IMG/VR virus record: IMGVR_UViG_3300031134_000612 | Strand: one strand, 5' to 3' | DNA length: 64,000 nt | Origin: a virus | Taxonomy: Duplodnaviria > Heunggongvirae > Uroviricota > Caudoviricetes | Part shown: piece by piece, positions 1-64,000 of the stretch | Layout of the letters: each line of letters begins with the position of its first letter | How positions within the stretch are numbered: the first letter of the stretch is position 1 | The notes under the pieces: generated by a model | Database searches by the model: none | Told to the model about the DNA's origin: nothing | What the model saw: only the letters and a program-made list of their open reading frames with translations | Position numbers and translations under genes: made by a program

Positions 1-124
1 GTTCATCACCAGCAATTTCAATATGGTCACATTTTTTATGATCTTGAAAAATTTCCTTTTTGCAATTGATATAGTCTCTATTAACAATATCCAGCAACAT
101 GCGTTTATGATTTTTTTCTACCAT
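1..124 (-). CDS. hypothetical protein, N-terminal 41 codons only (gene continues beyond window start)
   Basis: Minus-strand ATG at 124..122 preceded by AAGAGG SD; open frame runs to position 1 (MVEKNHKRMLLDIVNRDYINCKKEIFQDHKKCDHIEIAGDE...). The listed plus-strand ORF 23..277 overlaps it and is likely spurious. Confidence 0.4.
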   Translation of the reverse strand, partial: MVEKNHKRMLLDIVNRDYINCKKEIFQDHKKCDHIEIAGDE

Positions 125-160
125 AGCATTAAACCTCTTAAATTATTGCCTATAATTCTA

Positions 161-451
161 TCAATGAAGACAAACAACACCTTCAATATGGCAATCACAA
201 GTGCAAATGTTAATTTCTTTGCCATCAATAAGCATTTTGTATTCAAAATAGAATACAGGTGGTGGCATTTTCTTTAAAAATTGAAATCGTCCACTTTTCT
301 GGGGTTGGTAAGATTTCTGCACAATAATAATGGGAACGTCATCAACTGCTTTATAACGTTTCCTATATGATTGTTGAAGTTTTTCTTCATCAAGTGTTCT
401 ATCAGGTTTTAAATACTGATCATAACAAAGCCTACAACATGCTGCCACCAT
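161..451 (-). CDS. small Cys-rich protein, paralog 3 of a local triplet (N-terminal M-x-x-ACC, C-terminal C-T-C-D-C-H)
   Basis: ORF 161..553 trimmed to internal Met (MVAACCRL...) so it does not overlap the upstream paralog. It shares the N-terminal ACC and C-terminal ICTCDCHIxG..LH motif with 462..716 and 733..987. Confidence 0.45.
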   Translation of the reverse strand: MVAACCRLCYDQYLKPDRTLDEEKLQQSYRKRYKAVDDVPIIIVQKSYQPQKSGRFQFLKKMPPPVFYFEYKMLIDGKEINICTCDCHIEGVVCLH

Positions 452-461
452 AAAATTCTCC

Positions 462-716
462 TTAATGCATAACATACATGTTGGGATCGTTAATGTGACA
501 ATCACAACTACACAACGTTGTTTCTTGCCCATCATGAACAATATAGAGAACATCCATATCAGGAAGCGGTCGTCTTACTGAGCTAAATGGATGCGGTTCT
601 TTTTTATAGACGAAAGTCGCTGTTTCGCCAAAATGTTTAACGAGAAAAGATTTATTAATGCTCTTATCCATTTCAATGAAACGGACACCAGTGAATTGAC
701 AACATGCCATAACCAT
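462..716 (-). CDS. small Cys-rich protein, paralog 2 (MVMACCQF ... TLCSCDCHINDPNMYVMH)
   Basis: 84-aa ORF with the same N- and C-terminal Cys motifs as its neighbours; tandem and co-oriented. Confidence 0.5.
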   Translation of the reverse strand: MVMACCQFTGVRFIEMDKSINKSFLVKHFGETATFVYKKEPHPFSSVRRPLPDMDVLYIVHDGQETTLCSCDCHINDPNMYVMH

Positions 717-732
717 AATTTGCTTCTCCTAA

Positions 733-987
733 TTAGTGTAAAACATAGATACCATTGCCAGTGATATGACACTCGCAGGTACATAATTTAATTCGTTCAT
801 CACCTTTAATCACATAAGTAACTTGAACATCTCGCAATTTCTTTTCTGGTGTATTATAAGGATTGGGTTCTTTTACTGTTTCAACCGTCGCTTCCTGACC
901 AAAATGTTCCACCACAAAGGTTTCTTTGATGGTTTTATCGCTGTTTATGTATGGAACATGTGTATATTTACAACAGGCATCACTCAT
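733..987 (-). CDS. small Cys-rich protein, paralog 1 (MSDACCKY ... KLCTCECHITGNGIYVLH)
   Basis: ORF 733..1032 trimmed to Met16 (MSDACC) by analogy with the paralogs; the conserved HFG(Q/E)(E/T)AT motif is shared with 462..716. Confidence 0.5.
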   Translation of the reverse strand: MSDACCKYTHVPYINSDKTIKETFVVEHFGQEATVETVKEPNPYNTPEKKLRDVQVTYVIKGDERIKLCTCECHITGNGIYVLH

Positions 988-1328
988 GATTACTTCTCCA
1001 AGCTTTTGTAAAATGGAATCCCCTAGATTCATCTATGGGGAGGAAATTTTATAAGTATCTTGACTTTATCATATTTCATTGATAAAATCAACAGCATGAA
1101 TTATTTATCTTTTTCCTTCAAATCAAATGTTTTTACCTTGGATTATCTAAGGGGCATTTTATCATCTAAAAATATAAAAAAACCAAGAACTCCACCAACT
1201 CCTTCTTTTGTTCATGAATTTCCACTTAAAATCAATAAATATCAAAATAGAAAGGTTTCTATAAAGTTCAACGCTTTGCGTGAACTTTTTAATATGGTTT
1301 AGGTGAAATACTTAAACGTGACCGTAAA

Positions 1329-2750
1329 ATGCGTAAAGATCCTCGTTTTGCAGAGGCTTCAAAGTTAAATAAGCAAGATCTATTAAAGAAAAAAGGTAAA
1401 CCTTTATTCAACTTATTACGAAAAGAATATTTCTTAGAAAAAGGTAATCTCCAATCCTTTGCCACTCAAGCTAAAAATTCAAGTTATATGGCTGATCATT
1501 TGGACGGTGATACCGTCCAAGTCATTAGCGATAGAGCTTATGATGCTTATCTTCAATATAGATTAGGAAAACGAGGTAAACCTCGCTTTAAATCTCGTAA
1601 CAAAGGTTTAAGAAGTATTAGCGGTAAGAAGAATAATTGTATTATGTTTAAAAACGGTAAAGTTAAATGGAAAGATTTGCTTATTGACGTTATTTATGAC
1701 AAAAAAGATAAACATGGTGTTGAGGCTCATGCACTTTCAAAGAAAGTGAAATATTTCCGAATAGTTGGTCGATTAATAAAAGGCGAAATTCGTTATTACC
1801 TTCAACTGGTTGTTGAAGGCATCCCATTAGTGAAACATGAATATCCATCTTTAACCGTTGGAGTGGATATTGGTGTATCTAGTGCAGCAGTGGTGGGCGA
1901 GAACACTGCTACATTACAACCATTTTGTGCAGAACTAGAAGATATACAAAAAGAAATAGCTAAGTTGCAAAGAAAGTCTAGTCGTTCAAATCGTATGAAT
2001 AATCTTCAAAACTTTGAACCTGACTTTTACAAAAAAGGTAAAAAGAAACTTGGTAAAGTAATTAAAGGTAAAAGAGTTTGGATAAATTCTAAAACTTATA
2101 AAAATACCTTAACAGAAATTCAAGAACTTTATCGTATTCAAGCCGATAAAAGAAAAACGTTACACAATGTTTTAGCCAATGAAACTCTTTCATTGGGTAA
2201 GTTTGTAAAAATTGAAAATAATAATTATAAAGCGTGGCAAAAAGGATGGTTTGGTAAAACCATTGGTTTTCGTGCTCCAAGTACATTCGTATCAATCTTA
2301 AAACGCAAGGCTGAGAGTGCTGGCGGGAAAGTTGAACCTATTGATACTTGGACTAGTAAGTTATCGCAATATTGTCATGTGTGCAATGGCTATCATAAGA
2401 AAGCCTTATCAGAACGCACACATACTTGCAGTGAGATAACAGTACAGCGAGATCTGTACTCAGCCTTACTAATAAAGCACTATGATCTTGAAGCAAAAAA
2501 GGTTAATACGACCCAAATACATGAAAATTGGGAAAGTTTAGATACGATCTTAAAAGATGCGGTATTAACTTGTAGGGATAAATTTCGATTAGTTGGTAAA
2601 TTACCAACTAGCTTAGGTATTCAAGAACCTGAGAAGAGAAATTCGCATAAAGAATCTGTGGTGGTTAGCAGTCAGTGTCTGGCTTCAAATGAGTGTGAAA
2701 GCATGAAAAAGAAGCCAGAAGAAACAGCTAACAAAAACAGAACCCCCTAG
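1329..2750 (+). mobile_element. tnpB: IS200/IS605-family TnpB (OrfB) RNA-guided-endonuclease-type transposase accessory protein; no tnpA nearby
   Basis: The 473-aa ORF carries the TnpB signatures: GKPRFKSRNKG, RuvC-I VGVDIGV, the RuvC-II acidic residue in VKIENNNY, a Zn-finger remnant CHVCNGY...HTCSE and RuvC-III RDLYSALLI. The N-terminal roughly 30 aa typical of TnpB appear to be missing. Confidence 0.7.
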
Positions 2751-2756
2751 TTTTAA

Positions 2757-3140
2757 CTATGGGAGTATCAGCTTTTCCTTTAATAGAAATCCAAAACTTA
2801 ACACATATCGTGATCCACCTACCACTTGTGTGACTGAATGTTTTGAAATGTCTGGTCTAAAAAACTTAACTCTTGACCAGTTTATGATACTGCTTTCAGC
2901 TAGAAACTCACCACCTGAACGGGACTTCTTTAAAATGACATTCAAACGGTAATGTCGAAACCCTTCATCCACTTTATCAACATGTTCAGGAATTTTGGAA
3001 CCTTCTGGAAATTTAAGCAGATAAATATCAAAAGGAATAGGCCACATGGATTCGAGTAAAGAAATCTTACTGTATCCAGAGGATTGTCGTCCTGTTTTCC
3101 ATGTAAATCTATCCAAGAATTTCATTTTCAAGGTCACCAT
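2757..3140 (-). CDS. small 2OG-Fe(II) oxygenase (prolyl-4-hydroxylase-like fold)
   Basis: H-x-D motif (PEHVDKVDEG), then R..LNVIL....GGEF, then a second His region (KHSVTQVVGGSRYVLSF), as in P4Hc/2OG-FeII oxygenases. It converges on the tnpB 3' end with a 6-nt gap. Confidence 0.5.
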   Translation of the reverse strand: MVTLKMKFLDRFTWKTGRQSSGYSKISLLESMWPIPFDIYLLKFPEGSKIPEHVDKVDEGFRHYRLNVILKKSRSGGEFLAESSIINWSRVKFFRPDISKHSVTQVVGGSRYVLSFGFLLKEKLILP

Positions 3141-3245
3141 AGCGAGATTCCATTTAAAATTTGTTAAGTATTATACCTTAATTTATAACCTGTTGTCAAT
3201 TAAACTGCAAAATCTAAGAAAAAAGGTGATATAATTTTTAATTTG

Positions 3246-3254
3246 TGGTATAAT
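3246..3254 (+). promoter_or_regulatory. extended -10 promoter element TGGTATAAT (a second TGATATAAT lies at 3228..3236) upstream of 3292
   Basis: TGnTATAAT consensus about 40 nt upstream of the ATG at 3292, with a GAGGA SD in between. Confidence 0.45.
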
Positions 3255-3291
3255 TGCCGCATTGTATTAATTCAAATGTGAGGATTACTGG

Positions 3292-3924
3292 ATGCACACA
3301 CATGAGCAAAAATCTTTTTTTCTTAAACAATTGACGATATTGTCTAAAATTGATGATTTTGAAATTGAAATTATTGAATCATACGCTCAAAAATTAGCTT
3401 TTTTAGATCATACAAATGATTATTTGCTATACAATGTAAAAAACCCACAAATGATTTTGCCAGCCGTATTTAAAAATTATCCTGAATTAAACCTTCATGA
3501 TACGGTTGATAATTTAAATAAACTGATAAACTCTTACTTTAAAGCGATTGGTTTATATTTCGATTTTTGGCATATGACATGGGATGAACAACATAAAGTA
3601 GGCATGAAAAAAGGATTCACCACTGCTACTGATGTTGACTTTTATGCTATAAAATTTGTTGATCATGATGACGATGGAACAACAACCGTCTTTTCAATTA
3701 AACTGTATGTTGAACCAATGCAAGCTTACTATAATGTCACTAATGATTTTAAAATTTCTCATGATGTCTGGACAGAAATAGGCGTTTACTACCAAGACTT
3801 AAATTCAATTATCAAACCTATGTTATCCGCCTATATGGAAAAGCTTTCAAAAACATTAACCTATTCTGTTGATGTAGTAGACGATGGAATTGTTGAAGTC
3901 TTAAACATGTTAAAAATAAATTGA
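3292..3924 (+). CDS. hypothetical protein, member of the C-terminal-Met-tail multigene family (ends VEVLNMLKIN)
   Basis: 210-aa ORF with an SD (GAGGA); its C-terminal tail fits the family pattern. Confidence 0.55.
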   Translation: MHTHEQKSFFLKQLTILSKIDDFEIEIIESYAQKLAFLDHTNDYLLYNVKNPQMILPAVFKNYPELNLHDTVDNLNKLINSYFKAIGLYFDFWHMTWDEQHKVGMKKGFTTATDVDFYAIKFVDHDDDGTTTVFSIKLYVEPMQAYYNVTNDFKISHDVWTEIGVYYQDLNSIIKPMLSAYMEKLSKTLTYSVDVVDDGIVEVLNMLKIN

Positions 3925-3946
3925 TAAAAAATGACTAATGAAAAAA

Positions 3947-3970
3947 GACCGCTAAAAGCGGTTTTTTTTG
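3947..3970 (+). terminator. rho-independent terminator (ACCGC-TAAAA-GCGGT + T8)
   Basis: GC hairpin followed by an 8-T run directly after the 3292..3924 gene. Confidence 0.7.
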
Positions 3971-3999
3971 TTTTAAAAGTTTAAAAATTCAATAAAAAA

Positions 4000-4021
4000 C
4001 CCGCACTAGGCGGGCTTTTTA
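4000..4021 (-). terminator. rho-independent terminator for tyrS (CCCGC-ACTAG-GCGGG, T-run on the minus strand); the tyrS stop codon sits in its loop
   Basis: The hairpin is flanked by A-run/T-run and is bidirectional in form. Confidence 0.65.
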
Positions 4022-5265
4022 ATCAGTCTGAACTCTCGTTTACCTCGTTGGAATACTGCAAACTTTCCAAACTTGAAATCAGTAATTTCAAGAGCATTCA
4101 TTTCTTCTTCACTGGCAATCAACTTATTACCGTTGACTTGAACAGCACCACTCTGGATAAATTCACGGCCTTGTCGTTTAGACTTAGCCAATCCAGTTGC
4201 CACCATCAAATCCAACACGTTCAAATTTTCTGGAACAACCGCTACCATGCCATTTTTTTCAAGACTAACAAAATCATCTTCTTGCAAGCTATCAAAGTTA
4301 TTGTCAAACAATGCTTTAATGTTACGCAATACCGAATCAAGTGCGGCTTGACCATGAACAATAACGGTCAGTTCTTCAGCCAAAATCTGCTGAGCCAGTG
4401 GTTTAGTGCGTTCTTTATCCGCTTCAAGGATAGCGTCAATTTCTTCAATAGACTTAAACGACAGCATTTTGAAGAATTTCGGAATATCCGCGTCAGCCAC
4501 TTTCAACCAAAACTGGAAGAAATCAAAAGGGCTAGTCATATCTGCTGACAACCATACGGCACCACTTTCACTCTTACCAAACTTGGTACCATCTGCTTTA
4601 GTTAACAACGGCATAGTCAACCCTGTTGCTACCACATCATTACCTTCCTTACGGTGAATAAGGTCAATACCCGCCGTAATGTTACCCCACTGATCGCTAC
4701 CACCCAATTGAAGACGGCAGTTTTTCTCTTTCAGCAAGTGATGGAAGTCCATTGACTGCAGGAGCTGGTATGAGAATTCAGTGAATGAAATCCCTTGGTC
4801 ATCACGTTCCAAACGACTACGAACTGAATCTTTGCTCATCATTGAGTTCACCGAAAAATGCTTACCCACATCACGAAGGAAGTCAATAATCGACAAGTTA
4901 ACTGTCCAATCATGGTTATCAACAAGCTCTACATCACCCAGAATGCCTTTGATTTGAGCTGCAATACCTGATTTGAAGCGATTCACCGTAGCTGCATCAT
5001 TCAACGTGCGTTCTTGTGCTTTAAAGCTAGGGTCACCAATCATACCCGTAGCACCACCAATCAATGGGAATACAGTATGGCCTGCTTTCTTAAAGCGAAG
5101 CATGGTAATCAATGGCAACAAGCTACCCACATGCAAAGACTCTGCAGTTGGGTCAAATCCGCAGTATAGCGACAATCCATTATCCATCAGGTCTGAGATT
5201 TTGGCTTCATCGGTCATTTGAGAAATGAGGCCACATTGTTTGAGTTCTTGAATAAAAGCGTTCAT
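4006..5265 (-). CDS. tyrS: tyrosyl-tRNA synthetase (class I), enterobacterial-like; the HIGH motif reads HVGS
   Basis: Strong collinear similarity to E. coli TyrRS (DPTAESLHVGSL, GGATGMIGDPSFKAQER, KMSKS-type KFGKS, C-terminal S4-like domain). The start is placed at the ATG (MNAFIQ) with GGAG 10 nt upstream, not at the upstream in-frame GTG. Confidence 0.93.
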   Translation of the reverse strand: MNAFIQELKQCGLISQMTDEAKISDLMDNGLSLYCGFDPTAESLHVGSLLPLITMLRFKKAGHTVFPLIGGATGMIGDPSFKAQERTLNDAATVNRFKSGIAAQIKGILGDVELVDNHDWTVNLSIIDFLRDVGKHFSVNSMMSKDSVRSRLERDDQGISFTEFSYQLLQSMDFHHLLKEKNCRLQLGGSDQWGNITAGIDLIHRKEGNDVVATGLTMPLLTKADGTKFGKSESGAVWLSADMTSPFDFFQFWLKVADADIPKFFKMLSFKSIEEIDAILEADKERTKPLAQQILAEELTVIVHGQAALDSVLRNIKALFDNNFDSLQEDDFVSLEKNGMVAVVPENLNVLDLMVATGLAKSKRQGREFIQSGAVQVNGNKLIASEEEMNALEITDFKFGKFAVFQRGKREFRLIKKPA

Positions 5266-5494
5266 AATATTTTTCTCCACGAAAATTTAATTGTGTTTTG
5301 TTTTGTAATTGAATTTTAGTTAAAACAGATAATGCCTCACGAGAGACATTGAGTGGAGAAGTTCAATATCGAACAGTGAAGGATTTTTGAAAGTGAAATG
5401 TGTTTGAAGCGTTCATGTTTGTATTCCTTTTAAGGCGTTTCGTTTAATAGGGCTATTCTAACAAAAAACAGAAGAGAAAGCAAGAAAATCTTGC

Positions 5495-6088
5495 TTAACT
5501 TTGAGTAGGTTTCCATTTTTTTGTTTCTTTCAAGACATCTGATCTAAAGATATCATTGTTTCCGATGGTGTAATTGCTCATGATATCCAGATTAAACAGG
5601 TGTTTGTTATTGTTTAATGTCTCGGAGGCCACGATATTGTAAACGGTTTTCTGGTTTACAAACTCATTTTGACTGACCTTGCTTTTATCTATATTCTTTA
5701 AGGTGTCATTAGAGATGTAGTTTCCAATCTCTTTGATAGAAGCTTGGAAGTCTTCTACTGTTTTATTCTTTCTGCCTGACAATACCGATTCAATTTGATT
5801 ATCTGAAAGTGCAAGATTCTCTGTTTTCATAGCAGGCAGGTCATTTTTCCATTCAGTTTCTATTTGTTTAATCTTTGGATAGAGATCTATAAAATCACGT
5901 CTTAAAACGATCACTTGCAAATCATTATAGTAATTTTGAAAATAATTTTTGATGTGTTCACTTTTTGATTGTTGCATAAGCTGATTGATATTGAACACTT
6001 GTCTTAAAACAGATAAATCATCCATTCCTTTGTTATTGAATGTGTTTAATTCTTTATCTTCTATTTTGTTAAGCATAGTCATAACCAT
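5495..6088 (-). CDS. hypothetical protein (197 aa)
   Basis: Long ORF followed by the hairpin GCAAGAAAATCTTGC plus T-run on the minus strand; no recognisable domain. Confidence 0.5.
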   Translation of the reverse strand: MVMTMLNKIEDKELNTFNNKGMDDLSVLRQVFNINQLMQQSKSEHIKNYFQNYYNDLQVIVLRRDFIDLYPKIKQIETEWKNDLPAMKTENLALSDNQIESVLSGRKNKTVEDFQASIKEIGNYISNDTLKNIDKSKVSQNEFVNQKTVYNIVASETLNNNKHLFNLDIMSNYTIGNNDIFRSDVLKETKKWKPTQS

Positions 6089-6125
6089 TGTTTATTTTTA
6101 TATCTTAACATAATTTACAATCAAA

Positions 6126-6146
6126 AAAAAGAGGCCGAAGCCTCTT
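6126..6146 (-). terminator. rho-independent terminator (GAGGC-CGAA-GCCTC, T-run on minus) downstream of the NUDIX gene
   Basis: Tetraloop hairpin with an A8 run on the plus strand, which is a T-run on the minus strand. Confidence 0.65.
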
Positions 6147-6172
6147 GTCGTATAAAGTACAATAGTTGTATA

Positions 6173-6568
6173 TCAGAGAGCAATAGCCAAATCTACCAGT
6201 TTATGGAGGTTATCAACACCACATTGCTCTAACATAGGAATGTCCACGCTGAAAATATCAACTACTTCTTTTTCCATTGTTTTCGCTTGGAAAATAAAAT
6301 CATCAAACGAACAGAACACAAAGACTTTAAAGACATCACTCTCAATATGTCCTAACGATGACCACTGATCCACAAAGGTATCCACACCCGTTTCTTCTTT
6401 AAATTCACGAATCATGGCTTGCATGGCGGTTTCACCTGCTTCAATTTTTCCACCGATACCGTTCAACAAGCCACGCTGCCATTCAGGGCTTAATTTTCGA
6501 ATTAATAATATTTTACGACGATCTGCACTGAGGGCAATACCCAAAACATACTCTTGTTTATTATTCAT
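6173..6568 (-). CDS. NUDIX hydrolase (MutT-like)
   Basis: Nudix box GGKIEAGETAMQAMIREFKEETGV (G-x5-E-x7-REUxEExGU). Confidence 0.85.
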   Translation of the reverse strand: MNNKQEYVLGIALSADRRKILLIRKLSPEWQRGLLNGIGGKIEAGETAMQAMIREFKEETGVDTFVDQWSSLGHIESDVFKVFVFCSFDDFIFQAKTMEKEVVDIFSVDIPMLEQCGVDNLHKLVDLAIAL

Positions 6569-6683
6569 AATGATATCCTTTTAGTTAATTAATCTTTAAG
6601 CATACATCAAAAAAGTAAGATTAAAAGAGTATCTAGAAACATTTAAAGTTAAATATATTATGATACAATAGAAATAGACAACT

Positions 6684-7760
6684 ATGTATTTTAATATGTA
6701 TTTAAAAAAAGATTTTATTCCTGATGATATAAAACAAGAATTTACTGAAAGGTATGATGCTGAGTTTGCTATGGCCTATTACCAAAAGACTAACGAGATT
6801 GAGCCAGTTGAACTTGGAATGGTAACTTGTAATCATAATGGCATAGCGGTTAAGAAAGCCGTTGTTAGACAAAAATACATGTCCGATCTGGACATGCAGA
6901 AGATGGATTACAAGTTTATTGAAATATCAGGATCTAAATCAACACTGATAAATACCCACCTAATAAACCCTAATTATAAATATAAAAAGAACGAATTAAC
7001 TGATATTATTTTTACACCACTTAATCAAGATGAATTTCAAAAAGAATTTGGCCCATTGAATAATGAGAAGATAAAGGAAGCCAGAAGCCTGATGACGCAT
7101 TTTTGTAATCTAAAAGATGAAGGTGTTATTTATTCAAAGGATGGAGAAGCGTTCCAATATAAAATCATTGAAAATAGTGATCTAACATTAAGTTCATACC
7201 TATTGCTGGATGAATTAAGGCTTTATAAAGACAATGTTCAAGTAGGTTATTTAAAAACAAAATACACAAGCGATTTAATCGTTCAGGAATTATTAGGCAA
7301 AGATTACACCATACAAACAGCCAAGAACTTAACGCCAGAACATAAAATGGAGTATTTAAAAGACAATGGTATTGAGCATACTGAGTTAAATCATGATATT
7401 GTATTTAATCTAACCAAAACTCAATTACAAGATAACTATAAAAAAATACAACGAGAACTAGAAGTGTTTAATGACATTGCTACAGTTGACTATTCAAAAA
7501 TGAGTGATCAATATAAAGGCAGAGGATTAGGCACACAAATGTATTTAAAAATAGCTCAACACTATGACAATAAGAATATTATGTTCAGAAGCTCGTCGTT
7601 ACAATCACCGAGTGCAAAAGGATTATGGCAGAGAATAAAGACCGAACATCCCAATCTGATAAAAGAGATCAGTATAGGTGAACAAGATTATTATTCGTTA
7701 AGTCATAAAGAGCCTGCAAACAAATTAAAAACGAAAAGAAAAAACAAGAAAACTCTATGA
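6684..7760 (+). CDS. hypothetical protein (358 aa) with a possible C-terminal GNAT-like acyl-CoA-binding motif
   Basis: YKGRGLGTQMYLKIAQH resembles GNAT motif A (R/Q-x-x-G-x-G/A); the rest is unrecognised. Confidence 0.45.
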   Translation: MYFNMYLKKDFIPDDIKQEFTERYDAEFAMAYYQKTNEIEPVELGMVTCNHNGIAVKKAVVRQKYMSDLDMQKMDYKFIEISGSKSTLINTHLINPNYKYKKNELTDIIFTPLNQDEFQKEFGPLNNEKIKEARSLMTHFCNLKDEGVIYSKDGEAFQYKIIENSDLTLSSYLLLDELRLYKDNVQVGYLKTKYTSDLIVQELLGKDYTIQTAKNLTPEHKMEYLKDNGIEHTELNHDIVFNLTKTQLQDNYKKIQRELEVFNDIATVDYSKMSDQYKGRGLGTQMYLKIAQHYDNKNIMFRSSSLQSPSAKGLWQRIKTEHPNLIKEISIGEQDYYSLSHKEPANKLKTKRKNKKTL

Positions 7761-7794
7761 ATAGAGTTTTTTTTAATTAATAAGTAATTTTTAG

Positions 7795-9708
7795 TTAACG
7801 ATTAAAAAAACGGGATGTAATATTTTTCAATAAACCATTTTTCTTCAATTCTTTTGAGTTATCTAAATCGTCTTGAACTTTTTTATTTAAGACTGGATAA
7901 CTTTTAAAATCATGCTTAACGATTTCTAGTTGTAGTTTCTTAAACTCATCATTGTCATAAAGCTGATCATCATTTTTAAAGTGAGCCGCACTGTGAGTGC
8001 CATCTTTGTTTAAAGTAATGCCTACTATTGAATTGTTTTCAACTGGGTCTTTATTGAAGTCATAAATAAAATATTGATGGGAATCTTCTTTATAACTTTT
8101 AAAATGAACTTCATCTCTCACAATACACCATGAAGAACTACCAGTAGCTGAGCTTTGTTGGAAGTTTTCAATCTTAATAATAACCATATTGTCATCATTT
8201 TTAATGACTTCTGCATTTACTGCATTAGCTTTATTGATAACAGATTCACTATTGAAACCATTATGAATGGAATAAAGTTGTTTCAATGCCTTGTTAAAAT
8301 CTTCGCTTGACTTAAAGGCTGCAAGTTTTTTACCTAAACTTTCTTGTAATTCACTGGCAGGTATTTTCAAATCATACAATAATTCTAGTACTTTGAAAGA
8401 TTCATCGTTGTAGAGGTGTTGATATTTTTTACTGGATATACTTAATCCATATTGATGTATTTTATGATCACGAACATAAGCGTTCATCGAATCATCAAGC
8501 TCTTCAAATAAAAGTTCATTAATTTCTTCCAGTAAATTATAATCTTTTGATTTCAATATGGCTTCGTGTTCAAGATAAGTATTAGCAGCCGTGAATGCAC
8601 GTTCACAATCATCAAAATCTTCTTTTAATTTATTCACAAACATTTTTGAAATCGTTGGGCTTTTCTTTAAACGTAAAGCGAGTTCACGTTGAAGTACAGT
8701 TTCGATTAAACTATCTTTAACAACTTTTGAGTTGATATTAACCCAACTACCATCTCTTTTTTTAATTGCCATACTGTTATCATCAAAAATATTCATTTGG
8801 TTAATAACCGATCCAGCGTCATTAAATTTAAAAACTGAGCTAATATTATGAACGTGATTCAAATCATGATCAGAGCGTTCTAATAACATAAGTTCAACAG
8901 TGCTAGCCTTTTTCATCAGTTCAACATAGTGATGGGCATCGGAATAAATAAAATCTTTATTCGATTGTAAAAGTGTATCAATAATTTCACTTCTAATCGT
9001 TTTATAATGATTGATATGTTCAAAAGACTTGCTTTCTTTAACCAATTTTTTTAATAAATCATCTTGATTGTAATATTTTTCAAGTAACGATAGACTTCGT
9101 TTTAACTTAAAACAGTTTTCATGGTAACTACTTAGATCGTTTGCATCTGGATTTAAAGCTTTTTTATTGACATAGGGTAAAATATGAAAAACATTATTTA
9201 AATCTACTTGTATTTTTTCAATTTTACTCAATAGATCGGTAAAGACATCATCCTGTTTAATTGATTCGAATAATGGATCTATTTTAACTTTAATGACTGA
9301 AAGATTAACACCATAATCAGATGCAATTGCTTCCCAATTATTAAAATTTTCAGACAAATCAGCCATAATAGAAGATGAAGTCAATCTATTTAAGACTCTA
9401 ATCAGATTTCTAAGATCCTGCGTCTTATGTAATAATATTTCAACGTCATCTATATTACTAAAATCAAGGGTTGTATAAGCTTTTTTAAATTCAAGCATAG
9501 ATTGATAAACAACATGAGATGAATATCCATTAGCTTGATTATAAAATTCATCAAGACCTTTTAAATAACTATCAAAACGTGCATTATTTTTATACTCGCC
9601 ATTTGAATAAAGAGTTTGGAAACGTTCTCTTAATGAAAAATCTTCGTAGCTATCAAAAGTATCATTATGTGCTGCTTTTATTTGTTTAACTTCATTGTCG
9701 GTTAACAT
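7795..9708 (-). CDS. large hypothetical protein (637 aa), paralog of 25080..27197
   Basis: Its C-terminal 250 aa align by eye with the other large ORF (KKYQHLYNDESFK.LELLYDL, GSSSWCIVRD, QYFIYDFN, LVGITL.K). Confidence 0.6.
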   Translation of the reverse strand: MLTDNEVKQIKAAHNDTFDSYEDFSLRERFQTLYSNGEYKNNARFDSYLKGLDEFYNQANGYSSHVVYQSMLEFKKAYTTLDFSNIDDVEILLHKTQDLRNLIRVLNRLTSSSIMADLSENFNNWEAIASDYGVNLSVIKVKIDPLFESIKQDDVFTDLLSKIEKIQVDLNNVFHILPYVNKKALNPDANDLSSYHENCFKLKRSLSLLEKYYNQDDLLKKLVKESKSFEHINHYKTIRSEIIDTLLQSNKDFIYSDAHHYVELMKKASTVELMLLERSDHDLNHVHNISSVFKFNDAGSVINQMNIFDDNSMAIKKRDGSWVNINSKVVKDSLIETVLQRELALRLKKSPTISKMFVNKLKEDFDDCERAFTAANTYLEHEAILKSKDYNLLEEINELLFEELDDSMNAYVRDHKIHQYGLSISSKKYQHLYNDESFKVLELLYDLKIPASELQESLGKKLAAFKSSEDFNKALKQLYSIHNGFNSESVINKANAVNAEVIKNDDNMVIIKIENFQQSSATGSSSWCIVRDEVHFKSYKEDSHQYFIYDFNKDPVENNSIVGITLNKDGTHSAAHFKNDDQLYDNDEFKKLQLEIVKHDFKSYPVLNKKVQDDLDNSKELKKNGLLKNITSRFFNR

Positions 9709-9807
9709 ATTTAAATCTTAGTTTTTTACATTATAACATAAAACATCATAAGATTTAAGATGTGTTTAAAATTTAAAAGAGTTTCCTATATCCATTTTTA
9801 AAGAAAT

Positions 9808-9835
9808 AAAAAAAACACCTCCTAAGAGATGTTTA
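9808..9835 (-). terminator. probable rho-independent terminator after the S49 peptidase gene
   Basis: Minus-strand reading ACATCTC-TTA-GGAGGTGT followed by T8. Confidence 0.45.
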
Positions 9836-9855
9836 TATTGTTACAATATTAAGGT

Positions 9856-10740
9856 TTAACGAATGCTTTCATTAGGCTGTGACATTGAGAACATTTTCTC
9901 AATGAATTTACCCACTGCAGTTTCAAGCACCGCATCAAGGCCAACCAAACCAGCCAGACCACCACTTTTTGCTTTCACATCAGTGCTGACTTGATGAAGT
10001 TTGAAACCTTCTTTAAACGCTTTCAAAATAGCCGTGCGGCTATCACCGATTTCATCAACCAGTTTTTCAGCAACAACATCTTGTGCCATATAGAAATCAC
10101 CTTCCATCAGCTTTTCAGCATTGACATTAGGACGATATTTCAATACATGGTTTTTGAAAGCAGTATGAATATCAACCAGTTTTTCTTGGAACACTTTTTC
10201 TTGTTCGGCTGTCGGTGTTTGTGTAGGAACAACAGAACGTTTATTGGTGCCAGCAGTATAAACTTTTACTTTTACGCCGATTTTATCAAGAACTTCTTCA
10301 AAAATAGGAACCTGCGAAACCACGCCAATAGAGCCAACAAACGCAAAAGGTTGAGCCACAATACGGTCACACACGGAAGCCATCATATAACCACCACTTG
10401 CTGCTACTTCATCTACGAAAGCAGTGACATGAAGGCCGTGGGCACGAAGGCGACTGATTTGTTGTGCAGCGTTTGCATAGGCTGTTACACTGCCACCGGG
10501 GCTTTTGATAACCATATACACTGCGTCACCACGTTCGGAGTTCAGGATAGTCATGTCTACATCACGTTCGAGTTTTTCAAAAGCATTACCTTTATCTTCG
10601 GAGTTGAAACGAATGACAAAAATATTTTCATCTTTTGCATTAGCTTTAATTTGACGACGAACTTCTTTACTAGCGATGCTTTTAGTCAGTTCACGGTTCA
10701 GATCTTTGATTTCGGTTTTGAAACGAATTTCTTTAGACAT
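9856..10740 (-). CDS. peptidase S49 family protein (SppA/SohB-like signal-peptide-peptidase or ClpP-class prohead-protease fold)
   Basis: IKSPGGSVTAY and catalytic-Ser context AASGGYMMAS, typical of S49; GGAG SD present. Confidence 0.75.
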   Translation of the reverse strand: MSKEIRFKTEIKDLNRELTKSIASKEVRRQIKANAKDENIFVIRFNSEDKGNAFEKLERDVDMTILNSERGDAVYMVIKSPGGSVTAYANAAQQISRLRAHGLHVTAFVDEVAASGGYMMASVCDRIVAQPFAFVGSIGVVSQVPIFEEVLDKIGVKVKVYTAGTNKRSVVPTQTPTAEQEKVFQEKLVDIHTAFKNHVLKYRPNVNAEKLMEGDFYMAQDVVAEKLVDEIGDSRTAILKAFKEGFKLHQVSTDVKAKSGGLAGLVGLDAVLETAVGKFIEKMFSMSQPNESIR

Positions 10741-10817
10741 TTAATGCTCCTAGGCGTTATTAATGAGTGAATTATAATACATTTTTGAAACGTTGTAAAG
10801 GAATGATTTGTATCGAG

Positions 10818-11024
10818 TTATTTATGATAACGGGAAATTCTCACAATCTCACCATCCATCCATTGAACAGCACTCAATTCTGGAAGACGTTTATTCTCGG
10901 GTTCAAAAATAAAACGCCGAACACCACGAAGCAAACCGTAACCATAGCTCAACTCAGAAACGATTTTGTAAAGATTGCCACTGATTGAATACATGTTACC
11001 GCAAACGAGAGGTTTATGTTTCAT
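10818..11024 (-). CDS. small hypothetical protein (68 aa)
   Basis: Internal Met with an AAGGAA SD; the longer listed ORF lacks an SD at its first Met. Weak call. Confidence 0.3.
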   Translation of the reverse strand: MKHKPLVCGNMYSISGNLYKIVSELSYGYGLLRGVRRFIFEPENKRLPELSAVQWMDGEIVRISRYHK

Positions 11025-11115
11025 CGAGATAATTCCTTGATAGTCATTTAAGTAGGTCGCTATTATATCAATATTTCCTTTCAATATCAATCATTAAGTT
11101 AGAAAAAAATAAAAC

Positions 11116-11144
11116 TTTACGACAATCTAAAATTTTGGTATAAT
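11116..11144 (+). promoter_or_regulatory. sigma70-like promoter: -35 TTTACG, 17-nt spacer, extended -10 TGGTATAAT
   Basis: Consensus spacing; sits 30 nt upstream of the GGAG SD of 11174. Confidence 0.5.
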
Positions 11145-11173
11145 TAATGTTAAATTATTTACCGGAGTTACTT

Positions 11174-11776
11174 ATGAAATGGTTAAATTGTCAAGAAACA
11201 ATTAATAAATTACTCGAAAAAGGTTTTACAGTGTCTCATTGTCCAACTTACGAGCAATTAGCTCAAGGATCAAATGGACTTAAAGAAAACTTAAATGATG
11301 TACAGGGACTCAGAGTACTGAAAGATATGTTTGTTATCAATAAACATAATGCTAATGATTTCTTTAATACATTAGCAGGATACATTAATGATCCAGATTT
11401 CAATAAAATTGTGAAAATATTAAAAATATACGCTTATTTAGACTACCTGCTCTATACTGTTAATAGTAATGGGTTTTCAATCAATACTCGGGATCTTGAA
11501 GCTACCTATGTTAAACGAACACCAGTTAAGAAAACGGATACGACTAATATTCCAACCGTAAGGCACTCTAATTTGTGTCTTGAGATTTCTCTTGGCCCTA
11601 CAATGGAATGCACCTTACAAGCAAAAAACACTGAGTATCATTTTATAGACTTGTATAAGAAGGTGATTTTCCCAGCGTTTAAAGCCATGCTGAACGAAAC
11701 CATTGATTTAGACATTAAAAACATTAACGAATTTAATGATGATATGTTCGATTTGTTAAAGATGGCAAAAATTTAG
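11174..11776 (+). CDS. hypothetical protein, C-terminal-Met-tail family member (ends MFDLLKMAKI)
   Basis: ORF trimmed to MKWLNCQ, which has a GGAG SD 8 nt upstream; family C-terminal pattern. Confidence 0.55.
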   Translation: MKWLNCQETINKLLEKGFTVSHCPTYEQLAQGSNGLKENLNDVQGLRVLKDMFVINKHNANDFFNTLAGYINDPDFNKIVKILKIYAYLDYLLYTVNSNGFSINTRDLEATYVKRTPVKKTDTTNIPTVRHSNLCLEISLGPTMECTLQAKNTEYHFIDLYKKVIFPAFKAMLNETIDLDIKNINEFNDDMFDLLKMAKI

Positions 11777-11811
11777 AAATAATAAACAATATTAATACAT
11801 AGGAGATAACC

Positions 11812-12147
11812 ATGTTAAATATATTAAGGTATGTATGGGGCTTGTATGACTACTATACAAAATATAAGCATAACAGCGATTTTTTGATGCATGATGATTT
11901 GTTAACAATCACTCGCCTTAGAAACATGAATGGCTTAATTGTAGACACTCGTGGATCTCTTGGTTGCTCATCAGTGAGCATCAGTAATCAATATGTCACC
12001 TTAGACACACCACAATCAACATTGGATTCATTTTTTGAAAAGTCATGGATCGAAGTTAAAAAACAATATCCACGTAGGCAGTGGTATTATCAAATGGAAA
12101 AAAGAATGATTAAATACCAAAGAGCTAAGAACAAAGAAATAAAATAG
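11812..12147 (+). CDS. hypothetical protein (111 aa)
   Basis: AGGAG SD; followed by a bidirectional terminator. Confidence 0.5.
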   Translation: MLNILRYVWGLYDYYTKYKHNSDFLMHDDLLTITRLRNMNGLIVDTRGSLGCSSVSISNQYVTLDTPQSTLDSFFEKSWIEVKKQYPRRQWYYQMEKRMIKYQRAKNKEIK

Positions 12148-12155
12148 TTATAAAT

Positions 12156-12192
12156 AAAAAAGGCACCTAAGTCAATTAGAGTGCCTTTTTTG
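12156..12192. terminator. bidirectional rho-independent terminator (AGGCAC...GTGCCT flanked by A- and T-runs)
   Basis: Hairpin with an A-run 5' and a T-run 3'; it separates convergent genes. Confidence 0.65.
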
Positions 12193-12204
12193 TAATCGAT
12201 CTCT

Positions 12205-13020
12205 TTAAATGGTCGTCATTATGAACAAATCAATTTTAGCCGCTAACTCATCTTGTGGAATAGCTAAAAAATCAGAGTAAATGCTATAATGGAGATTTTC
12301 AATATACATCATCAAGACTTCATGGGTAAAGATATCCACATCTTGATTGGTAAATACCGTGCTGGCTTCCACGATATCTTCAACAGTAGCTAACCCAGTT
12401 AAGTCATTAGGTAGCTTATACACAACCTTGTCTACCAAACTAAAATACAATGAAAATGGAAGATGATTAAAAAAACTAACAGTGGGGAACACCACGACTT
12501 TGTTGTCTCGGGTTACTGCAAAATTTTTCACAAATGCATACTGAGTAACATTTCTATATTTACCATGAAAACATGATGTTATACTATGTTTTTCATCATC
12601 TTTTCTTGTCATAGATAAAACAGAAACACCTGCAGGTGCTCGTTGAAATGTGTAGAACTCATGATTTTTAATACTCGAATTAATGGTCAAAAACTTCTGA
12701 AAATGTTTGTTATTTTCAAATCTTTTGATAAATTCATTAATGAAAAGAAACTGTTCTCTTGAATATTTACTCATATTGAAGACTTGGTTGAACTTGTCCA
12801 AGTTATAGGAGTTTTCTAGATAGACTGAATGGAACAACGGTTGGTTTGGTTTCATGCCGAATTTTACAAAACTTTTACCAATATTGCTTTCATACTGATG
12901 CATTTTAAACAAAACGTTAACACGAATATCTTCTTGTGGATAGTTTTGATATTCAAAGAAAGTCACTCGTGTGGATCTTGTATTAAAAGTATCAGAGATG
13001 GCTTTTTGAATATTTTCCAT
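12205..13020 (-). CDS. family member (271 aa; ends KIDLFIMTTI)
   Basis: First gene (lowest coordinate) of the 15-paralog minus-strand array; family C-terminal tail. Confidence 0.6.
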   Translation of the reverse strand: MENIQKAISDTFNTRSTRVTFFEYQNYPQEDIRVNVLFKMHQYESNIGKSFVKFGMKPNQPLFHSVYLENSYNLDKFNQVFNMSKYSREQFLFINEFIKRFENNKHFQKFLTINSSIKNHEFYTFQRAPAGVSVLSMTRKDDEKHSITSCFHGKYRNVTQYAFVKNFAVTRDNKVVVFPTVSFFNHLPFSLYFSLVDKVVYKLPNDLTGLATVEDIVEASTVFTNQDVDIFTHEVLMMYIENLHYSIYSDFLAIPQDELAAKIDLFIMTTI

Positions 13021-13052
13021 AGAAAACTCCTAAATAATAGGCGATTATACCA

Positions 13053-13844
13053 TTATATAAGATTCATTTCAACCAAATTCATCATGTCTTCATAATTTGA
13101 ACAGCTATCAAAGATAGTATCAACCAGTCGTCTATTTTTAAGAACCGCATCAATGTAATAAAAGAAAATATCATAAGACCATTCAGAATCAACCACATTT
13201 TTTAAATCATCGAGTTCAACACCGTTCTCAAACAATGATTCAAAGGTGAGCGAGTAACGGTCAGCATTATTTCCACTGAATGTTGATGAATTAGCTGCTT
13301 TATTGAGTTCTGGTGATAAAATGATAGAATAATTTTTTTGTTTTAAAGAAATATCCAAAAACAAAACGGGTCGAAATCTATTGGAGTTATCCAATACCAT
13401 TTTTTTTGTGTATGAATAATAAAAATTGTGATTATAAGGATTATGATAGAGTTCAATATCATTCAAGATTGAAGAATGATAAAACAGATGTTCGATTGTC
13501 TGATTGACTGTACGCTTTGTGTGTAGAAGTTTTAAATCAAAATAACCTTTTGTTTCAATCATGTGAACCAACGCATCATTCAAGAAAAAAGCACTGAATG
13601 CTTTCAATAATAAAAGATTATCACCATCAGTAGGGAGGATAGTCGGAATACATGATAAATAGACAGATTCATTGTAAAAAACAGAACTTGATATAAAATT
13701 TCCTTTAAAATTTAACAAAGCCACGGGTAAATCATGACTAGCCAGTAAAGAAACAGTAGATGAATTCAGAAACTCAGCACGACTGAAATAACCACAAAAG
13801 TTATCTTCAATGGCTTTTATAAAATGCTCATCAATCTTAGACAT
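13053..13844 (-). CDS. family member (263 aa; ends MMNLVEMNLI)
   Basis: Tandem with its neighbours and only a few nt from them; family tail. Confidence 0.6.
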   Translation of the reverse strand: MSKIDEHFIKAIEDNFCGYFSRAEFLNSSTVSLLASHDLPVALLNFKGNFISSSVFYNESVYLSCIPTILPTDGDNLLLLKAFSAFFLNDALVHMIETKGYFDLKLLHTKRTVNQTIEHLFYHSSILNDIELYHNPYNHNFYYSYTKKMVLDNSNRFRPVLFLDISLKQKNYSIILSPELNKAANSSTFSGNNADRYSLTFESLFENGVELDDLKNVVDSEWSYDIFFYYIDAVLKNRRLVDTIFDSCSNYEDMMNLVEMNLI

Positions 13845-13846
13845 GA

Positions 13847-14752
13847 TTAATACGTCAACATTTCAGTGACTTTCAATCGACCAATCAATTCCTCTCGGGG
13901 TAATGTCATCATTAGCTTCTTCTCCTTCAATTTTAAGTTTTCAGCACGACCAATCATGTCCACAACACATTTTAAAAATTTAGCATTAAACCTTTCAAAC
14001 ATCTGGTTGATATCCGCTTCCATATTATCAGAAAACATAGGGACTGCATACTTAAATTTTAAGGTTGACAAAACAGGGAGGTTAAATAATAACCCCGGAA
14101 CAAAAGCACCTTGACTGTCTTTCAATAACACAATTTCGACTTTTGATGGTGAAAAAGAAAAATTATTATTTTTTCGTGAGTTTTCTGTTTTTGACATATG
14201 CCCATAATAGGATTTACACAATCGTTGTTCTTTGGTGTCTTTGTATGTTTTCGTTTTCACAAAAAAGTCTTTCAATGTTTGTGGAACAGGACTTTTTTCA
14301 AACTTAGAAAAGAACTCAAATTCATCAGTTTCCTTAATATAACGGTCTATAACAGTGTCCATAATAGAAGCGGGCAAGGCCCGTCCTGCCATAAGCTGTT
14401 CAAACAACGTCAAAACTACCTTGCTTTTGTCTATTTTATCGTTAAATATGGTGTATACAGCTTGTCCATCATAGACATGATTATAAACCCTAAAATACTT
14501 GGTATCGAAAGAACTAGTTCCACGCTCAACCAACAGCTTAAACCCATAGGCACTATTTTCTTCAAGAGGATAATCTCTTGGGCCATATTTGTCAGCCATT
14601 ATCGTTCGTACTTGCTTTATCAGTGGTTCATAATCGTGCATTGCGGCCTCTTGTCGTTTTATAGTATTCTTGTCAACTTCATCAAAGGTGGTAATCTTAA
14701 CATCACCTTTCTTGATATTAGATAACAAGGTATTCAGTATAATTTTATTCAT
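13847..14752 (-). CDS. family member (301 aa; ends RLKVTEMLTY)
   Basis: Tandem array; family tail. Confidence 0.6.
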   Translation of the reverse strand: MNKIILNTLLSNIKKGDVKITTFDEVDKNTIKRQEAAMHDYEPLIKQVRTIMADKYGPRDYPLEENSAYGFKLLVERGTSSFDTKYFRVYNHVYDGQAVYTIFNDKIDKSKVVLTLFEQLMAGRALPASIMDTVIDRYIKETDEFEFFSKFEKSPVPQTLKDFFVKTKTYKDTKEQRLCKSYYGHMSKTENSRKNNNFSFSPSKVEIVLLKDSQGAFVPGLLFNLPVLSTLKFKYAVPMFSDNMEADINQMFERFNAKFLKCVVDMIGRAENLKLKEKKLMMTLPREELIGRLKVTEMLTY

Positions 14753-14767
14753 TTTTAATATCCTATC

Positions 14768-15547
14768 TTAAATATGACTCATTGCAATAACAGCGAGATG
14801 TTCGTCAAATGATTCTTGACTCATTGCATTAAAAGCAGCGTAATCAATATCAAATACTTTTTGGAACAACTTTTGGACAATAGGTAAGATGTCCAGTAAC
14901 GCCTTACCGATAAAACCATTTAAATCTTTTTGCATATTGTAAGCATTGTATAAATGGACATCATGTTTTATATTTCCAAATTGAATTCTCATGAAAGGAT
15001 AGGCAACAAAACTATTGCCTTCATAATAAAACATAATTTTGGTTAAAACAGTAATCAACGATTGTCGAATATTATAAATTTTATTATTGATGAAATGGTT
15101 AGAGTAAGTTTTAGTAGCAAAAAAATAAGCATGCGAACTGTAGTCACGAATATAGCCAAAGTCTGATTTTAATAAAGAATTATCCATAAAATCAGACTTT
15201 TTCAACAAACTGTATTTTTTTGTAAAGTTTAAAAAGTTTGATTTAAAAGAATCTACAATAACATCTGATTTTTTATGCATAAGTTTAGTTGATAGTTCTT
15301 GAAGAAACGTTTCGCTGATATCGGTTGAAATCTTGATAGTTTTCTTGTCTTGTCGATTAACGTGAGCATAGATGAAATGATTTCCTGTTTCCAATTGAAC
15401 AGTAAACTTAATAACATCTGTTATACCCATTTCAGCTTTGTGTTTAATGTTCATCCCTATAACATCAAGCCCCATCGTCTCTTTAAGCATTTTACAAAAA
15501 TCATGCTTAAGTGGTGTGAGGTGATTAAGAACTTTATCTTTCTTCAT
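14768..15547 (-). CDS. family member (259 aa; ends EHLAVIAMSHI)
   Basis: Tandem array with a 4-nt overlap to the upstream gene. Confidence 0.6.
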   Translation of the reverse strand: MKKDKVLNHLTPLKHDFCKMLKETMGLDVIGMNIKHKAEMGITDVIKFTVQLETGNHFIYAHVNRQDKKTIKISTDISETFLQELSTKLMHKKSDVIVDSFKSNFLNFTKKYSLLKKSDFMDNSLLKSDFGYIRDYSSHAYFFATKTYSNHFINNKIYNIRQSLITVLTKIMFYYEGNSFVAYPFMRIQFGNIKHDVHLYNAYNMQKDLNGFIGKALLDILPIVQKLFQKVFDIDYAAFNAMSQESFDEHLAVIAMSHI

Positions 15548-16350
15548 TCTATTAAAATCTCCAATATTCTAAAATCATCAACGGAACCAACAGACTGCTC
15601 ATCTGAAATAATATTAAATTTTGTTAAGAAAAACTGATACAATTTAGGTGTCATAGTTTCAATGAACAAATTAATAAAATAATCAATATCTTCATTTTTT
15701 TCATTTTTATCAATTTGAATTGTTTTAATTTTTCTATCTAAATAAAAAGAAATATGTGTTCGAGCATTTAAGTAAGGTAATGAACCTTTATAATTGTCAA
15801 TACTGTTTGAAATAAACAAACACTCGTTGTTTTTTTCATCAACAAAAAAGCGGACAAAACCAAAATCTCTGATATTAAATGATAAATCAATAATAGGTTT
15901 AATCTTAAAATCTTCTGTAATCACATAAGATTGCTCTAAATTAATCATATTCCATGCATTTCTGTATGAAAAATTGGACGCCATCGTAATTTTTTGAGCC
16001 GATGATCTATATTGTGCCAACATTCCCTTTTCCAAACAAACAGGTTCTCTGAAAATAATTTTTGAAATAGGCTGTTCAAAGAACGCATTAGTAATATATT
16101 GACAATTTGAAAAATCATCAAATTTAACAAACAATAGATCAACTTGTTCTTTAATACTAGGATCAACGAATAAATACCCCAGAACTTTACACAAGTTTTT
16201 ATCATATTCAAATTTTAATAATAACTTTGAATCTCCTTTTAGAAAAACACGAAAGGAACTGTCTTCTTCAATGTAAGAAAAAACATATTGCTCACCCATT
16301 ACTCGTTTAAAAGCTTCTTTAATATTGTCAACCGTTGTAAATTCATTCAT
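15544..16350 (-). CDS. family-like member (268 aa; ends FRILEILIE, Met not conserved)
   Basis: Same size class and array position; divergent tail. Confidence 0.5.
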   Translation of the reverse strand: MNEFTTVDNIKEAFKRVMGEQYVFSYIEEDSSFRVFLKGDSKLLLKFEYDKNLCKVLGYLFVDPSIKEQVDLLFVKFDDFSNCQYITNAFFEQPISKIIFREPVCLEKGMLAQYRSSAQKITMASNFSYRNAWNMINLEQSYVITEDFKIKPIIDLSFNIRDFGFVRFFVDEKNNECLFISNSIDNYKGSLPYLNARTHISFYLDRKIKTIQIDKNEKNEDIDYFINLFIETMTPKLYQFFLTKFNIISDEQSVGSVDDFRILEILIE

Positions 16351-17126
16351 CAGATGGTTTCCATTGTCATCAGTGTAAGATAGTCTTTAATAGATGTTTC
16401 TGAAAAACTGCTGGTATCAGAAATATCAAATTTCTTAGCAATAGTAGATACTGAGTTGGCTAAAATGATAGCTTTAACTTGATTGCATATGTCATCAACT
16501 CTATGGTTCAAAGTTCCATCATCTTTCAAATCAATAGAGAGTGTTTTACCTGTAATAGTAAAAGTTATCATTTTATTGGACTTTAATACAGTTCCGTCTA
16601 GATAATAATAAGGCTGACTTTTAAGACGTGAATTCATAAAAGAAAATTTATTCAAATGAGCCTCAAATGAAATTTTTCCCTGCAAAATTTCTTTATGTGT
16701 GCAATATTTAAGTTTTCTTTTTTTATCATGATATATTTCACCCATAGGTTCAGCATTAAATTTCATATGCACTGTGCCTACCTGAAAATCATCGAGTACA
16801 GATTTAATTGAATCTTTAATGAAATGAAGTTGTTTATTCTCTTGGTCTGATTTAAAACACAAGTATAAATCTCTAAGCGTGCCGGGATTGGAACTGCATT
16901 TTATTTCAATATGTGGAACATTATACAAGTAGTGAGCTGAGATATAATGAAGTTTATCTCGTGGTGTTTTATAATGACAAACAATCAGCATACCTGTTTG
17001 ATATTCGTTTTCTTCGATTGAAAAAGAGTCTAATTCATTAGATAAAACATCAACAATAAATTTCACAATATTGTTTTTAATAAAGTTAGCATTCTCTAAG
17101 AAAGTTGACATTAATCCAATCTCCAA
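16350..17126 (-). CDS. family member (258 aa; ends YLTLMTMETI)
   Basis: Tandem array; family tail. Confidence 0.6.
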   Translation of the reverse strand: MEIGLMSTFLENANFIKNNIVKFIVDVLSNELDSFSIEENEYQTGMLIVCHYKTPRDKLHYISAHYLYNVPHIEIKCSSNPGTLRDLYLCFKSDQENKQLHFIKDSIKSVLDDFQVGTVHMKFNAEPMGEIYHDKKRKLKYCTHKEILQGKISFEAHLNKFSFMNSRLKSQPYYYLDGTVLKSNKMITFTITGKTLSIDLKDDGTLNHRVDDICNQVKAIILANSVSTIAKKFDISDTSSFSETSIKDYLTLMTMETI

Positions 17127-17162
17127 AATATGGCAAGATTATACCATATTATTAGAGTTAAA

Positions 17163-17984
17163 TCAATAAGAAGCCATTTCAGTGACAATCACATAATCGA
17201 CTAATTCTTGCATAGAATAGTCTTTAAGGTCATCAAAGTTTTCATGAGAACGAAGACGAAGGTTTCGTTTAATGATTTCGTATAATTGAACGCGAATACA
17301 ATTTTCATATTTATACAAGAGTAGTTGCAAAGCTTCATCAGTGATGCCTTTATTGATATCCACCATCATGGTAAATTTAATATCGGCTAACAAGGGTATG
17401 TTGAGAACATAAACAGGAGCCAACTCACCAGAATAAGTGGACATATGTAAACTCATGGTACAAATGGAATGAGATGCTTTTACTTTTGAACTTGAAAATC
17501 GACGGCGTTGTTCAGCTCTGCGACTACGATCTGAATAATAAAACATAGACAAGTGTTTTTTATTGGTTAATTTTCTTCGACGGTTTTCAGTGGTTAATGA
17601 TTCAACTGAAAGATCTTTGGGATGATATTCAACGGAATCAAACTGGTTCCATTGTTTACCCACATCAAAAAAAGCTTGCATAATATTTTCTAAGTAAGCT
17701 TCATCGACAATGTTTTTATTGATAAGTGTTGAGTATAAAGCTTGATATTCCTGCATATCACCTTCAATACCCACTTTTAAAAAATGACCATTATGACAAG
17801 GCAATACATAAGCATTTAAAATAATATGAGCATTATGATTTTTTCGATATTTAAAAATGAAAAAGTTATCATGACCATAATCAATGGCATGATCACTCAA
17901 TGGAAAGTCTAATCCAGCAGACAACACTGTTGTAGCATGCTGCAACAGTGGCTGACAGATTTCTTTTACGTTGAGCTTAGACAC
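17163..17984 (-). CDS. family member (273 aa; ends YVIVTEMASY); GTG start abuts the serS stop (TAAGTG)
   Basis: ORF immediately downstream of serS on the same strand; the first codon is GTG directly after the TAA stop. Confidence 0.55.
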   Translation of the reverse strand: MSKLNVKEICQPLLQHATTVLSAGLDFPLSDHAIDYGHDNFFIFKYRKNHNAHIILNAYVLPCHNGHFLKVGIEGDMQEYQALYSTLINKNIVDEAYLENIMQAFFDVGKQWNQFDSVEYHPKDLSVESLTTENRRRKLTNKKHLSMFYYSDRSRRAEQRRRFSSSKVKASHSICTMSLHMSTYSGELAPVYVLNIPLLADIKFTMMVDINKGITDEALQLLLYKYENCIRVQLYEIIKRNLRLRSHENFDDLKDYSMQELVDYVIVTEMASY

Positions 17985-19277
<1,293 letters not shown>

Positions 19278-19304
19278 CTATCTTAACATAGTAATACTAT
19301 TTAT

Positions 19305-20075
19305 TCAATAGTGTTCGATGGCTAAAACGGGATAGTAAGCAATAAGTTCTTCATCAGACAAAGCGTAAACTTGTTGTGGCGTCATGTTATATAATTGACA
19401 CAATCGTCCAACTATGTTGGTTTTATGAAGTTCAAAAAACTGATGACTAAAAAATTGTACAGATTTCTCTAACAATACCAAATCATGTTCAATTTTTTTA
19501 CAGAATGAAAAATCTAAACCATAAGAAATAAAATGAAACTCGTCATTAAGATACAATTGATCGTTTTCAAATAGAAATTTAGGAATTCTCACCACATCAA
19601 AGGTTTCAAAAGGTGTAGTTACCTTAGCATGAACTGGAGCATTCAGTAATACCGAATTTGAGTGTTCTTTAAATTTTAAGGTGCTTTTGGTATAAGGCAA
19701 AACATTGATATGTTGAATTAAGTTCAAAGAATCGCTGTATTCTTTTGCCGCATTCATATACAAAGAAAAGGAGTCAGTGCTACGCTCTTTAAAGTATTTA
19801 ATAAATTTGTTATACAGTGGCAAATATTTTCTATTAACAATATTCAATAGAATGCTATTAACAACAGTAAGATCCATTCTTATATTATTTTGAACAGTAA
19901 AAGATAAGATCGTGGCTCCATTTCTACTATTGACATTAATCAAATTTTTATTCAGTTGTCCAGTGTAATTTCTAACACCGATTATAGTATGAAAAACAGG
20001 TGTTTCTTTTAAATGAGTTTTAAAAAAAGGTTTCACTGCTTTAATGACAGCATTACATAACTCTTCATCATTCAT
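19305..20075 (-). CDS. family member (256 aa; ends YYPVLAIEHY), close paralog of 20093..20854
   Basis: Shared internal motifs with the next gene (STDSFSLYM, TTPFE, FLFEN). Confidence 0.6.
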   Translation of the reverse strand: MNDEELCNAVIKAVKPFFKTHLKETPVFHTIIGVRNYTGQLNKNLINVNSRNGATILSFTVQNNIRMDLTVVNSILLNIVNRKYLPLYNKFIKYFKERSTDSFSLYMNAAKEYSDSLNLIQHINVLPYTKSTLKFKEHSNSVLLNAPVHAKVTTPFETFDVVRIPKFLFENDQLYLNDEFHFISYGLDFSFCKKIEHDLVLLEKSVQFFSHQFFELHKTNIVGRLCQLYNMTPQQVYALSDEELIAYYPVLAIEHY

Positions 20076-20092
20076 GATTCAAACTCCTTTAT

Positions 20093-20854
20093 CTAGTAAC
20101 GTTCCATAGACAAAACAGGGTAGTATTCTTGAAATTGTTTAGTTTTCCAAGTTTTAAAATCGCTCATAGGAATATCGTAGAGTTCATGTATTTTTCCTGT
20201 AATAGTATCATAATGTTTTTCGTAGAAATCTTGTGCAAACTCATCGACAACATCGTTAATATAATCAGTATCATTTTCTGTTTGCTGACAAAATGTATAT
20301 GGTGTTCCCATAGATGAAAAACTAAAATTGTCATGCAGGTAGAACCGATTATTTTCAAAGAAAAACCGTGGAACTTTTCTAATATTAATGATTTCAAAAG
20401 GCGTTGTAATTATAGCATGAACACATGAGTCAATTTTAACAAACTTATCATCATCTATTAATTTTCTGTTTTCCCAAGGCAAGATTTCAATAGCATTGAT
20501 CAAGTTTAATTTTTTTGTTTTTTGACGCACACTGTCCATATACAATGAAAAAGAATCTGAACTGTTTTTGCAGCATTTGTTGATGAATAAATTATAAATA
20601 TCTAAATGTCTCGGGTCATATAATTTAACCACAATACCTTGAAATGCTTGATTATAAACCTGCCTATTTTTAGTTATAACAAAAGATAGAAGTGAAACAC
20701 CAGTAGAAGATGTCATCGTCAACTTATCATGAGAAACACCTTGTGGATTAATATTGCTCATCAATTGACTAAAAAAGACAGGATAGTTTAGGTGTTCAGC
20801 AGCAAATAAGCTGAGAACATTCTGCATTTCTTGAAATAATAATTCTGTTCTCAT
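20093..20854 (-). CDS. family member (253 aa; ends YYPVLSMERY)
   Basis: Close paralog of 19305..20075. Confidence 0.6.
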   Translation of the reverse strand: MRTELLFQEMQNVLSLFAAEHLNYPVFFSQLMSNINPQGVSHDKLTMTSSTGVSLLSFVITKNRQVYNQAFQGIVVKLYDPRHLDIYNLFINKCCKNSSDSFSLYMDSVRQKTKKLNLINAIEILPWENRKLIDDDKFVKIDSCVHAIITTPFEIINIRKVPRFFFENNRFYLHDNFSFSSMGTPYTFCQQTENDTDYINDVVDEFAQDFYEKHYDTITGKIHELYDIPMSDFKTWKTKQFQEYYPVLSMERY

Positions 20855-21630
20855 ATTTTTTCCATTTCTAATAAGTGTACATAACGAACAATATCTTCAT
20901 CAGCTACCGTCTTAGGATCAAGTGTTTCTTTCAACCGTTGACGAACCTTATTGATAATATTTGCTTTTATCGTATTGTAAATTTCTTTTTCAAGATCACT
21001 ATAAAAATCAGGATTATTAGCCAACAATTGTGGATGGGAGCTAAGAATTTTATCTTTAAAAGCTACTGAATACGCTAACCGCAGGTCAAGGTATAGTTCA
21101 CCTTCATAAATAGTGAACACAACGTCATGCCTAATACTTGTAGAGCCTATTGATGATTTAAAATGGGCAATATCCTCACCAGAAAGCTTGTTAAATTCAT
21201 TAACAGTATTGACGCGATCAGAACTGAAAAGCGTCCATATTTCGTCTTCTTTTTTAACATATTCAGTTTTGAAAACTGATAGTTTATCGTTCACGCGAGC
21301 AAAAATATCGAGAACCCGAGTATAATGCTCAGGCGTTCTTTTCGCTTTTTTAACCATATCTCGTAGATAAATTTCTCCATCACCATCATAATGATAAACA
21401 TTTAAGATAGGCAAGATACCTTTTCGATCATTGACATAGATAATAAGAAGATGTTTTTTGTTTTGTCCTTCTTCAATACTAACCATAAACAATGGATTGA
21501 TAGCAGGCACTTCTTCAACCAACACATCAACATTAAAATGTTCTTTGAAGAACGCAGTAAATACTGGAATAACTAAATCTTTTAACATAACAAAAACTCC
21601 ATTATTAAATTTTAACCATAGCGATGACAT
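20851..21630 (-). CDS. family member (259 aa; ends YVHLLEMEKI)
   Basis: Tandem array with a 4-nt overlap. Confidence 0.55.
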   Translation of the reverse strand: MSSLWLKFNNGVFVMLKDLVIPVFTAFFKEHFNVDVLVEEVPAINPLFMVSIEEGQNKKHLLIIYVNDRKGILPILNVYHYDGDGEIYLRDMVKKAKRTPEHYTRVLDIFARVNDKLSVFKTEYVKKEDEIWTLFSSDRVNTVNEFNKLSGEDIAHFKSSIGSTSIRHDVVFTIYEGELYLDLRLAYSVAFKDKILSSHPQLLANNPDFYSDLEKEIYNTIKANIINKVRQRLKETLDPKTVADEDIVRYVHLLEMEKI

Positions 21631-22414
21631 CGAGGTACTTATTAAACAATTCTTGATTGGTATTGTTTAGATCGATGTCCATATTTAAAAACTTGGTTTC
21701 AATTCGTTCTTTAAAATGGTCATAGAAATAAGTATACAGCAAGTTTTTCACTAAGGGATCAACAGTAGACTGAGATGGTTTACTGACCAATATAAATTCT
21801 GAACCACAAGGTTGTAAAATGTTAACATGTTGGTCAAAGAATAGTCCCCTAATACTTAAATCAACTTTAAAGACACCTTTCTCAAATGATTGAGTCAGAT
21901 TACACTTTAAATCAACACTATTATTTCTAATCAGTTTTTTTACTACTGGATTATATTTAAGATTTGAAATAACAAGTGAATTTTTCTTATTGAGAACTGA
22001 TGTGTTAAAATGTAATAAAAGTAAGTCGGGTGTAAACACAACAGCACCTGTCTTGACAAACAAACCAATATCCAGACCTGCTTGAACATAGTTGTCATGA
22101 ATGCTTTTAATCGACTTAAAATTCACATCAAAAATATTCTCAAGATATTGTGTCATTCTGGATGTTTTGATAGCGTTGTCATCTGTATTGAATTCAAAGT
22201 GGAGATCATACAGTCTGCTTTTGTTGAGATTATCTTTTTTAGATTCCTCAATATGAATGACATCACCATTACTATTTGGAATCGTCAAGACAGATAATTC
22301 ACGCCCAGAAAAAAATTGTGGCTCACTGACATTATGGTTGTCATAAGAAAATCCTTCGGCCAAGAGCTTAGCTGAATGATGTAATTTAAATTGTTCTAAA
22401 AACAAGCTATTCAT
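21605..22414 (-). CDS. family member (269 aa; ends YLDVIAMVKI)
   Basis: Tandem array. Confidence 0.55.
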   Translation of the reverse strand: MNSLFLEQFKLHHSAKLLAEGFSYDNHNVSEPQFFSGRELSVLTIPNSNGDVIHIEESKKDNLNKSRLYDLHFEFNTDDNAIKTSRMTQYLENIFDVNFKSIKSIHDNYVQAGLDIGLFVKTGAVVFTPDLLLLHFNTSVLNKKNSLVISNLKYNPVVKKLIRNNSVDLKCNLTQSFEKGVFKVDLSIRGLFFDQHVNILQPCGSEFILVSKPSQSTVDPLVKNLLYTYFYDHFKERIETKFLNMDIDLNNTNQELFNKYLDVIAMVKI

Positions 22415-22466
22415 AAGAACTCCATAAAAGATGGCTTATTATAACACAAAAAAATAAAAAAATAAA

Positions 22467-23210
22467 TTAAATTTTTACCATTTTGTAAAGTTCAATAGCT
22501 TTCATTACAAGATCTTCTGATTGATCAATAATATCATATTCTGTACAGTTAGAGATTTCAGGTGCAATTTTATTGACCATCAATTTAAATAATAAACCTT
22601 CAAGTTCATTCTCATGATAATCAATACCTGCGTAAAAATAAATATCATCATTACTATTAAAAATGATAGTTTCATCCATAAATGAATAAGAAACACTCGT
22701 TGTATAAAATATTTCACCATGTTTCGTAACATTTAGACCATAAGTCTGAAAATTAAATACTTGTGTAGTTTCCATAATTCTTGCCATACTCGAATTAACA
22801 TTAAATAACTTGTTAGGAAACTTAAGATTATAAAAACTTTTTGCTGGGGTATTCGATATCTTATCCAATTCTTCTGAGCCATCATAAATACCTAGACGTT
22901 CTCCAATGCTCTTTTGAAGATTGTTTAAGTTTTCGTGTTTATTGAAATTAAATGGAAAAAAAGAAAGTTCTTGATTGAGTTTTTCATTTTTAAATTTTGA
23001 ATTAACTGGAAAATAACCATCATGGTAAATGTCAAGAACTAAACGACAAGGAAATTCATCATAAAAAGAAAAATTAATGATATATTCTGATGATTTTAGT
23101 TGAAATACAGCTACGGTGTCTTTAATGCAAAGTTTTTGCATAGTATAACCAGCCAATGAAAACTGGTTAGTATAACGTTCAAGAAAGTTATCAATAATCT
23201 GTTTTAACAT
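22467..23210 (-). CDS. family member (247 aa; ends IELYKMVKI)
   Basis: Tandem array. Confidence 0.55.
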   Translation of the reverse strand: MLKQIIDNFLERYTNQFSLAGYTMQKLCIKDTVAVFQLKSSEYIINFSFYDEFPCRLVLDIYHDGYFPVNSKFKNEKLNQELSFFPFNFNKHENLNNLQKSIGERLGIYDGSEELDKISNTPAKSFYNLKFPNKLFNVNSSMARIMETTQVFNFQTYGLNVTKHGEIFYTTSVSYSFMDETIIFNSNDDIYFYAGIDYHENELEGLLFKLMVNKIAPEISNCTEYDIIDQSEDLVMKAIELYKMVKI

Positions 23211-23219
23211 GTGATCGCC

Positions 23220-24041
23220 TTAAATAGTGAGCATTTCTAATATTTTTATTTGGTTTTTAAAATTGTTGTCAAAGACAATATCAATGTCTACATTTTTAAA
23301 CAATTTACCTATCTTGTTTTTTATAAAAAACCGTCTACTGGATGTAATGTATTCGAATAATTCATCTTTACTAAGAAATTTTTTTTCTGCTGGTAGATAA
23401 TAATCATTAGTATTACTAGTAAAGTCAATTTCAACAAAATAACGGGGTGAAAAATCAAGAATCACGCTATACAACGTTGAAATATTAAGTTCATCATCAA
23501 AAAATAAAGAAGTCAGTGTTTCATTATTCAGTTTTGCTCGATTGTATATTTTTTTGTAAAATGCTGAATACTTGATATCATGTATTATTTTTACACCATT
23601 AAAAACAGCTTGAAAGTCATTGGTCATTGAATTAAAACGTTTAAATGACTGTATTGTCCCCAACAAATGATCATCAGATTGAACAAAATCAAAAATTTCG
23701 AAAGATTTTTTATAATCAACTGAAATAAAAGGCATAATTTTCTTTATTGATTGATAAATAGTATTTTCATTTTGATTTGGACCTTCAACAGTGATTTTCA
23801 TTGGATAATGTGCAACAGTCGAGTTAAATTTCTCATCATAGGAAAAAACCTTTGTGAACAGTTCAAAAGTATAAGTGTCATGCTCACTTGATGTAAATAC
23901 AATAAGGGCTGAACTATTTTTTGTATATGAGTAATGCATTGTCCCTTTATCTAAAAGACTTAAGATAATCTCACTGTATCGCTGAATAAACAATGCTGTA
24001 TGTTTGACTAGTTGTTCATGAGCTGTCATATCACACCTCAA
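23220..24041 (-). CDS. family member (273 aa; ends IKILEMLTI)
   Basis: Tandem array. Confidence 0.55.
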   Translation of the reverse strand: MRCDMTAHEQLVKHTALFIQRYSEIILSLLDKGTMHYSYTKNSSALIVFTSSEHDTYTFELFTKVFSYDEKFNSTVAHYPMKITVEGPNQNENTIYQSIKKIMPFISVDYKKSFEIFDFVQSDDHLLGTIQSFKRFNSMTNDFQAVFNGVKIIHDIKYSAFYKKIYNRAKLNNETLTSLFFDDELNISTLYSVILDFSPRYFVEIDFTSNTNDYYLPAEKKFLSKDELFEYITSSRRFFIKNKIGKLFKNVDIDIVFDNNFKNQIKILEMLTI

Positions 24042-24645
24042 TCATTTCACAAAGTGATAGGTGATCACGAATGGTAGATGGTGAAAGTTCAAAAAACGTC
24101 TTTTTGGACATACCAACTTTTGTCTTTTTGTTGACGATATAATGAAGCGAACCCATCGTTTCGGTATAGAACAGATTCAAGAGTTCTGGAATAGTCACTT
24201 TTTTGTGATTTTCATAAACGTCATTCACATTGCGATAAGTTAGCCAAATATCCCCCGTATCCAAATCAAACCAGAGATCTTTTTTGTTCATCAAGTGAAC
24301 AGGCCAGCACAAACGCATGAAATGCCCAGTATAGAGTTGTTTTTCGCCTTCGTGACGACATTCAAACTCAGTATCAAAGCGATAAAAGATGATCGATGTT
24401 TTGGCAATTTGACCACTGCTGGATTTACGGCGATAGGCTGGAGTATAAGTAATTCGTTCAAAAACAGTTGATTGAGATTTCAAATAAGTAAAAGTGGCTT
24501 CAAAACCATTACTCATGACACGGTTCATAAAGCTATCCACTGTAAAACCTTTATCCATGAAAGCACCAAGTTCAACACTTTTTTCAAAAGCGGCTTGAAC
24601 AAACGTCTTAACATTGGTGAAATCAAACAGGTTTAAATCTTTCAT
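24031..24645 (-). CDS. family member (204 aa; ends HLSLCEMIEV); first gene of the minus-strand array
   Basis: GGAG SD upstream; family tail. Confidence 0.55.
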   Translation of the reverse strand: MKDLNLFDFTNVKTFVQAAFEKSVELGAFMDKGFTVDSFMNRVMSNGFEATFTYLKSQSTVFERITYTPAYRRKSSSGQIAKTSIIFYRFDTEFECRHEGEKQLYTGHFMRLCWPVHLMNKKDLWFDLDTGDIWLTYRNVNDVYENHKKVTIPELLNLFYTETMGSLHYIVNKKTKVGMSKKTFFELSPSTIRDHLSLCEMIEV

Positions 24646-24752
24646 GGTTAATGCTCCAAAAAATGATGACCTATCATAACATAATAAGGCATTCTATTCA
24701 AGAAATAAAAAAGGCAACCTTAATTGGCTGCCTAGTTGATAAATGGTTAAAA

Positions 24753-24908
24753 TCAATAACCCAGTGCTTTTTCTCGTAGCTTTTCGAAATTTTCCCATGC
24801 TTTTTCTTTCGATACCCGTGGTGCAAATTTGGCTTCATGTTGTTTCCATGCTAGCTCAATATCGCGTTCTTTACGTTCGTTTTTGGTATTCACTACAATT
24901 TTAGCCAT
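24753..24908 (-). CDS. small Lys/Arg-rich protein (51 aa, MAKIVVNTKNERKERDIELAWKQHEAKFAPRVSKEKAWENFEKLREKALGY)
   Basis: Not in the supplied ORF track because it is under 60 aa. It has a GAGGA SD and a near-consensus minus-strand promoter (TTGACA-17-TATATT at 24951..24979). Confidence 0.45.
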   Translation of the reverse strand: MAKIVVNTKNERKERDIELAWKQHEAKFAPRVSKEKAWENFEKLREKALGY

Positions 24909-24950
24909 ATCTAAATCCTCATTTAATTAAGCTTTTGTGTTTGAGCTTTA

Positions 24951-24979
24951 AATATAGCAATGATTAGCTGCGTTGTCAA
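24951..24979 (-). promoter_or_regulatory. sigma70-like promoter (TTGACA-17 nt-TATATT) for the small basic ORF
   Basis: Near-consensus hexamers with a 17-nt spacer; divergent from the promoter at 25020. Confidence 0.5.
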
Positions 24980-25019
24980 CACCAGAAAAACGAAATAAAC
25001 CTGATTTAACAATTTAAAA

Positions 25020-25049
25020 TTGACAGATGTGGCTGTTTTTTGATATAAT
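25020..25049 (+). promoter_or_regulatory. sigma70-like promoter (TTGACA-18 nt-TATAAT) for 25080
   Basis: Consensus -35 and -10 hexamers; AAGGAG SD at 25065; ATG at 25080. Confidence 0.55.
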
Positions 25050-25079
25050 TGCGAAAATTTTTTAAGGAGTTTTGTCGTT

Positions 25080-27197
25080 ATGTATATCAATACACAATAC
25101 ATCAATACATTAGAAGACATGTGCTTGAACAAAAGAACACATTATCATGGAAATAGGATGCTTGAGAGAGAGTTTGATAATTTTGGAATTTTTGGTTATG
25201 GAATGGGACGTTTTGATGAAGACAGTAGAGATTACCAAAAATATAACCTATTTCAAATTAAAGACAATATCGCTCTTCATATTTGTATGGGTAGTGAATT
25301 TTTAGACATGGATCTTTCTGTCTTCGACATGAAGAACAGAAAAGCTGAATATACCGATTTTTTAAATTCTGGTGAAGATAAACATTTTATATCGAGAATG
25401 TTTCTTGGGCGTCGTGGTCAAGACAGACATCTTATGGAAAATAGTCTTGAATTCAAAATGATGAATCTTGAACACACCATTCAGATGTCACTTTACAACA
25501 TAAAAGAAATCTTTATCTGTCAAAGTATGTTAAATTACACACCATTAGTTAACGAATGGCTCAACTTTGCGAATAAAAATAATATTGATATTTATGCTGA
25601 ATTGAAAGATATAATCGACCTTATCGAAAAAGATTACGGTTCCTTTAAGCTTTATGAAGAACTTTTGGAAGAAGCTCGTTTGATCAAACGTCACAATTTC
25701 AGACTATTATCGAAAGCTCATAGCAAAATGAGTCACAATTTCGGATCAGACCGTTTTTCAAGAACAGAAATGTTTTACTCATCTAACAATAGAAGACAAG
25801 ATATCCATCATCATGAAGATGATATTGATAGAGAACTCATTCATGAAATAAATAAAAGCCAGACAATCGTTGAAGAATTTAATGAAAAACTTCAACATTT
25901 AGTCAAATCTATAAATATGGATTATTTCACTGATGAAAATATTATCAACAACAATAAAATATTACTGGATTCATTGTTTGCTGCATATCAAAAATTAAAA
26001 CACAAAATCGCATTGCCTAAAACTCATGCGACAATATTTATCAAGGATATTAAAAAAGAAGTAACAGAAGAATTAAATATTGAAACATTTATAAGTAATC
26101 AAAAGAATAATATTATGATTGCTTTGGACAATGTTAAACTTGAAGATATTCGTTATCAAAAAGTTATTGTATTTACAGATTCAAGTTGTGTTGTTTTAAA
26201 AGAAAATGAAACAACATTTGAGTTTTTTATTGATATTAAAAAAATGAAAAGCTTGATAGCTGTCACTATGACCACTTATTTGAAAAATACACTGAGAAAA
26301 AATCCAACCATTAGTAAGGTAATGGTTCAATCATTTCATAACAGTATTGAAAAAATGAACAATAAAAATGAGTATCGTCATCATTCACCTTTACAGTTTA
26401 ACAAAATTCTTTTGAGCATTGACACCTATTTTAAAAATGAGAATATTTTAAAATCGTTGAAATATGACTTTATGGAGGTGTGTAAAACAGCTACATCATT
26501 TGAAAAAGTAGACGATGATATGCACAAATTGATTCGTGAACATAAAATAAAGAAATTTGCTGAAAGCATTGTCAGTAGCAAATACAAACATCTTTATACT
26601 AAAGAAAGTTATAAACTCTTTCAAGAATTGTATGACTTGAATATTGATACAAAAACTCTTCAAGAAATGCTTGGTAAAAAAATGGCTGCTGTAGAAACTA
26701 AGCAGATGTTTAATGAAAACATAAAAAAACTGCTCAATAGTCTTAATGAGTTTGATATGGATTCTGTTAAGCTAAAAGCTAACTCTTATGGTGCCAAAAT
26801 AATTGCGGACGAAAATGAAATACTTATTTTAGAAATTAAAGACTTTGTTCAGTCTCAAAAGCTTGGAAGTGCTTCATGGTGTATCAGCCGTAACCAGTCA
26901 TACTTTGAACAGTATACAGAGAAAGGTGGAAAGCAATATTTTATTTATGACTTCAATCAAGATTCAAAAAGTGTTAAATCACTGGTAGGGATTACATTAA
27001 CCAAAGCATTTAAGGTAAAAGCTGCTCATAGTAAAAGTGATTCACAATTTAAAGATAAAAAGATGATTGATTACCTCATCGAAAAAGTAAAACCAATTGA
27101 AGTAGAAAAAGAAAAGAAACCAGTGGCAACACGAAAGCCTAGAACAAAAAAAGTGGTCACAGCTCCTGAGTTAACTGTACACAACATTGGCTTTTAA
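25080..27197 (+). CDS. large hypothetical protein (705 aa), paralog of 7795..9708, with a Lys-rich C-terminal extension
   Basis: See 7795..9708; strong SD and promoter. Confidence 0.65.
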   Translation: MYINTQYINTLEDMCLNKRTHYHGNRMLEREFDNFGIFGYGMGRFDEDSRDYQKYNLFQIKDNIALHICMGSEFLDMDLSVFDMKNRKAEYTDFLNSGEDKHFISRMFLGRRGQDRHLMENSLEFKMMNLEHTIQMSLYNIKEIFICQSMLNYTPLVNEWLNFANKNNIDIYAELKDIIDLIEKDYGSFKLYEELLEEARLIKRHNFRLLSKAHSKMSHNFGSDRFSRTEMFYSSNNRRQDIHHHEDDIDRELIHEINKSQTIVEEFNEKLQHLVKSINMDYFTDENIINNNKILLDSLFAAYQKLKHKIALPKTHATIFIKDIKKEVTEELNIETFISNQKNNIMIALDNVKLEDIRYQKVIVFTDSSCVVLKENETTFEFFIDIKKMKSLIAVTMTTYLKNTLRKNPTISKVMVQSFHNSIEKMNNKNEYRHHSPLQFNKILLSIDTYFKNENILKSLKYDFMEVCKTATSFEKVDDDMHKLIREHKIKKFAESIVSSKYKHLYTKESYKLFQELYDLNIDTKTLQEMLGKKMAAVETKQMFNENIKKLLNSLNEFDMDSVKLKANSYGAKIIADENEILILEIKDFVQSQKLGSASWCISRNQSYFEQYTEKGGKQYFIYDFNQDSKSVKSLVGITLTKAFKVKAAHSKSDSQFKDKKMIDYLIEKVKPIEVEKEKKPVATRKPRTKKVVTAPELTVHNIGF

Positions 27198-27199
27198 TT

Positions 27200-27225
27200 A
27201 AAAGACACTTCGGTGTCTTTTTTAT
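27200..27225 (+). terminator. rho-independent terminator (AGACAC-TTCG-GTGTCT + T6)
   Basis: Hairpin plus T-run after 25080..27197. Confidence 0.65.
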
Positions 27226-27286
27226 ATTTAAAGATTGAAAAACAAAATTAGCATATTATAATAATAAAAACAACAAAAAGAATAAA

Positions 27287-27733
27287 ATGAATCAACAGGA
27301 ACAGGCAACATTAACGACAATATATAGAACAATGATAGGATTAACCATTACAGCTCCATTCATGGCCTTATTCATCACATTACCATTAAATCTACCAGTT
27401 GTGCTAACAACAGCTTTAATAGCCAACATGATACTTTCTGCAAAATATTACAAAGACACCATTCGAACATCTTTTGAAAGCGACATTAAAAAGTTACTGG
27501 ATTTTTTTGTTACGTCAATTACTATACTATTCTTAACATCAATTCCAGCATGGATATATTCTTACATGCCCGTCAATGATAACATGATCATGCTCAATAT
27601 GAAGATTATTGCAGACTTAATTGATTTTTTAGGTGAGCTTGGTGCTTGGGGTTATTATTTAGTTGTCGTCATAATAGATTATCATCAATTTAAAAAGCTA
27701 AAAAATAAAAAATCGAATATGTTTCTAGCTTAA
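27287..27733 (+). CDS. small integral membrane protein (about 4 TM), paralog of 27844..28260
   Basis: Four hydrophobic segments; the terminator-promoter-gene cassette is duplicated in tandem. Confidence 0.55.
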   Translation: MNQQEQATLTTIYRTMIGLTITAPFMALFITLPLNLPVVLTTALIANMILSAKYYKDTIRTSFESDIKKLLDFFVTSITILFLTSIPAWIYSYMPVNDNMIMLNMKIIADLIDFLGELGAWGYYLVVVIIDYHQFKKLKNKKSNMFLA

Positions 27734-27749
27734 AACAATAACAAAAACA

Positions 27750-27775
27750 AAAAGACATCTAGGTGTCTTTTTTAT
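27750..27775 (+). terminator. rho-independent terminator (AGACA-TCTAG-GTGTCT + T6), a duplicate of 27200
   Basis: Near-identical to the preceding terminator. Confidence 0.6.
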
Positions 27776-27843
27776 CATCTAATGATTGTAAATAAAAACT
27801 AACATATTATAATGTAATAAATAACAATATTGAATGTGCCTTC

Positions 27844-28260
27844 ATGGATGACAACAGTAATTATCCAGCAATTAAAAGTCTTTACAAAGTCTTAATTTTC
27901 CTAACATTTGCAGGGCCAATACTTGCGTTGGCTATTTCATTTAGGTCATATGTATTAGGTTTCCTAGCAATAGCTCTACTCAGTCTCACACCAAATATCC
28001 TGATATTTCATAGATATTACAAATCACATGATGAATCCAGATATCAACAACATATCAAAAAAATATTGAAAACATTTTCAATTGCACTGATTATTTTTGT
28101 GATTTCATTTTTACCAATGTTTACAATGGATAATACAGAAAATGGAATTCAATGGCTGTCTATTTTAGCGGTAGCTGGATTTGTGGTTGGGAGTTTATTT
28201 TCTTGGACATACTACACATATGGAATAATAAAAAACTATAAATTACTAGATAAAGAATAA
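27844..28260 (+). CDS. small integral membrane protein (about 4 TM), paralog of 27287..27733
   Basis: Same topology and length as the preceding gene, with a near-identical upstream region. Confidence 0.55.
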   Translation: MDDNSNYPAIKSLYKVLIFLTFAGPILALAISFRSYVLGFLAIALLSLTPNILIFHRYYKSHDESRYQQHIKKILKTFSIALIIFVISFLPMFTMDNTENGIQWLSILAVAGFVVGSLFSWTYYTYGIIKNYKLLDKE

Positions 28261-28283
28261 AAGCTTCAAACACACTAGTTAAA

Positions 28284-28310
28284 TAAAAAGGCACTTAGGT
28301 GCCTTTTTTA
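28284..28310. terminator. bidirectional terminator (GGCAC-TTAG-GTGCC; the same core is reused at 34089)
   Basis: A-run, hairpin, T-run. Confidence 0.65.
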
Positions 28311-28314
28311 ACGC

Positions 28315-28728
28315 TTATTTACCATGCCATACATAACAAGGCTTAACAGCACAAATACTGTAATGGTTGGTGCCTACATGCCCCCAGTCTTCAACATACA
28401 CTCGCCAGCCCAAGTCATTGGAACCATCATGGTCACAATCACCTTCCCAACGTTCATTCAATTCAATTTGTTTTGAATCACGAGATTTCAACCACTGTCT
28501 GGCAAATTTATAAGCTTCTGCAGCATGGATTGGTTCTGGGAAAGCAATTGCATCAGGAGTTGGGTACCACAAGAACACCAGTCCTTTTGTGGGCATAACC
28601 ACATAACCTTTAGCGGTTGCTCCATCTTTATTGTAATTACTCTGGATATGAAAAGCCAACTTTATAGCCAGTTCCAGATGTTCATCGTCTTCGCCGTTCA
28701 CGTTAAAAATACGGTTGTCAAAACTCAT
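28315..28728 (-). CDS. hypothetical protein (137 aa; Trp/His/Cys-rich C-terminus)
   Basis: ORF with no recognised domain. Confidence 0.45.
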   Translation of the reverse strand: MSFDNRIFNVNGEDDEHLELAIKLAFHIQSNYNKDGATAKGYVVMPTKGLVFLWYPTPDAIAFPEPIHAAEAYKFARQWLKSRDSKQIELNERWEGDCDHDGSNDLGWRVYVEDWGHVGTNHYSICAVKPCYVWHGK

Positions 28729-28810
28729 GGGTTAATACCTCTTCAAATAGATGGATAATTATAGACTAATTAGACAATGCCGTCAATCATTTAACAAGTA
28801 ATACAACTAA

Positions 28811-29584
28811 TTAGATTAAAGCCATTTCAGCCAAGGTTATATAGTGTTGAAGATTTCCCTTATCTTGCAACGCTGTATCATTGTCCATTTTCAGTAATTT
28901 CATTAAGACAACGCGAATACGTCTGAAAGCATAACGCTTCATGTGCCTTAATAATTGTTCTTCATTGACCACTTTATAATTTTTTCGATTACGACCAATT
29001 GAACTCAAAGATGTTATGGTACTAATTCTCAACACTTGTTCATTATCAATTTGTTTAGAGACTTCAACTCTTACGACATAACAATAGTTAATCAGAAAAT
29101 CAATATTCAGTAATAATTTTGGAGTTTCAGTAAAATCAAAGGAGACACTGAAAAATATTTTACTAAGTCTTGGAACATCCGCCGCTCGAAATAAAGGTTT
29201 TTTGACATCATTAAAATTTAAAGGTGTTATATCAACAGGAATATTCATCTCATCCACATTAGGAAAACTCATCAAGCTTTTTTCATAAGACTGATAAGAT
29301 ATCAATTTGTGTTCATCAAAACATTTAGCAATAGATGACATCATGCCAATGATGTGGGCAAATGATAAATCGAAATACCCACAAATGTGTTCCATAATGT
29401 CTCTGTTACAACGTATATTTAAACTGCGAGTATTAGCATTACAAATAAAATTAGGAGATTTAAAACCATTATATCGTGGAAACAAATCCACCAGTTGATT
29501 ATCATGCCCAAAGTGAATGATAGAAGATAAATGTTGCTGAAACTTACGAAGGCTCTCAGCTTCTAATTCAGTAATTTTTTGCAT
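28811..29584 (-). CDS. family member (257 aa; ends YITLAEMALI)
   Basis: Tandem trio with the next two genes. Confidence 0.55.
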   Translation of the reverse strand: MQKITELEAESLRKFQQHLSSIIHFGHDNQLVDLFPRYNGFKSPNFICNANTRSLNIRCNRDIMEHICGYFDLSFAHIIGMMSSIAKCFDEHKLISYQSYEKSLMSFPNVDEMNIPVDITPLNFNDVKKPLFRAADVPRLSKIFFSVSFDFTETPKLLLNIDFLINYCYVVRVEVSKQIDNEQVLRISTITSLSSIGRNRKNYKVVNEEQLLRHMKRYAFRRIRVVLMKLLKMDNDTALQDKGNLQHYITLAEMALI

Positions 29585-30285
29585 TAAATAGAATCCATCG
29601 CAATCAAAGTCATGTAGCGACCGATATCTTCAAATTCTGCTTCTCGAATGTCTTGTCTAGAAAACATTTTAATTCTTTTCGTTGTCAGTAAGCAAAGAAC
29701 ACGTTGACGAATAGCCTTCTTGATAATTTCGTCAACTGCTTTGATATTGTAATGCTTATCAACTTTAACCAAGAACCGTTCTTTTCGAGCCAATGGAAGT
29801 TTGATATTTAGAAAAGGAAAGAAGTTTTCACCATTAACATGAAATTTCATAGAAATTTGTACACTTGGGTAAACATTGTAGCCCTTCAGTACAGTATAAA
29901 TGGTTTCTTTATTCGCAATGACGTTTCTGTCTTTCAAAGGAATCATCATTTCATAATCAAAAGAGTCTGGTCGAAAGTTTTCAATCTCAAAAGTCGGTTG
30001 ATGGCTGACAGTTGTGGTTAACTGAGTGTTCTCCATGTGCGACATATAAAGATCAACGATTTCTTTAACAACATTAAAATCCATTGAAAATAGAGCGTAG
30101 ATCTCTTTAAGGATGTCTAATTTCAACCCAGTTAAATCAATTTCAAAAATATCTTTTTTAAAGTGGTTAATCCTAATAACTTCTTGATAGTTATTTTCTT
30201 CAATATAATATTTTACAATGCCTTCTTTTTTTTCTTCTTTATAGGCTTGAATTTGAGACAAAACAATTTCTTTAAAGTTTTTCAT
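29584..30285 (-). CDS. family member (233 aa; ends RYMTLIAMDSI)
   Basis: Tandem; 1-nt overlap. Confidence 0.55.
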   Translation of the reverse strand: MKNFKEIVLSQIQAYKEEKKEGIVKYYIEENNYQEVIRINHFKKDIFEIDLTGLKLDILKEIYALFSMDFNVVKEIVDLYMSHMENTQLTTTVSHQPTFEIENFRPDSFDYEMMIPLKDRNVIANKETIYTVLKGYNVYPSVQISMKFHVNGENFFPFLNIKLPLARKERFLVKVDKHYNIKAVDEIIKKAIRQRVLCLLTTKRIKMFSRQDIREAEFEDIGRYMTLIAMDSI

Positions 30286-30286
30286 T

Positions 30287-31021
30287 TTAAATGTTATCCA
30301 TGCTAAGAACAGTTAAGTATTGTTTAAGTGTTTCTTCATTGAATTCTACAGCATCAAAGCACTCATCGGGATAGGTATCAATTAAGAGAGCTTTAAATTC
30401 ACTCTGAACACCTTCTTTCACAAGAGCACAAGCATTGACATACAATTCATCAGTGCCAATAATCACTGAAAAATAACCTTCTTCTGAAAGTGGGAATGTG
30501 ATTTTAGCCCGTGGACAAATAACGCCATCTTTGTAATGCAAAAACAACTGGATATAAATACGTGAATCTTTCAATGTTAAGCCACCACTAAATTCTTTGG
30601 AATAATAGTTGCCATCAGCAGCGATACCTGCAAAAGAATCATATTTTGAAGCAAATTGTTCTTTAAAAATAGCTTTGACATAGAAATGTTCAAATTTATG
30701 CATTTTAAACTCATGCATATGGCTGACATAGGCAGCACAAATGGAATCAACTTTTTCGAAGTCAAACCCAAACGACTTGTAGATTTCACGCTCCATCAAT
30801 GAATGCTTACTGGAAAATACATAGATGTCGGAATAGTCTTTAAAAAAGTTATTTTCAATATTACTAGCTGTAAAAAAATCTAATGCCGACCAATTAGCCG
30901 CTCGTTTAGTCAACACTAATGAGTTTTTATGAATACCCTCGAAAGTAAGCTCATAATCATCAAAAGAAAATGACTTAATCGTTTCAACGATATGAATAAG
31001 ACCTTGTTTATTTTCAATCAT
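30287..31021 (-). CDS. family member (244 aa; ends YLTVLSMDNI)
   Basis: Tandem. Confidence 0.55.
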   Translation of the reverse strand: MIENKQGLIHIVETIKSFSFDDYELTFEGIHKNSLVLTKRAANWSALDFFTASNIENNFFKDYSDIYVFSSKHSLMEREIYKSFGFDFEKVDSICAAYVSHMHEFKMHKFEHFYVKAIFKEQFASKYDSFAGIAADGNYYSKEFSGGLTLKDSRIYIQLFLHYKDGVICPRAKITFPLSEEGYFSVIIGTDELYVNACALVKEGVQSEFKALLIDTYPDECFDAVEFNEETLKQYLTVLSMDNI

Positions 31022-31437
31022 GAATTAAACCCCACACTAGATTCAGCCAATTTAATAGAAACCCAATCAGGCAAAGAAAGGACACTAAAATCGCAAATAT
31101 CAGTGGCATTAACAAATGAACTCAAGGAAACCTTAAATTCACCATGGACAAAAATAGTGTGATTGGTTTCAAAATTGTTTTGTTCATCAAAAGAATGCGT
31201 AAAAGCTTTCAGAGCTTCATCATAACCTTTCATACCTTCTTCAAGCTTTTTGTAATCATCCAGATCATTTTGAACTTGGATATCAAGATCACGCCAACGT
31301 GTAAAGAATGTAAACAAAGCATTTCTAAACAAGTTATCAAATTCAATAACAGAAAGAGATGTCTCAATGACAATCACGGAGGATTCAGTGGTTTTGCCAT
31401 GATGATGAAATGTTTTTGAAATAACAATCTGATTCAT
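31018..31437 (-). CDS. hypothetical protein (about 139 aa), not a family member
   Basis: ORF trimmed to MNQIVIS, which has an AGAGAG SD; 4-nt overlap with the downstream gene. Confidence 0.4.
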   Translation of the reverse strand: MNQIVISKTFHHHGKTTESSVIVIETSLSVIEFDNLFRNALFTFFTRWRDLDIQVQNDLDDYKKLEEGMKGYDEALKAFTHSFDEQNNFETNHTIFVHGEFKVSLSSFVNATDICDFSVLSLPDWVSIKLAESSVGFNS

Positions 31438-31541
31438 AAATGATAATCTCTCTATAAAAATAATGCTATAATTATAGCATAGTGACAATTTTTAAGCAAT
31501 AAAAAAGAACCAGAAGGTTCTTTCTTAATGAGATTGAGTAA

Positions 31542-32444
31542 TTAAACTTTATGAGCACCCAAATCAGTTGATCTCAAACCGGCTACCAAACTAGTCAATT
31601 CTTTCAGTTCAGCATTAGTACCTGCATCACTGATAATAAGTGAACCTTTACCGTTTGCAACGTCACGTAATGTGTCAAATTTGTTCAATTGAAGTATCAT
31701 AGCCACTGCCATTTCATTAGAAATATTCAATGAAGAAGAAAGATTTTCAATGGCTTCATTAAAACCACGGCTAATAGCAAGACGCTGATCGGCAATACCT
31801 TCACCTTGTAGTTTCTTGGATTCTTTTTGAGCCTGAGCTTCTGCAACAATAGTAATTCTTGATGCTTCTGCACGATTCTTAGCAGCTTCCTTTTCACGCT
31901 CAGAAGCGGTTACTGAGTTATAAGAATCTTGTACATCGCTGGTTGGGATTGGTTCATCCACTAATACAGCCACAATTTTAAAACCAAATTCGCTCATTTT
32001 TGATGACAACACTTCTTCAATAACATCTTGAATTTCATCACGAACGCTATAAAGTTCCAAGAATGTTTTCTTACCTACTTCGGAACGAACAAGGTTGCTC
32101 ACATAGCTAATGATTTGAGTTTCTGGATCATCAAGTTCATAAGCAGCTTTTTCAGCGTCAACAACATGATATTGAACGTTGATAGGATATTTGATAAATA
32201 GGTTATCGTTCGTTTTCAATTCAAGAACAGTGCTCAATTGTAAAATGTTAAGTGGAACCACTTTATCAACTGCTTGAATCGGCCAAGGAAGTTTGAAAGA
32301 CAAACCTGCTGGTTTAATAGCCGAGAACTTACCAAATGTCACAATTACTGACACATGTTTGTTTTTTGTTAATACAACACAAGAGGAAATTACTAATCCA
32401 ATGAAGGCAATTAATATAAATCCTACGAAAATGTTTCCAATCAT
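31542..32444 (-). CDS. SPFH/band-7 (stomatin/prohibitin/HflC-like) membrane protein
   Basis: N-terminal TM segment, then an SPFH core, then an Ala/Glu/Lys-rich coiled-coil (REKEAAKNRAEASRITIVAEAQAQKESKKLQGEGIADQR) typical of band-7 proteins. Confidence 0.8.
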   Translation of the reverse strand: MIGNIFVGFILIAFIGLVISSCVVLTKNKHVSVIVTFGKFSAIKPAGLSFKLPWPIQAVDKVVPLNILQLSTVLELKTNDNLFIKYPINVQYHVVDAEKAAYELDDPETQIISYVSNLVRSEVGKKTFLELYSVRDEIQDVIEEVLSSKMSEFGFKIVAVLVDEPIPTSDVQDSYNSVTASEREKEAAKNRAEASRITIVAEAQAQKESKKLQGEGIADQRLAISRGFNEAIENLSSSLNISNEMAVAMILQLNKFDTLRDVANGKGSLIISDAGTNAELKELTSLVAGLRSTDLGAHKV

Positions 32445-32529
32445 ATATTTCTCCTTTTAAATAAATGCTTTTTTAGTATGAATTAAAAAAGATAATTGTC
32501 AAATATGAGAAATCTATTTTTTGGAAAAT

Positions 32530-32558
32530 AAAAATGAGGCCGAAGCCCCATTTAAACA
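32530..32558 (-). terminator. rho-independent terminator (GGC-CGAA-GCC type hairpin; T-run on minus)
   Basis: Imperfect 7-bp stem with a CGAA loop and a T-run in the minus orientation, after 32569..33099. Confidence 0.5.
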
Positions 32559-32568
32559 GGATAATACT

Positions 32569-33099
32569 TTAAAAATTTTCTGGAAGTTCAATTAACTCAC
32601 GAGATGTCAAATCCCAGAAATTTGTGTAGACAGTGGCATCAGTTAACTGTCTTTTACGTTGTTCTTCATAAATATAATTACAAATGGCACGAACACTGTC
32701 TTCTGCATCACGATATCCACGGTAGAACGATTTAAAATTTGAAACGGATTCTATATTGAATTGTTTAAAAAGCAGAAAAATTAAAGTACCTTCTTGATTT
32801 TTTTTAGATAACTCACCAAATTTTTGAATGTTTTTTCGTGTTACACCTTGTGCTGAGATGCTACGCTGGAGAGAAGAGAACTGGTGAAGTATTTGTTCAA
32901 TTGCAAATGTATAACTAATGGAGTAATACTTGAAAGAATCAGCAGTATCTTTGATTTTGTAATTGATAACAGCTTCTTCAAATTGAAAACGATAATCAAC
33001 AAGTTTTTTACGAATAGGCACTTCAATCAAGTTTGTCTCTGCATAGTGAACATTACCACTTTTTTGAGACTTAAACAGTTTACTGAGTGAAGAATTCAT
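32569..33099 (-). CDS. hypothetical protein (176 aa)
   Basis: ORF with no recognised domain. Confidence 0.45.
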   Translation of the reverse strand: MNSSLSKLFKSQKSGNVHYAETNLIEVPIRKKLVDYRFQFEEAVINYKIKDTADSFKYYSISYTFAIEQILHQFSSLQRSISAQGVTRKNIQKFGELSKKNQEGTLIFLLFKQFNIESVSNFKSFYRGYRDAEDSVRAICNYIYEEQRKRQLTDATVYTNFWDLTSRELIELPENF

Positions 33100-33234
33100 T
33101 TTTAGCTCCTGTCAATTAAGTAGAACCTATTATAACACATTTTTAGAAAAAACAAAATATTTTAATGTTCACTTATCTTTTTTAAAATCTATGGTAAAAT
33201 AAATAACAAAGGAAAACAAATAATTAGGTGTAGT

Positions 33235-34083
33235 ATGAGTTTATTTCGTAAAAAAACAGCCGACGAAATGCAAGACAGAATAATTCAAACGATTCAAGAT
33301 TACAAAGATTCATTCAATGCAAGAGACGTATTAGAAGAAAAAATAAAAGAAAGTAGACTAAAAGCTACTGTTAGCTTTGTAGCGGGAGCTACTGCTGGCG
33401 TAGGCGGATTTGTTGCGGTTGCTGCGGCTGCTGCTGGTGTCATTGCAGCTCCAATTGCGATGACAGCATTAACAGTAGGAACAGGTCTTGGTTGGATTGG
33501 AGTGGCCTATGCTGGTATTAATCATCTTGTGAAAAAACATCATGAAAAAGCATATTATGAAGCGGGAACAAGTCATGCAATGTATAAAAATGAGCAATCA
33601 TTTGAAAAGAAATTAAATAAAATATTATCAAAAACTGAACACGGAAAACTTAATAGTGATGAAATGTTCAAATTGAAAACAGCCGTAGTCAATGACACTG
33701 GAACATCACTTGACCAAGCATTAAGAGACATGAATTTACCAGACACAAAACATAAGAAAGTCTTCAAAGAAAGTATTTCAGGTAAATTGGAAGAAAGCGT
33801 TGAAAGAATATTGCCACAATCATTCTACTCAACCAGAAAAGAAAGCTTAAAAACTGGGTTAGGCTTAACCGTTGCAATGGGTGGTGCAATTGCTGCTGTT
33901 GGCGGAATTTCGGCAGCATCTTTAATGGTAACAGGTCTAGGAGTGATAGCCAGTGCAGGAGCGTTGACGTGGGGTGGAATAAGATTAGCAGCAGAAGCCA
34001 TTGAAAACCGTCAAATAAAGAAACATTTCGCTAACAAAAACGATGAAGATGTTGGCACAAGAAAAGCTAAATTAGCAATATAA
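33235..34083 (+). CDS. membrane protein with two Gly/Ala-zipper hydrophobic hairpins separated by a charged helical region
   Basis: AGATAGVGGFVAVAAAAAGVIAAPIAMTALTVGTGLGWIGVAYAG, and later GLGLTVAMGGAIAAVGGISAASLMVTGLGVIASAGALTWGG; SD present. Confidence 0.55.
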   Translation: MSLFRKKTADEMQDRIIQTIQDYKDSFNARDVLEEKIKESRLKATVSFVAGATAGVGGFVAVAAAAAGVIAAPIAMTALTVGTGLGWIGVAYAGINHLVKKHHEKAYYEAGTSHAMYKNEQSFEKKLNKILSKTEHGKLNSDEMFKLKTAVVNDTGTSLDQALRDMNLPDTKHKKVFKESISGKLEESVERILPQSFYSTRKESLKTGLGLTVAMGGAIAAVGGISAASLMVTGLGVIASAGALTWGGIRLAAEAIENRQIKKHFANKNDEDVGTRKAKLAI

Positions 34084-34112
34084 AAAAAGGCACTTAGGTG
34101 CCTTCTTTTTTA
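34082..34112. terminator. bidirectional terminator (GGCAC-TTAG-GTGCC core, identical to 28290)
   Basis: A-run, hairpin, T-run. Confidence 0.65.
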
Positions 34113-34393
34113 ACAGTGAGATTGGAAACGAACCAGTCTTCAAGTGTTTGAATACGCGGCTCATTGAATTCAAAACCTTTTTGTTTTTCTTTGTTTTTAA
34201 AATAACCAAAATGCAATACATCAAATTCTCGGCCAATGAATTGAAAGGCGTAAGCTTTACGCTCGACCGCTTCCAAACAAGCTGTCATCATATCATAAAG
34301 AAATTGTTCTTTGTTCTCATATTCAAAAGGAACGATATCGGTTCCCCACCAAGTACATTCATCACCGATGGAATATTCCATAACAAATCTCAT
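34094..34393 (-). CDS. hypothetical protein (about 99 aa)
   Basis: ORF trimmed to MRFVMEY, which has a GAGGAAA SD; the N-terminal extension in the track lacks an SD. Confidence 0.4.
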   Translation of the reverse strand: MRFVMEYSIGDECTWWGTDIVPFEYENKEQFLYDMMTACLEAVERKAYAFQFIGREFDVLHFGYFKNKEKQKGFEFNEPRIQTLEDWFVSNLTVKKEGT

Positions 34394-34528
34394 ATTGATT
34401 TCCTCAATTAGTTTAATTGCAGCTATTATAACAGAAATCATAAGAAAAGTAACGAAATTTCGAAAAAAATATTGATTGAAAAAGAAATATGAACCTGTTA
34501 AAATAGACAACAAACTTATAGGTAAAAA

Positions 34529-35461
34529 ATGAAAATAAGCCAAGAAGAACTAGAAATCATAAAGAATAAAGCCAGTCAATGTGATTTAAAAATCATTGAT
34601 GGATACGTCATGTTAAAAGATAACACTCCAGTAGACGTGCTCAATTATATTATCAATAAGTATCCTGATGTAAGCGATATTCATTTTGGAACAACACCAC
34701 GCGAAACATACAGAACAGGTTCTCTTTATATTTACGGAACAAAAGACAGATATACTGATGGGTTTATCACTTCACATAACCAAGATGTTGTAATTTCTAT
34801 TGATGGGTTAAATTTTAAACATGATGAAATTAATAAACATATACTCGAAATGGATGACTTTTCTAATCCCGCCATTGATAAAACGTTCAGTTTTAACTCA
34901 ACATCAGATTTTTTTGAACCGTATCAATTTCGTGTGGCAATAAGCAGCACAACACTTTCATGCAGACGATTTAAAAACATAAAACCACCTACATTTAGTT
35001 TAAATGAAATAAAGACTACCGAAAATATAGAACCTGAGCGTAATCGAAAATCATTTAATTTTGATGAACATCTTGATTTAACAGGAGATGAAAGGTTATA
35101 TTCTAGTATTAAAAATGTGAATAACGAACAAATAGATAAATTAAAATTGCTGTATCAAGACAAAATAGATTCTATTGCATCAAAATATAAGTTGACTGAA
35201 AATGGTAAGATTAACACTATTGTTGACTTAAAAACTGGAGAATTTAAGTTTTACAAAAGAATTGCTTTTCATCAATATCAACATTGTGAAATCTTATATT
35301 ATATTTTAAACAACTTTGAAGATCTTAACAACACTCTCTATAAATCTATCATAGAAGACGTTGAAAAGTATACCAGTCAAATGTTGGGATATGACGTTAA
35401 GTTTAATGATAAAATAATAGTTAAATCTTACATAGACTTAATTAGCATGACAGCTATTTGA
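34529..35461 (+). CDS. family-like member (310 aa; ends YIDLISMTAI)
   Basis: Family C-terminal tail; plus strand. Confidence 0.5.
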   Translation: MKISQEELEIIKNKASQCDLKIIDGYVMLKDNTPVDVLNYIINKYPDVSDIHFGTTPRETYRTGSLYIYGTKDRYTDGFITSHNQDVVISIDGLNFKHDEINKHILEMDDFSNPAIDKTFSFNSTSDFFEPYQFRVAISSTTLSCRRFKNIKPPTFSLNEIKTTENIEPERNRKSFNFDEHLDLTGDERLYSSIKNVNNEQIDKLKLLYQDKIDSIASKYKLTENGKINTIVDLKTGEFKFYKRIAFHQYQHCEILYYILNNFEDLNNTLYKSIIEDVEKYTSQMLGYDVKFNDKIIVKSYIDLISMTAI

Positions 35462-35557
35462 CACTATTATATTATCCTCTATAAATAAGATAAATTATTG
35501 ACTTTGATAATAAATACAGTAGCATGATTATATATAATTATAACAATAGGAATCATC

Positions 35558-36307
35558 GTGTCTAAAATATTAAAAATCACACCATTATTAGCTGCTATGT
35601 TAATGTTATCACCTACTTTCGCTGAATATAGAGTCAACATGCCACTTGAAAATACACAAGGAGGAAGATTGCCAAATGGAAGCATTTCATTTGGTGATAA
35701 AAACAATTCAGGAAATGAACAAACTCCACCCAGTACAAATTGTATCTATAACAGTATGACATTTGTTCAAGTTTTGAATAATTCAAATGAAAATTTTCAG
35801 GCTGGTGACAAAGTGTTTCTTTACAATGGTAAGCTAATAGGTTTTTATAGCCCATCAAACGGTAGGTCATCACCTAATGGATTAAGTTCTGGACAACAGC
35901 AAAAAGTTGAAGAAGAAAGTACTAATTTTGAACTATGTGGAGATAATTTAGAAACATACCCAGAAGTTCCACCAGTTCTAACAGGGCCACCTATTGAAAA
36001 TCCAGAACTCCCAACAGAAGATCCTGTTGACGATAACGAATCTGATACAACACCTGAATGCATATTTGATATAAATACAGATTATTCAGCTCGTGATGAA
36101 AATACTGGAAAATATATTATGTATTCTGCTGCTTTTGGGATATCCGTAACTTCAAATAATTGGTATTATGTTCCTGATGATTATGACCCTCAAAGAGAAG
36201 GTTCCTATATATATTTAGATAATGGTGATGCGGCTGAAAGAGTTGAAGGTTCAGATCCTGATTATACTTATGCAGGTATATGCAGGGTTAGAAAAATGTT
36301 ATTGTAA
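35558..36307 (+). CDS. secreted protein (signal peptide MSKILKITPLLAAMLMLSPTFA) with a Pro/Glu-rich linker
   Basis: N-terminal hydrophobic signal ending in an AxA-like TFA; the alternative start codon reported by the track is GTG, with AGGAA upstream. Confidence 0.5.
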   Translation: MSKILKITPLLAAMLMLSPTFAEYRVNMPLENTQGGRLPNGSISFGDKNNSGNEQTPPSTNCIYNSMTFVQVLNNSNENFQAGDKVFLYNGKLIGFYSPSNGRSSPNGLSSGQQQKVEEESTNFELCGDNLETYPEVPPVLTGPPIENPELPTEDPVDDNESDTTPECIFDINTDYSARDENTGKYIMYSAAFGISVTSNNWYYVPDDYDPQREGSYIYLDNGDAAERVEGSDPDYTYAGICRVRKMLL

Positions 36308-36384
36308 TAAAAAACACTTAGAAATAAGTGTTTTTTTCATGAATGTAATAATTATGTAAACCTTATTGTAAATGATTATTGTTT

Positions 36385-36393
36385 TGGTATAAT
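36385..36393 (+). promoter_or_regulatory. extended -10 promoter element TGGTATAAT upstream of 36426
   Basis: Same motif as at 3246 and 11136. Confidence 0.45.
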
Positions 36394-36425
36394 ATGATCA
36401 ATATAACACCTATAAGGAGTTGACT

Positions 36426-36842
36426 ATGAAAAAGATAATCACAAGTCTCGTTTTAGCAAGCACATTACTATCAGTAGGTGTAGCTCAAGCACGCGGTGGA
36501 CATTATCACGGTGGCGGAAATGATTTCGGAAGATTTGTGGGATATACTGCGGCTGCAGCTTTAACAGTTGGAGCAGTTTCTTATGTCATTAATTCTGGAA
36601 ATAGTAATGCTTATAATAACGGCTACAACAGAGGCTATAATGATAATTATAGGTATGAAGCTGCAAGACAACAAGCCGCGTATGATTACGAAATGAGCAG
36701 ACGTTATCAACCACAACCTGTGTACTATTCACAACCCGTGTATTATGCTCCACCAGTAAGACAGCAAGTTATTTATGTAAATCAACCTGCTTACTACGCA
36801 CCACCTGTGCAACGTGTCTACTACAACAGCTATTATCCTTAA
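36426..36842 (+). CDS. secreted Tyr/Asn/Pro-rich repeat protein (signal peptide, then QPVYY-(S/A)-QPVYYAPPV repeats)
   Basis: ATG with AAGGAG 7 nt upstream (the track starts at an upstream TTG). Signal peptide KKIITSLVLASTLLSVGVAQA; C-terminal low-complexity repeats. Confidence 0.55.
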   Translation: MKKIITSLVLASTLLSVGVAQARGGHYHGGGNDFGRFVGYTAAAALTVGAVSYVINSGNSNAYNNGYNRGYNDNYRYEAARQQAAYDYEMSRRYQPQPVYYSQPVYYAPPVRQQVIYVNQPAYYAPPVQRVYYNSYYP

Positions 36843-36851
36843 AAAAGATAT

Positions 36852-36878
36852 AAAAAAAGACCTGAGAAGGTCTTTTTT
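36852..36878. terminator. bidirectional terminator (AGACCT-GAGA-AGGTCT)
   Basis: A-run, hairpin, T-run. Confidence 0.6.
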
Positions 36879-36887
36879 ATTGTCTAC

Positions 36888-37055
36888 TTATTTGTAATGG
36901 GCTTTAAATCTTTCCAGATCTTCTGGACTTAGATCACCACCTTCCCAATCAAGAATACCTAAACGATCATCAATACGCCATTGAGATTCTGGTGAAAGTT
37001 TAAAATAATCAGTGGGTCTTTGAAAACTCTTTTCAAACATCTCTCGTTGATTCAT
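36888..37055 (-). CDS. small hypothetical protein (55 aa, MNQREMFEKSFQRPTDYFKLSPESQWRIDDRLGILDWEGGDLSPEDLERFKAHYK)
   Basis: Internal Met with AAAGGAG 7 nt upstream; the longer listed ORF would run through the tRNA-like region. Confidence 0.45.
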   Translation of the reverse strand: MNQREMFEKSFQRPTDYFKLSPESQWRIDDRLGILDWEGGDLSPEDLERFKAHYK

Positions 37056-37082
37056 ATTAGTTCTCCTTTGAAATTGGTTAGG

Positions 37083-37190
37083 ACCATCATGCTTTGCACC
37101 ATGCACTGAAGGAGTCGAACCTTCTAGTTTAGGGACTCGAACCCCGCTTAACACAACAGACTACTGCCGTTCGCCATCACGTCCTAAATC
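37083..37190 (-). other. degenerate tRNA-like element: two tandem T-arm-like motifs (GGGGTTCGAGTCCC and GAAGGTTCGACTCCTTC) without a complete cloverleaf
   Basis: Minus-strand T-loop consensus (TTCGAGT and TTCGACT, each with a flanking stem). No acceptor, D or anticodon arms could be folded. Possibly a tRNA pseudogene or fragment. Confidence 0.3.
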
Positions 37191-37226
37191 TGGTGAATGG
37201 ATGTATTACATCTCATTCATTTTTAT

Positions 37227-38066
37227 TCATAGTCTAATCATATCTGAAAGCTTTAACACGTCTCTATAATCAGCCGTCAAATCTAGGTTATATTCGTCAT
37301 TCTTCATAGGCTTCAAATTTTTACAAGCCAAATCATAGAAGTAACGGTATACATAATCTTGTAGCTCACTTTCAGCAATCACTAGTGTCTCATCTGGAAC
37401 TAATTCATCTAAGGCTTTCAAGGAATCTTTATAATTTTCTTTTGGTTGGCTAGTAATAAAAAGTTCTTGTGAACTTTTAGTATACGTCATATTGACAACC
37501 ACTTGATCCAAATCTTGTGTAAATAAAAGTTTATCAGTTTCTAGACTTTCATAATAAGCAAAAATACAGATTGAATATTTTAACACAAAGGAAAAGAAAC
37601 TTCTATGAATATCTACAAAATCAGTGCCTGAAAAATAAAATTCATTATCATGCTGCATAATACAGATTTCACGTTGTTCAAGATCTGGCCCATCGGAGTA
37701 ACTGAAAAAATAAAGCATTTCTTTTGGATGTAATATAAAACTAATATTGTGCTTATCTTTTAAACGATCAAAAATAGTATCAGCTAACACATCAGTAACA
37801 TGAAAGAATATAGGATACTCTAAATAACGAATAATTCCATCTACTGTTGAATTTGCATTAACGTAGAAATTACGAGCAACTGTTTTCAAAACGCATTGAT
37901 TATTTTTGTAAAAATGAATATCTTTGAAATTGGTCAATGTACACGATACGCCATTACTAGAAAAGGCGTGCATTGTTTTTGTAGTGTCATCATAATAGAA
38001 GCTGATTTCAACACCATAAACACAAGATGTTTTAATAAACCAGTGTTTTTCAACATGTGGATGCAT
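37227..38066 (-). CDS. family-like member (279 aa; ends DVLKLSDMIRL)
   Basis: Size and C-terminal pattern. Confidence 0.5.
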   Translation of the reverse strand: MHPHVEKHWFIKTSCVYGVEISFYYDDTTKTMHAFSSNGVSCTLTNFKDIHFYKNNQCVLKTVARNFYVNANSTVDGIIRYLEYPIFFHVTDVLADTIFDRLKDKHNISFILHPKEMLYFFSYSDGPDLEQREICIMQHDNEFYFSGTDFVDIHRSFFSFVLKYSICIFAYYESLETDKLLFTQDLDQVVVNMTYTKSSQELFITSQPKENYKDSLKALDELVPDETLVIAESELQDYVYRYFYDLACKNLKPMKNDEYNLDLTADYRDVLKLSDMIRL

Positions 38067-38121
38067 AACAAGACCTCAAAAAAAATAAACCTTATAGAAG
38101 TATAAGATTTATGTGATAATG

Positions 38122-38196
38122 TTGAAGAGGAAGGATTTGAACCTCCGACATACCCGCCCAAAATGCAGGCTGCTCTACCCACTGAGCTACCCTTCA
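38122..38196 (-). tRNA. tRNA-Lys (anticodon UUU), enterobacterial-like
   Basis: Cloverleaf: acceptor TGAAGGG/CTCTTCA, D-arm GCTC-AGTGGGTA-GAGC, anticodon loop ATTTTGG on a CCTGC/GCGGG stem, T-arm GGAGG-TTCAAAT-CCTTC. The D-arm is identical to that of E. coli tRNA-Lys. The anticodon assignment is slightly uncertain: position 37 is G and the stem may be 6 bp. Confidence 0.65.
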
Positions 38197-38244
38197 AACT
38201 CTTTAGAAAACAATAGAGCAACTAGGTTACTCTATTTTTAAAAT

Positions 38245-38321
38245 TGGTCGGAGTGGCAAGATTCGAACTTGCGGCATCTTGCTCCCAAAGCAAGCGGTCT
38301 ACCGGGCTGACCTACACTCCG
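38245..38321 (-). tRNA. tRNA-Pro (anticodon UGG) with encoded CCA
   Basis: Acceptor CGGAGTG/CACTCCG-A-CCA, D-arm GGTC-AGCCCGGTA-GACC, anticodon arm CTTGC-TTTGGGA-GCAAG, T-arm GCAAG-TTCGAAT-CTTGC. The anticodon loop matches that of E. coli proM. Confidence 0.85.
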
Positions 38322-38428
38322 TTTCGATAAGTAAATAATACGATATTTAACAACACTTGTCAATATTTTTTTTGACATTCCTCAAAAAAGAGTAAAATAA
38401 GAAGAATTAATAATTATTACCTAACCTT

Positions 38429-39178
38429 ATGAAACAATGGCAAATTTTTGAACAAGATTGTTTAAATTATCTCATTAACAATAATGAAGACAGTTCCAAA
38501 CACTATACATCAAAAGGATCATCAGATTCAACCATCTCAGATATCCAAGTGATTATCAATGGTGAACCAGCTTACTATATTGAAGCCAAGATGGCTAAAT
38601 CGCAATGTGGTCAATTTGTATTACTAAAAGACAATAACAACCAGTTCTATTTCAGCGAAAAGAATAAATTAAGCCTAAATGACTATTCAAAAGAAATTAT
38701 TAACGGAATTAATGCAAACAAACTTAACGAAGTCAATAAAAAGAATATTCCACTGATTTTATCACAAGAGTTAATTGTTAGCTATATACTGGAACATTAC
38801 AAAGAAAAAGAAGTGAAATACCTTATCAGTAAAGATAAAGAAAATTATCACATTATTCCATTAACCAAACAAGATTTATTGAAATCATTTGAGTTCAGCG
38901 GCACATTGAGAATGAAAAAAAGCGGTTCAAGAAGTTTAACAAAATCGTTCGAATTGAAAATGATAGAACAATTAGGCGACAGTTATATTAGTCAACAAGA
39001 AATAGAAAATAAAACATTCTATCAGTTAAATAAAGAAGGTGACTTCATTTTTAATATAGATGGCTATGATTTATATTTCAAACAACAAGAAAACAAAAAA
39101 TACATTGTGCGAATCTTGTCAAATACCAATAACTATTGTGTTATTTTTTCTTTGAATTTAAAGAAGTTAAATGCTTAA
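38429..39178 (+). CDS. hypothetical protein (249 aa); possible PD-(D/E)xK nuclease-like motif (D...IEAK)
   Basis: SDIQVIINGEPAYYIEAKM fits a D-x(n)-E-x-K arrangement. Weak, no other support. Confidence 0.4.
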   Translation: MKQWQIFEQDCLNYLINNNEDSSKHYTSKGSSDSTISDIQVIINGEPAYYIEAKMAKSQCGQFVLLKDNNNQFYFSEKNKLSLNDYSKEIINGINANKLNEVNKKNIPLILSQELIVSYILEHYKEKEVKYLISKDKENYHIIPLTKQDLLKSFEFSGTLRMKKSGSRSLTKSFELKMIEQLGDSYISQQEIENKTFYQLNKEGDFIFNIDGYDLYFKQQENKKYIVRILSNTNNYCVIFSLNLKKLNA

Positions 39179-39244
39179 ATATTAACAAATGTTGCTATAT
39201 TTCAAGTAAATGTTATATTAAAAAAAAACAATAATAAAAAAAAC

Positions 39245-40288
39245 ATGAAACTCAAAAAAATAGCTCTTGCTATCACACTTATATCACTGTATGGAATTAC
39301 TAACGCTGATTACACTGTTAAATTTAATCTTGATCCACATATGATACAATTAAAAGACTTGTCGTCGGATAATGGTAGCCAAGAACCAGAATTGCCAGAA
39401 ACACCTACTGATGAAAAGCCACTGGCCGAAATAATATCTATCACTGCACCAGAAGCTGTTTTTTTTAACTATGCTTACAACATCTCATTATCATCCAAAA
39501 ATACAGTCAGCTATAAAATAAAAAGTAACAACGATTTATCTGGAATCCCTAGTAGCGGTGTAAGCATTAGTGAATTAAACAGTTATGAAATAACACCTAC
39601 TCAACCGGGAAATTATACCTATTCAGTTCAAGCGATAAACGAATCTGGCATTGAGTCTATTGTTAAAACGTTCTCCGTTAACGTTGAAAATTATCCAACA
39701 ATAGAAAGCATTAAAATCAATAACGCCACAAATTATATAAACCTACCCAAAGGTGGATCACTTAATTTAAATGCTACTGTTTCTGATGGTGCTCATATTG
39801 TTAATAATATGCCAAATACAGCCTCAAATGACCCCGGAGAAACTACCTATAAGTTCTATGCTGAGAAATCTTTAAACGGTATAACAAAAAAATCAAATGA
39901 AAGTAGTTTTGTTATAGGTGCTGGTGAACTGATTACGATGAAAGTGGGTAAATACAGTAATGGTTCTACAGAAGTGGTTGGTTACATAGACAATGCAAGT
40001 AATGCGTCTGGATATGCCGTACAAAGTGCAGGAACATTATCGAATAAGACGATTTATCAAAACTCTATTTATCATATTTACCAAGTAATAACAGGTGGTT
40101 CAATTAGACTTGTTTTTAATCCAAACAGTGTTGATGGTTTTCTTGCGGGTCAAAAGATGTGGATTGATAATGCACTCTGTTCTCAAACTACCGCCACATA
40201 TAATGCAACTGCTGATACCTATCTATTTGCTGGATGTCCTGTAAGATTAGGAAATAATTTAGACAAAGAGATAAAAATATATTATTAA
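39245..40288 (+). CDS. secreted protein (signal peptide MKLKKIALAITLISLYGITNA) with a Pro/Glu linker and beta-rich, Ig-like Ser/Thr/Asn-rich repeats
   Basis: Signal peptide; compositional resemblance to the N-terminus of 35558..36307. Confidence 0.5.
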   Translation: MKLKKIALAITLISLYGITNADYTVKFNLDPHMIQLKDLSSDNGSQEPELPETPTDEKPLAEIISITAPEAVFFNYAYNISLSSKNTVSYKIKSNNDLSGIPSSGVSISELNSYEITPTQPGNYTYSVQAINESGIESIVKTFSVNVENYPTIESIKINNATNYINLPKGGSLNLNATVSDGAHIVNNMPNTASNDPGETTYKFYAEKSLNGITKKSNESSFVIGAGELITMKVGKYSNGSTEVVGYIDNASNASGYAVQSAGTLSNKTIYQNSIYHIYQVITGGSIRLVFNPNSVDGFLAGQKMWIDNALCSQTTATYNATADTYLFAGCPVRLGNNLDKEIKIYY

Positions 40289-40297
40289 TATAAATGT

Positions 40298-40328
40298 AAA
40301 ATACCGCCACGATGACGGTATTTTTTTT
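40298..40328 (+). terminator. rho-independent terminator (TACCGCC-ACGATGA-CGGTA + T8)
   Basis: Hairpin plus a long T-run. Confidence 0.65.
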
Positions 40329-40332
40329 AGGA

Positions 40333-40995
40333 TTAAATTTGGCTCATTTCAAACAACATAAAAAGCGAGTTGTAATCCATAGAGTCAACAGTGACACCTA
40401 CTTTATATTCATCAGGAATGTCATTGAATTTAGTTCTCAATAACGCTTTCAAAGCGTCACTTTGATCCGTTAGTCCATGCTCAATGAAGACATCTCCACG
40501 AACAGATGCATAATCTATCAGTTCAATAAAAGAGCCATTCTTCTTATATTGCTCTACATTGTCTTGATTGTAAGCTTCAAAGCTGCCATTCTCTTTGCAA
40601 AAATTAATGCAATGATTAAAACCATTACTCCAACGAATAATAACACGGCTGGGTTTCAAAATATCTTCAATAACATCTGATTCATAATGGATACATACAA
40701 CATAACCATAATTTGAATACATTTTCATTGGATACTTTAAAATGCCAGACAGCGAGTTGTATCTGTCCATGAATCGCAGACTGTAATCAAAGTAAGATGT
40801 AGTATCAATCCCATTAGTGGTCAAGATATCAGTAACTAAGTCAGACCAACCCTTATAAGCACCATCTTTAATAATACGTTTATTTTTCCAGTAAAAATAA
40901 AAAACGTCTGGTTTAGATTTTGATTGTGTTTTAAAATTGATTTCATCATCTGTTCTGCGATATCTTGAGCCTACTGCTTTATCAAATTTCTTCAT
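40333..40995 (-). CDS. family member (220 aa; ends LFMLFEMSQI)
   Basis: Family tail. Confidence 0.5.
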   Translation of the reverse strand: MKKFDKAVGSRYRRTDDEINFKTQSKSKPDVFYFYWKNKRIIKDGAYKGWSDLVTDILTTNGIDTTSYFDYSLRFMDRYNSLSGILKYPMKMYSNYGYVVCIHYESDVIEDILKPSRVIIRWSNGFNHCINFCKENGSFEAYNQDNVEQYKKNGSFIELIDYASVRGDVFIEHGLTDQSDALKALLRTKFNDIPDEYKVGVTVDSMDYNSLFMLFEMSQI

Positions 40996-41029
40996 ATATT
41001 TACCTATTTATGAAAGATAATAACACCAA

Positions 41030-41365
41030 TTAGTGTAGTGTTCTTACCTTGGAAGCGTTATAGAAACTCAGCTTTTGAGCGAGTTCTCCAATGTGTGTTG
41101 ATCTAGACACTTCGCAGATAGGTGAAAAAATAGACTGAACATTATCAAGAGTTAGCTTATTCAAAGCATTGATTTCTTCCATGTCCTTAATTTGTTCATC
41201 AGTCTTAGGTTCAACAAAAATAAGAATGAGGAAGTCACCGATTTGAGATTCATCAGTAACAAAGGCTTCTGGATGACCAAGTGCTTCAAGAATAATAGCG
41301 ACTTCTTTTTCAAAGATATCTACTAGATCAGTATCTGCTGATTGAACTTCTACGTTGTTAGTCAT
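41030..41365 (-). CDS. hypothetical acidic protein (about 111 aa)
   Basis: ORF trimmed to MTNNVEV, which has a GGAGG SD. Confidence 0.45.
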   Translation of the reverse strand: MTNNVEVQSADTDLVDIFEKEVAIILEALGHPEAFVTDESQIGDFLILIFVEPKTDEQIKDMEEINALNKLTLDNVQSIFSPICEVSRSTHIGELAQKLSFYNASKVRTLH

Positions 41366-41480
41366 CTCGCCTCCAATATTATTGTCTAATAATAGCAAAA
41401 AAATGAAAACATGTCAACTTTAAAGAAGCTTGAATAAGATCATTAAATATGGTAAAATACTGAAAATTTAACGAGATTGA

Positions 41481-42260
41481 ATGATGAAAATTAGAACTGG
41501 ACTGCTCAATAGTGACTTCACTTATGAAACCATCAACGAATGGCCTGATAATGCCCGAGCACAAGCCGGTGGTGCTGCTATTGATGGTATTGGAGCGGTG
41601 ACTTTCTTTGAAGTTTTTATTGAAGGTATTTCCTATATTCGTGGTGAAGGCACTGACATTCAAGCGGCTGAAAACAAAGCTTGGTCTATTTATCAACATT
41701 ATCAAAACTGCAATCACTCCTTTGTGCGTTTCGGTGATTATTCCACGATGGGAAAATGTATCCATTGCGGAATGAAGAAAGACAAAGAATTTACCAGACT
41801 AACCAAATGCTCTGTTTGTGAAGCGGCTGGTATAGCCCATAACATTTCATCTACTTATTTTTGTTACACACATTACAAAGTCGGGTTGAACACTATCATT
41901 GCTAATCAAATCGCTAATCATGAAGAATTTTCAGGTGAGCAGAAATGGTTGTGGGCGAATGAAGTGGCTGAATCAAACGGCTTGTATGAAAACAAAGAAG
42001 ATGGTGATATCTCTGAATTGTTTAGAGTGCTGTATAATGGCTTTTTTGAATACATGATGGAAGTATGCCGTCATTATCATGAAAAATTCGAAATCGGCTC
42101 TAAAAAGCACTATGTTGACATCTATGAAGACTTTGAAACCAATGAAACCGCTTACAAAATGGCCTTTGAATTTTACATTATCAAAAACAAAGACATTTCC
42201 ATCAATAAAGACCTGATTGAAAATCAAAATTTTATTGAAAACTTTATCAAAAATAATTAA
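41481..42260 (+). CDS. hypothetical protein with a Zn-ribbon (CIHCG...CSVCE)
   Basis: Paired CxxC motifs; no other domain recognised. Confidence 0.5.
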   Translation: MMKIRTGLLNSDFTYETINEWPDNARAQAGGAAIDGIGAVTFFEVFIEGISYIRGEGTDIQAAENKAWSIYQHYQNCNHSFVRFGDYSTMGKCIHCGMKKDKEFTRLTKCSVCEAAGIAHNISSTYFCYTHYKVGLNTIIANQIANHEEFSGEQKWLWANEVAESNGLYENKEDGDISELFRVLYNGFFEYMMEVCRHYHEKFEIGSKKHYVDIYEDFETNETAYKMAFEFYIIKNKDISINKDLIENQNFIENFIKNN

Positions 42261-42272
42261 GAGGCTATTAAG

Positions 42273-43289
42273 ATGACCATTATTGACCATGCAGCAATTT
42301 ACGATTACGCCAATGAGAAACTTGAAACCAGTGAAAAAAATGAAAAAGTCATCGCAGCCTTAGCAGAAGATATCTTTAATCTCTATTTCAAAGAACATTT
42401 CAACACTCAAACCATTACACTGCAAGGTCATTTGAGAGGCGTAGTAGATAATCGTAAAATGGGGGAGTTTCAAAATCAACGGATCTGGAATGATTTGAAA
42501 ACTCGCTATATTCGAGTGATTGAAGCTTATTTGCTAGAACCTTTGGCAAAAGGTAAACACACAAAAGAAGCCATTGTCACCTTCTTTCAAAAAGGCGAAC
42601 AAAATCCTCACTGGATGGAAGATTTTCATTGTGTCGATTGTGGCTGTAATGTAAGAGTAAAAAAGAAAGGTGATGTTTATACTAACGACTTAAAAGAAGA
42701 CGAAGAAGAATATTGGGTTTATGTCCCTGCGGCACAATCAGCTTGTCAATTTCCAGAAGGTGTTGGACATTACAGCAACATTATTAATGTGCCATCAGGA
42801 AAATTAGTCTTCTCAAATTCCTTACTCAGTCTATTTGATAGAACCTTAGCCATTGTTTCAGATGAATACATCAGTAAAGCTTCTGGGTATAACAACAGTA
42901 TCAACAGTGATTATGGAGTTAAATTAAATACGGAATTTTGGAACCTTAAAAAATTGATTTATATTCAAGTAGGAAATACATCACCTACACTGTATCAACA
43001 CAAAGAAACACATGACATTACCTGCAAAATCAGTAAAGCTCCAACAGATACAGTTAAGCGAGGCAAGGTGACAACTGATGTTTGGGCCGTATTTGGCATG
43101 GATTACAATCAATTTATTAAATTGTGTAAAGAAAATGGCAAAGATATTGAGAATTTAGATGAAATTGAAGAAAAGTTCAAGCCAGTTTACATTGATGTGC
43201 CTGCTGGTCGATATGAAGTCACTTCCTACAATGCAGCTAAATATGATGACCAAGATACTTTTTTCACTATTAAAGCTGTAAAAGCATAA
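42273..43289 (+). CDS. hypothetical protein (338 aa) with a Cys cluster HCVDCGCN
   Basis: AGAGG SD. Confidence 0.5.
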   Translation: MTIIDHAAIYDYANEKLETSEKNEKVIAALAEDIFNLYFKEHFNTQTITLQGHLRGVVDNRKMGEFQNQRIWNDLKTRYIRVIEAYLLEPLAKGKHTKEAIVTFFQKGEQNPHWMEDFHCVDCGCNVRVKKKGDVYTNDLKEDEEEYWVYVPAAQSACQFPEGVGHYSNIINVPSGKLVFSNSLLSLFDRTLAIVSDEYISKASGYNNSINSDYGVKLNTEFWNLKKLIYIQVGNTSPTLYQHKETHDITCKISKAPTDTVKRGKVTTDVWAVFGMDYNQFIKLCKENGKDIENLDEIEEKFKPVYIDVPAGRYEVTSYNAAKYDDQDTFFTIKAVKA

Positions 43290-43378
43290 TCGTTACATCC
43301 ATGATGATGTATTTAAAGCTTTGATTTATTGATGACACTGTGTTATAATAGGTCATTATTTTTCAAAGGAGTGTCATC

Positions 43379-44476
43379 ATGGGTGGTAATGCATTAGCTC
43401 TTGCCGTAGTAAACGGTAATCCTGAGCCGGTAGGCGTTCAATCAAAACGCCTTCACAAAAAAGATTTCGATAGCTTGACTGCCAAGGTAGTCAAAGTGTT
43501 GAATGCTGCCATTGAGAAAGCGAATGCGATGGGTGCTCATATTGTTCACGCTCCCCATGAAGTGAAAGCTTATCGCCAAAAGGAAACCTTTGGTGACCTT
43601 GATCTATTGGTGGATGGTGAGTTGTTTGCCTTTGTCACCTATGAAGAAGTGATGGAACTGCTTCGTGTTGAATTTAATCACGTTGGCCCATTGCCTTACA
43701 AACCAAAAGATAAAAAAGATATGGTAATGAGCATTGGTCTGCCTTCGGATGAAGATGCGGTTTATTTCCAGCTTGATTTGATTGCTTCTGAACGACCTTA
43801 CTACACCTTTCAGTCTTCTTATTTGAACTGGAATGACTTGGGTAACTTGGTTGGTGTGGTTGCTAGTTCTAATGGTTTCTTGAAATATGGTCATGATGGT
43901 TTGCGTTATTTGTTCCGTGATGGTGACAACCTCTTTGAGAGTGTTGTATTGACTAATGACTGGGATGAAGCGTTAGAATTCTTTGGTTACTCACAAGAAC
44001 GCTATTATGCTGGTTTTGATAGCCTGTTAGATATTTATGAGTATGCAGCATCAAGCCGTTATTTCAGCCCAAGTTTGTATGCGTTTGAAAACCGTAACCA
44101 TACACAACGTACTCGTGACCGTAAACGTCCAACGTATAATGGTTTCTTGAACTGGATTGAAGAAAAAGATGCTGTTGGTTATTTTAATGGTAAAACACCG
44201 ATGGACAGTGACAAGTGGAAAGAACGTGTCTATGAGTTCTTCCCAACCTTTGATCAGACTGAAATTGATACATGGGCAAAACTTGAACGCCGCAAAGTCT
44301 TTAAAGAGTATTTCAACGGTGGAAGGCTTTTGAAGTTCAAACCAGAACTCAAAAACAAAGAAATCAGTGATTATTTGAAAGCTCTTGAACAAAGTGTTAC
44401 CAATATCGAAGACTTTGTAATTGAGCATAAAGAAGACGCCGTTAGATTGTTGGTAGAAAAGAAAGAGTCTATGTAG
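43379..44476 (+). CDS. hypothetical protein (365 aa); possible nucleotidyltransferase-fold motif (ETFGDLDLLVDGE)
   Basis: AAGGAG SD. The G-D-h-D-h-h-h motif resembles the Pol-beta-type NTase acidic dyad (as in CCA-adding or MNT enzymes), but the upstream G[GS] element is not evident. Confidence 0.5.
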   Translation: MGGNALALAVVNGNPEPVGVQSKRLHKKDFDSLTAKVVKVLNAAIEKANAMGAHIVHAPHEVKAYRQKETFGDLDLLVDGELFAFVTYEEVMELLRVEFNHVGPLPYKPKDKKDMVMSIGLPSDEDAVYFQLDLIASERPYYTFQSSYLNWNDLGNLVGVVASSNGFLKYGHDGLRYLFRDGDNLFESVVLTNDWDEALEFFGYSQERYYAGFDSLLDIYEYAASSRYFSPSLYAFENRNHTQRTRDRKRPTYNGFLNWIEEKDAVGYFNGKTPMDSDKWKERVYEFFPTFDQTEIDTWAKLERRKVFKEYFNGGRLLKFKPELKNKEISDYLKALEQSVTNIEDFVIEHKEDAVRLLVEKKESM

Positions 44477-44529
44477 GACTCTTTTTACCTTTCTGGAAAA
44501 CTGTTACTTGTATGAAATACACATTTTAA

Positions 44530-45330
44530 ATGATAGAGCCTAAATATATGTCCGAAGAAAAAATAAAAATTGAAAATAAATATTTGAGTGTTATAACAGA
44601 CAATGAAGACTTTCATAAGTTGTTTAATGTCAGCCGTAAAAACATACGGTATTACTTTGCTGCTTGTTTGAACACAAAAGACAAAGTTCGTCAATACATT
44701 AAAGAAACAAATACATCCATAATTAAACTTGATGATGATGTAGCAAGTATCATTGAAAGTTTATACGATATTCGTCCATATCATGCTCCTGAAAAAGATG
44801 ATTGTACAGAATATTGTGATATGAAGCGTCAAAACTCTAACGTATATGATGATTTCATTGAAAACCTAATGAGAAAATCTCATGCTCGACAACATATAAC
44901 ATTTGTTGACTACATTTCAGCCAATTTTAAAAAAGCTGATGTCGTCTTTTCGCATTTTTTCGACAATCCTAAAATCTGTGTGAGCTATCATACATCGCCA
45001 ATCATGATGTGTTTTAATTTTAATCAAAATGGTTTGAATATTGTGTACATGCTTAACAATCTTGACAACAATAAATCGATGTTAGATATCACAATTAGTC
45101 AAGATAAAAAAATAGTATCAACCGAAGTGTACTTCAATGGCGAAAAGAGTAATGAAAATGAAATGATTACACTAACCAGCAAACAATTAGACTATTTAAT
45201 CATATTAAGTCATTATACAGATGGGGAAGAAGTTGATTTTAGAGTAGAAAAGTACGTTGATGATATCCTAGCAGAAAATTATCAAGATTTGATGGATTAT
45301 ATAAAAGTTAAAGAAATGATGTATATTTAA
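44530..45330 (+). CDS. family member (266 aa; ends YIKVKEMMYI)
   Basis: Family tail. Confidence 0.5.
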   Translation: MIEPKYMSEEKIKIENKYLSVITDNEDFHKLFNVSRKNIRYYFAACLNTKDKVRQYIKETNTSIIKLDDDVASIIESLYDIRPYHAPEKDDCTEYCDMKRQNSNVYDDFIENLMRKSHARQHITFVDYISANFKKADVVFSHFFDNPKICVSYHTSPIMMCFNFNQNGLNIVYMLNNLDNNKSMLDITISQDKKIVSTEVYFNGEKSNENEMITLTSKQLDYLIILSHYTDGEEVDFRVEKYVDDILAENYQDLMDYIKVKEMMYI

Positions 45331-45343
45331 TTAACTTTATATT

Positions 45344-45376
45344 CAAAAAAAAGAACTGGAATTAAACCAGTTCTTT
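45344..45376. terminator. bidirectional terminator (GAACTGG-AATTAAA-CCAGTTC)
   Basis: A8 run, hairpin, T-run; the stop codon of 45362..45742 sits in the loop. Confidence 0.6.
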
Positions 45377-45742
45377 TACCTTAGCGTTGCGTTCACGGTC
45401 TTCTTTCAAGTGCTTGGCAATATCGACTACTTTGTCATTCAAATCAACAACACAAATACCATCAAACATCTTTACCAGAGCAGAGAAAGATTTCAAAGCG
45501 TCCATTGTATTATCATTCAATTGACTTTCTGTGTAGGTTCTAGGAGGCATTCCGATAGTCCTTGCACTATGACTCGATGTATAGAACAAACTTGAAATTG
45601 TAGTATTGTCAGATACCTTACGACCAGAGACATGCAGAGCTGTCAAAATATCTTCAACTTCTGGTTTATAGGTATCCACCAATACAGTTGGCAATGGTTC
45701 AGCTTTTGGAAACACAAAATCTAAGAAGGCTTTCGGAAGCAT
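45362..45742 (-). CDS. hypothetical protein (126 aa)
   Basis: ORF with no recognised domain. Confidence 0.45.
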   Translation of the reverse strand: MLPKAFLDFVFPKAEPLPTVLVDTYKPEVEDILTALHVSGRKVSDNTTISSLFYTSSHSARTIGMPPRTYTESQLNDNTMDALKSFSALVKMFDGICVVDLNDKVVDIAKHLKEDRERNAKVKELV

Positions 45743-45889
45743 AGTCGTTCTCCTATATAGTCAGAATATTATAATAACAAAAAAATAGAAAAATAGCAAT
45801 ATTTTAATTAAATAAATGTTTTTTTTGAAAATATAGGTTGATGAATTATAAATTTTATATATCATATACTGAATATATAGGAGAACAAC

Positions 45890-46183
45890 ATGGAACCGAC
45901 AATAGATTCTTTAAATAACAAAAGAACGGAAGAAAAAAAACAAATGAAGTACAACTTTAGAAACGCAATCGTATTTGCAGTTGTAGTTGTGCTCGTAAAC
46001 ATTATCTTCAGAATGAGTACTGATTTGAAAGCTTCTGCAGAATATGAAAATATTATAAACATATTAAATATTTTTTCTTTTCTTGGTGCAGGTACTGCTG
46101 TTCTTTTTTTTGTAAATTACATTTTTAATAAAAAAGATATCACAACATTAGAAAACAAGATATCAAAAATCAAAATAAACTAA
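45890..46183 (+). CDS. small membrane protein (2 TM)
   Basis: AGGAG SD; two hydrophobic segments. Confidence 0.45.
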   Translation: MEPTIDSLNNKRTEEKKQMKYNFRNAIVFAVVVVLVNIIFRMSTDLKASAEYENIINILNIFSFLGAGTAVLFFVNYIFNKKDITTLENKISKIKIN

Positions 46184-46210
46184 ATTGTAGGTTTTAACTA
46201 AAAATAACAG

Positions 46211-46216
46211 TTGACA
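46211..46216 (+). promoter_or_regulatory. -35-like TTGACA upstream of the thrS leader (the -10 is ambiguous: CACAAT or CAATAT)
   Basis: Consensus -35 hexamer about 47 nt upstream of the leader ATG. Confidence 0.35.
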
Positions 46217-46262
46217 TTTTTAGAAATAAAGATCACAATATAAGTAATTGGAGAAAATTCAG

Positions 46263-46340
46263 ATGAAATTATTTGCAGTAAACACAACGACCACAACAAC
46301 TCAGTTCAATAGCTGGGCTGGTCGATTGTTGCTGTATTAA
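46263..46340 (+). CDS. leader peptide with six consecutive Thr codons (MKLFAVNTTTTTTQFNSWAGRLLLY)
   Basis: GGAG SD 9 nt upstream. The 25 codons include ACA ACG ACC ACA ACA ACT in a row. It lies about 100 nt upstream of the ThrRS gene, with an intrinsic terminator in between. Confidence 0.6.
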   Translation: MKLFAVNTTTTTTQFNSWAGRLLLY

Positions 46341-46386
46341 AATAATCGGAACCACACAAACCCAGCTAAACGGCTGGGTTTTTTTA
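46311..46386 (+). promoter_or_regulatory. transcription-attenuator-like structure: antiterminator segment AGCTGGG (46311..46317) pairing with CCCAGCT (46361..46367), and terminator ACCCAGC-TAAACG-GCTGGGT + T7 (46360..46386)
   Basis: Mutually exclusive pairings around an intrinsic terminator immediately after a Thr-rich leader ORF. The Thr-codon stretch (CGACCACAACAAC) can also pair with TGGTCG and TTGTTG in 46319..46332. Confidence 0.55.
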
Positions 46387-46446
46387 TGCCTAAAATAAAT
46401 TATTAACACCATTAACAAACAAACTAAACTATCAAGGGGAAATAAA

Positions 46447-47625
46447 ATGAACGACAAATTAAATGAAGAAAAACGTTACATGCAAGTAGCCAAAGAAATG
46501 AACCTGTTCATGTTGGCTGAAAGTGCCGGTGTCGTTTACTGGAAACCAGAAGGTCTTAAATTGTATGAGAATTTAAAATCTTTTATTCGTAAACATCACG
46601 AAGACGAAGGCTATCTTGAAGTGAAAAGCCCATCTATTGTGGTACCTAATCTATTTGAACAATCTGGTCACATGGATAAATACAAAGACAATATGTTTTT
46701 CCTTAACTCATCCGAAGCCAGTAACTATGCTCTCCGTCCTATGAGCTGTCCTAACCACATCCTCATCTACCAATCTGAAAAAAGAAGCTACCGTGATTTG
46801 CCTTTACCTATCTTTGAATTTGGTGAAGTCTTCCGTAATGAGGCGTCTGGTGCTTTGCAAGTGTTATTTAGACAACGCCAGTTTTGCCAAGATGATAGTC
46901 ATGTTTTCGTCAATGAAGAGAATTTGATTGGTTCTGTCAATCAATTTATTCAGATGAGTCAAAAAGCCTATCAAGAGTTAGGTTTTAAAAATATCAAATA
47001 CGCCATTGCCCTACGTCCAGAAAAAAGATTTGGTGATGATAGCTTATGGGACAAAGCAGAAGAATCTTTGAGAGAAGCCTGCAGAATGAATAATCTTGAC
47101 TTTGAAGAGAATGAAAATGACGGGGCTTTCTATGGGCCAAAGCTAGAACTTCAAGTCGAAGATAAACTGGGCAGATCATGGCAATTAGGTGTTATACAGC
47201 TTGATTATGTCCTACCAGAACGTTTTGGATTAGAATACATTGATGCAGATAACAAACCTAAGCGTCCTATTATTCTTCATCATGCTGTCTTAGGGTCACT
47301 TGAAAGAATGATTGGGATCTTGTTGGAATCATTTGGCAAAGAAATTCCAGATTTCTTACACCCGATGAAATCAGTGATAATACCTGTTTCCGAAAAATCT
47401 ATGGAGTATGCTAAAATGGTGTATTCACATTTTGATAAGAAGTCATCAAAATTGGATCAAAGTGCTGATTCGTTAGGTAAAAAGATCAGATACTGGAAGG
47501 AACGTGGTGTGCCTGAGATTATTGTAGTGGGTGAAGCTGAACAAAATAAATATGAAAATGAAGGTGTCATAAGTTTTGTAGTAAACCGTGGAAAAGATAA
47601 AGAAGTTAGAGAAATTAAACAATAA
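46447..47625 (+). CDS. thrS: threonyl-tRNA synthetase catalytic core plus anticodon-binding domain; N-terminal N1/N2 (TGS and editing) domains absent
   Basis: The class II ThrRS signatures RPMSCPNH, FRNEASGALQVLFRQRQFCQDDSHVF and HHAVLGSLER keep the Zn-ligands (Cys, His, His), and there is a C-terminal anticodon-binding-like domain. The protein is 392 aa against about 640 aa for bacterial ThrRS, so the alignment begins at the catalytic domain. AAGGGGA SD. Confidence 0.85.
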   Translation: MNDKLNEEKRYMQVAKEMNLFMLAESAGVVYWKPEGLKLYENLKSFIRKHHEDEGYLEVKSPSIVVPNLFEQSGHMDKYKDNMFFLNSSEASNYALRPMSCPNHILIYQSEKRSYRDLPLPIFEFGEVFRNEASGALQVLFRQRQFCQDDSHVFVNEENLIGSVNQFIQMSQKAYQELGFKNIKYAIALRPEKRFGDDSLWDKAEESLREACRMNNLDFEENENDGAFYGPKLELQVEDKLGRSWQLGVIQLDYVLPERFGLEYIDADNKPKRPIILHHAVLGSLERMIGILLESFGKEIPDFLHPMKSVIIPVSEKSMEYAKMVYSHFDKKSSKLDQSADSLGKKIRYWKERGVPEIIVVGEAEQNKYENEGVISFVVNRGKDKEVREIKQ

Positions 47626-47642
47626 CAAAAGTAACTGGAATT

Positions 47643-47668
47643 AAAAGAGGCTTCGGCCTCTTTTTTTA
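47643..47668. terminator. bidirectional terminator (AGAGGC-TTCG-GCCTCT + T7)
   Basis: Tetraloop hairpin plus T-run. Confidence 0.7.
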
Positions 47669-48286
47669 TTGGTAATACATGATTATCGTTTTCTTTTCAT
47701 CTTCTGACATTTCCACAATGGTCTTATCCAGTATCGGTTTGAAATAAATTTCTCGAAATTGCTCATGAATGAATTGCACTTGTTTATTGACATCTTGAAG
47801 TTTTGGATAAGCAAACTCATGAAGAACAATATCATTGGCTGTTTTCATAGACAGATAAGGTAATGCAATAGGTTGATTGTTGTCAGGTCTTAAATAAAAT
47901 ACATTAGTAAAATAAAACCGCTTAGTTTCAAGGGTTAAATTTTCTTTATCACGAGTATGTTTTTCAATCAATAGCACGTTTTCTAAGAAAGCCATGAATA
48001 GTTTTCGTGATTGAACATGTTCAGCATAAGTCATAACTAAATTACTTTCATTGACAGAGTTTTTATGGAATTTAAAAGTGTTTTTATAGAATAAGTCATG
48101 TTCATCAGACATGCTATCGTCCATATCAAAGAAACCTTCTCCAGCAATGATAAAGTTATTTTCACTAAACGCTTGATCAAAAGAGATCTTGGCTGAATGT
48201 CTGTATATTTCCCCTTCACAATAGGTATAGGTATACTTATTGTTATTTAACTGATCCCGTAAAAATCGATTGAAATTGTTAATCAT
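47666..48286 (-). CDS. family member, subfamily B (206 aa; ends KKTIIMYYQ)
   Basis: Tail pattern and tandem position. Confidence 0.5.
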   Translation of the reverse strand: MINNFNRFLRDQLNNNKYTYTYCEGEIYRHSAKISFDQAFSENNFIIAGEGFFDMDDSMSDEHDLFYKNTFKFHKNSVNESNLVMTYAEHVQSRKLFMAFLENVLLIEKHTRDKENLTLETKRFYFTNVFYLRPDNNQPIALPYLSMKTANDIVLHEFAYPKLQDVNKQVQFIHEQFREIYFKPILDKTIVEMSEDEKKTIIMYYQ

Positions 48287-48295
48287 AAAAAGCCC

Positions 48296-48964
48296 TCAAT
48301 AATAATACATCTTAACGATTTGCTTTTCTGATCGAGTAAGCTTATCTGTTACATCCTTTTTTTCAATAATTTTTGAATAATATCGTTTATAAAACTCATT
48401 GTCAATGACTTTCATTGCAGCATTAAAATTATCCTCAGTGTTTTTAACGATAATGTAGAGTTCTTCCAGCAAACCATAGGCTTTAAACTTAAAAATTATT
48501 TTCTGATAGATTTGTTGTTTTATCGAATCAAACACATACACAGGACAGATTTCAAACATATTGAGGTTGCTGTATATCGGCTTTCGTTTAGTATTGATTT
48601 CACTGCCAGCATTGATATTTTTTAAATGTTCCATAATACGGATGAACGCTTGCTTAGCATAAAGATCATCAATGTTATTAAAATCAAACTTATAACGAAG
48701 ATTTTTTTTAGAAGGTTCTTCATCAATGATAAATGAGCATTCATGTTCCAAATCATGATAGAAATAGAGTAAATTGCCGACTGTAAATTGAAAGGGTTCA
48801 TCTTTTCGATAGCGAATGTCACCAGAAGGTGTTAAAAGTTGGACTTTGATTGAATAGCCAAATGATATTGAATAGTGATATCGGCCATCACTGATAACAT
48901 CTTTTAAATAGGAGTTAAATGACTCCATGTATTCTTTATTAATGGTAGGTTTAAGTTCAAGCAT
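48296..48964 (-). CDS. family member, subfamily B (222 aa; FYKRYYSKIIEKK ... QIVKMYYY)
   Basis: Shares the KRYY..I.E(K/R)K...(S/K)(E/K)(K/E)Q.L.KM(Y/V)Y(Y/F) C-terminus with 48966 and 49695. Confidence 0.55.
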   Translation of the reverse strand: MLELKPTINKEYMESFNSYLKDVISDGRYHYSISFGYSIKVQLLTPSGDIRYRKDEPFQFTVGNLLYFYHDLEHECSFIIDEEPSKKNLRYKFDFNNIDDLYAKQAFIRIMEHLKNINAGSEINTKRKPIYSNLNMFEICPVYVFDSIKQQIYQKIIFKFKAYGLLEELYIIVKNTEDNFNAAMKVIDNEFYKRYYSKIIEKKDVTDKLTRSEKQIVKMYYY

Positions 48965-48965
48965 G

Positions 48966-49661
48966 TTAAAAATAAACCATTTTAATGAGTTCTTGTTCTT
49001 TTTTACTCAAGAATTTACCACGTTCAATAGTCTTACGCTCAATAATATCATCGTAATAACGTTTTTGAAACTGAGCTTCCATGTCATCCATTGCCATCAA
49101 GAATTTATGATCATCATTCAAAACAACGATAGTATGCTCAGGAATCCCTTTGAATGCTTTGAAATGAATACGAGCACATTTACTGACGATTTTACTAGTT
49201 CGGTCGTATCGGTAAAAGCAATTGACTTTAAAGGTATCGGTTTCAAAATCAACCAGTTCTCTTTTACGTTTAATATCGTGTGCTTCATTCAACAAACGTA
49301 AATGTTTTTTTAATCGAATGAAAAACTCATCGAAATGAAATCTATACACATAATCAAACTTAACAGGCTTGCTTTTATCTTTTGGAGATTGAGCAAGAAA
49401 AAAAGAAATTTCAGAAGCAGAATCATAATTACATAATTCGGGTGATCTTAAAACGGCAACAAGATAGGACTCATCAAAAGATTCAATATGACCTTTACCC
49501 CAGCTATTTATTTCAATAACCCGAGTTCTACGCCCATCAGCCTGAAGTGGGTATCGGACAATGCTAGTATTTGTAAACCCATATTCATGATGTTTATCAG
49601 TAAACTTTGCAGAGAAATATTTACTCAGTTCTTCTGCTTTATTGATCTCTTTTTTAAACAT
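48966..49661 (-). CDS. family member, subfamily B (231 aa; FQKRYYDDIIERK ... ELIKMVYF)
   Basis: As above; also YGFTNTSIVRYPLQADGRRTRV, shared with 49695 (YGVNQFGICRYPLNTDGNRIRV). Confidence 0.55.
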   Translation of the reverse strand: MFKKEINKAEELSKYFSAKFTDKHHEYGFTNTSIVRYPLQADGRRTRVIEINSWGKGHIESFDESYLVAVLRSPELCNYDSASEISFFLAQSPKDKSKPVKFDYVYRFHFDEFFIRLKKHLRLLNEAHDIKRKRELVDFETDTFKVNCFYRYDRTSKIVSKCARIHFKAFKGIPEHTIVVLNDDHKFLMAMDDMEAQFQKRYYDDIIERKTIERGKFLSKKEQELIKMVYF

Positions 49662-49694
49662 GATAAATAACCTTTCGTAATTTAAGAGAGTGTA

Positions 49695-50429
49695 TCAGTA
49701 GTACATCATTTTGACAAGAGTTTTTAAGTCATTATCCCAAAGAGAAATATCCGCTAATTTGTAAAGGTCATCAAAACTAATTCGTGGAAAAGCTTCTCTT
49801 ATTTTTTCTTTGTAATAACGTTTAAAGAATTCCATATCCATATTTTTCATGGTCGATTGCGACGTTAAATCATGATTAGTAATATAGGAAGTTATATCTC
49901 TGGCACCTAATGATGAGTCGAAACCAATAAAAGTAACCGTAATGACTTTCGAAAATGATTGGCTAAGCTGGTCATATTTAAAACTGGAGTACAATTTAAA
50001 CTGATCACCTTGAACAAATCTGAAAGGTAATTGAATGGATTCTTTATTAATAATCTCTAAATGCTGATTGAATCGATTGATAAAGTTTTCGATATTCTTG
50101 CAAGATAAATTACCGAAATGATTAGAATAAATATCATCAATTTCAGTAGGTATAGCAAAATAAAGCGAACTAGGAGTGTCAGCCTGTGATGAAATAATAG
50201 AAGCTACACTATCGGATTTGTCAAAAGTATCATAGCCATCAGAAAAAAAGGATGATGATTCCATTGATACACGAATACGATTACCATCAGTGTTTAAAGG
50301 ATATCGACAAATACCAAATTGATTGACGCCATATTCGAATTCATTGTTAGTAAAATTGTCAACAAAAAAATCCAGAAGACCATGTATAGGGTATTTTTTC
50401 TTCCTTTCTTCCGTTATTTTTTCGATCAT
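49695..50429 (-). CDS. family member, subfamily B (244 aa; FFKRYYKEKIRE ... LVKMMYY)
   Basis: As above. Confidence 0.55.
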   Translation of the reverse strand: MIEKITEERKKKYPIHGLLDFFVDNFTNNEFEYGVNQFGICRYPLNTDGNRIRVSMESSSFFSDGYDTFDKSDSVASIISSQADTPSSLYFAIPTEIDDIYSNHFGNLSCKNIENFINRFNQHLEIINKESIQLPFRFVQGDQFKLYSSFKYDQLSQSFSKVITVTFIGFDSSLGARDITSYITNHDLTSQSTMKNMDMEFFKRYYKEKIREAFPRISFDDLYKLADISLWDNDLKTLVKMMYY

Positions 50430-50461
50430 ATCATTACCTTAAATATTTATAAATATAGATA

Positions 50462-50487
50462 CAAAAAAGGATGGCCGAAGCCATCCA
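50462..50487 (-). terminator. rho-independent terminator (GGATGGC-CGAA-GCCATCC; T-run on minus) after the BI-1 gene
   Basis: Hairpin with an A6 run on plus, which is a T-run on minus. Confidence 0.6.
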
Positions 50488-50504
50488 TAATTTATTCAAC
50501 TGTT

Positions 50505-51155
50505 TTAGTCTTTTTTACCCATGATTTCAAGGATTCGCAAGAACAAGTTGATAATGTCCATGTAAAGAGCGGCTGCGGAGTCTACGGCGTTATCAACCGT
50601 TTTAGGCAAGGCTGCGGCTTTACCCCAGTCATAACCAATATAACCACAGAAGATAGCTGCGATAATCCAGTCCATAATGCCCAATTTCATTTTAAACACA
50701 AAGGTCAAAATCAATTCAGCAATGATAGAAGCCAACAAACCCCAGAACAGTCCAGAAGCAATGCTTTCAAAGAACTTAGGATAAGCAGTACCCAACAACA
50801 TCATAATACACGTTACCACCGTTGTAACCTGCATAGCATTGATAACCAGATCAGGTGAATACTGAGAGGTGACAATGTTCACAATCAAACCAAAGGGAAC
50901 AGCCACAAAGTTAAACCCGATAAAGCTAACCAGTGCATTGCTGGATGATGTAAACAAGTAGATACCAAAGAAGCAACTGATAAAGTAGCCTACTAAGAAG
51001 ATCCAAATCGGAACAGCCATAATACTGGCAACAGGAACGCTTTTAACAATCAGAACGTTCAACAAGAAACCATAAAGCAAAACAGCACCGATGATAAAAT
51101 TATACAATCGGGTTGAAATGGTATTGGTATTTGCATAAGCTGCAGATGTTTTCAT
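50505..51155 (-). CDS. Bax-inhibitor-1/YccA (TMBIM) family 7-TM membrane protein
   Basis: Seven hydrophobic segments and the family C-terminal signature (DWIIAAIFCGYIGYDWG ... AALYMDIINLFLRILEIMGKKD). Confidence 0.75.
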   Translation of the reverse strand: MKTSAAYANTNTISTRLYNFIIGAVLLYGFLLNVLIVKSVPVASIMAVPIWIFLVGYFISCFFGIYLFTSSSNALVSFIGFNFVAVPFGLIVNIVTSQYSPDLVINAMQVTTVVTCIMMLLGTAYPKFFESIASGLFWGLLASIIAELILTFVFKMKLGIMDWIIAAIFCGYIGYDWGKAAALPKTVDNAVDSAAALYMDIINLFLRILEIMGKKD

Positions 51156-51224
51156 TTATTTTAAAACTCCGTAAGGTTAGTGTTAAGTCGCTAGTATAGC
51201 AAAAATATTAAAATATGACAAGCA

Positions 51225-51794
51225 TTAAATGAAGCTCATTCGAATCACATCAATTGCGTCTGTGCTCAATGTAGTCAAAGGTTTTTGCAATTCTTCTGGT
51301 AAGCTGTCCTTTATAACGTTTCTTTTATAGAAATCAAACAAATAATCTTCAATAACATTTAGGTCACTATCAGGAATTTCAATAATTAAAATATCATAAT
51401 CACCATTATCTAAATTAATAAATTCAAAACTCTTTGCCATGATAATACTAGCATGTTCATCTAATAGATAATATGTTCGTTCAAGAGAACAGGCTTCATC
51501 AAGGTTAAAAACATTCTCATACTGGTTAATAAGTCTAATTGATTTTGATTGAAATGAATACTTTTTTTCAAGATATTCTGTTAATTGAAAAAAAAGTGGG
51601 TGACTCTGTGAAGGACAAAAAGAACTTCCTTCTTCTACTGTTACATTATTGAATAACGTTGAATCCTCATAGACGAGCTTTGGGATTTTAGATCGAAAAT
51701 CCTCTTTTGTAATATTATGTTCTATACAAAAATCTTGGATTTGCTCATAAATTAAATCGTATGAAAAATCTGTTGTTTTAATCATGGTTGTCAA
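51225..51794 (-). CDS. family member, subfamily C (189 aa; LPEELQKPLTTLSTDAIDVIRMSFI)
   Basis: Shares the N-terminal (IYxxIQD-F/Y-C...IT-E/K-x-x-FR) and C-terminal (L/F)P(E/S)EL(K/Q)KP(L/I)(T/S)(T/Q)L motifs with the next two genes. Confidence 0.55.
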   Translation of the reverse strand: MTTMIKTTDFSYDLIYEQIQDFCIEHNITKEDFRSKIPKLVYEDSTLFNNVTVEEGSSFCPSQSHPLFFQLTEYLEKKYSFQSKSIRLINQYENVFNLDEACSLERTYYLLDEHASIIMAKSFEFINLDNGDYDILIIEIPDSDLNVIEDYLFDFYKRNVIKDSLPEELQKPLTTLSTDAIDVIRMSFI

Positions 51795-51800
51795 TCCTTT

Positions 51801-52361
51801 TTAAATGGTAATCATACGAATAAGATCAATTTCAACTTTAGAAAGCTGGCTCAATGGTTTTTTTAACTCTGATGGGAAGCTTTTATTCGTGAAATGAGCT
51901 AAATAATAATCAAACAATTGCTGTTCAAAAGCCATAGGATCACTATCACTGAATTCAGTCAACAGCATATGGTCAGCATCAGAATTTAATTCAAAAAATC
52001 TAAATGTATATTGTTCTCTTAATTCATGATTATTATCAATAGAATAATATGTTAAAAGCCTATAACACTCTTTTTTATTAGGATTAAACAAGAGATCATA
52101 CTGTTCAACTATCGGAGAAAGTTTAGATGTAAATGAATATTTATCATGTAGATATTTAACTACATCACGAAAAAGTGGATTAACTCGCTCTGGGTAAAAT
52201 ACTGTAGACCTTTCAAGCGTCACATGGTCTATTAAAAATGAAAAATAAAAAAGAGGTGGAAAACCCAGTCGAAAAGATTTTTCTGTAATGCCTTTACTTT
52301 CACAATAATCTTGAATATGTGAATAGATGGTATTGAGTGAGAATGTATCCGATGTACTCAT
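51801..52361 (-). CDS. family member, subfamily C (186 aa; FPSELKKPLSQLSKVEIDLIRMITI)
   Basis: As above. Confidence 0.55.
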   Translation of the reverse strand: MSTSDTFSLNTIYSHIQDYCESKGITEKSFRLGFPPLFYFSFLIDHVTLERSTVFYPERVNPLFRDVVKYLHDKYSFTSKLSPIVEQYDLLFNPNKKECYRLLTYYSIDNNHELREQYTFRFFELNSDADHMLLTEFSDSDPMAFEQQLFDYYLAHFTNKSFPSELKKPLSQLSKVEIDLIRMITI

Positions 52362-52428
52362 TTTACATTTCCTATTTTGAATAGGTCATTATTATATCAA
52401 AAAAATAAGAAAAGGTCTACTGAAACTA

Positions 52429-53058
52429 TCAGATAACATACATCATAAATAACTGATATTCATCGTCGGTTAATTGAGTGATAGGTTTTTTGAGTTCTTC
52501 GGGCAACCCAGTTATATATTTGGTATAGGCATAAAAGAAAAAATGATCAATGTCTTTATCAAATTTATGTTCATCCATGCCATCATATAAGAGAATTTCA
52601 ACACCATCGTCATTTTCATCACAAGGGTCAGTCAATCGAAGGGTTCTGAATATTTTTAATCGGCCTGCATGATCAAAATAAAAACTGTCTTCGAAATCAT
52701 AAAATGGTTCATCGATAACACAAAGACTGGTAGCAATTTTAAATATGGTTTTCATAACAGGAAACACAACATCACCATCTTCAATCTCTTCATGGTTTAA
52801 AAGAGCCAATGACTTGATATATTCATTGCATTCATCATAGGGCCAAAAGAAATGAAAACAATTAACATTAATTTCACTGGTATCACAATAATTATAATGT
52901 AGCCTTAAATTATCGACAAAACCTTTTACAGTAAATCCCTTAATGTCTTTACCACCTTTAAAGCCTTTCATTAATGCTAATGCTTCATCAGCACCATACT
53001 CTTGTGATATCTTGGGATAACTTTGATGTCGATTATAGTCATAAGGAATAGTTGTCAT
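52429..53058 (-). CDS. family member, subfamily C (209 aa; LPEELKKPITQLTDDEYQLFMMYVI)
   Basis: As above. Confidence 0.55.
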   Translation of the reverse strand: MTTIPYDYNRHQSYPKISQEYGADEALALMKGFKGGKDIKGFTVKGFVDNLRLHYNYCDTSEINVNCFHFFWPYDECNEYIKSLALLNHEEIEDGDVVFPVMKTIFKIATSLCVIDEPFYDFEDSFYFDHAGRLKIFRTLRLTDPCDENDDGVEILLYDGMDEHKFDKDIDHFFFYAYTKYITGLPEELKKPITQLTDDEYQLFMMYVI

Positions 53059-53915
53059 ATCGCCTCCATTAACAATAAGGAAATATACTGTTCTCTTGTT
53101 GTTCTGTCATAAATATTCATGTCTGCTTTTCTCACGCCGTAGCGTTTTTTAACAACCGGAATTAATCTATCTACAAAATGACGATACATGGATTCTTCAA
53201 GAGTGGATTCATCTACGGGTCTTGACATCGACATAAGATCACTGTAAATGCGACCAGCATATATTTTTCTAGTAGCACAAATCTTTCCACTGATGATATC
53301 AACAACAAAGTTGAGTTCATATTCTGGCCCAAAATGAGTATTGATGATTACAACTGGTTTTAGGACACCTTCGTCAATATAAAAATGAATCGTACTGGTG
53401 ATTGAAGCGTTCTGTAAATGCCTGTTATTTGTTTTGTAAAGATCATGAAATTTTAAAATAGCCAAATCACACGTTTTATTAATATAACTTTGGTTCCATT
53501 TTTTACTAAATGTTAAATAGTTCTTTTCATTACCTATATAATCAATAGAATTATTTTTAATGAAAGTTATAAGCCCATGTTTCTCCATTGAATAAGCGGC
53601 TTTAAAGTAAGCATTAATCACTTTATCAACAGTTTCTAATTTGAAATTAATGGCTTTTAAAAAGATTTCATCAAATAAAGGATGATCGTTTAAATCAAAA
53701 TAGTCAGTTTTAAAATAAGCTAAATGATTATGAGTAAAAACATCAAAACGACTTTTATAATTATGAGTGGCATCATCAAAAACATTTTGAAAATTCTCAA
53801 AATGAAAATAAAAATGATCAAATTTTGGACTCATTTTTACACAAGTGTCTACAAAAATATCACATTGAAGGCGTAGTGCTTCATGAAGTGTTGTTATTGC
53901 TTTATTCTGAATCAT
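53055..53915 (-). CDS. family member (286 aa; ends YISLLLMEAI)
   Basis: Tail pattern; 4-nt overlap. Confidence 0.5.
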   Translation of the reverse strand: MIQNKAITTLHEALRLQCDIFVDTCVKMSPKFDHFYFHFENFQNVFDDATHNYKSRFDVFTHNHLAYFKTDYFDLNDHPLFDEIFLKAINFKLETVDKVINAYFKAAYSMEKHGLITFIKNNSIDYIGNEKNYLTFSKKWNQSYINKTCDLAILKFHDLYKTNNRHLQNASITSTIHFYIDEGVLKPVVIINTHFGPEYELNFVVDIISGKICATRKIYAGRIYSDLMSMSRPVDESTLEESMYRHFVDRLIPVVKKRYGVRKADMNIYDRTTREQYISLLLMEAI

Positions 53916-53975
53916 ACGGCCTCCAATAATCCAGAGAGTATACTACGAAAGATATTATTAATCAATATTAAACAA

Positions 53976-54002
53976 CAAAAAAGCCTCCGAAGAGGCTTTT
54001 TC
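53976..54002. terminator. bidirectional terminator (GCCTC-CGAA-GAGGC + T5) downstream of ligA
   Basis: A-run, hairpin, T-run. Confidence 0.65.
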
Positions 54003-54017
54003 TGTTAACGCATTAAC

Positions 54018-55892
54018 TTAGCTTGCAATGTATTTAGCTACAAATTCAGCTTCGGTCAAGATTTCAATATCAACACCTTTTGCTTTCAAGGCTTGGGCGT
54101 CAGCAAGTTTACTGCCAGCACTTTCACCATAAACAAGAATTTGTGTTGTCTTGCTTGCTTTGCTTTGAATCTTAGCACCTTTCGAAGTAAAGAAGGCTTC
54201 AATCTCTTTACGTGAGTAGCTGACCATTGTGCCAGTTACTACAACGTTCTTACCAGAGAATGGGCTATCGTTATCTACAACTGCTTGTGAAGACACTTCA
54301 AGGTTGAACAAAGGACGCAAGGCGTTAATCAATTCAAGTTTTTCTTGAATACCGGCTGGAATAATAACGCTATTCACTTTACCGTAACCTTTAATCTTGA
54401 TCAATTTATCTGCTTCTACTTCATGCAAGGCATCAATATTGAAGATTTTAAGCAACTTTTTGGAGTCGCCTTTACCAAGGCTCGAAATACCAAAAGCTGC
54501 AAGGAAACGCCAGTCTTCAATTTTGCTGGTTTTACTGGTTTCAAGAGCAGCAACCAAGTTAGGGCTTTCACCTTTACCAAAACCGGCTGTCAAGAAATCT
54601 TGCTCATTCATTGCGTAAATCTTTGGCAAGGTGTCAAAACCTGCTTCAACCAACTTAGCAACTGTTTTACCACCAAAACCATCGTTGTTATCCAAAGTTG
54701 AGAAGAAGTGCAACAACGTCTGGCTAATTTGTTCTGAGCAACCCGAGTGGTTAGGGCAGAAAAGGAAATGGCTTTCCCATTCAAGCACGGTATCGCAGCA
54801 AGGGCAATTGGTTGGAACAGTGTATTCAGCTTCTTTAAGCACTTTTTCGATTTTAGGAATAACTTCACCGCTACGAATGATTTCAATAACAGCACCCGGC
54901 CCGATTTTATTAGTGCGAACGTTGTTCATGTGGTGAGCGGTCACGTTACTGATGGTCGCACCAGAAACAAGAACTGGATCAACAGCAAGAACTGGGGTAA
55001 CGGTGCCCGTGCGGCCTACTTGAAGTTTAACGTCAAGCACAGTAGTTTGGGCAGTTTCGCCACGTTCTTTGAATGCACATTGCCATTTGTTGTGATGGTT
55101 GTTGTAACCCATGTATTCTTTGATTTCTGGAACAATGGATTCAATCACAAAGCCGTCAATCAAGTAAGGGATTGCAGCACGAAGTTCATCGTTGATTTTT
55201 TCAAGATTTTCCAACAAGTCTTCGGCAGTACCAACATACGCTTGCAAAGTGGTGTAAGGCACAAAGTGAATAGCACCATCGTCCAACGCCTTCTGAGTTT
55301 CGGCACGAGTGTCTTCCTGAGACAAAACACTGCTCATCATGTTACGTGGATGTGGGAACATCGAAGCAAGGTTTTCTTCAAAATAAGTTTTTTCGATAAC
55401 CAATTCACCACGACCTTCGGCATTTTCTTTACGAATAACACCTTTATCAAAGATGTAGGTAATATCGTTACCACGAACACCATCACCACGGGTCGCCAAC
55501 TTATCAAATTCGTAAGAACCAGCAAAACCATCAAGTTTGCAGGTGACTTTATACATCGCTGGAATATGAAGATCATGAGCTACATCTTCAACACGCTTGA
55601 ACCATTTAGCCAACTTTTCTTTGGTGTAGAATTTTTCGGTAGACAGCATAGGAGAAGAGTGAGTAATAGCATTTTCGCCTACTTCTTCTTTATCAATGTC
55701 TTCAAACCAACTTGATTCTGGGAACTTTTCACGGAAATCTTCGACAATGGCATCGTAATTTTCATCTTCAATAGGATCTAGACCAAATACTTCTGTCTTA
55801 GGAAGAGATTTTACATAGCATTTACTGTAGTCATCAAGCAGTGCAATAAATTCTGCTTCGGTTACTGGGTATTTTACGTCATTAATATTCAT
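54018..55892 (-). CDS. ligA: NAD-dependent DNA ligase (LigA-type) with Ia, adenylation, OB, Zn-finger, HhH and BRCT domains
   Basis: KxDG adenylation motif (CKLDGFAG), Cys4 zinc finger (CPCCDTVLEWESHFLFCPNHSGC), and a C-terminal BRCT-like segment (GKNVVVTGTMVSYSRKEIEAFF...GVDIEILTEAEF); GGAG SD. Confidence 0.9.
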   Translation of the reverse strand: MNINDVKYPVTEAEFIALLDDYSKCYVKSLPKTEVFGLDPIEDENYDAIVEDFREKFPESSWFEDIDKEEVGENAITHSSPMLSTEKFYTKEKLAKWFKRVEDVAHDLHIPAMYKVTCKLDGFAGSYEFDKLATRGDGVRGNDITYIFDKGVIRKENAEGRGELVIEKTYFEENLASMFPHPRNMMSSVLSQEDTRAETQKALDDGAIHFVPYTTLQAYVGTAEDLLENLEKINDELRAAIPYLIDGFVIESIVPEIKEYMGYNNHHNKWQCAFKERGETAQTTVLDVKLQVGRTGTVTPVLAVDPVLVSGATISNVTAHHMNNVRTNKIGPGAVIEIIRSGEVIPKIEKVLKEAEYTVPTNCPCCDTVLEWESHFLFCPNHSGCSEQISQTLLHFFSTLDNNDGFGGKTVAKLVEAGFDTLPKIYAMNEQDFLTAGFGKGESPNLVAALETSKTSKIEDWRFLAAFGISSLGKGDSKKLLKIFNIDALHEVEADKLIKIKGYGKVNSVIIPAGIQEKLELINALRPLFNLEVSSQAVVDNDSPFSGKNVVVTGTMVSYSRKEIEAFFTSKGAKIQSKASKTTQILVYGESAGSKLADAQALKAKGVDIEILTEAEFVAKYIAS

Positions 55893-55976
55893 GTGTTAAG
55901 CTCCGTTTGATTTCATATATTATACCATTTTTAGTGGTTGGGATCAAGCAAAATAAGGCATTTTATGAGTTTTTTG

Positions 55977-56795
55977 TTAAATTTTCATCATATCAAAAAG
56001 CGTGTTAATTGAATCCACGTCAAAACTTTCAAAATCAATCGGCGTATTGGCAAATGCCTCATACTTATCTTTGTAATTGATATTAAACAATTCACGTTTC
56101 AAAACAAGACTCAACCCAGCCAAAAAATCTTCAAATTTATCAAAAGTTTTTGTTGTTCTAAAAAGAGTAACCTGTTTTTCGTTTTCATCAGTGCTCATAA
56201 TGCTCACATTGTAAGTGAAAACATTATTTACATTACTAAAATTAATAACCAGTTCTTGATGCTTTTGAACACCATGAAACCCCATACTAACCCGAGTAGG
56301 TGTGCGGAAAGTATTTTGAATACCAGCTACATTATCATTGAAAATAATATCATAAGACAACGAAACAGGGATAGGTTTACTGATTTTGTTATTTTCGAAC
56401 TCTTCATAAATTTCAGCAGGGACAGTCATCATATTCATGTGACGGTCATACCAGAAACTGGATAATTTTTGACTCATGCGTTCTGGGGTCTTGAAACGAC
56501 TTTCAAAACCAGTACCTGATGTAAACAGACGGTAGTTAAACATAGTATTAAAAAGAGTGGAACAAATTTCAAACATTTGTTCTTGGCTGAATGGTTGTTC
56601 ATAATTGATGTTTTCAATCAACGCCGCATAAGATTTATTGAAACCAACCTGAATGTCGCTGCGATCTCTGGTTGAGCGAGGTAAACTGTGAAGAAAAAAT
56701 CCATTATCGACATTTTTCAAGCAAGGGGTAAAAAATACTTTTACATTGCTATCATCAAAGCCTACTTTGTAATGTTTTTTCAATGTTTCAATCAT
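55977..56795 (-). CDS. family member (272 aa; ends INTLFDMMKI)
   Basis: Tail pattern. Confidence 0.5.
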   Translation of the reverse strand: MIETLKKHYKVGFDDSNVKVFFTPCLKNVDNGFFLHSLPRSTRDRSDIQVGFNKSYAALIENINYEQPFSQEQMFEICSTLFNTMFNYRLFTSGTGFESRFKTPERMSQKLSSFWYDRHMNMMTVPAEIYEEFENNKISKPIPVSLSYDIIFNDNVAGIQNTFRTPTRVSMGFHGVQKHQELVINFSNVNNVFTYNVSIMSTDENEKQVTLFRTTKTFDKFEDFLAGLSLVLKRELFNINYKDKYEAFANTPIDFESFDVDSINTLFDMMKI

Positions 56796-56879
56796 CGTTT
56801 CATCCTCAAAATTTTATAAATTATATCAAAATAAAAGAAAAAAGTCATCCATTATCTAAGATGACTTTAAAAATAAAAA

Positions 56880-56903
56880 CAAAAAAGGCTAGTAATTAGC
56901 CTT
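56880..56903 (-). terminator. rho-independent terminator (GGCTA-GTAAT-TAGCC; T-run on minus)
   Basis: A6 on plus, hairpin; downstream of 56910..58175. Confidence 0.55.
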
Positions 56904-56909
56904 CTTAAG

Positions 56910-58175
56910 TTAAATGCAATTTCTTGCCAACAGCTTTTCCCTAATGACTTGAATATCTTTTTCTTTCGCTTCACATACAGGAAGTTTTTTGTGATATTTA
57001 GAGACAAATGTAAAAGACTTCACAACCAAATCCAACCATTCTGGTTCTATTTCTCCATTCACTGGAAGTTTATACATTGCACTTTTAGAACTGTATATCG
57101 AGATATAGCCATAATCACTACTACCATGAACCATACCAGTCTCACGCTTTTGAGTTTCTAACATATCATCAGTAAAAGCAATGTAATAGCGACCCTGTTC
57201 GTTTTTCTTCCATTTTGCATCGCTTGACCACAAACCATAGGTATACAACAAATTAATATTATCTGTCACCATATAATCCATAACAGATGATAAACTGGTC
57301 ACATCATATGGCTTCTGCTTCTCAATAGAAAATTCTGCCGCCAATCCATCAGCATTATAGTAAGACCTAAGAATGGTGTAAGGGTTTTCATTTTTAACTA
57401 CTACACCATTTTCAATCACCGCACAAGGCTCAGTATTTTCAATATAATGTTTTACAATTTCAGGATATTCACCAATCACAATCGTATCATGTGGGAATTT
57501 AACATCATCTACATTTTCTTCTAATTCGTCAAAAATACGAATAACGCCCGTTTCAGTGTCACGTTCATACAAGATAAACGTAGTCACACAAGCCGAAGTA
57601 CTAGTATAGGAAATAACTTCTTTTGTACCAAATCGATGTTTGTGGAAACAATCACTTCGATCATCTAGTTTATCTTCATAGTGATTAGCAGCTTCAAAAA
57701 TAAGGTTAACATCACTTTTGAACCCGAAATCATAAGCGGCCATATCTTCTGAAAACAAATGATATTTGTCATCAAAATGATTCAAATCAAGATCAGTCAT
57801 CATCTTTTTAAGCAATGAGATATTAGAAACATGAAATTGATAAGAAGCCATCATAGAGAATGAACCATCACTTTTCATGCGTTCCCATTCTTTTGGGCTA
57901 GCCAGCAAAGAAATCATCAATTGTTCACGAACGTTTTCTTGTTCTTTAATTTTATCTGCAGCGACACGGTAGACAACAAACAGCTCGTCAAGTTTAAAGA
58001 TGTAATGAAACCCATCATAAGCATTTTGAGTGATCAAGGTGGTTTCTTTTTTGTTGTTATAGTTCTTTTTTTCTGATAGCTTTTTAAAATTACCATTGGT
58101 TAGACCTTTTAGAAACATATCTTCCATGACCACACAAACAGCACCCGCAAATTTAGGTAAGTTAATATCTCTCAT
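56910..58175 (-). CDS. hypothetical protein (421 aa)
   Basis: Long ORF, no domain recognised. Confidence 0.55.
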   Translation of the reverse strand: MRDINLPKFAGAVCVVMEDMFLKGLTNGNFKKLSEKKNYNNKKETTLITQNAYDGFHYIFKLDELFVVYRVAADKIKEQENVREQLMISLLASPKEWERMKSDGSFSMMASYQFHVSNISLLKKMMTDLDLNHFDDKYHLFSEDMAAYDFGFKSDVNLIFEAANHYEDKLDDRSDCFHKHRFGTKEVISYTSTSACVTTFILYERDTETGVIRIFDELEENVDDVKFPHDTIVIGEYPEIVKHYIENTEPCAVIENGVVVKNENPYTILRSYYNADGLAAEFSIEKQKPYDVTSLSSVMDYMVTDNINLLYTYGLWSSDAKWKKNEQGRYYIAFTDDMLETQKRETGMVHGSSDYGYISIYSSKSAMYKLPVNGEIEPEWLDLVVKSFTFVSKYHKKLPVCEAKEKDIQVIREKLLARNCI

Positions 58176-58191
58176 TGTAAAATATCCTCGA

Positions 58192-58791
58192 TTAAGCTGT
58201 TTTAGCTTGGTTAATAAGAAAGAGAATCATATGAGCTTCTGGATCTCGGCTCTTTTTCAAGTATTCTGCACAAATATCTAGCAATTCATTATCGCATACT
58301 TTGTTCTCAATCGTTGATAAACGTTCACTTTGAATAACAAACTCGTACAATTTCCTTTCAAGAGTTGCACTTTTTACGTTATCGCCATCACGAGATGCCA
58401 TTGCAATAGAATGAACCAAAGCATCGTACTCCCGGCGTTCAATATTGACCAGATGGAAAATTTGTTTACCTTTAAACTCAATACCTACAAATTCCAAGAC
58501 ACTATGTGGAATCATGGCTTTAATATCAGCTTCAAGACGTTCAATATGTGAGTGGGTGCGTTCTACATCGCCGTCACACAATGCAATAAAGACTTCATTC
58601 AATTTAAATCGAATAGCCATATCACGATTAAGTTCATCAAGGCCAAGGCAAGATTCGGAAAAGTATTGCAACAAATGTTTTTGCGATTCGTAGTCAGCTT
58701 TGGCTTTTTCAATCTCATTGCCAATGGTGACAAGCACTCGTTTCAAATCATTGTTGGCCCGCTTAAATAGGTAAATCATGGCATTCTCCAT
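58192..58791 (-). CDS. hypothetical protein (199 aa)
   Basis: ORF. Confidence 0.5.
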   Translation of the reverse strand: MENAMIYLFKRANNDLKRVLVTIGNEIEKAKADYESQKHLLQYFSESCLGLDELNRDMAIRFKLNEVFIALCDGDVERTHSHIERLEADIKAMIPHSVLEFVGIEFKGKQIFHLVNIERREYDALVHSIAMASRDGDNVKSATLERKLYEFVIQSERLSTIENKVCDNELLDICAEYLKKSRDPEAHMILFLINQAKTA

Positions 58792-58805
58792 AAAGTAGAT
58801 GAGTA

Positions 58806-59240
58806 TTATAACACATCTTCATTGTTTTTGCTTCTTTTTAATGTCAAAATAAACCTTTTTTTATCGGTTTTTGCAACATCTTGAATAGTCTCGAAGCTCA
58901 ATAAGGTTTTAAAAACAAAATATTGTTGATAATTAATTCTAAAATCTTCTGTATAACGAAGAGCCATAGGCTCAGCCAGAGAGAAAAAATGTTTGATATC
59001 GTCGGCAAACCCATTCTCAACAAACAATTTGTTGATCGATTTAATCGTTAATGTCCCTAGATATTCAATGGTTAATACATGACCAATGTTATCCATAAAG
59101 GTAGTGGTTTTTTGTGGGTCAATACAGCCATCATTCATTGACTTAATCACAATAGCAAGGTAATTATCAGGATACCCATCTTTTTCACATTGCAACCTAT
59201 ACTGAATTAATTTTACCCATTCTGGTGATGTATTTTTCAT
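58806..59240 (-). CDS. hypothetical protein (144 aa)
   Basis: ORF. Confidence 0.5.
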   Translation of the reverse strand: MKNTSPEWVKLIQYRLQCEKDGYPDNYLAIVIKSMNDGCIDPQKTTTFMDNIGHVLTIEYLGTLTIKSINKLFVENGFADDIKHFFSLAEPMALRYTEDFRINYQQYFVFKTLLSFETIQDVAKTDKKRFILTLKRSKNNEDVL

Positions 59241-59364
59241 AGTTGACCTCTACTTATTACTTACTTTACATTGAAGATATCGTAACAAAGAAAATTAAAA
59301 ATCGCAATGTTTTTTTATTTAAAAAATGCTATAATGATAATTAACATAACAAAAAGGTTGCATT

Positions 59365-59817
59365 ATGGACATACTTGAAGAAATTAAAGCGAAACTGATT
59401 ACCAACGAGACGTTGGATAAAGAGATTGGTAAAGCCTTTGGAAATATCTACTCTTGCACAAGAGTGTGGTCAGCATGGGGCGTTGATACCATGACCGCCG
59501 ATGATTTTGCTCCATTTGAAAAAGGTGATGAAGCGTTTGATGAGTTTGTTAAAGAGTTAAAAACTTCATTATTGACTGAAAAGATAGACAATCCAGACAA
59601 GTTTTATGATCTTGTAGAAAAACACATCTGCAACTATGAATTATATTACAATGAAGACATTGATCGTTATTTTTATTCACAAGCCTTCAAAGAAGATTTT
59701 TTAGGTGAAACCGATTTAAGTGATATTTATCCAGCCGCTAAAAAATATCAAGAAGTACATGCACCAAAACTAGATACGCCAGAAGTTAAAGTTAAACCTA
59801 TTAAGAATAAACCTTAA
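59365..59817 (+). CDS. hypothetical acidic protein (150 aa)
   Basis: AAAGG SD; TGCTATAAT extended -10 at 59327..59335; terminator follows. Confidence 0.5.
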   Translation: MDILEEIKAKLITNETLDKEIGKAFGNIYSCTRVWSAWGVDTMTADDFAPFEKGDEAFDEFVKELKTSLLTEKIDNPDKFYDLVEKHICNYELYYNEDIDRYFYSQAFKEDFLGETDLSDIYPAAKKYQEVHAPKLDTPEVKVKPIKNKP

Positions 59818-59825
59818 TTAACAAT

Positions 59826-59855
59826 AAAAAACCACAATAAAAGGTGGTTTTTTAC
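59826..59855 (+). terminator. rho-independent terminator (AACCACC...GGTGGTT + T6)
   Basis: Hairpin plus T-run. Confidence 0.6.
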
Positions 59856-59857
59856 AT

Positions 59858-60655
59858 TTAAATATACATCATTCTAATCAGTTCAAGTTCTCGTTTATTA
59901 AACATTTTATTGGTGTTTAAAAAGTGAGTAAAGCTACGACCATAAAGTTTCGTCACACTAATCTCACAACGTTTAAGAATATCACTCAGTAAAATAGATT
60001 CCAGTTCGCCTGATTTGAATACAAAATAATAAACATCATAGATATTAATATCGTTTAAAATGGTTCCATCTTCTTGGATGATACTTTTAATAGGTCGCTC
60101 AACCACCATAGGAACTGTACCATTAACACCTTTTTGAACGGCTCTATTATCTTCCAAGAAATACCAAATTTGTTCAATTTTAAAAGTAACAGGATCAATT
60201 TCATAAGACATGCTTTTTAAATAAACATTGGTCTGCAATCGTTTTGGTTTTGAAAATGTAATTTTTTTAGGCAATCCATCTTGATCAAAATCTACGGTAT
60301 ACGTTAATGAGTAATGATCACCTTTAACAAAAGAAGCACGTCTAATTACATAATAAGATTGCTCAATTTTATCAATAATTGCTGGGGCTAATTCAAGACT
60401 ACAATCTTTGTTGTTAGTATATTTCAGGCTGTTTTCACTAAAATCAAACCCGATATCATAAAAATATTGATTGAGTTCACCTAAACAAAAATCAAACTGC
60501 ATACAATAACTTGAACTTTCAACAATGTTCATAATAAGTGGTTTATACGCTTCACCGCTTTCTTTATTCACCAGATAACGATCTACATAATGAAATTCAA
60601 TTCTAGATAAAAAATCTTCTTTATTCACTTCGGGCATATTTGACTCCATAATCAA
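59858..60655 (-). CDS. family member, subfamily D (265 aa; NINIYDVYYF ... ELELIRMMYI)
   Basis: Close paralog of 60665..61453 and 62316..63167. Confidence 0.55.
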   Translation of the reverse strand: MIMESNMPEVNKEDFLSRIEFHYVDRYLVNKESGEAYKPLIMNIVESSSYCMQFDFCLGELNQYFYDIGFDFSENSLKYTNNKDCSLELAPAIIDKIEQSYYVIRRASFVKGDHYSLTYTVDFDQDGLPKKITFSKPKRLQTNVYLKSMSYEIDPVTFKIEQIWYFLEDNRAVQKGVNGTVPMVVERPIKSIIQEDGTILNDINIYDVYYFVFKSGELESILLSDILKRCEISVTKLYGRSFTHFLNTNKMFNKRELELIRMMYI

Positions 60656-60664
60656 TAATCGTAT

Positions 60665-61453
60665 TTAGATATACATCATTTCAATGATATCCCGTTCTCT
60701 TTTAGTAAACATTTTAGACATAGTAAGAAAATCAGTATAATCCGTGCCATACATTCTAGCACAACTAAAATCACATTGAGTTAATATATCAATCAATCGT
60801 ATTTCTTTAGATTTGCCATGTAACGTATAGTAAACATCGTAGATGTTCACATTCTCAAATGAACGAGCATTCTCAATTACTTTTTTTAATGGATGTTCAA
60901 TGATCATTGTGACATAACCATTAATACCTTTTTGAAGTTTCCTGCTGTCGTTAAAACAATAACCAATTTGCTCAATTTTAAGCGTGTCACGATCTATGAT
61001 ATAATGAATTGTTTTAAGCGTAAGTCCTTTTAGTATTTTGTTGGCTGATTTAAACGTTCGTGAAACTGGAATGCCTTGTAAAGTGTAAGATGTATAATAA
61101 CTATGGGCATAACGATCATTCTTCGTAAATTCGACCCATTGTAAAACATAACAATCCTTCACAACTTCATTTTCAACGAGAATGGTTAAATCCATTTGAC
61201 AGCCTTGAGCATCACTAAAATTCAAATTATCTTGTTCAGATGAAAAGCCAACTGATAATAAAAAATCTTGTAAGAGTGATTTCTTTAAATTAAATTTTAT
61301 GATTTGAGAGAAATCATTCAACCTAGAAATAAAATTTTCTTGGTATTCATGCATATTATGTTCAGTAATGACATGAGTTTCCAAATAGCGATATTCAATT
61401 TCTGCTTCGAGTTGGGTAGGCTTTGTGGTATTCATATATTTAGCGTCATCCAA
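60665..61453 (-). CDS. family member, subfamily D (262 aa; NVNIYDVYYT ... ERDIIEMMYI)
   Basis: As above. Confidence 0.55.
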   Translation of the reverse strand: MDDAKYMNTTKPTQLEAEIEYRYLETHVITEHNMHEYQENFISRLNDFSQIIKFNLKKSLLQDFLLSVGFSSEQDNLNFSDAQGCQMDLTILVENEVVKDCYVLQWVEFTKNDRYAHSYYTSYTLQGIPVSRTFKSANKILKGLTLKTIHYIIDRDTLKIEQIGYCFNDSRKLQKGINGYVTMIIEHPLKKVIENARSFENVNIYDVYYTLHGKSKEIRLIDILTQCDFSCARMYGTDYTDFLTMSKMFTKRERDIIEMMYI

Positions 61454-61554
61454 TAATTTGCTACATATTATACTATTTTGCCTAATAAATCAATTGAATT
61501 GTTGATTTTCTTTTTTAATTTGCTATCCTATTACCTAAGAAAAGGATACTGAAC

Positions 61555-62310
61555 ATGAATATGAAAAAAGTTAAATTAGCAGACTTATTTGAACAATATG
61601 GTGCTCATTATATTCCCACATATCACGCCAGCATAGAAAAAGGTATTATATTTGAAATAGAAAAGAAACTGGGCCGTAAGCCACCAGACGCCACTAATAC
61701 TTTCATGTATCTTAGTGAAGCGATATCCGTTTTTAAATCAAGGCTACAAGAAGACTATAATAATTTAGTGGATTATCACACTGAGGAATTAATACAGCTT
61801 AGTAAAAATAATTTCTTATCAAATTTCATCAATAAAGATAAGAAAGAAAAGATCCGTCATCATCAATTAAGACTGGAAGAATTACACACCGCCTATATAA
61901 CCAGTGATAAAAACCGTTGTGTTACGAATGAAACTATTACTTTCAACATGCATCAAACTGACATTAAAGACCATGCTTACTTGCATGTTGTAGATCTTAC
62001 CAAAGAAGATCAAATGTCCATTGAACGTATTTATATTAACAATTTAATTCCCTTTATAGATAATGAGAATAATATTAGTTTAAAACTGAACGTTACAGCT
62101 TTTGACGTAAAAAAAATAGAAATCATCAATCCAGAATTCATTAATAATCATTTAGAACCCGTGGAAGGATATCATATTTTTAATTGTCGAGAACGGGCTT
62201 ATGATTTCTCAATAGAAGAACTCATGAAAAGTCAGTATAATGAAGATATAAAAATGAGACTAAAACTTGCCAAGCAAGTAGATAACTTATTTGGCTATGG
62301 TGGTTATTAA
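61555..62310 (+). CDS. hypothetical protein (251 aa)
   Basis: ORF with SD; the only plus-strand gene in this stretch. Confidence 0.5.
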   Translation: MNMKKVKLADLFEQYGAHYIPTYHASIEKGIIFEIEKKLGRKPPDATNTFMYLSEAISVFKSRLQEDYNNLVDYHTEELIQLSKNNFLSNFINKDKKEKIRHHQLRLEELHTAYITSDKNRCVTNETITFNMHQTDIKDHAYLHVVDLTKEDQMSIERIYINNLIPFIDNENNISLKLNVTAFDVKKIEIINPEFINNHLEPVEGYHIFNCRERAYDFSIEELMKSQYNEDIKMRLKLAKQVDNLFGYGGY

Positions 62311-62315
62311 TGATA

Positions 62316-63167
62316 TTAAAAGAAAGCCATTTCAATAATTTTTAACTCATCTTCATTAAAAATATTTTCAATGTTTATGAACTTGTCCATACTTTCACCA
62401 ATCATTCGCTCATGGCTAAAACCACAAACTTGAATAATATCAGCCAGTGAAAACGATCTAATACGATTCTCATCAAAGGTTAATGCATATCGGATATCAA
62501 ACATTGAAATATTTTCAAATCTTTTATCATCAATGACCACAAATTCAAATCGCTCTTCTTCAATTCGATGAATACTGTAATCCAATGTTTGAGCATAGGT
62601 CGCTGTTCGTAAAGTATCCGATGTATTGATTTCAGCGTGATCTAAATCAAATAGGTTGGACGTATGATAAATAGAACCAATTCTATAAGTTGCTTCATCT
62701 ATATTCATACTATAACCAAATCGAAAATTATAAGCACCGGCTGAATAACGTTCATCATCATGAACATAACTTACATTAATACGATAAGCATGTTCAAAAT
62801 CAAAAGCAATTCGTTTCCTATACTCTGGATGATTAAGTAATGACAGATAATATCCACACTCGTGTCGGGATTTTTGATAAGGTGATAAATCGAATGAAAA
62901 TCCAGAATCATGAGTATACACGCTGCGTTGTTCTCTTTTAAATCCTAGACTTTCTAAAAATATATCTACTTCACGAATCGAAAACTGAAAAAGCATAAAG
63001 AAACAGTCTTCTTGAAAAATATCAAGAAACATTTGCTCAGTGAAAGTCTTAGCCAATTCGGGAGTAATCACATATTCAGTAAGTTGTTTATTAAGATAGT
63101 CATAGTCAGGGGTATTAAATTTTTGTAGATTCACTATTGATCTCCTAGCACAATGCCATTTCAGCAA
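62316..63167 (-). CDS. family member, subfamily D (283 aa; NISMFDIRYA ... ELKIIEMAFF)
   Basis: As above. Confidence 0.55.
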   Translation of the reverse strand: MLKWHCARRSIVNLQKFNTPDYDYLNKQLTEYVITPELAKTFTEQMFLDIFQEDCFFMLFQFSIREVDIFLESLGFKREQRSVYTHDSGFSFDLSPYQKSRHECGYYLSLLNHPEYRKRIAFDFEHAYRINVSYVHDDERYSAGAYNFRFGYSMNIDEATYRIGSIYHTSNLFDLDHAEINTSDTLRTATYAQTLDYSIHRIEEERFEFVVIDDKRFENISMFDIRYALTFDENRIRSFSLADIIQVCGFSHERMIGESMDKFINIENIFNEDELKIIEMAFF

Positions 63168-63804
63168 TAACAGCTTCTTCTGGTGTAAATAAGTTTGTTA
63201 AATTGATATAATCTTTTACTGAACTCAAATCTATCTCATCTTTTCCTAATGTCTTTAATAATACATTTAAATGATAAGTCTTATCATTAAGCAAATAAAC
63301 AGCTTCCGTTATAACACCATTACTCACAATTACCCAATTAAGATGGCAACTGGAACGAAGAGTGTTGTGAATCATCAACTGCCAGTTATTCTTGGAGAAA
63401 CATGTCTTTATTTTAATATAAAAGGGGTCACCACTTCTGTAACTAATTTCATGAACACTACCATCTCTATTAAAAACAATATTCCAAAGATGACCTTCTT
63501 TATAAGAGATCATCAATGCACAATAAACGAGTTTATTATTTTTTATAATATTTTGAAAAATGATCGTTGATTGACTATTAGAAACCTTTATCGTTTTAGC
63601 ATTGAGAACATCTGTTTTATCAATTTTGTAACCATTTTTTTCAATAAAATAACAAAAGCTATCTTTATCCATTACAAAAACAGGATTACAGCGAACCATT
63701 TTTTCAGGTGCAAAAAAATCAGCTAAATTCGACACAAAATCTTGATGATTTTGAAAAAAGATATTGTGCGAATAATCGCTATATGTCTCTGCCAATGGAT
63801 TCAT
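63145..63804 (-). CDS. family member (219 aa; ends EEAVIAEMALC)
   Basis: Tail pattern; 23-nt overlap with the downstream gene. Confidence 0.5.
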   Translation of the reverse strand: MNPLAETYSDYSHNIFFQNHQDFVSNLADFFAPEKMVRCNPVFVMDKDSFCYFIEKNGYKIDKTDVLNAKTIKVSNSQSTIIFQNIIKNNKLVYCALMISYKEGHLWNIVFNRDGSVHEISYRSGDPFYIKIKTCFSKNNWQLMIHNTLRSSCHLNWVIVSNGVITEAVYLLNDKTYHLNVLLKTLGKDEIDLSSVKDYINLTNLFTPEEAVIAEMALC

Positions 63805-63807
63805 AGG

Positions 63808-63972
63808 TTAAATATCAGTCGGCGTTTTCATAGCCCCAGAACAAGGGATATCCAGCTCAACCCATTCTGCAGCACGAGGAACAGTTGCTTCTTTAACATC
63901 GTAATCCAATTCATCAATATCGGTTTCTGTCGAAGCGGATTCAGCAATGTCGGCCATCAGTGATTTGTTCAT
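63808..63972 (-). CDS. small acidic hypothetical protein (54 aa)
   Basis: Not in the ORF track because it is under 60 aa; GGAG upstream; immediately precedes the family gene. Weak. Confidence 0.3.
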   Translation of the reverse strand: MNKSLMADIAESASTETDIDELDYDVKEATVPRAAEWVELDIPCSGAMKTPTDI

Positions 63973-64000
63973 AATTTAAAACTCCATCTGGTTATTAATG

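Follow-up and report, generated by a model that had tools for sequence, protein, structure and literature searches.

A common C-terminal motif and its controls

This 64-kb stretch of DNA (the window) raises the question of whether the short carboxy-terminal pattern with which many of its genes end marks a genuine protein family and, if so, what such a tail might do. We defined a strict motif as a hydrophobic residue at position -7 or -6 from the C-terminus, Met at -4, and Ile, Leu, Val, Phe, Tyr, Met or Cys at -1, which revealed the motif in 32 of the 73 non-nested open reading frames (ORFs) of ≥100 aa in the window, where about 0.4-0.8 such C-termini are expected. Internally, 0.49% of positions match the motif, predicting about 0.36 C-terminal matches; shuffling the last 30 residues of every ORF gave 0.77 matches on average and never more than 5 in 2000 trials; and 5 of 392 out-of-frame stop-to-stop ORFs carry it. 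Four further ORFs end in near-variants, these being 3292-3924 on the plus strand (VLNMLKIN, with one extra residue past the motif) and, on the minus strand, 15544-16350 (the degenerate RILEILIE), 19305-20075 (PVLAIEHY, with Ile at -4) and 47666-48286 (KTIIMYYQ). Orthologues of 15544-16350 and 19305-20075 in a related genome have the canonical tails FKVLEMLKV and VLAMERY, respectively. The first-pass annotation had counted at least 36 ORFs with this tail, a number that the 32 strict and 4 variant members reproduce, though they cover 42% of the window instead of the claimed 45% or so, and the Met that it called invariant is nearly so, being replaced by Ile in a few members. A hidden Markov model (HMM) of the tail scored members at 9-37 bits and non-members at ≤3.5 bits within the window. 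These results confirm that a family with a common C-terminal tail is real and large.

Comparisons with related genomes support the tail as the most constrained part of the family proteins. Across 15 orthologue triplets, 76% of positions in the last 10 residues are invariant versus 52% in the body, and orthologues differ at nonsynonymous sites by 0.14 in the tail but by 0.26 in the body. Because synonymous sites in the tail differ freely (0.53), the constraint acts on the protein. The distance to the C-terminus is fixed as well, such that among 12 diverged representatives of the 59858 group 10 end three residues after the Met, one has Ile instead and one is truncated. In the distant relative L003, positional orthologues are 28-39% identical yet retain the tail, with neighbouring core genes at 69-83% identity.

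Such a pattern could in principle be a chance product of an AT-rich proteome full of Ile, Met and Lys, the result of spurious ORFs, or the by-product of a signal in the DNA or RNA, for instance the ribosome-binding site of the next gene, and the genome is indeed AT-rich, with several tails overlapping the ribosome-binding region of the downstream gene. The observed count, however, is a 40- to 90-fold excess over three controls, the amino acids are retained while synonymous sites diverge, the tail is present on singletons that lack a coupled downstream gene, and family ORFs have orthologues, a dN/dS of about 0.2 and Shine-Dalgarno sites. In other AT-rich elements with related TnpB genes, the tail occurred in 0 of 35 and 1 of 223 ORFs (1 of 258 in all), which argues against coincidence in an AT-rich proteome. 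The motif, shuffle, AT-rich and synonymous-site controls together refute this explanation, and we assign it a negligible probability.

Organization of the family genes

The family genes are co-directional, with junctions that range between an overlap of 11 nt and a gap of 52 nt, five of them overlapping (15544/15547, 16350, 20851/20854, 24031/24041 and 29584), which bears out their earlier description as tandem, translationally coupled arrays. The largest array (12205-24645, minus strand) had been read as 15 family genes; it holds 14, plus serS (seryl-tRNA synthetase; 17985-19256, minus strand), a non-member with 91-92% identity in related genomes. By increasing coordinate, members 1 to 4 are 12205-13020 (tail DLFIMTTI), 13053-13844 (NLVEMNLI), 13847-14752 (KVTEMLTY; body weakly similar to that of 17163-17984) and 14768-15547 (AVIAMSHI). 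The degenerate member 5 (15544-16350) is followed by member 6 (16350-17126, TLMTMETI; extended -10 promoter-like site at 17166-17138) and member 7 (17163-17984, IVTEMASY), whose start codon directly abuts the serS stop codon. Beyond serS lie the variant member 8 (19305-20075) and its paralogue, member 9 (20093-20854, PVLSMERY), and then members 10 (20851-21630, HLLEMEKI), 11 (21605-22414, DVIAMVKI), 12 (22467-23210, ELYKMVKI), 13 (23220-24041, KILEMLTI) and 14, the first transcribed (24031-24645, SLCEMIEV; promoter-like site at 24701-24673). Member 10 probably starts at the Met codon at 21588, because its first 14 residues are missing in 5 of 8 relatives.

Elsewhere on the minus strand, a trio occupies 28811-29584 (TLAEMALI), 29584-30285 (TLIAMDSI) and 30287-31021 (TVLSMDNI), and one quartet joins the variant 47666-48286 to 48296-48964 (QIVKMYYY), 48966-49661 (ELIKMVYF) and 49695-50429 (TLVKMMYY). 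A second quartet comprises 51225-51794 (DVIRMSFI), 51801-52361 (DLIRMITI), 52429-53058 (QLFMMYVI) and 53055-53915 (SLLLMEAI), and further members lie at 59858-60655 (ELIRMMYI), 60665-61453 (DIIEMMYI), 62316-63167 (KIIEMAFF) and 63145-63804 (VIAEMALC). Singletons on this strand are 37227-38066 (KLSDMIRL), 40333-40995 (MLFEMSQI; its L003 positional orthologue, 28% identical, ends TLVEMMSY) and 55977-56795 (TLFDMMKI), which adjoins ligA. Besides 3292-3924, the plus strand carries the singletons 34529-35461 (310 aa, DLISMTAI) and 44530-45330 (KVKEMMYI) as well as 11147-11776 (DLLKMAKI; the orthologue in the related genome L006 ends ELLKMAKI), which had been placed at 11174. Shine-Dalgarno cores precede 27 of the 73 starts. 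Family genes occur in the same gene strings as serS, and the arrays have sigma-70-like promoter matches both inside them and alongside; as these matches are only weakly enriched (128 versus 105 ± 10 in shuffles), the family's expression class is uncertain.

Extent of the conserved module

Although the family had been defined only by a 10-aa tail, conserved positions reach back to an Asp at -22, giving a module of about 24 aa that also features Leu, Val or Ile at -7 (32 of 32 strict members) and Met at -4. The Asp, which lies outside the selection rule, is present in 17 of the 32 strict members; positions -21/-20 and -14/-13 are hydrophobic, and near -17 a helix start of the [S/T/D]xxE type is frequent. 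The approximate consensus is D-h-h-x5-h-h-x-D-[Y/E]-h-x-L-h-[E]-M-x-x-[I/Y/F]-COOH, where h is hydrophobic. Among the 30 best inter-subfamily profile-profile alignments, 16 are in C-terminus-to-C-terminus register, with lengths of 14-70 columns, and certain subfamily pairs can be aligned over 50-70 C-terminal residues. The tail has a net charge of -1, and 2 of 32 members exceed the hydrophobicity cutoff for flagging membrane segments.

This length bears on whether the tail might be a degron, read by an AAA+ protease of the host or element to give the whole family a short, co-ordinated lifetime. ClpXP, ClpAP, FtsH and Lon recognise non-polar C-terminal tags such as those of ssrA (...YALAA) and SulA, and the motif here sits at the exact C-terminus with a hydrophobic last residue, part of the family having a hydrophobic-Tyr-X ending (e.g. 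MMYI or MYYY). That ending is absent from most members, however, the tail is unlike LAA-type or RRKKAI-type ClpX motifs, and a constraint of about 24 residues including Asp -22 far exceeds the needs of a degron, such that we regard this role as very unlikely.

Diverged bodies and two structure models

Outside the module, the bodies form >35 BLAST clusters without detectable homology between them, and links by BLAST and iterated HMMs are confined to six small groups, in line with the earlier view that the bodies are too diverged to align; profile alignments at the body level were found within close groups and not between subfamilies. The family had no match in Pfam, PHROG, PADLOC or GenBank phages, and a set of 1.84 billion proteins contained just 16 representatives of one subfamily. 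The first-pass annotation had pictured the tail as appended to diversified effector bodies, of which the divergence holds, but a tag on arbitrary effectors fits less well than one diversified family, because every protein found with the tail is an ORFan of 186-362 aa (186-310 aa within the window) and none has a known domain. The bodies probably share a common ancestry.

AlphaFold models of 20851-21630 (model 1) and 59858-60655 (model 2) predict the tail as a terminal alpha-helix with other helices before it. One body is a pair of alpha+beta sandwiches and the other, differently, an OspA-like beta-meander, and two models are too few to establish a shared fold. In both, nevertheless, the N-terminal part is alpha/beta and is accompanied by an antiparallel beta-meander and C-terminal helices, an arrangement that would suit a tail whose helices are simply the conserved part (core or cap) of a single ancient fold, or that forms a hairpin for homo- or hetero-dimerisation (four-helix bundle), with the motif surviving extreme divergence and no common external partner. 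Also consistent with this are the hydrophobic residues at -1, -4, -6, -7, -9/-10 and -13/-14, which span more than one helix face as is typical of a buried or bundle helix, and the confinement of the tail to ORFans that are much alike in length. A plain divergent family with its best-conserved core element at the C-terminus would account equally well for the narrow length range and the ORFan-only bodies. Given its pLDDT of about 80-84 (model pTM 0.80), the terminal helix of model 2 may pack on its own body as an ordinary structural element and not be free to dock. On the other side, the tail of model 1 is the lowest-confidence helix of that model (pLDDT 51-64), and a pure structural helix should show Leu, Ile or Phe and ragged ends, whereas here a near-invariant Met with the end exactly three residues on persists over >35 clusters whose cores are beyond profile detection. 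A purely structural tail is a possibility to be taken seriously, if less likely than not.

Genomic context and distribution

The family genes lie on contigs of 1.28-1.92 Mb with 32% GC and bacterial translation signals, belonging to a genome of mostly ORFan genes and phage-like auxiliary genes that our search of GTDB did not find. A related contig is listed as viral in IMG/VR; the largest phage genome that we found reported is 841 kb, less than half the length of the longest contig here, and the element can be called only a putative phage. In two other regions of related genomes the tail was found in 8 (+3) of 28 and 2 of 14 ORFs, and about 25% of ORFs in the regions sampled outside the window carry it; together with its rarity in the AT-rich control elements, this agrees with the earlier description of the family as lineage-restricted. 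Recognisable genes in the ~150 kb sampled are aminoacyl-tRNA synthetase (aaRS) genes, including a ThrRS without the N-terminal editing region, NAD+ ligase, PNKP-like, R2K, NUDIX and thyA genes, and a Pol-beta-like nucleotidyltransferase shared with jumbo phages. In the same ~150 kb we saw no capsid, portal, terminase or shell genes, nor any ribosomal, RNA polymerase, envelope, central-metabolism or secretion-system genes.

This gene content weighs on two further readings. In one, the tail would be an address, on the model of the encapsulin loading peptide or the T4 capsid-targeting sequence, that sends many proteins of the element to a single destination, which could be a compartment that forms during infection or the inside of the capsid, from where they would be co-ejected. 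Among giant phages, phiKZ and 201phi2-1 are examples that package paralogous head proteins encoded in tandem, and short C-terminal peptides of encapsulin cargo bind an HK97-fold shell. A tail at a fixed distance at the extreme C-terminus of many different proteins, in an element with a relative listed as viral, would suit such sorting, and if about a quarter of sampled genes are tailed, a single hub would have very many clients, therefore a sorting signal would fit better than a set of adaptors. However, no gene for a shell or capsid was seen in the sampled ~150 kb, the element is only putatively viral, the family genes sit in serS-containing strings close to sigma-70-like promoter matches and not in an obvious late module, and the tail is helical, hydrophobic-acidic and without a preceding flexible linker, unlike the extended, Gly/Ser/Leu-rich encapsulin peptides. 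We judge sorting improbable on balance.

In the other reading, the genome would be that of an unrecognised intracellular bacterium that secretes the family, the tail being a type IV (Dot/Icm-like) translocation signal. A hydrophobic residue near -3/-4 is important to the C-terminal signals of Dot/Icm substrates, and a genome of about 1.9 Mb with 32% GC and bacterial translation signals, its many ORFan paralogues in islands and the slightly acidic tail would be compatible with this. In the sampled ~150 kb, however, none of the cellular or secretion genes listed above was seen, the recognisable genes are of the kinds that large phages carry, the ThrRS has no N-terminal editing region, the search of GTDB did not find the genome, and known type IV signals are compositional with no near-invariant motif. 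We give this reading very little credence.

A proposed docking module

Our preferred explanation, offered tentatively and at somewhat less than even chances, is that one lineage-specific family diversified by tandem duplication and that its constant C-terminal helices dock variable bodies on a common partner. Repeated tandem duplication in an uncultivated, ~1.9-Mb genome whose gene content is virus-like would have built these hyper-diversified paralogues, each predicted to be a soluble, cytoplasmic, two-part protein with a fast-evolving alpha/beta body of ~160-280 aa and the constant ~24-aa module. The module would consist of a short helix from Asp -22, followed by a capped helix of four turns at the very end of the protein, and could act as a common handle docking every member on the same putative partner, be it a single protein or an assembly, from either the element or its host. 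Through the variable body, specificity or activity would differ from member to member, so that the family may be a set of adaptors or effectors plugged into one putative hub. Nothing described so far matches either the family or its megabase-sized, virus-like host genome.

Comparison with known systems

For the proposed docking logic, the closest analogy is provided by the poxvirus ankyrin-repeat/PRANC (F-box-like) proteins, likewise a large tandemly duplicated family with a variable body and a short conserved helical module at the extreme C-terminus. The PRANC module docks every poxvirus member on one hub, Skp1/cullin-1, whereas docking here is proposed; moreover, the two share no similarity at the sequence or profile level (Pfam negative), the bodies here lack a repeat architecture, the module has ~24 aa against ~40-50 aa in PRANC, and the host here is bacterial, with no ubiquitin system expected. 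Encapsulin cargo peptides and the T4 capsid-targeting sequence similarly are short terminal peptides shared by otherwise unrelated proteins, which they direct into an HK97-fold shell, and giant phages also encode tandem paralogous packaged proteins. Encapsulin peptides, however, are extended and follow a flexible linker, and the T4 sequence is N-terminal and cleaved off after Leu/Ile-x-Glu, whereas the module here is helical and C-terminal with Met at -4, and no shell or capsid gene was seen nearby.

SspB-type tails (the ClpX-binding XB peptide) and ssrA-type degrons need a free C-terminus and are read by one AAA+ machine, but the tail here is unlike ...LRVVK (SspB) or ...YALAA (ssrA), is constrained over at least 22 residues and, unlike those peptides, is attached to an expanded multigene family. 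The Dot/Icm (type IVB) repertoires of Legionella and Coxiella comprise hundreds of lineage-specific ORFans, often paralogous and clustered, that share only a C-terminal signal; that signal is a loose compositional bias (a Glu-rich block and small polar residues) in contrast to the near-invariant motif here, and, unlike in their bearers, the gene content sampled here is not cellular-looking and showed no secretion genes. The family also resembles the accordion arrays of giant viruses and jumbo phages, in which tandem, co-directional, fast-diverging paralogues take up much of a very large, AT-rich genome that also encodes aaRS and tRNAs, as in the element here. The known expanded families have recognisable domains as their building blocks (ankyrin, BTB, F-box, MORN or tail-fibre modules), whereas the family described here, without a recognisable domain, is united only by its C-terminal module.

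The tail motif occurs in large excess

The window (~32% GC) holds 73 non-nested ORFs of at least 100 aa, and 32 of these end in a strict form of the motif, defined as a hydrophobic residue at -7 or -6, Met at -4 and I, L, V, F, Y, M or C at -1, counting back from the last residue (-1). Three controls show this excess to be large: internal positions match the strict motif at a rate of 0.49%, such that ~0.36 C-terminal matches would be expected; shuffling the last 30 residues of each ORF produced 0.77 matches on average and never more than 5 in 2000 trials; and 5 of 392 out-of-frame stop-to-stop ORFs bore the motif. We thus give next to no credence to the tail pattern being an artefact, a reading that the controls refute. 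Four further ORFs (3292, 15544, 19305, and 47666) carry near-variant tails, and the 36 members proposed in the first-pass annotation are therefore reached as 32 strict members plus these 4. Its observation of a tail family is confirmed with minor corrections, as the family covers 42% of the window rather than ~45%, and the block at 12205-24645 (-), hereafter the array, consists of 14 family genes and serS rather than 15 family genes.

Neighbouring array genes overlap by up to 11 nt or lie up to 52 nt apart. The longest-ORF start of 20851-21630 (-) is probably wrong, with the true start at 21588, judging by 5 of 8 relatives that open at the Met that is residue 15 of this ORF; a start at 21588 makes the apparent 26-nt overlap with 21605-22414 vanish.

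A C-terminal module joined to hypervariable bodies

Alignment of the 32 strict members from their C-termini revealed preferences outside of the selection rule, including Asp (17 of 32) or Glu (5) at -22, hydrophobic residues at -21/-20 and -14/-13, and further preferences for Asp at -11, Tyr or Glu at -10, and Ile or Leu at -9. Leu, Val or Ile occupied -7 in all 32 strict members, while Glu was found at -5 in 12 and Tyr at -2 in 6. Tails inspected by eye also showed a [S/T/D]xxE-type helix start around -17 in many members, and the 59858-63804 group had a slightly distinct consensus (...TDFLxxxKMFxxxExxIIxMxYI) that shares the Asp at -22. The Met at -4, earlier called invariant, is nearly so, with Ile in its place in some members.

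A set of 114 tail-bearing proteins, drawn from the window, from database matches and from ~150 kb of related loci, formed 38 BLAST clusters. Comparing 17 cluster profiles with hhalign revealed that 16 of the 30 best alignments ran C-terminus to C-terminus, in register, over 14-70 columns, and that none aligned body to body outside close relatives. Once tails were stripped, signal was left in only 3 orthologue-group pairs: 19305/20093, 27287/27844 (a pair outside the family) and, more faintly, 13847/17163. All-vs-all BLAST, iterated HMM searches, and tail-stripped hhalign linked the bodies of a few close pairs only, in keeping with the earlier remark that the bodies are mostly too diverged to align by eye, and a comparison of subfamily profiles A1 and A4 found nothing. 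Taken together, the shared register and the tail-stripped results place the family signature in a C-terminal module of ~24 aa, sometimes 50-70 aa, that follows 150-250 hypervariable N-terminal residues. A tail-only HMM scored independent members at 5-27 bits and distant members at locus L003 (a 437-kb IMG/VR contig) at no more than 6 bits, scores too low for databases with billions of sequences, and so it was dropped as a probe.

Constraint on the tail acts on the protein

The array, including serS, is syntenic in two related genomes, represented by loci L006 (on a 1.84-Mb ENA contig) and L009 (on a 391-kb JGI contig), and constraint on tail versus body was measured across 15 orthologue triplets. 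Invariant positions accounted for 76% of the last 10 residues versus 52% of the body, and nonsynonymous difference was 0.14 over the last 14 codons versus 0.26 in the body. Tail synonymous sites differed by 0.53 per site, and because these sites vary where the amino acids are kept, the constraint acts on the protein; this synonymous divergence rules out a ribosome-binding site, promoter, RNA element or other nucleotide signal behind the tail. The bodies had a dN/dS of ~0.2 with dS near saturation, which indicates that the family ORFs encode functional proteins. Degenerate tails in the window (ILEILIE, AIEHY) have canonical orthologues (FKVLEMLKV, LAMERY), and the motif is thus kept overall, decaying only now and then in particular lineages.

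Within these proteins constraint is strongest in the tail, and their bodies change several-fold faster than the core genes beside them. SerRS identity is 91-92% among the window, L006, and L009 genomes, and 29-73% of family body positions are invariant across the same three. At the more distant L003, core neighbours are 69-83% identical and positional family orthologues 28-39% identical, with the tail still terminal.

Predicted structures and a candidate docking function

AlphaFold models of two members, 20851-21630 and 59858-60655, both predicted the tail as a terminal alpha-helix (n=2), not as the ordinary strand that would have made the motif unremarkable. The two modelled bodies look unlike each other, yet both begin with an alpha/beta part, continue as a beta-meander, and finish in helices, and the 59858-60655 body has a candidate likeness to OspA-like single-layer beta-sheet proteins. 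Only 2 of 32 members exceeded the hydrophobicity cutoff for membrane segments; isoelectric points were mixed, and tail net charge was ~ -1.

We infer, tentatively and as the reading that we favour, that tandem duplication would have given rise to a family of hyper-diversified paralogues whose constant C-terminal helices would serve as a shared handle, docking variable bodies on one common partner. The near-invariant Met at -4 is followed by the end of the chain exactly three residues on in nearly all members, even at ~15% body identity, which suggests that the free end of the chain may itself be read. Docking is favoured by the differing modelled bodies, the solubility of the members, sigma-70-like promoter matches nearby, and gene strings shared with serS. 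The main rival, doubtful yet quite possible, is that the C-terminal helices form an intrinsic cap or dimerisation hairpin of one ancient fold, to which the confident tail helix of the 59858-60655 model, the many hydrophobic tail positions, and the limitation of the tail to ORFans would all point. Were the docking reading correct, or the tail a sorting signal, it would represent a compact, portable tag of ~24 aa and would reveal how very large prokaryotic elements keep large proteomes in order. The family joins extreme body divergence to an anchored terminus and offers a handle for annotating much of an otherwise unannotatable genome.

The family is clade-specific

Searches of known families revealed no counterpart: a Pfam scan of 20 tail-bearing proteins gave nothing above gathering score (the best, at E=0.009, fell below the cut-off), a PHROGs scan of 10 members nothing below E=0.004, and a PADLOC scan of 6 members no match, with NCBIfam profiles run on neighbouring non-family genes only. 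Eleven concatenated members (2924 aa) had no tblastn match at E<=0.01 in 50,697 GenBank phage genomes, nor did megablast of the 13-kb array match GenBank phage records. Among 5.8 billion clustered proteins, 20851-21630 had only 9 relatives, all at least 59% identical, and a 59858-group profile built from 14 sequences found 16 representatives at E<=0.001 among 1.84 billion proteins. Of 12 newly found representatives of this group, 10 end three residues past the Met, 1 has Ile instead (LIEIALC), and 1 is truncated. Searches of GTDB species representatives with the family profile and with the ligase found nothing, as did SerRS against IMG/VR; the ligase matched one IMG/VR viral contig, the 437-kb L003.

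Two loci on related genomes, L013 and L015, were reached via similarity to the TnpB of the window, and other TnpB matches, being unrelated AT-rich elements, served as controls. The tail was found on 8(+3) of 28 ORFs at L015, including new arrays such as ...EMELI four times, and on 2 of 14 ORFs at L013, and it was sparser in the 10-kb flanks of the window (1 of 13 and 2 of 9 ORFs). AT-rich negative controls with related TnpB (L016/L017, 26.7% GC) had it on 0 of 35 ORFs, and 27 metagenomic control loci with related TnpB (21-35% GC) on 1 of 223. As these controls are nearly tail-free, the motif is clade-specific and not a by-product of composition, which counters the possibility, raised in the first-pass annotation, of a coincidental motif in an AT-rich proteome. 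Tail carriers are exclusively ORFans of 186-362 aa, and no aaRS, ligase or other recognisable protein is among them.

The genome carrying the family

Exact copies of window proteins occur on contigs of 1.28, 1.84, 1.86, and 1.92 Mb in independent ENA, JGI, and Logan assemblies. The ENA contigs are ERZ27281805 k141_522346 (1,843,594 bp) and ERZ27247443 k141_1011963 (1,281,823 bp), on which loci L004, L006, and L011 lie, and a related IMG/VR record is IMGVR_UViG_3300031133_000383. Recognisable window genes include tyrS, serS, thrS, NAD+-dependent ligA, TnpB, an S49/NfeD-type peptidase, an SPFH protein, a Pol-beta-like nucleotidyltransferase, tRNA-Lys, and tRNA-Pro. In the flanks and at other loci we also recognised PNKP-like phosphatase, R2K ATP-grasp, DsbA, NUDIX, nucleoside deoxyribosyltransferase, MYG1, thyA, NadR-like, carboxylate-reductase-like, and asparagine synthase genes, with the remainder ORFan. 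The element thus consists mostly of ORFans, alongside auxiliary genes of a phage-like kind.

The thrS product (46447-47625, +; 392 aa) is without the N-terminal TGS and editing region, its profile match opening at position 173 of 565, and is 83% identical in L003. The Pol-beta-like nucleotidyltransferase (43379-44476, +; PHROG 24943) is related at 26-34% identity to proteins of jumbo and huge phages, with genome sizes of ~156-735 kb in almost every case; among these are phages of Pseudomonas, Acinetobacter, Xanthomonas, and Stenotrophomonas and metagenomic huge phages of 484-735 kb. TnpB (IS605 OrfB/Cas12f-like, 1329-2750, +) measures 473 aa against 506-551 aa in relatives, and its true start probably lies upstream of 1329. 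This genome has a single copy; copies 81-89% identical occupy different loci in related genomes (L013, L015), and further AT-rich contigs, the longest of 678 kb, carry more distant ones (43-73%).

A Shine-Dalgarno core lies ahead of 27 of 73 window starts versus 3% of all ATGs, and intrinsic-terminator-like hairpins lie 3' of several window genes; together with a promoter match these show expression of a bacterial type. Shine-Dalgarno cores at 37-64% of starts in related loci, versus the 3% background, rule out a eukaryotic giant virus as the host genome. An alternative genetic code or readthrough joining ORFs was rejected since ORFs overlap or differ in frame; all three stops are used and housekeeping genes are intact.

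The ~150 kb sampled showed no cellular core genes and no phage structural genes, and the element may be phage-like and of unprecedented size, or else a highly atypical cell. The largest reported phage genome that our literature search found is 841 kb, and no megabase-scale phage was found there. A more sweeping reading, which we rate as unlikely though hardly far-fetched, is of a ~1.9-Mb bacterial virus-like element with a hyper-variable family that shares a 24-residue address helix, a new prokaryotic sorting or docking signal. Such a helix would route or plug a diversified library into one machine or compartment, for which the capsid interior, an infection compartment, a protease, and RNA polymerase are candidate destinations. 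If true, the element would be over twice the size of the largest phage that we found reported and the family would perhaps number hundreds of genes genome-wide. The element of the 1.28-1.92 Mb contigs may exceed in size every virus-like element seen in bacteria so far, and this host genome may matter even more than the family itself.

Other loci near the family

Divergent from the 14-gene array lies an ORFan at 25080-27197 (+, 705 aa), the orthologues of which all end in ...IGF-COOH (NIGF, NIGF, TIGF), and which is 38% identical over its C-terminal 300 aa to a paralogue at 7795-9708 (-, 637 aa); neither paralogue had Pfam, PHROG, PADLOC or PDB matches. The 435-nt gap between the array and 25080-27197 holds back-to-back promoter-like sites at 25020-25049 (+), a perfect TTGACA-18-TGnTATAAT, and at 24979-24951 (-), with a small unannotated minus-strand ORF (~24770-24910) and a terminator-like hairpin (24733-24712) between these and the array.

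Two further small families were observed. One, at 161-553 (-) in the window and 8833-9225 and 9405-9704 in L011, has a conserved Cys/His C-terminus (...CTCDCHIEGVVCLH and ...CTCECHITGNGIYVLH), possibly a metal-binding tail. The other consists of tandem paralogues of ~140-150 aa at 27287-27733 and 27844-28260 (+), L006 2353-4247, and L009 2396-4296; with 2 copies in the window and 4 in each of L006 and L009, its copy number varies between close relatives. An S49/NfeD-type serine peptidase (9856-10740, -) sits, both in the window and in L006, near where the large array ends, and an SPFH (stomatin-like) gene is followed by a small ORF (31018-32444, -); such S49/NfeD and SPFH pairs are unusual cargo for a phage-like element. 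We also noted a 140-aa ORF at 36420-36842 (+) with a Tyr/Pro-rich low-complexity C-terminus (...YYAPPVQRVYYNSYYP), and ~2.2 kb without an ORF of at least 90 aa in L013 (2273-4501), beside a second TnpB-like gene.

Comparison with known systems

On the features compared, the family fits none of the known systems considered here, and our searches turned up neither a related sequence family nor a clearly matching fold or an earlier account of it.

Encapsulin and T4 targeting peptides are functional analogies as terminal address peptides, and the tail could be a cargo or sorting address comparable to encapsulin loading peptides or to the packaged paralogues of giant phages, which we consider improbable. 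Encapsulin cargo peptides have an extended Gly/Ser/Leu core after a flexible linker, whereas the family tail follows h-x-L-h-E-M-x-x-I, is predicted helical, and has helices directly before it. No capsid or encapsulin Pfam or PHROG matches were found in the window and flanks, where ORFs are mostly ORFans and sampling covers ~150 kb of ~1.9 Mb. T4 capsid-targeting peptides are N-terminal and cut at Leu/Ile-x-Glu, whereas the family module is C-terminal with Glu at -5 in just 12 of 32 members, and so does not qualify.

The tail might also be a C-degron, for which SspB/ssrA-type C-terminal peptides provide the functional analogy, but this is very improbable: ClpX-type C-termini (...LAA, ...RRKKAI-like, ...LRVVK) were matched by 0 of 36 tails. 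To a secretion signal of an unrecognised intracellular bacterium we likewise attach little probability; Dot/Icm effector signals are a functional analogy, though these are loose, acidic and small-residue signals and the family motif is much more defined, and no secretion genes were seen in the sampled loci.

Several motif classes were rejected. An HbYX proteasome or ring-docking motif in all members is contradicted by Tyr at -2 in only 6 of 32, a residue that the 12205-24645 array lacks and that is frequent in the 47666-50429 and 59858-61453 groups, and of CaaX-like boxes and PDZ class motifs, weighed from the tail pattern, neither suits all members. Some tails, FTKRERDIIEMMYI for example, look like the first helix of sigma-70 region 4, yet a sigma-70 region 4 or LuxR HTH is excluded, as the chains stop after that first helix and have no Sigma70_r4 or GerE Pfam match; the likeness is that of a generic capped amphipathic helix. 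Among the nearest functional analogies to the family are the ANK-PRANC proteins of poxviruses, in which a variable body is joined to a C-terminal hub-docking module.

Follow-up and report, generated by a model that had tools for sequence, protein, structure and literature searches.

A predicted threonine-codon leader-peptide attenuator upstream of a short, editing-domain-less threonyl-tRNA synthetase gene

The locus described here lies in a 64,000-nt stretch of DNA (IMG/VR record IMGVR_UViG_3300031134_000612, assigned to Caudoviricetes), the whole of which we refer to as the window; all features below are on its plus strand. At 46447–47625 is a thrS gene for a threonyl-tRNA synthetase (ThrRS) of 392 residues, which consists of the catalytic and anticodon-binding domains only (Pfam tRNA-synt_2b, PF00587, 5e-42; HGTP_anticodon, PF03129, 7e-12). 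The protein belongs to ThrRS by its score against the TIGR00418 thrS profile (397.2 bits; cut-off 383.65), of which positions 173–536 are matched, and it aligns to residues 242–616 of 1qf6_A, so that its start falls at approximately residue 242 of E. coli ThrRS. By both the profile and this alignment, the protein has neither the TGS domain (N1) nor the editing domain (N2) that bacterial ThrRS carries at its N-terminus. The motifs RPMSCPNH, QDDSH and HHA, which we take to hold the zinc ligands (C334, H385 and H511 in E. coli), are invariant in 29 homologues. The best 120 homologues are all 359–415 residues long, while canonical thrS loci (a control set of 80 from a profile scan of genome contigs) carry an N-terminal extension with a median length of 242 residues. 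The gene is preceded by a Shine-Dalgarno sequence, AAGGGG, read from the sequence at 46434–46439, and is followed by a predicted intrinsic terminator (47643–47671) that would close a monocistronic thrS unit.

Upstream of thrS, a sigma-70-like promoter is predicted at 46211–46239 (TTGACA at 46211–46216, a 17-nt spacer, and CACAAT at 46234–46239). With 10/12 matches, it is the top promoter-like site within 45300–48400. The 5' leader that follows contains a short translatable ORF of 25 codons plus stop (46263–46340; MKLFAVNTTTTTTQFNSWAGRLLLY*), with its ATG at 46263, its TAA at 46338–46340 and a GGAG Shine-Dalgarno sequence, read from the sequence, at 46251–46254. Six Thr codons stand in tandem within it (ACA ACG ACC ACA ACA ACT, 46284–46301), and are thus cognate to the enzyme encoded downstream; the initial annotation had described this ORF, its ribosome-binding site and its Thr run, and all three are present as it placed them. 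Shuffled sequence would give 0.01 runs of six ACN codons per window; the 64-kb window has one. In a window-wide scan the Thr leader was the only short ORF with a homopolymeric amino-acid run and a downstream hairpin and T-run. Of the other aminoacyl-tRNA synthetase (aaRS) genes in the window, that for TyrRS has a leader with a short ORF (MNASNTFHFQKSFTVRY) lacking runs of Tyr codons, and that for SerRS starts just 48 nt after its upstream ORF. Since neither has a comparable leader, the arrangement is specific to thrS within the window.

Between the leader ORF and thrS is a Rho-independent terminator, AAACCCAGCU-AAAC-GGCUGGGUUU (46358–46381), a GC-rich hairpin of 10 pairs (−15.1 kcal/mol for the hairpin alone) that runs into a T7 tract at 46379–46385, so that the thrS ATG (46447) lies 61 nt past its end. 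Its 5' arm, AAACCCAGCU at 46358–46367, is designated region 3, and its 3' arm into the T7 tract, GGCUGGGUUU at 46372–46385, region 4. Region 3 has a second potential partner upstream: region 2a, AGCUGGGC at 46311–46318, is exactly complementary to this arm and pairs with 46360–46367, the AGCTGGG of 46311–46317 matching the CCCAGCT of 46361–46367 without exception. Both the terminator close before thrS and this complementarity had been noticed from the letters of the sequence, and both hold. The resulting 2:3 structure (AGCUGGG : CCCAGCU) is a predicted antiterminator, shares region 3 with the terminator, and is mutually exclusive with it.

Region 2b (46319–46330) likewise has two alternative partners. 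One is the Thr-codon stretch, which serves as region 1 and forms with it the 1:2 hairpin; the other is region 2c (46341–46354), with which it forms the inner hairpin of the antiterminator, the leader stop codon being located in the loop. When the untranslated leader is folded to its predicted minimum free energy, CAACGACC pairs with GGUCGAUUG, and region 1b (CUCAGUU, 46300–46306) pairs with the AGCUGGG of region 2a, giving an anti-antiterminator that overlaps the regulatory codons. In this fold the Thr-codon stretch pairs with GGUCGAUUGUUG (46320–46331), in line with the pairing that the initial annotation had proposed. A ribosome stalled on the Thr codons would hide region 1b.

The leader folds more stably than shuffled sequences (z −2.8 for 46245–46450; z −4.1 for 46280–46390), and the duplex of regions 2a and 3 reaches −14.9 kcal/mol, as compared to −8.0 ± 2.3 kcal/mol with region 2 shuffled. 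Equilibrium folding of the complete leader was dropped as a test, as it gave the terminator every time, even with a stalled ribosome, and folds of the nascent transcript were used instead. With a ribosome masked on Thr2–Thr4, these predict that 2a pairs with the terminator 5' arm in 14/15 sequences, and when region 4 is blocked, 6–14 nt of that arm pair upstream in all 18 sequences. An inner hairpin of the 2b:2c type is also predicted in homologues, and the 1:2 structure is the predicted minimum of the untranslated nascent RNA, with the 3' arm unmade, in only 7/15 homologues. The initial annotation had made the proposal hinge on an antiterminator able to compete thermodynamically with the terminator. 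Here the prediction is divided: the antiterminator forms in the nascent folds with a ribosome on the Thr codons, but at equilibrium, even with the ribosome stalled, the terminator conformer of the window is 3.9 kcal/mol more stable (−25.4 vs −21.5 kcal/mol; median difference across sequences −5.0 kcal/mol). Antitermination thus has to come about kinetically, as it does in classical attenuators.

The geometry fits a stalled ribosome: in each of the 14 AT-rich leaders, the antiterminator pairing begins 7–11 nt past the end of the Thr run. A ribosome that has reached the leader stop codon would lie over 2b and 2c and leave 2a uncovered, and the folds still allow 2a:3 to form across the masked stretch. 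Basal termination would thus have to depend on steric separation or on re-formation of 1:2, both of which are beyond folding programs.

Comparison with relatives gives the clearest view of which elements are kept. Ten short-ThrRS loci obtained by protein look-up (L083, L084, L085, L086, L088, L118, L119, L120, L121 and L122; 57–95% identity, 31–61% GC), one of them on contig JBPJZT010000039.1 of the cultured isolate Variovorax sp. GT1P44, all have a leader ORF with 4–8 consecutive Thr codons, a hairpin and T-run before thrS and, upstream of this hairpin, a stretch complementary to its 5' arm. Scanning metagenomes with a pattern yielded 11 further loci, which are not independent support, as the search pattern itself demanded these features. 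Sixteen other matches to the pattern do not adjoin thrS, and 15 of these were set aside as chance occurrences inside or at the ends of coding DNA; the remaining one (L098) looks like a genuine Thr leader ahead of another gene. Conservation of the Thr run in related genomes had been named at the outset as a check on the proposal, and a run of 4–8 codons is found in 18/18 distinct homologous leaders, despite the 31–61% range in GC. Its codons vary synonymously, while the peptide on either side shows no conservation. Depending on the leader, the GCUGGG box encodes S-W-A, A-G-L or R-L-G; all three reading frames are used, and the box is thus conserved as RNA. The pattern of substitution indicates selection at the codon level in the Thr run and at the RNA level in region 2a.

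The pairings are retained to different degrees. The duplex of regions 2 and 3 is better than at least 95% of shuffles in 16/18 sequences; that of L122 is not above shuffles, and that of L118 is marginal. Where the terminator sequence diverges (L087, L119 and the GC-rich L118, L120 and L121), region 2 is altered in step. Among 14 aligned leaders, 82% of antiterminator cells are paired (15–59% when slid), and the covariation score is 0.129, as compared to 0.058 (1/500 shuffles). For the terminator, 98.5% of cells are paired in 14 homologues, with three compensatory pairs. Because the GCUGGG/CCCAGC core hardly varies within the AT-rich clade, true covariation is limited. The signals for expression recur as well: a promoter-like TTGAnn, 16–18 nt, TAnnnT-like element lies 19–31 nt 5' of the leader ATG in 13/15 homologous leaders, a Shine-Dalgarno-like GGAG, AAGG or AGGA is located 8–12 nt 5' of that ATG in most homologues, and thrS has a GGAG-type Shine-Dalgarno sequence in all of them.

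Based on this comparative and folding evidence, which strongly supports the three-hairpin arrangement sensing Thr-tRNA charging put forward in the initial annotation, we consider the leader to be a ribosome-mediated, Thr-specific transcription attenuator that controls the monocistronic, editing-domain-less thrS, with a probability of roughly 0.85. The elements of the sequence, the extent to which they are conserved, the competing pairings and their geometry are shown above; from these we infer the following course of termination, stalling, transcription-translation coupling and physiological response. Transcription would start from the promoter at 46211–46239, and a ribosome would begin translation of the 25-codon leader. 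With ample charged tRNA-Thr, the ribosome would pass the six Thr codons and reach the stop at 46338, where it would occupy or disrupt 2b and 2c and keep 2a from region 3, so that the terminator (46358–46381 plus U7) would form and RNA polymerase would halt about 60 nt short of thrS. With zero translation, the Thr-codon stretch and CUCAGUU would pair with 2b and 2a (the 1:2 structure), and the terminator would again result. When charged tRNA-Thr is low, the ribosome would stall on the Thr codons, covering regions 1 and 1b and leaving the AGCUGGG of 2a open, 9 nt past the last Thr codon. The CCCAGCU of region 3 would then pair with 2a once transcribed, the two being drawn together by the nested 2b:2c hairpin; formation of 2a:3 would block the terminator, and polymerase would enter thrS, yielding more ThrRS.

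Another way to read the same elements is that the leader and its hairpins act on thrS translation or mRNA stability, or that the terminated leader RNA is a trans-acting sRNA comparable to rnTrpL of Sinorhizobium, with the Thr run still sensing charging. Attenuator-derived sRNAs do exist (PMC6614838), and the terminator, being thermodynamically dominant, would chiefly yield terminated leader RNA. Nevertheless, we regard this as improbable. The predicted fold leaves the approximately 50 nt between the terminator and the thrS Shine-Dalgarno sequence unstructured and that sequence free, and a hairpin with U7 whose 5' arm is exactly covered by an alternative pairing is the signature of termination control. 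A function of the leader RNA in trans would be an addition to attenuation in cis, and no substitute for it.

It is very improbable that the hairpin and T-run are a plain terminator, or an insulator from upstream transcription, beside an ORF that is Thr-rich by chance. The upstream ORF at 45890–46183 shares the strand of thrS and lacks a predicted terminator, which would suit such a role, but the promoter-like site stands between this ORF and the leader, and in eight homologous loci (L084, L085, L086, L088, L118, L120, L121 and L122) the upstream neighbour is on the opposite strand, so the terminator is not part of the upstream gene. Chance is also hard to reconcile with the rarity of six ACN codons and with the invariable presence of the run in the distinct leaders.

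There is similarly very little likelihood that the leader ORF is irrelevant and that thrS is controlled by ThrRS protein, through a translational operator of the E. coli type, or by uncharged tRNA, through a T-box. Both are experimentally known controls of thrS genes (the operator as a mimic of the tRNA-Thr anticodon arm; the T-box in B. subtilis thrS and thrZ; Putzer et al. 1992, cited in PMC4787780), and they resemble the case described here in that ThrRS synthesis is tied to tRNA-Thr charging or ThrRS level. However, neither the T-box, which senses uncharged tRNA, nor the operator, a tRNA-like RNA bound by ThrRS, has its motif here. An Rfam search of the locus, at gathering score and at E up to 10, found no known leader, T-box or riboswitch that reaches gathering; the T-box covariance model matched nothing in 46100–46500 at either of these settings, nor did it match any of 15 homologous loci. 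The predicted fold has no hairpin resembling an anticodon arm beside the thrS Shine-Dalgarno sequence. In E. coli, as Caillet and co-workers reportedly found in 2003, ThrRS repression blocks ribosome binding through the N-terminal domains, and the ThrRS of the window, being without these domains, presumably could not use a protein-operator mechanism of that type. The predicted attenuator would mean that such an enzyme can still be feedback-regulated. Least probable of all is that the 25-residue Thr-rich product is a functional small protein and no sensor, for although the ORF has a Shine-Dalgarno sequence and is positionally conserved, the peptides share no conserved residues beyond the Thr run, their lengths and C-termini vary freely, and the apparent SWAG and AGLV motifs are one RNA box in different frames.

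A close functional counterpart is the leader of the E. coli thr operon (thrL; RF00506, Thr_leader), which has the same short ORF with a Thr-codon run, the same 1:2, 2:3 and 3:4 hairpins and an intrinsic terminator, and likewise senses Thr-tRNA charging by ribosome stalling. It differs in controlling the biosynthesis genes thrABC and not a synthetase, and it mixes Thr and Ile codons. RF00506 scores 14.1 bits at the locus (gathering 55; E 4.9), so the window leader is best described as a functional analogue with no detectable homology in sequence or structure. The nearest Rfam leader match is Phe_leader, which is not significant (22.3 bits vs 55) and covers the terminator only.

Classical leader-peptide control of a cognate aaRS gene is found in the pheM-pheST attenuator of E. 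coli (gamma-proteobacteria), which differs in its Phe codons and in serving a heterotetrameric housekeeping PheRS; pheST is the named precedent (PMC1262725), and leader-peptide attenuators are predicted for Streptomyces trpS and leuS in the same paper (PMC1262725). For these genes, and for Bacillus hisS paralogues, leader-peptide attenuation is established or predicted (PMC1262725, PMC2965389, PMC4787780). The attenuator of the auxiliary, antibiotic-resistant trpRS1 of S. coelicolor was shown experimentally (Vecchione and Sello 2010, cited as ref. 57 in PMC4787780). The Streptomyces trpS (trpRS1) and leuS leaders share with the present one a cognate-codon leader ORF, an antiterminator and a terminator before the aaRS gene, but differ in amino acid, phylum and sequence, and have 1–3 regulatory codons rather than 4–8. 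For ThrRS itself, a threonine-dependent leader peptide has been proposed for a tentative thrL-thrS in S. lividans TK24 (PMC8079986). The evidence in that case is much weaker than for the window: the proposed peptide has just two Thr codons (MKRVRPFLETTPGFVPAR), and its authors found no U-rich terminator (PMC8079986).

Within the control set, some canonical full-length thrS genes of Betaproteobacteria also have a short ORF with 3–5 Thr codons, a hairpin and a T-run directly upstream (MTPRTTT... in Polaromonas, Inhella, Roseateles, Massilia, Telluria and Undibacterium; RTTTTR in Aquitalea and Sutterella). These leaders differ from that of the window in having no sequence similarity to it and in preceding a housekeeping full-length ThrRS; they are absent from Rfam, our search found no publication on them, and those of the Burkholderiales are apparently undescribed. 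The coupling of an attenuator to thrS is accordingly less surprising than the initial annotation had judged, having precedents among aaRS genes and a parallel in the Thr-rich leaders of canonical Burkholderiales thrS.

The mechanism is a textbook one; new is its predicted presence on this short-thrS family, in every relative examined. With it, thrS would join the short list of aaRS genes under leader-peptide attenuation. The comparative support is unusually clean, covering all homologues over a twofold range of GC, and the leader is accordingly well suited to curation as a new RNA family. In its probable mode of control, the editing-less enzyme is comparable to auxiliary or antibiotic-resistant synthetases that are inducible, such as thrZ and trpRS1. 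Were the enzyme induced only at Thr-tRNA shortage, its lack of editing would also raise a question of fidelity, namely Ser misacylation under stress.

The window itself is sparsely annotated, with approximately 10 of its 60 ORFs having Pfam matches (60 ORFs were compared with Pfam, 30 with PHROGs and 10 with NCBIfam). A run of ORFs of 250–300 residues at 12205–24645 was considered as one large tandem paralogue family, and BLAST divided it into only small, weakly similar sets. The gene had been described as an aaRS borne on a mobile element, a description that the locus does not bear out: no insertion marks were found near thrS in the window, relatives of this thrS, both near-identical and more distant, are on contigs of 0.3–1.85 Mb, and the same upstream ORFs are kept in the relatives at 95% and 78% identity. 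In addition, ligA follows thrS within a few kb in the window, and does so in the 78% relative as well. A search of viral contigs with the ThrRS protein gave no match, and BLAST searches of phage and plasmid collections, with the locus and with the protein as query, found nothing closer than about 43% identity; these collections thus contain no member of the short-ThrRS family. A profile scan of genome contigs with the short-ThrRS alignment picked up generic motifs (RPMSCPNH) and only canonical thrS, at about 40% identity.

A tentative and rather doubtful extension is that the gene for the attenuator-controlled, editing-less ThrRS marks, as a signature, a set of very large replicons made up mostly of ORFans (the 0.3–1.85 Mb contigs, in AT-rich and GC-rich versions). 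Rather than ordinary bacterial chromosomes, these would be giant elements of phage or plasmid type, or would belong to a host-dependent lineage that has diverged very far, with the cassette also travelling on small mobile islands as in Variovorax. The protein would then be a back-up ThrRS that reads host tRNA-Thr charging, switched on only upon failure of charging in the host, as in starvation, host shut-off or exposure to a ThrRS inhibitor. Only in Variovorax does the short thrS have an integrase remnant and an IS as neighbours; this one looks like an accessory copy, in which it resembles the auxiliary trpRS1 of S. coelicolor, and its bearer, Variovorax sp. GT1P44, is a cultured strain that carries the predicted attenuator.

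The threonyl-tRNA synthetase gene of the window (thrS, 46447-47625, plus strand, 392 codons) is preceded by a compact leader that we take, with a probability of about 0.85, to be a leader-peptide attenuator specific for Thr and linked to a family of ThrRSs that have no editing domain. On the plus strand, a sigma-70-like promoter site (TTGACA at 46211-46216, 17 nt, CACAAT at 46234-46239; 10 of 12 matches, the top promoter-like match in 45300-48400) is followed by a GGAG Shine-Dalgarno sequence (46251-46254) and a short ORF, from the ATG at 46263 to the TAA at 46338-46340, with the product MKLFAVNTTTTTTQFNSWAGRLLLY. Within it lie six Thr codons (ACA ACG ACC ACA ACA ACT, 46284-46301), a six-ACN-codon run that occurs once in the window, with 0.01 expected. 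A plus-strand terminator hairpin of 10 pairs, AAACCCAGCU-AAAC-GGCUGGGUUU (46358-46381), runs into T7 at 46379-46385; the terminator ends 61 nt before the thrS ATG, and the leader contains AGCTGGG (46311-46317), to which CCCAGCT (46361-46367) is exactly complementary. No other short ORF in the 64 kb has both a homopolymeric run and a hairpin with T-tract downstream. All of the elements read by the initial annotation (leader ORF, Thr codons, Shine-Dalgarno sequence, terminator and complement) hold on re-reading.

The same arrangement is found in relatives. DNA around short-ThrRS homologues was chosen by exact protein look-up, blind to upstream sequence, and each of the ten loci for which DNA was available shows a short ORF with an unbroken run of Thr codons that leads to a hairpin and T-run, a Shine-Dalgarno sequence and thrS. 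Identities for short-thrS loci are 95% (L084), 78% (L083), 68% (L085), 66% (L086 and L119), 62% (L088) and 57% (L118); L120, L121 and L122 come from a second search, which started from the GC-rich P0111. Homologous leader peptides include MNKFVFNTTTTTTLLKAGLVGYCLE, MNFKNVKNTTTTTQPKRLGVFVHS, MFNFIAITTTTTTTCQNTGQVVTCLR, MNFFKTTTTTTTLLYSWEVVILS and MKNMIQIATTTTTTSLKRWACCRL, and those at 57-61% GC are MYFSFATTTTTTTTALRPVAERTRT, MSFFRTTTTTTTTSPTGLAVVSAFVVPGSP, MYLSFVTTTTTTTAQAQRPVDERTRT and MFHHAAIATTTTRSPPGVWSRAR; an isolate, Variovorax sp. GT1P44, contributed the contig with MFHHAAIATTTTRSPPGVWSRAR. A scan of a metagenome collection with a degenerate DNA pattern (Thr run, gap, CCCAG, loop, CTGGG) returned 27 loci, of which 11 lie upstream of a short thrS and 15 were rejected as chance matches that fall inside coding DNA or at its ends. 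The remaining locus, L098 (7421-8160, minus strand), has a different gene, of about 200 aa and with an N-terminus that looks isochorismatase-like by eye, downstream of a leader-like ORF, MNCLLKKINTTTTTYRKGCV, that contains five Thr codons and is accompanied by a CCCAGCC/GGCUGGG terminator; this arrangement may have arisen by chance or may reflect Thr attenuation of an unrelated gene. The hairpin is not the terminator of the upstream gene, because in eight short-thrS loci that neighbour is on the opposite strand.

Among the leaders, a sigma-70-like promoter lies 19-31 nt 5' of the leader ATG in 13 of 15. The Thr run is kept as codons, with ACA, ACC, ACG and ACU swapping freely and lengths of 4 to 8, and the remainder of the peptide shows no conservation among homologous leaders. 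Different leaders read the box GCUGGGCUGG in each of the three frames (AGC UGG GCU, GCU GGG CUG, AGG CUG GGU), which argues that it is conserved as RNA; the apparent SWAG and AGLV peptide motifs arise because this one box is read in different frames.

We infer stalling, coupling and termination by a logic like that of the thr, trp and his leaders of enterobacteria. With ample Thr-tRNA, the ribosome would reach the stop codon inside the loop of the inner hairpin of the antiterminator, the terminator would form and transcription would end near 46385. Without translation, a hairpin that sequesters the box would form, again giving the terminator. When Thr-tRNA is scarce, the ribosome would stall on 46284-46301, the box (46311-46318) would pair with 46360-46367, and with no terminator thrS would be transcribed. 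The predicted folds are mutually exclusive. In the minimum-free-energy fold of the full untranslated leader (-42.5 kcal/mol, z -2.8), the Thr-codon stretch pairs with GGUCGAUUG, CUCAGUU pairs with AGCUGGG, and the terminator is present. For the 5'-truncated leader, the minimum-free-energy structure is the antiterminator, with AGCUGGGC paired to ACCCAGCU around a hairpin (46319-46330/46341-46354) with the leader stop codon in its loop. The gap from the last Thr codon to the antiterminator pairing is 7-11 nt in 14 of 14 AT-rich leaders, and whenever the A site holds any Thr codon but the last, the ribosome sits over the Thr run and CUCAGUU and the box stays free. Together with the conserved elements, these folds support the attenuator mechanism originally proposed.

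The pairing of the box with the terminator 5' arm recurs across the leaders. In nascent folds extended to the terminator loop, with the ribosome on Thr2-Thr4, it forms in 14 of 15 (in the fifteenth, the terminator was mis-parsed). When the terminator 3' arm is blocked, every one of the 18 distinct leaders pairs 6-14 nt of the 5' arm with upstream sequence, and this holds for the GC-rich ones too, whose terminators are of unrelated sequence. The antiterminator duplex is better than at least 95% of those with a shuffled upstream region in 16 of 18; in L122, a locus from the second search, it is no better than chance. In a MAFFT alignment of the 14 AT-rich leaders, 82% of antiterminator cells are paired versus 15-59% when slid (0/500 shuffles as high), with a covariation score of 0.129 versus 0.058 (1/500 shuffles); the terminator is 98.5% paired with three compensatory pairs, and the GCUGGG/CCCAGC core is nearly without variation inside this clade. 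The expected competition between the two structures is thus borne out in nascent folds but not at equilibrium, where the terminator conformer is favoured even with a stalled ribosome (-25.4 vs -21.5 kcal/mol for the window; median difference -5.0). For this reason the folding model implies that the switch must be kinetic, with the antiterminator forming ahead of synthesis of the terminator 3' arm, as is likewise true of the trp attenuator.

A 28-nt direct repeat (46290-46317 and 46351-46378, 75% identical) is present in the leader, and the inner leader hairpin, CUCAGUU-CAAU-AGCUGGG with ACCACAACAA on its 5' side, is similar to the terminator hairpin and its 5' flank. The repeat suggests that the attenuator grew, the inner leader hairpin arising by duplication of the terminator hairpin.

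The regulated gene, which has its own terminator 3' of the ORF (47643-47664, plus strand), encodes a threonyl-tRNA synthetase by Pfam (tRNA-synt_2b and HGTP_anticodon) and by TIGR00418 (397 bits, cut-off 383.65). The latter match covers profile positions 173-536 only, and in a search of solved structures the protein aligns to residues 242-616 of E. coli ThrRS (1qf6_A) and also to N-terminally truncated crystallisation constructs. Because the matches begin at these positions, the TGS and editing domains (N1/N2) are taken as missing. This is not a truncated gene, since all 120 best database relatives are 359-415 aa; N1/N2 are missing in them too, and the short ThrRSs are a distinct family. The RPMSCPNH, QDDSH and HHA motifs, which we take from the E. 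coli enzyme to hold the zinc ligands, are invariant in 29 members. With no editing domain, this ThrRS would be unable to clear Ser-tRNA-Thr in cis; judging from the E. coli system, repression through a block on ribosome binding would not be open to an enzyme without the N-terminal domains.

For thrS, two modes of control are known from experiment, the E. coli protein-operator system and the Bacillus T-box, and both are absent at the window thrS. The window element scores 14.1 bits versus 55 for Rfam Thr_leader and is not a member, and neither it nor the homologous loci searched belong to any other Rfam family. Our literature search found no paper on a Thr-run attenuator of thrS. The novelty originally claimed is nonetheless overstated: leader-peptide attenuation of synthetase genes is known for pheST and predicted for Streptomyces trpS and leuS (PMC1262725), shown for an auxiliary trpRS1 (Vecchione and Sello 2010, as cited in PMC4787780) and predicted for Bacillus hisS paralogues (PMC2965389), and a weak thrL-thrS candidate has been proposed in S. 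lividans (PMC8079986). Unexpectedly, Thr-rich leaders were also seen before canonical thrS. In a control set of 75 analysable canonical loci, full-length thrS of several Betaproteobacteria is preceded by a Thr-codon-rich short ORF, with a conserved MTPRTTT... in eight Burkholderiales loci (Polaromonas, Inhella, Roseateles, Massilia, Telluria, Undibacterium) and containing RTTTTR in Aquitalea and Sutterella. The ten loci are L002, L004, L008, L017, L019, L027, L045 and L056 (about 1610-1760 each), L036 (1630-1760) and L063 (1620-1760), and a hairpin and T-run follows in most. Automated criteria find a Thr-rich leader ORF with hairpin and T-run in nine control loci, seven of them among these ten. 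None of the Betaproteobacterial leaders is present in Rfam, and we found no paper on them. The design principle is therefore probably widespread, which makes the window element less surprising.

The synthetase had also been described as mobile-element-borne. In the window, this is unsupported, because no integrase, repeat or compositional break was found near thrS and the only recognisable mobile-element gene, a TnpB/Cas12f-like (OrfB_IS605) ORF of 473 aa (1329-2750; PHROG transposase match, 1e-44), is 44 kb away. The 95% and 78% relatives keep the window's upstream ORFs, and the 78% relative, like the window, has ligA downstream of thrS. In the cultured Variovorax sp. GT1P44 (L120, JBPJZT010000039.1; 61% GC), a short thrS with a 4-Thr leader is flanked (3968-4686 and 6944-7066) by a tyrosine-type recombinase-like remnant and an IS transposase fragment, the recombinase-like DNA being 81.6% identical to a Variovorax sp. 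RA8 plasmid. This copy is probably an accessory gene and looks horizontally acquired.

Contigs bearing relatives of the window thrS span 0.3-1.85 Mb (up to 1.04, 1.54 and 1.85 Mb), and IMG/VR lists one 437-kb relative. The gene content of the window is peculiar, in that only about 10 of the 60 ORFs tested have Pfam matches: TyrRS (4006-5280), SerRS (17985-19256), ThrRS, LigA (54018-55892), TnpB-like, S49 peptidase, SPFH, Bax1-I, NUDIX and a weak Y_Y_Y. There are two tRNAs (38121-38321), and PHROG matches are few and ambiguous. The window may come from a reduced, highly divergent bacterium or from a giant phage-like or plasmid-like element. A short ORF 5' of the TyrRS gene (5281-5494, minus strand; MNASNTFHFQKSFTVRY) has no Tyr-codon runs and no obvious terminator, and control of the thrS type is not shared by the window's other synthetases. 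A 365-aa ORF (43379-44476) kept beside thrS in the 95%, 78% and 68% relatives has as its sole match phrog_24943 (labelled DNA polymerase, 1e-33); sequence searches of Pfam, NCBIfam and PDB gave nothing. A run of 250-300-aa ORFs (12205-24645) is not clearly one paralogue family by BLAST. Small tandem ORF sets of weak similarity (20-38% identity), all on the minus strand, occur at 48296-50429, 59858-63167, 51225-52361 and 19305-20854; one is a trio about 0.7 kb downstream of thrS on the opposite strand, past an intervening ORF (47666-48286).

Follow-up and report, generated by a model that had tools for sequence, protein, structure and literature searches.

Threonyl-tRNA synthetase (ThrRS) is the textbook class II double-sieve enzyme, and its zinc site cannot exclude serine. 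To our knowledge, it is for this reason that the N2 editing domain is considered essential, with exceptions only in a few organelles and in Crenarchaeota. The second ThrRS of Bacillus subtilis, ThrZ, is T-box controlled. The extra enzyme T2 of Anabaena is a poor editor and relies on the other ThrRS for correction in trans, and a cyanobacterial ThrRS deltaN mutant was found to have no editing activity (PMC4787780). Both T2 and ThrZ are stress-induced second ThrRSs, produced only if the usual source of Thr-tRNA-Thr fails, a logic which the gene described here would share; they differ from it in that they keep both N1 and N2 and are induced by zinc limitation or a T-box riboswitch rather than through a leader peptide.

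Minimal ThrRSs are already known from yeast mitochondria and Crenarchaeota, and the enzyme encoded in the 64-kb stretch of DNA analysed here (the window) adds a variant to these. The engineered E. coli deltaN-ThrRS (residues 242-642; PDB 1EVK, 1EVL, 1FYF and 1KOG) shares its two domains and its N-terminal boundary with the window protein, at 38% identity and a TM-score of 0.89, and the zinc triad and motif residues are identical. Unlike this construct, the window protein is natural and conserved in a family, has no C-terminal helix and carries family-invariant substitutions at 19 positions, and the universal DHRK(L/I)G motif is changed to KRYMQVA. The yeast mitochondrial MST1 (PDB 3UGQ, 3UH0 and 4YYE; TM-score 0.87-0.89) is a natural minimalist enzyme consisting of a catalytic core and a tRNA-binding domain, which charges tRNA-Thr and shows active-site pre-transfer editing of Ser-AMP together with residual formation of Ser-tRNA-Thr (PMC4267643). 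MST1 differs from the window protein, to which it is 31-32% identical, in that it is a eukaryotic organellar enzyme with an N-terminal extension of its own and an adaptation to the unusual tRNA-Thr1, and it is not under bacterial attenuation. Where Crenarchaea divide the work between ThrRS-cat and ThrRS-ed, the catalytic enzyme (Aeropyrum pernix ThrRS-1, PDB 3A31) likewise has no cis-editing domain, but it is of the archaeal type (28% identity, TM-score 0.81) and has a partner gene for a free-standing editing protein.

With regard to its control region, the locus resembles E. coli thrL (RF00506) and pheM-pheST: in each, a short ORF contains several cognate codons in a row, either an antiterminator or a terminator hairpin can form, and stalling of the ribosome exerts the control, the latter features being predictions in our case; pheM also provides a precedent for an aaRS operon under leader-peptide control. 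Where thrL governs a biosynthetic operon, the window leader would control thrS, and it is covered by no Rfam family. Huge phages encode up to 15 aaRSs, whose suggested role is the charging of phage tRNAs (Al-Shayeb et al. 2020, PMC7162821).

Domain content, active site and fold

The minimal thrS-like gene lies at positions 46447-47625 on the plus strand and encodes 392 aa, with the catalytic core at approximately aa 1-300 and the anticodon-binding domain at approximately aa 305-392. Its start codon is the first ATG past an in-frame TAA at 46396-46398 (49 nt upstream) and is preceded by an AAGGGG Shine-Dalgarno motif at 46434-46439; an intrinsic terminator, AAAAGAGGC TTCG GCCTCTTTT and then a T-run, follows the gene at 47643-47670 (plus strand). 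The original prediction had described this ORF as a ThrRS opening at the class II catalytic domain, and the profile searches and the alignment with the E. coli enzyme agree on this. Pfam identified tRNA-synt_2b at aa 88-295 (E = 5e-42) and HGTP_anticodon (PF03129) at aa 309-367 (E = 6e-12) and no other domain; the NCBIfam thrS equivalog TIGR00418 matched with 397.2 bits against a cut-off of 383.65, placing the protein within the class IIa aaRSs, with the match confined to positions 173-536 of the 565 in the profile; and E. coli ThrRS (1qf6) can be aligned over its residues 242 to 616. We confirmed the protein as a genuine bacterial-type ThrRS with just two parts, the class II catalytic core and an anticodon-binding domain which is shortened.

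N1 and N2 had been predicted to be missing, and neither TGS (N1) nor tRNA_SAD (N2) was found in the ORF by Pfam. A search for N1/N2 remnants with a profile built from the N-termini of 73 full-length ThrRSs (positive controls 1e-117 and 1e-91) gave no significant match in the six frames of the 64-kb window (best E 0.77, 7 bits), and a six-frame search of 507 kb of relatives' loci found none either. An upstream exon or a missed start, which would have contradicted the predicted loss, was also looked for: there is none, and the in-frame TAA, a terminator and a leader ORF lie upstream instead. The protein is a natural minimal ThrRS which lacks the whole editing domain and keeps its active site, an architecture like that of MST1.

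The zinc triad consists of C101 (MSCPNH), H152 (DDSHVF) and H278 (LHHAVLGS), which align with E. coli C334, H385 and H511. The motif 2 residues R130, E132, R142 and F146 and the equivalent of E. coli H309 (H75) are present, as are Y229, K232 and Q251 and, in the motif 3 region, the equivalents G283, S284 and R287. An alignment of 28 family sequences with 56-84% identity to the window protein shows no variation at any of the zinc, motif 2 and motif 3 positions or at the H309 equivalent, and D150, which aligns with E. coli D383, is also family-invariant. The retention of the zinc ligands and of the motif 2 and 3 residues, as first read from a single sequence, therefore extends to the whole of this alignment. 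The AlphaFold2 model (pLDDT 89.9, pTM 0.88) superposes on 1evk, 8h99 and 1qf6 with TM-scores of 0.89-0.91, and comparison with the E. coli and Salmonella deltaN-ThrRS structures gave values of 0.87-0.91. When compared with a 95%-identical relative, thrS had a dN/dS of 0.03 (dS 1.1) and is under strong purifying selection.

The C-terminal domain (47371-47622, plus strand) has the order beta-alpha-beta-alpha-beta-alpha-beta-beta in the predicted model, and its anticodon-binding alpha/beta fold is modelled at pLDDT above 90. The earlier claim that an anticodon-binding-like domain is retained holds for its presence and not for its completeness: by alignment, the domain is shortened and lacks the terminal helix of E. 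coli ThrRS (about residues 621-642). E. coli E600 and D572 are conserved (here E365 and D337), N575 and R609 are not, and conservation is lacking at several positions which contact the anticodon in E. coli; the HGTP anticodon domain is missed by Pfam in many family members. Because the domain has diverged in this way, tRNA recognition could differ from the E. coli type. Across the whole protein there are 19 positions at which conservation among 72 cellular ThrRSs is 85% or more and the family has a different, invariant residue; the family-specific substitutions include H244Y, R245M, N333S, C361V, H371Q and R512H, the last of which adjoins a zinc ligand.

The threonine-codon leader of thrS

Upstream of thrS we predict a conserved ribosome-mediated Thr attenuator. 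A sigma-70-type promoter candidate for the leader-thrS transcript lies at 46211-46239 on the plus strand (TTGACA, 17-nt spacer, CACAAT); it is the best promoter-like site in 45700-47800, with 10 of 12 positions matching, and TTGAC-type hexamers were found at the equivalent relative position in related loci. The leader peptide gene (46250-46340, plus strand) has a GGAG Shine-Dalgarno motif at 46250-46253, 9 nt before the ATG, and an ORF of 25 codons at 46263-46340 which encodes MKLFAVNTTTTTTQFNSWAGRLLLY and ends in a stop codon. It includes six consecutive Thr codons, ACA ACG ACC ACA ACA ACT (46284-46301, plus strand), which we propose as the sensor of charged tRNA-Thr. Within the same ORF lies the putative antiterminator strand AGCTGGG (46311-46317, plus strand), complementary to the 5' arm of the attenuator terminator at 46358-46388 (plus strand), in which a 10-bp stem (AAACCCAGCT/GGCTGGGTTT) with a 4-nt loop is followed by a T-run (-15.1 kcal/mol).

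The antiterminator is a thermodynamic prediction with an assumed ribosome footprint. In constrained folding it pairs with the terminator 5' arm at -21.5 kcal/mol, enclosing a hairpin, and this pairing is predicted only if the ribosome sits on the Thr run, not if it sits at the stop codon of the leader ORF. The unconstrained minimum-free-energy fold contains no antiterminator, which is seen only in co-transcriptional, ribosome-masked folding. A leader with 5-10 consecutive Thr codons was found upstream of every family member having upstream DNA (19 distinct leaders, GC 21-68%), and in 18 of the 19 the stalled-ribosome mask is predicted to switch the structure. The terminator arms vary by lineage (CCCAGC, GCCAGC, GCCCAGUG and GCCGCCCGG), and the partner strand covaries with them.

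The leader falls outside the Rfam family Thr_leader RF00506, scoring 14.1 bits against a gathering score of 55; no Rfam leader family reaches its threshold in the window, nor is there an Rfam family for such a leader upstream of cellular thrS. A search of the literature on a thrS leader peptide found nothing relevant. We also examined the other two aaRS genes of the window for cognate-codon leaders: there is no run of Tyr codons in the small ORF upstream of TyrRS (MNASNTFHFQKSFTVRY), and the space upstream of SerRS is only 48 nt.

In E. coli the thrS operator is bound by the catalytic and C-terminal domains of ThrRS, and the N-terminal domain only blocks the ribosome; PDB 1KOG is a complex of deltaN-ThrRS with the operator. 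The original prediction proposed that a leader-attenuator had replaced this autoregulation. Its first half is correct, in that the Thr-codon leader is real and conserved, and the replacement is doubtful: a terminator-like hairpin was found upstream of full-length proteobacterial thrS in 39 of 69 loci sampled, 18 of these 39 also having a Thr-rich small ORF. Since full-length genes have such features as well, attenuation may be inherited and not a compensation for the lost N-domains. Candidate weaker versions of the leader are found upstream of full-length thrS in Betaproteobacteria. The conserved Thr-leader offers a directly testable case of an aaRS gene controlled by its own product via ribosome stalling.

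The short ThrRS family and its carrier

The window protein belongs to a large family whose members measure 376-415 aa. Its best 120 relatives, which come from independent assemblies, were all 359-415 aa in length, with no full-length member (0/120) and with the same N-terminal boundary throughout. The identical protein was found on 7 contigs, and the 150 best representatives include 25 or more further clusters of short ThrRSs. A single-protein search of the GTDB species genomes gave no match; a search of these genomes with the family alignment, which was dominated by a generic ThrRS motif, found among the matches listed only full-length ThrRSs at 38-44% identity and no close relative. Peptide patterns of the single protein gave no match in IMG/VR, from which relatives were recovered with a family-specific degenerate DNA motif, and the plasmid search returned only relatives at 39-43% identity, labelled thrS or unannotated. 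GC-rich members of the family adjoin ordinary bacterial or mobile-element genes (GGDEF/EAL, AcrVA2-like and SprT-like).

The window protein and its relatives are carried on contigs of about 1.0-1.85 Mb. These include ENA ERZ27247443 k141_1011963 (1.28 Mb, with the window at about 388-451 kb) and JGI Ga0308423_1259934 (1.85 Mb) and Ga0247725_1000001 (1.54 Mb); a shorter contig is Ga0308163_10000035 (437 kb). The original prediction pictured the enzyme at work during infection. This setting and a phage as carrier are at most possible: the identical protein is found on contigs of more than 1 Mb, compared with 735 kb for the largest reported phage genome (PMC13282480). The carrier is none of the known phages and may be a virus, another kind of element or a cell. 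A megablast comparison of the locus, and of 22 kb from the window, with 50,697 phage records gave no match, and a literature search for phages above 1 Mb found nothing relevant.

Pfam gave no match for approximately 85% of the 77 ORFs in the window, there are tandem paralogue arrays, and both the 10 kb past each window edge and the loci of six relatives show the same ORFan-rich character. The immediate neighbours of thrS are ORFans, a small membrane protein and paralogue arrays. Expression is of a bacterial type, since Shine-Dalgarno motifs precede 43 of the 77 ORFs, and TyrRS and SerRS are both full length. The window also encodes a SohB-like S49 peptidase with NfeD, a Band 7 protein and a Bax1-I protein; it should be noted that the S49 peptidase matches SohB-type and head-protease profiles alike. 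No clear viral hallmark gene (capsid, portal or terminase) was found in the window, and no ribosomal protein or rRNA genes in any locus examined. IMG/VR lists one relative, syntenic and 437 kb in size, among its viral genomes, and one window gene has jumbo-phage homologues, including one in the 735-kb genome. The TnpB gene is single-copy, and no record was found for the ORF at the left edge of the window. With several aaRS and tRNA genes on contigs of this size and so large a share of ORFans, the carrier may merit more attention than the gene.

Proposed function and alternative explanations

Our favoured explanation, to which we give a probability of about 0.68, is that thrS encodes a competent, dimeric minimal ThrRS which is induced through the attenuator, has no cis editing and is auxiliary on a large element. 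The gene would be transcribed from its own sigma-70-type promoter through the ribosome-mediated attenuator. When Thr-tRNA-Thr is plentiful, the ribosome would pass the six Thr codons to the leader stop and cover AGCUGGG, and therefore the downstream terminator would form. When it is scarce, and uncharged tRNA-Thr is the presumed inducing signal, the ribosome would stall on the Thr run and AGCUGGG would pair with the terminator 5' arm, allowing transcription to run on into thrS, the product of which would then charge tRNA-Thr. The most likely setting is that of an auxiliary, demand-induced ThrRS travelling with TyrRS, SerRS and tRNA genes on a very large, ORFan-rich element in the bacterial cytoplasm.

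Deacylation of Ser-tRNA-Thr in cis should be impossible for an enzyme without N2, and its accuracy would then depend on pre-transfer hydrolysis at the active site or on a trans factor or a full-length ThrRS, or would simply be lower. By analogy with the engineered deltaN enzymes and yeast MST1, fidelity is probably reduced, and pre-transfer editing with residual Ser-tRNA-Thr, as in MST1, is expected for the window enzyme. No stand-alone editing gene (tRNA-Thr_ED, tRNA_SAD, YbaK or DTD) was found among the 77 window ORFs, our reading around the locus covering about 84 kb of the 1.28-Mb contig. If the favoured explanation is true, a large and strongly selected bacterial-type family does without N2, and editing-free threonylation is viable in a bacterial cytoplasm. 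The family would then be natural material for asking by what means accuracy is maintained or to what extent it is sacrificed, whether editing in trans is done by a resident full-length ThrRS, and which of the 19 substitutions specific to the family make up for the missing domain.

We consider it fairly unlikely that the protein is instead the sole housekeeping ThrRS, editing-free or trans-edited, of a cellular lineage so far unrecognised, such as an intracellular bacterium, whose genome measures 1-2 Mb. Contigs of 1.04-1.85 Mb, set against the 735-kb phage maximum, would suit such a lineage, as would the cell-type membrane proteins (the SohB-like S49 peptidase with NfeD, Band 7 and Bax1-I), the full-length TyrRS and SerRS and the use of bacterial promoters, Shine-Dalgarno sites and terminators. 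However, the ORFan share and the tandem paralogue arrays, which recur in the flanks and in six relatives' loci, argue against it, as do the lack of ribosomal protein and rRNA genes in the loci examined, the syntenic relative in IMG/VR, the jumbo-phage homologues, the accessory-like position of the GC-rich members beside ordinary bacterial or mobile-element genes and the lack of a close relative among the GTDB matches listed.

A non-canonical paralogue, whether a BorO/ObaO-like self-resistance protein, an amino acid:carrier-protein ligase or a regulatory pseudo-synthetase, appears improbable. Truncated aaRS paralogues often gain new roles (PMC4787780), and some of the family-specific substitutions lie near the active site, but the full catalytic and zinc set and the anticodon-binding domain are kept at the low dN/dS given above, the TIGR00418 score exceeds the curated thrS equivalog cut-off, and Thr-codon control makes sense for an enzyme which produces Thr-tRNA-Thr. 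There is also no biosynthetic gene cluster nearby. Immunity of the ObaO/BorO type in particular was rejected, as there are no NRPS, PKS or tailoring domains among the neighbours and the inhibitor-complex sites Y229, G230 and L256 (E. coli Y462, G463 and L489) are unchanged. Least credible by far is an artefact, in which N1 and N2 are hidden because the gene call is truncated at its 5' end, the gene is a frameshifted pseudogene or the assembly is broken. Unusual length alone speaks for it, with no positive evidence found, and it is refuted as far as sequence analysis reaches by the in-frame stop, by the promoter, leader ORF and terminator which fill the 240 nt upstream, by the boundary shared among the 120 relatives and the 7 contigs with the identical protein, and by the absence of N1/N2 signal in every frame.

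A bolder extension of the auxiliary reading is tentative, and we doubt that it will hold in full: an editing-shed ThrRS and a Thr attenuator may form an undescribed, widespread cassette on megabase virus-like elements bigger than the described phages, supplying Thr-tRNA-Thr during host takeover without need of the host enzyme and either tolerating or exploiting Ser-for-Thr mistranslation or borrowing the full-length ThrRS of the host as a trans-editor. Among huge phages, the 636-kb genome LR756504.1 encodes an unannotated 386-aa ThrRS with the same domain-boundary start, which is 54% identical to the E. coli core and only 42% identical to the window protein, an independent truncation. This gene has no Thr leader and sits inside a tRNA array, flanked by a tRNA-Thr(GGU), which ends 1 nt before its ATG, and by tRNA-Asn and tRNA-Thr(UGU).

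Domain content and editing of the short threonyl-tRNA synthetase

The 392-aa threonyl-tRNA synthetase (ThrRS) ORF in the original prediction is real (46447-47625, + strand), and the prediction was correct that it lacks the N1 (TGS) and N2 (tRNA_SAD editing) domains of full-length ThrRSs. By sequence reading, AAGGGG precedes its ATG, the first start downstream of an in-frame TAA (46396-46398). Within the 240 nt 5' of thrS lie a site resembling a promoter, then a short ORF and a terminator, which leave no room for a missed N-terminal exon, and no upstream start or exon of the kind the prediction had itself raised is present. Pfam identified tRNA-synt_2b (aa 88-295) and HGTP_anticodon (aa 309-367) and no other domains, while the NCBIfam thrS model scored 397 bits (cut-off 383.65) and covered profile positions 173-536 of 565. 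Solved ThrRS structures aligned with the protein from E. coli residue 242 on, exactly the N-terminal boundary of the engineered deltaN-ThrRS constructs 1EVK and 1EVL. The zinc ligands which had been named are C101, H152 and H278, and these align with E. coli catalytic residues, as do H75, R130, E132, R142, F146, D150, Y229, K232, Q251 and R287.

To look for editing functions we took the N-terminal 240-262 residues of 73 full-length ThrRSs and made from them an N1/N2 profile, which recovered two positive controls, the E. coli enzyme at 1e-117 and that of phage Phosso at 1e-91. Neither the window in six frames, where the best E was 0.77, nor the 507 kb searched from loci of relatives gave a significant match. 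The stand-alone editing gene whose presence the prediction had left to be checked was not found either: none of the 77 window ORFs matched the tRNA_SAD, tRNA-Thr_ED, YbaK or DTD families. The enzyme is therefore without a cis-editing domain, and a search of the window gave no trans-editor gene near thrS.

The best 120 relatives in a collection of 5.8 billion proteins were 57-95% identical to the window ThrRS, were all 359-415 aa long and carried no Pfam domains beyond tRNA-synt_2b and HGTP_anticodon. An alignment of 28 family members has a uniform start (..E.KRYMQVA..) and ends shortly past the last beta-strand of the anticodon-binding domain, so the C-terminal helix seen in E. coli ThrRS is missing from the family, as are N1 and N2. 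Selection on thrS is strong, with a dN/dS of 0.03 (dN 0.034, dS 1.14) against a 95%-identical relative. At 19 positions which are ≥ 85% conserved in 72 cellular ThrRSs the family holds a different, invariant residue. Two of these substitutions, H244Y and R245M, fall in the universal DHRK motif, R512H adjoins the zinc histidine, and N333S, C361V and H371Q are further examples; they may be adaptations to the absence of the N-terminal module. An AlphaFold2 model computed on the family alignment (pLDDT 89.9, pTM 0.88), whose C-terminal domain forms a complete alpha/beta unit, was matched by Foldseek to E. coli and Salmonella deltaN-ThrRS structures and 1QF6 (TM 0.87-0.91), yeast MST1 (TM 0.87-0.89) and Aeropyrum ThrRS-1 (TM 0.81).

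Other minimal and phage-encoded enzymes

Minimal ThrRSs are known from two settings, the mitochondrial enzyme MST1 of yeast and the crenarchaeal ThrRS-cat, which depends on a separate ThrRS-ed. MST1 charges tRNA-Thr and hydrolyses Ser-AMP before transfer, yet Ser-tRNA-Thr is still formed (PMC4267643). A deltaN mutant of T2, the second ThrRS of the cyanobacterium Anabaena, has no editing activity, and for T2 itself the other ThrRS acts as corrector in trans (PMC4787780). Sinorhizobium phage Phosso encodes a full-length ThrRS. The 636-kb huge-phage genome LR756504.1 (locus L088) has an unannotated 386-aa ThrRS (2983-4143) truncated at the same N-terminal boundary as the window ThrRS; it is 54% identical to the E. 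coli core but 42% to the window ThrRS, and so represents an independent domain loss. The gene is surrounded by nine tRNA genes arranged as an array (1968-5762), with tRNA-Thr(GGU) ending one base before its ATG and tRNA-Asn and tRNA-Thr(UGU) downstream of its stop codon.

Searching 1.84 billion cluster representatives revealed a score gap beyond the window family, from 452 to 321 bits. Below it, full-length enzymes were mixed with at least 25 more clusters, defined at 50% identity, whose ThrRSs measure 381-430 aa (for example P0132, P0140, P0147, P0165, P0170, P0204, P0232, P0257, P0272 and P0275), in which the initial Met is followed within a few residues by a DHR.LG..L.LF motif. The editing-domain-less architecture is thus recurrent in metagenomes, and loss of N1/N2 seems to have occurred many times in uncultured organisms or elements. 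Our literature search found no description of such an architecture for bacterial-type ThrRSs.

The threonine-codon leader of thrS

Upstream of thrS are a promoter-like site (TTGACA-17-CACAAT, 46211-46239), a GGAG followed by a leader ORF (MKLFAVNTTTTTTQFNSWAGRLLLY, 46263-46340) and a terminator with a 10-bp stem and T-run (46358-46388). In folding of the nascent transcript, AGCUGGG (46311-46317) pairs with the 5' arm of the terminator when a ribosome footprint sits on the Thr run; a footprint placed on the stop codon of the leader rules this pairing out and leaves the terminator free to fold. The leader would thus sense charged tRNA-Thr by classical ribosome-mediated attenuation. A family-specific DNA motif search added 23 metagenomic loci and one IMG/VR contig, and all family members with upstream DNA, in genomes of 21-68% GC, share a leader in which 5-10 Thr codons stand in a row. 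The switch between terminator and antiterminator was predicted in 18 of 19 distinct leaders, among which the terminator arms vary in sequence by lineage and the partner strand varies along with them. No Rfam family matched the window leader. Thr-codon attenuation is the strongest indirect support for Thr-tRNA-Thr as the product of the enzyme.

The interpretation originally offered was partly right: the cis-editing domain is absent, as the N1/N2 profile search indicates, but the proposal that the attenuator replaces autoregulation by the lost domains is doubtful. Of 69 full-length thrS loci, mostly from beta- and gammaproteobacteria, a terminator-like hairpin lies ≤ 180 nt upstream in 39, and 18 of those 39 also have a Thr-rich small ORF (MTPRTTT is conserved in Burkholderiales), and the attenuator is probably not a consequence of N1/N2 loss. 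In Burkholderiales and relatives (L008, L012, L014, L023, L025, L033, L039, L051 and L062) a conserved small ORF starting MTPRT(T)(T) lies ~100-220 nt upstream of full-length thrS, with the hairpin directly before the gene; its Xanthomonadales counterpart reads MSTT(T/I).HR. These leaders, which Rfam does not cover, are candidate Thr-dependent attenuators of cellular thrS.

The carrier and alternative readings

The window (32.6% GC, 90% coding) has Shine-Dalgarno motifs before 43 of 77 ORFs; ~85% of ORFs have no Pfam match and many lie in tandem paralogue arrays. It maps to the 1.28-Mb ENA contig ERZ27247443 k141_1011963, where 10 kb past either edge is similar in look, and the exact ThrRS was found on four contigs > 1 Mb. 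Relatives are on contigs of 1.04 (Ga0310127_000002), 1.46 (Ga0308158_10000004), 1.54 (Ga0247725_1000001) and 1.85 Mb (Ga0308423_1259934) and on several of 286-604 kb, their thrS neighbours being, as in the window, ORFans and other aaRS genes. Bacterial expression signals, ~85% ORFans, several aaRS and tRNA genes and tandem paralogue arrays are common to the clade of 1.0-1.85 Mb contigs to which the window belongs. The largest phage genomes described reach 735 kb (PMC13282480). Synteny with the window is restricted to the closest relatives, and GC-rich family members adjoin ordinary bacterial and mobile-element genes, so the thrS-leader cassette is present in varied contexts.

The window also encodes full-length TyrRS (424 aa, S4-like C-terminal domain; 4006-5280, −) and SerRS (423 aa; 17985-19256, −), neither preceded by a cognate-codon leader peptide, unlike thrS, and tRNA-Lys(UUU) and tRNA-Pro(UGG) (38121-38321, −). 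A 365-aa Pol-beta-family nucleotidyltransferase-like protein (phrog_24943; 43379-44476, +) shares 27-34% identity with homologues from Pseudomonas, Variovorax, Acinetobacter and Xanthomonas jumbo phages and from huge phages of 484-735 kb (LR756501, LR756504 and LR756508). No hallmark virion gene was found in the window; IMG/VR lists one syntenic relative, 437 kb long, among its viral genomes.

The best-supported reading, to which we give a probability of about 0.68, is a demand-induced ThrRS without cis-editing which is predicted to be active. Its weakest link is the auxiliary status of the enzyme on a giant element, and that it is instead the sole ThrRS of an unrecognised cell is possible but unlikely. 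A non-canonical ThrRS paralogue is considerably less probable, as the active site is intact, the gene is under Thr-codon control and a gene cluster is absent. The signals upstream of thrS and the 120 concordant relatives leave practically no place for an artefact. The conserved attenuator and the megabase-scale carrier add to the interest of this putatively active ThrRS, and the carrier, which could be a giant phage-like element, an extrachromosomal element of another kind or a cell of an unrecognised lineage, may be more noteworthy than the enzyme.

Cell-type housekeeping proteins are scattered between the ORFans. One is an S49 peptidase of SohB type (9856-10740, −), which begins with an NfeD domain and matches phage head-protease profiles too; the others are a Bax1-I/YccA-like membrane protein (50505-51155, −), a NUDIX hydrolase (6173-6568, −) and a Band 7 protein. 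An NAD-dependent ligase is also encoded, as is a protein of TnpB/IS605 OrfB type whose TNB domain is Cas12f1-like (1329-2750, +), apparently present once on the 1.28-Mb contig. Long arrays of ORFan paralogues of 190-300 aa, arranged head to tail and with no Pfam match, occupy 12205-24645, 28811-32444 and 47666-53915 (all −), and the four copies just downstream of thrS have similar aromatic C-termini (..MYYQ, ..KMYYY, ..KMVYF and ..KMMYY).
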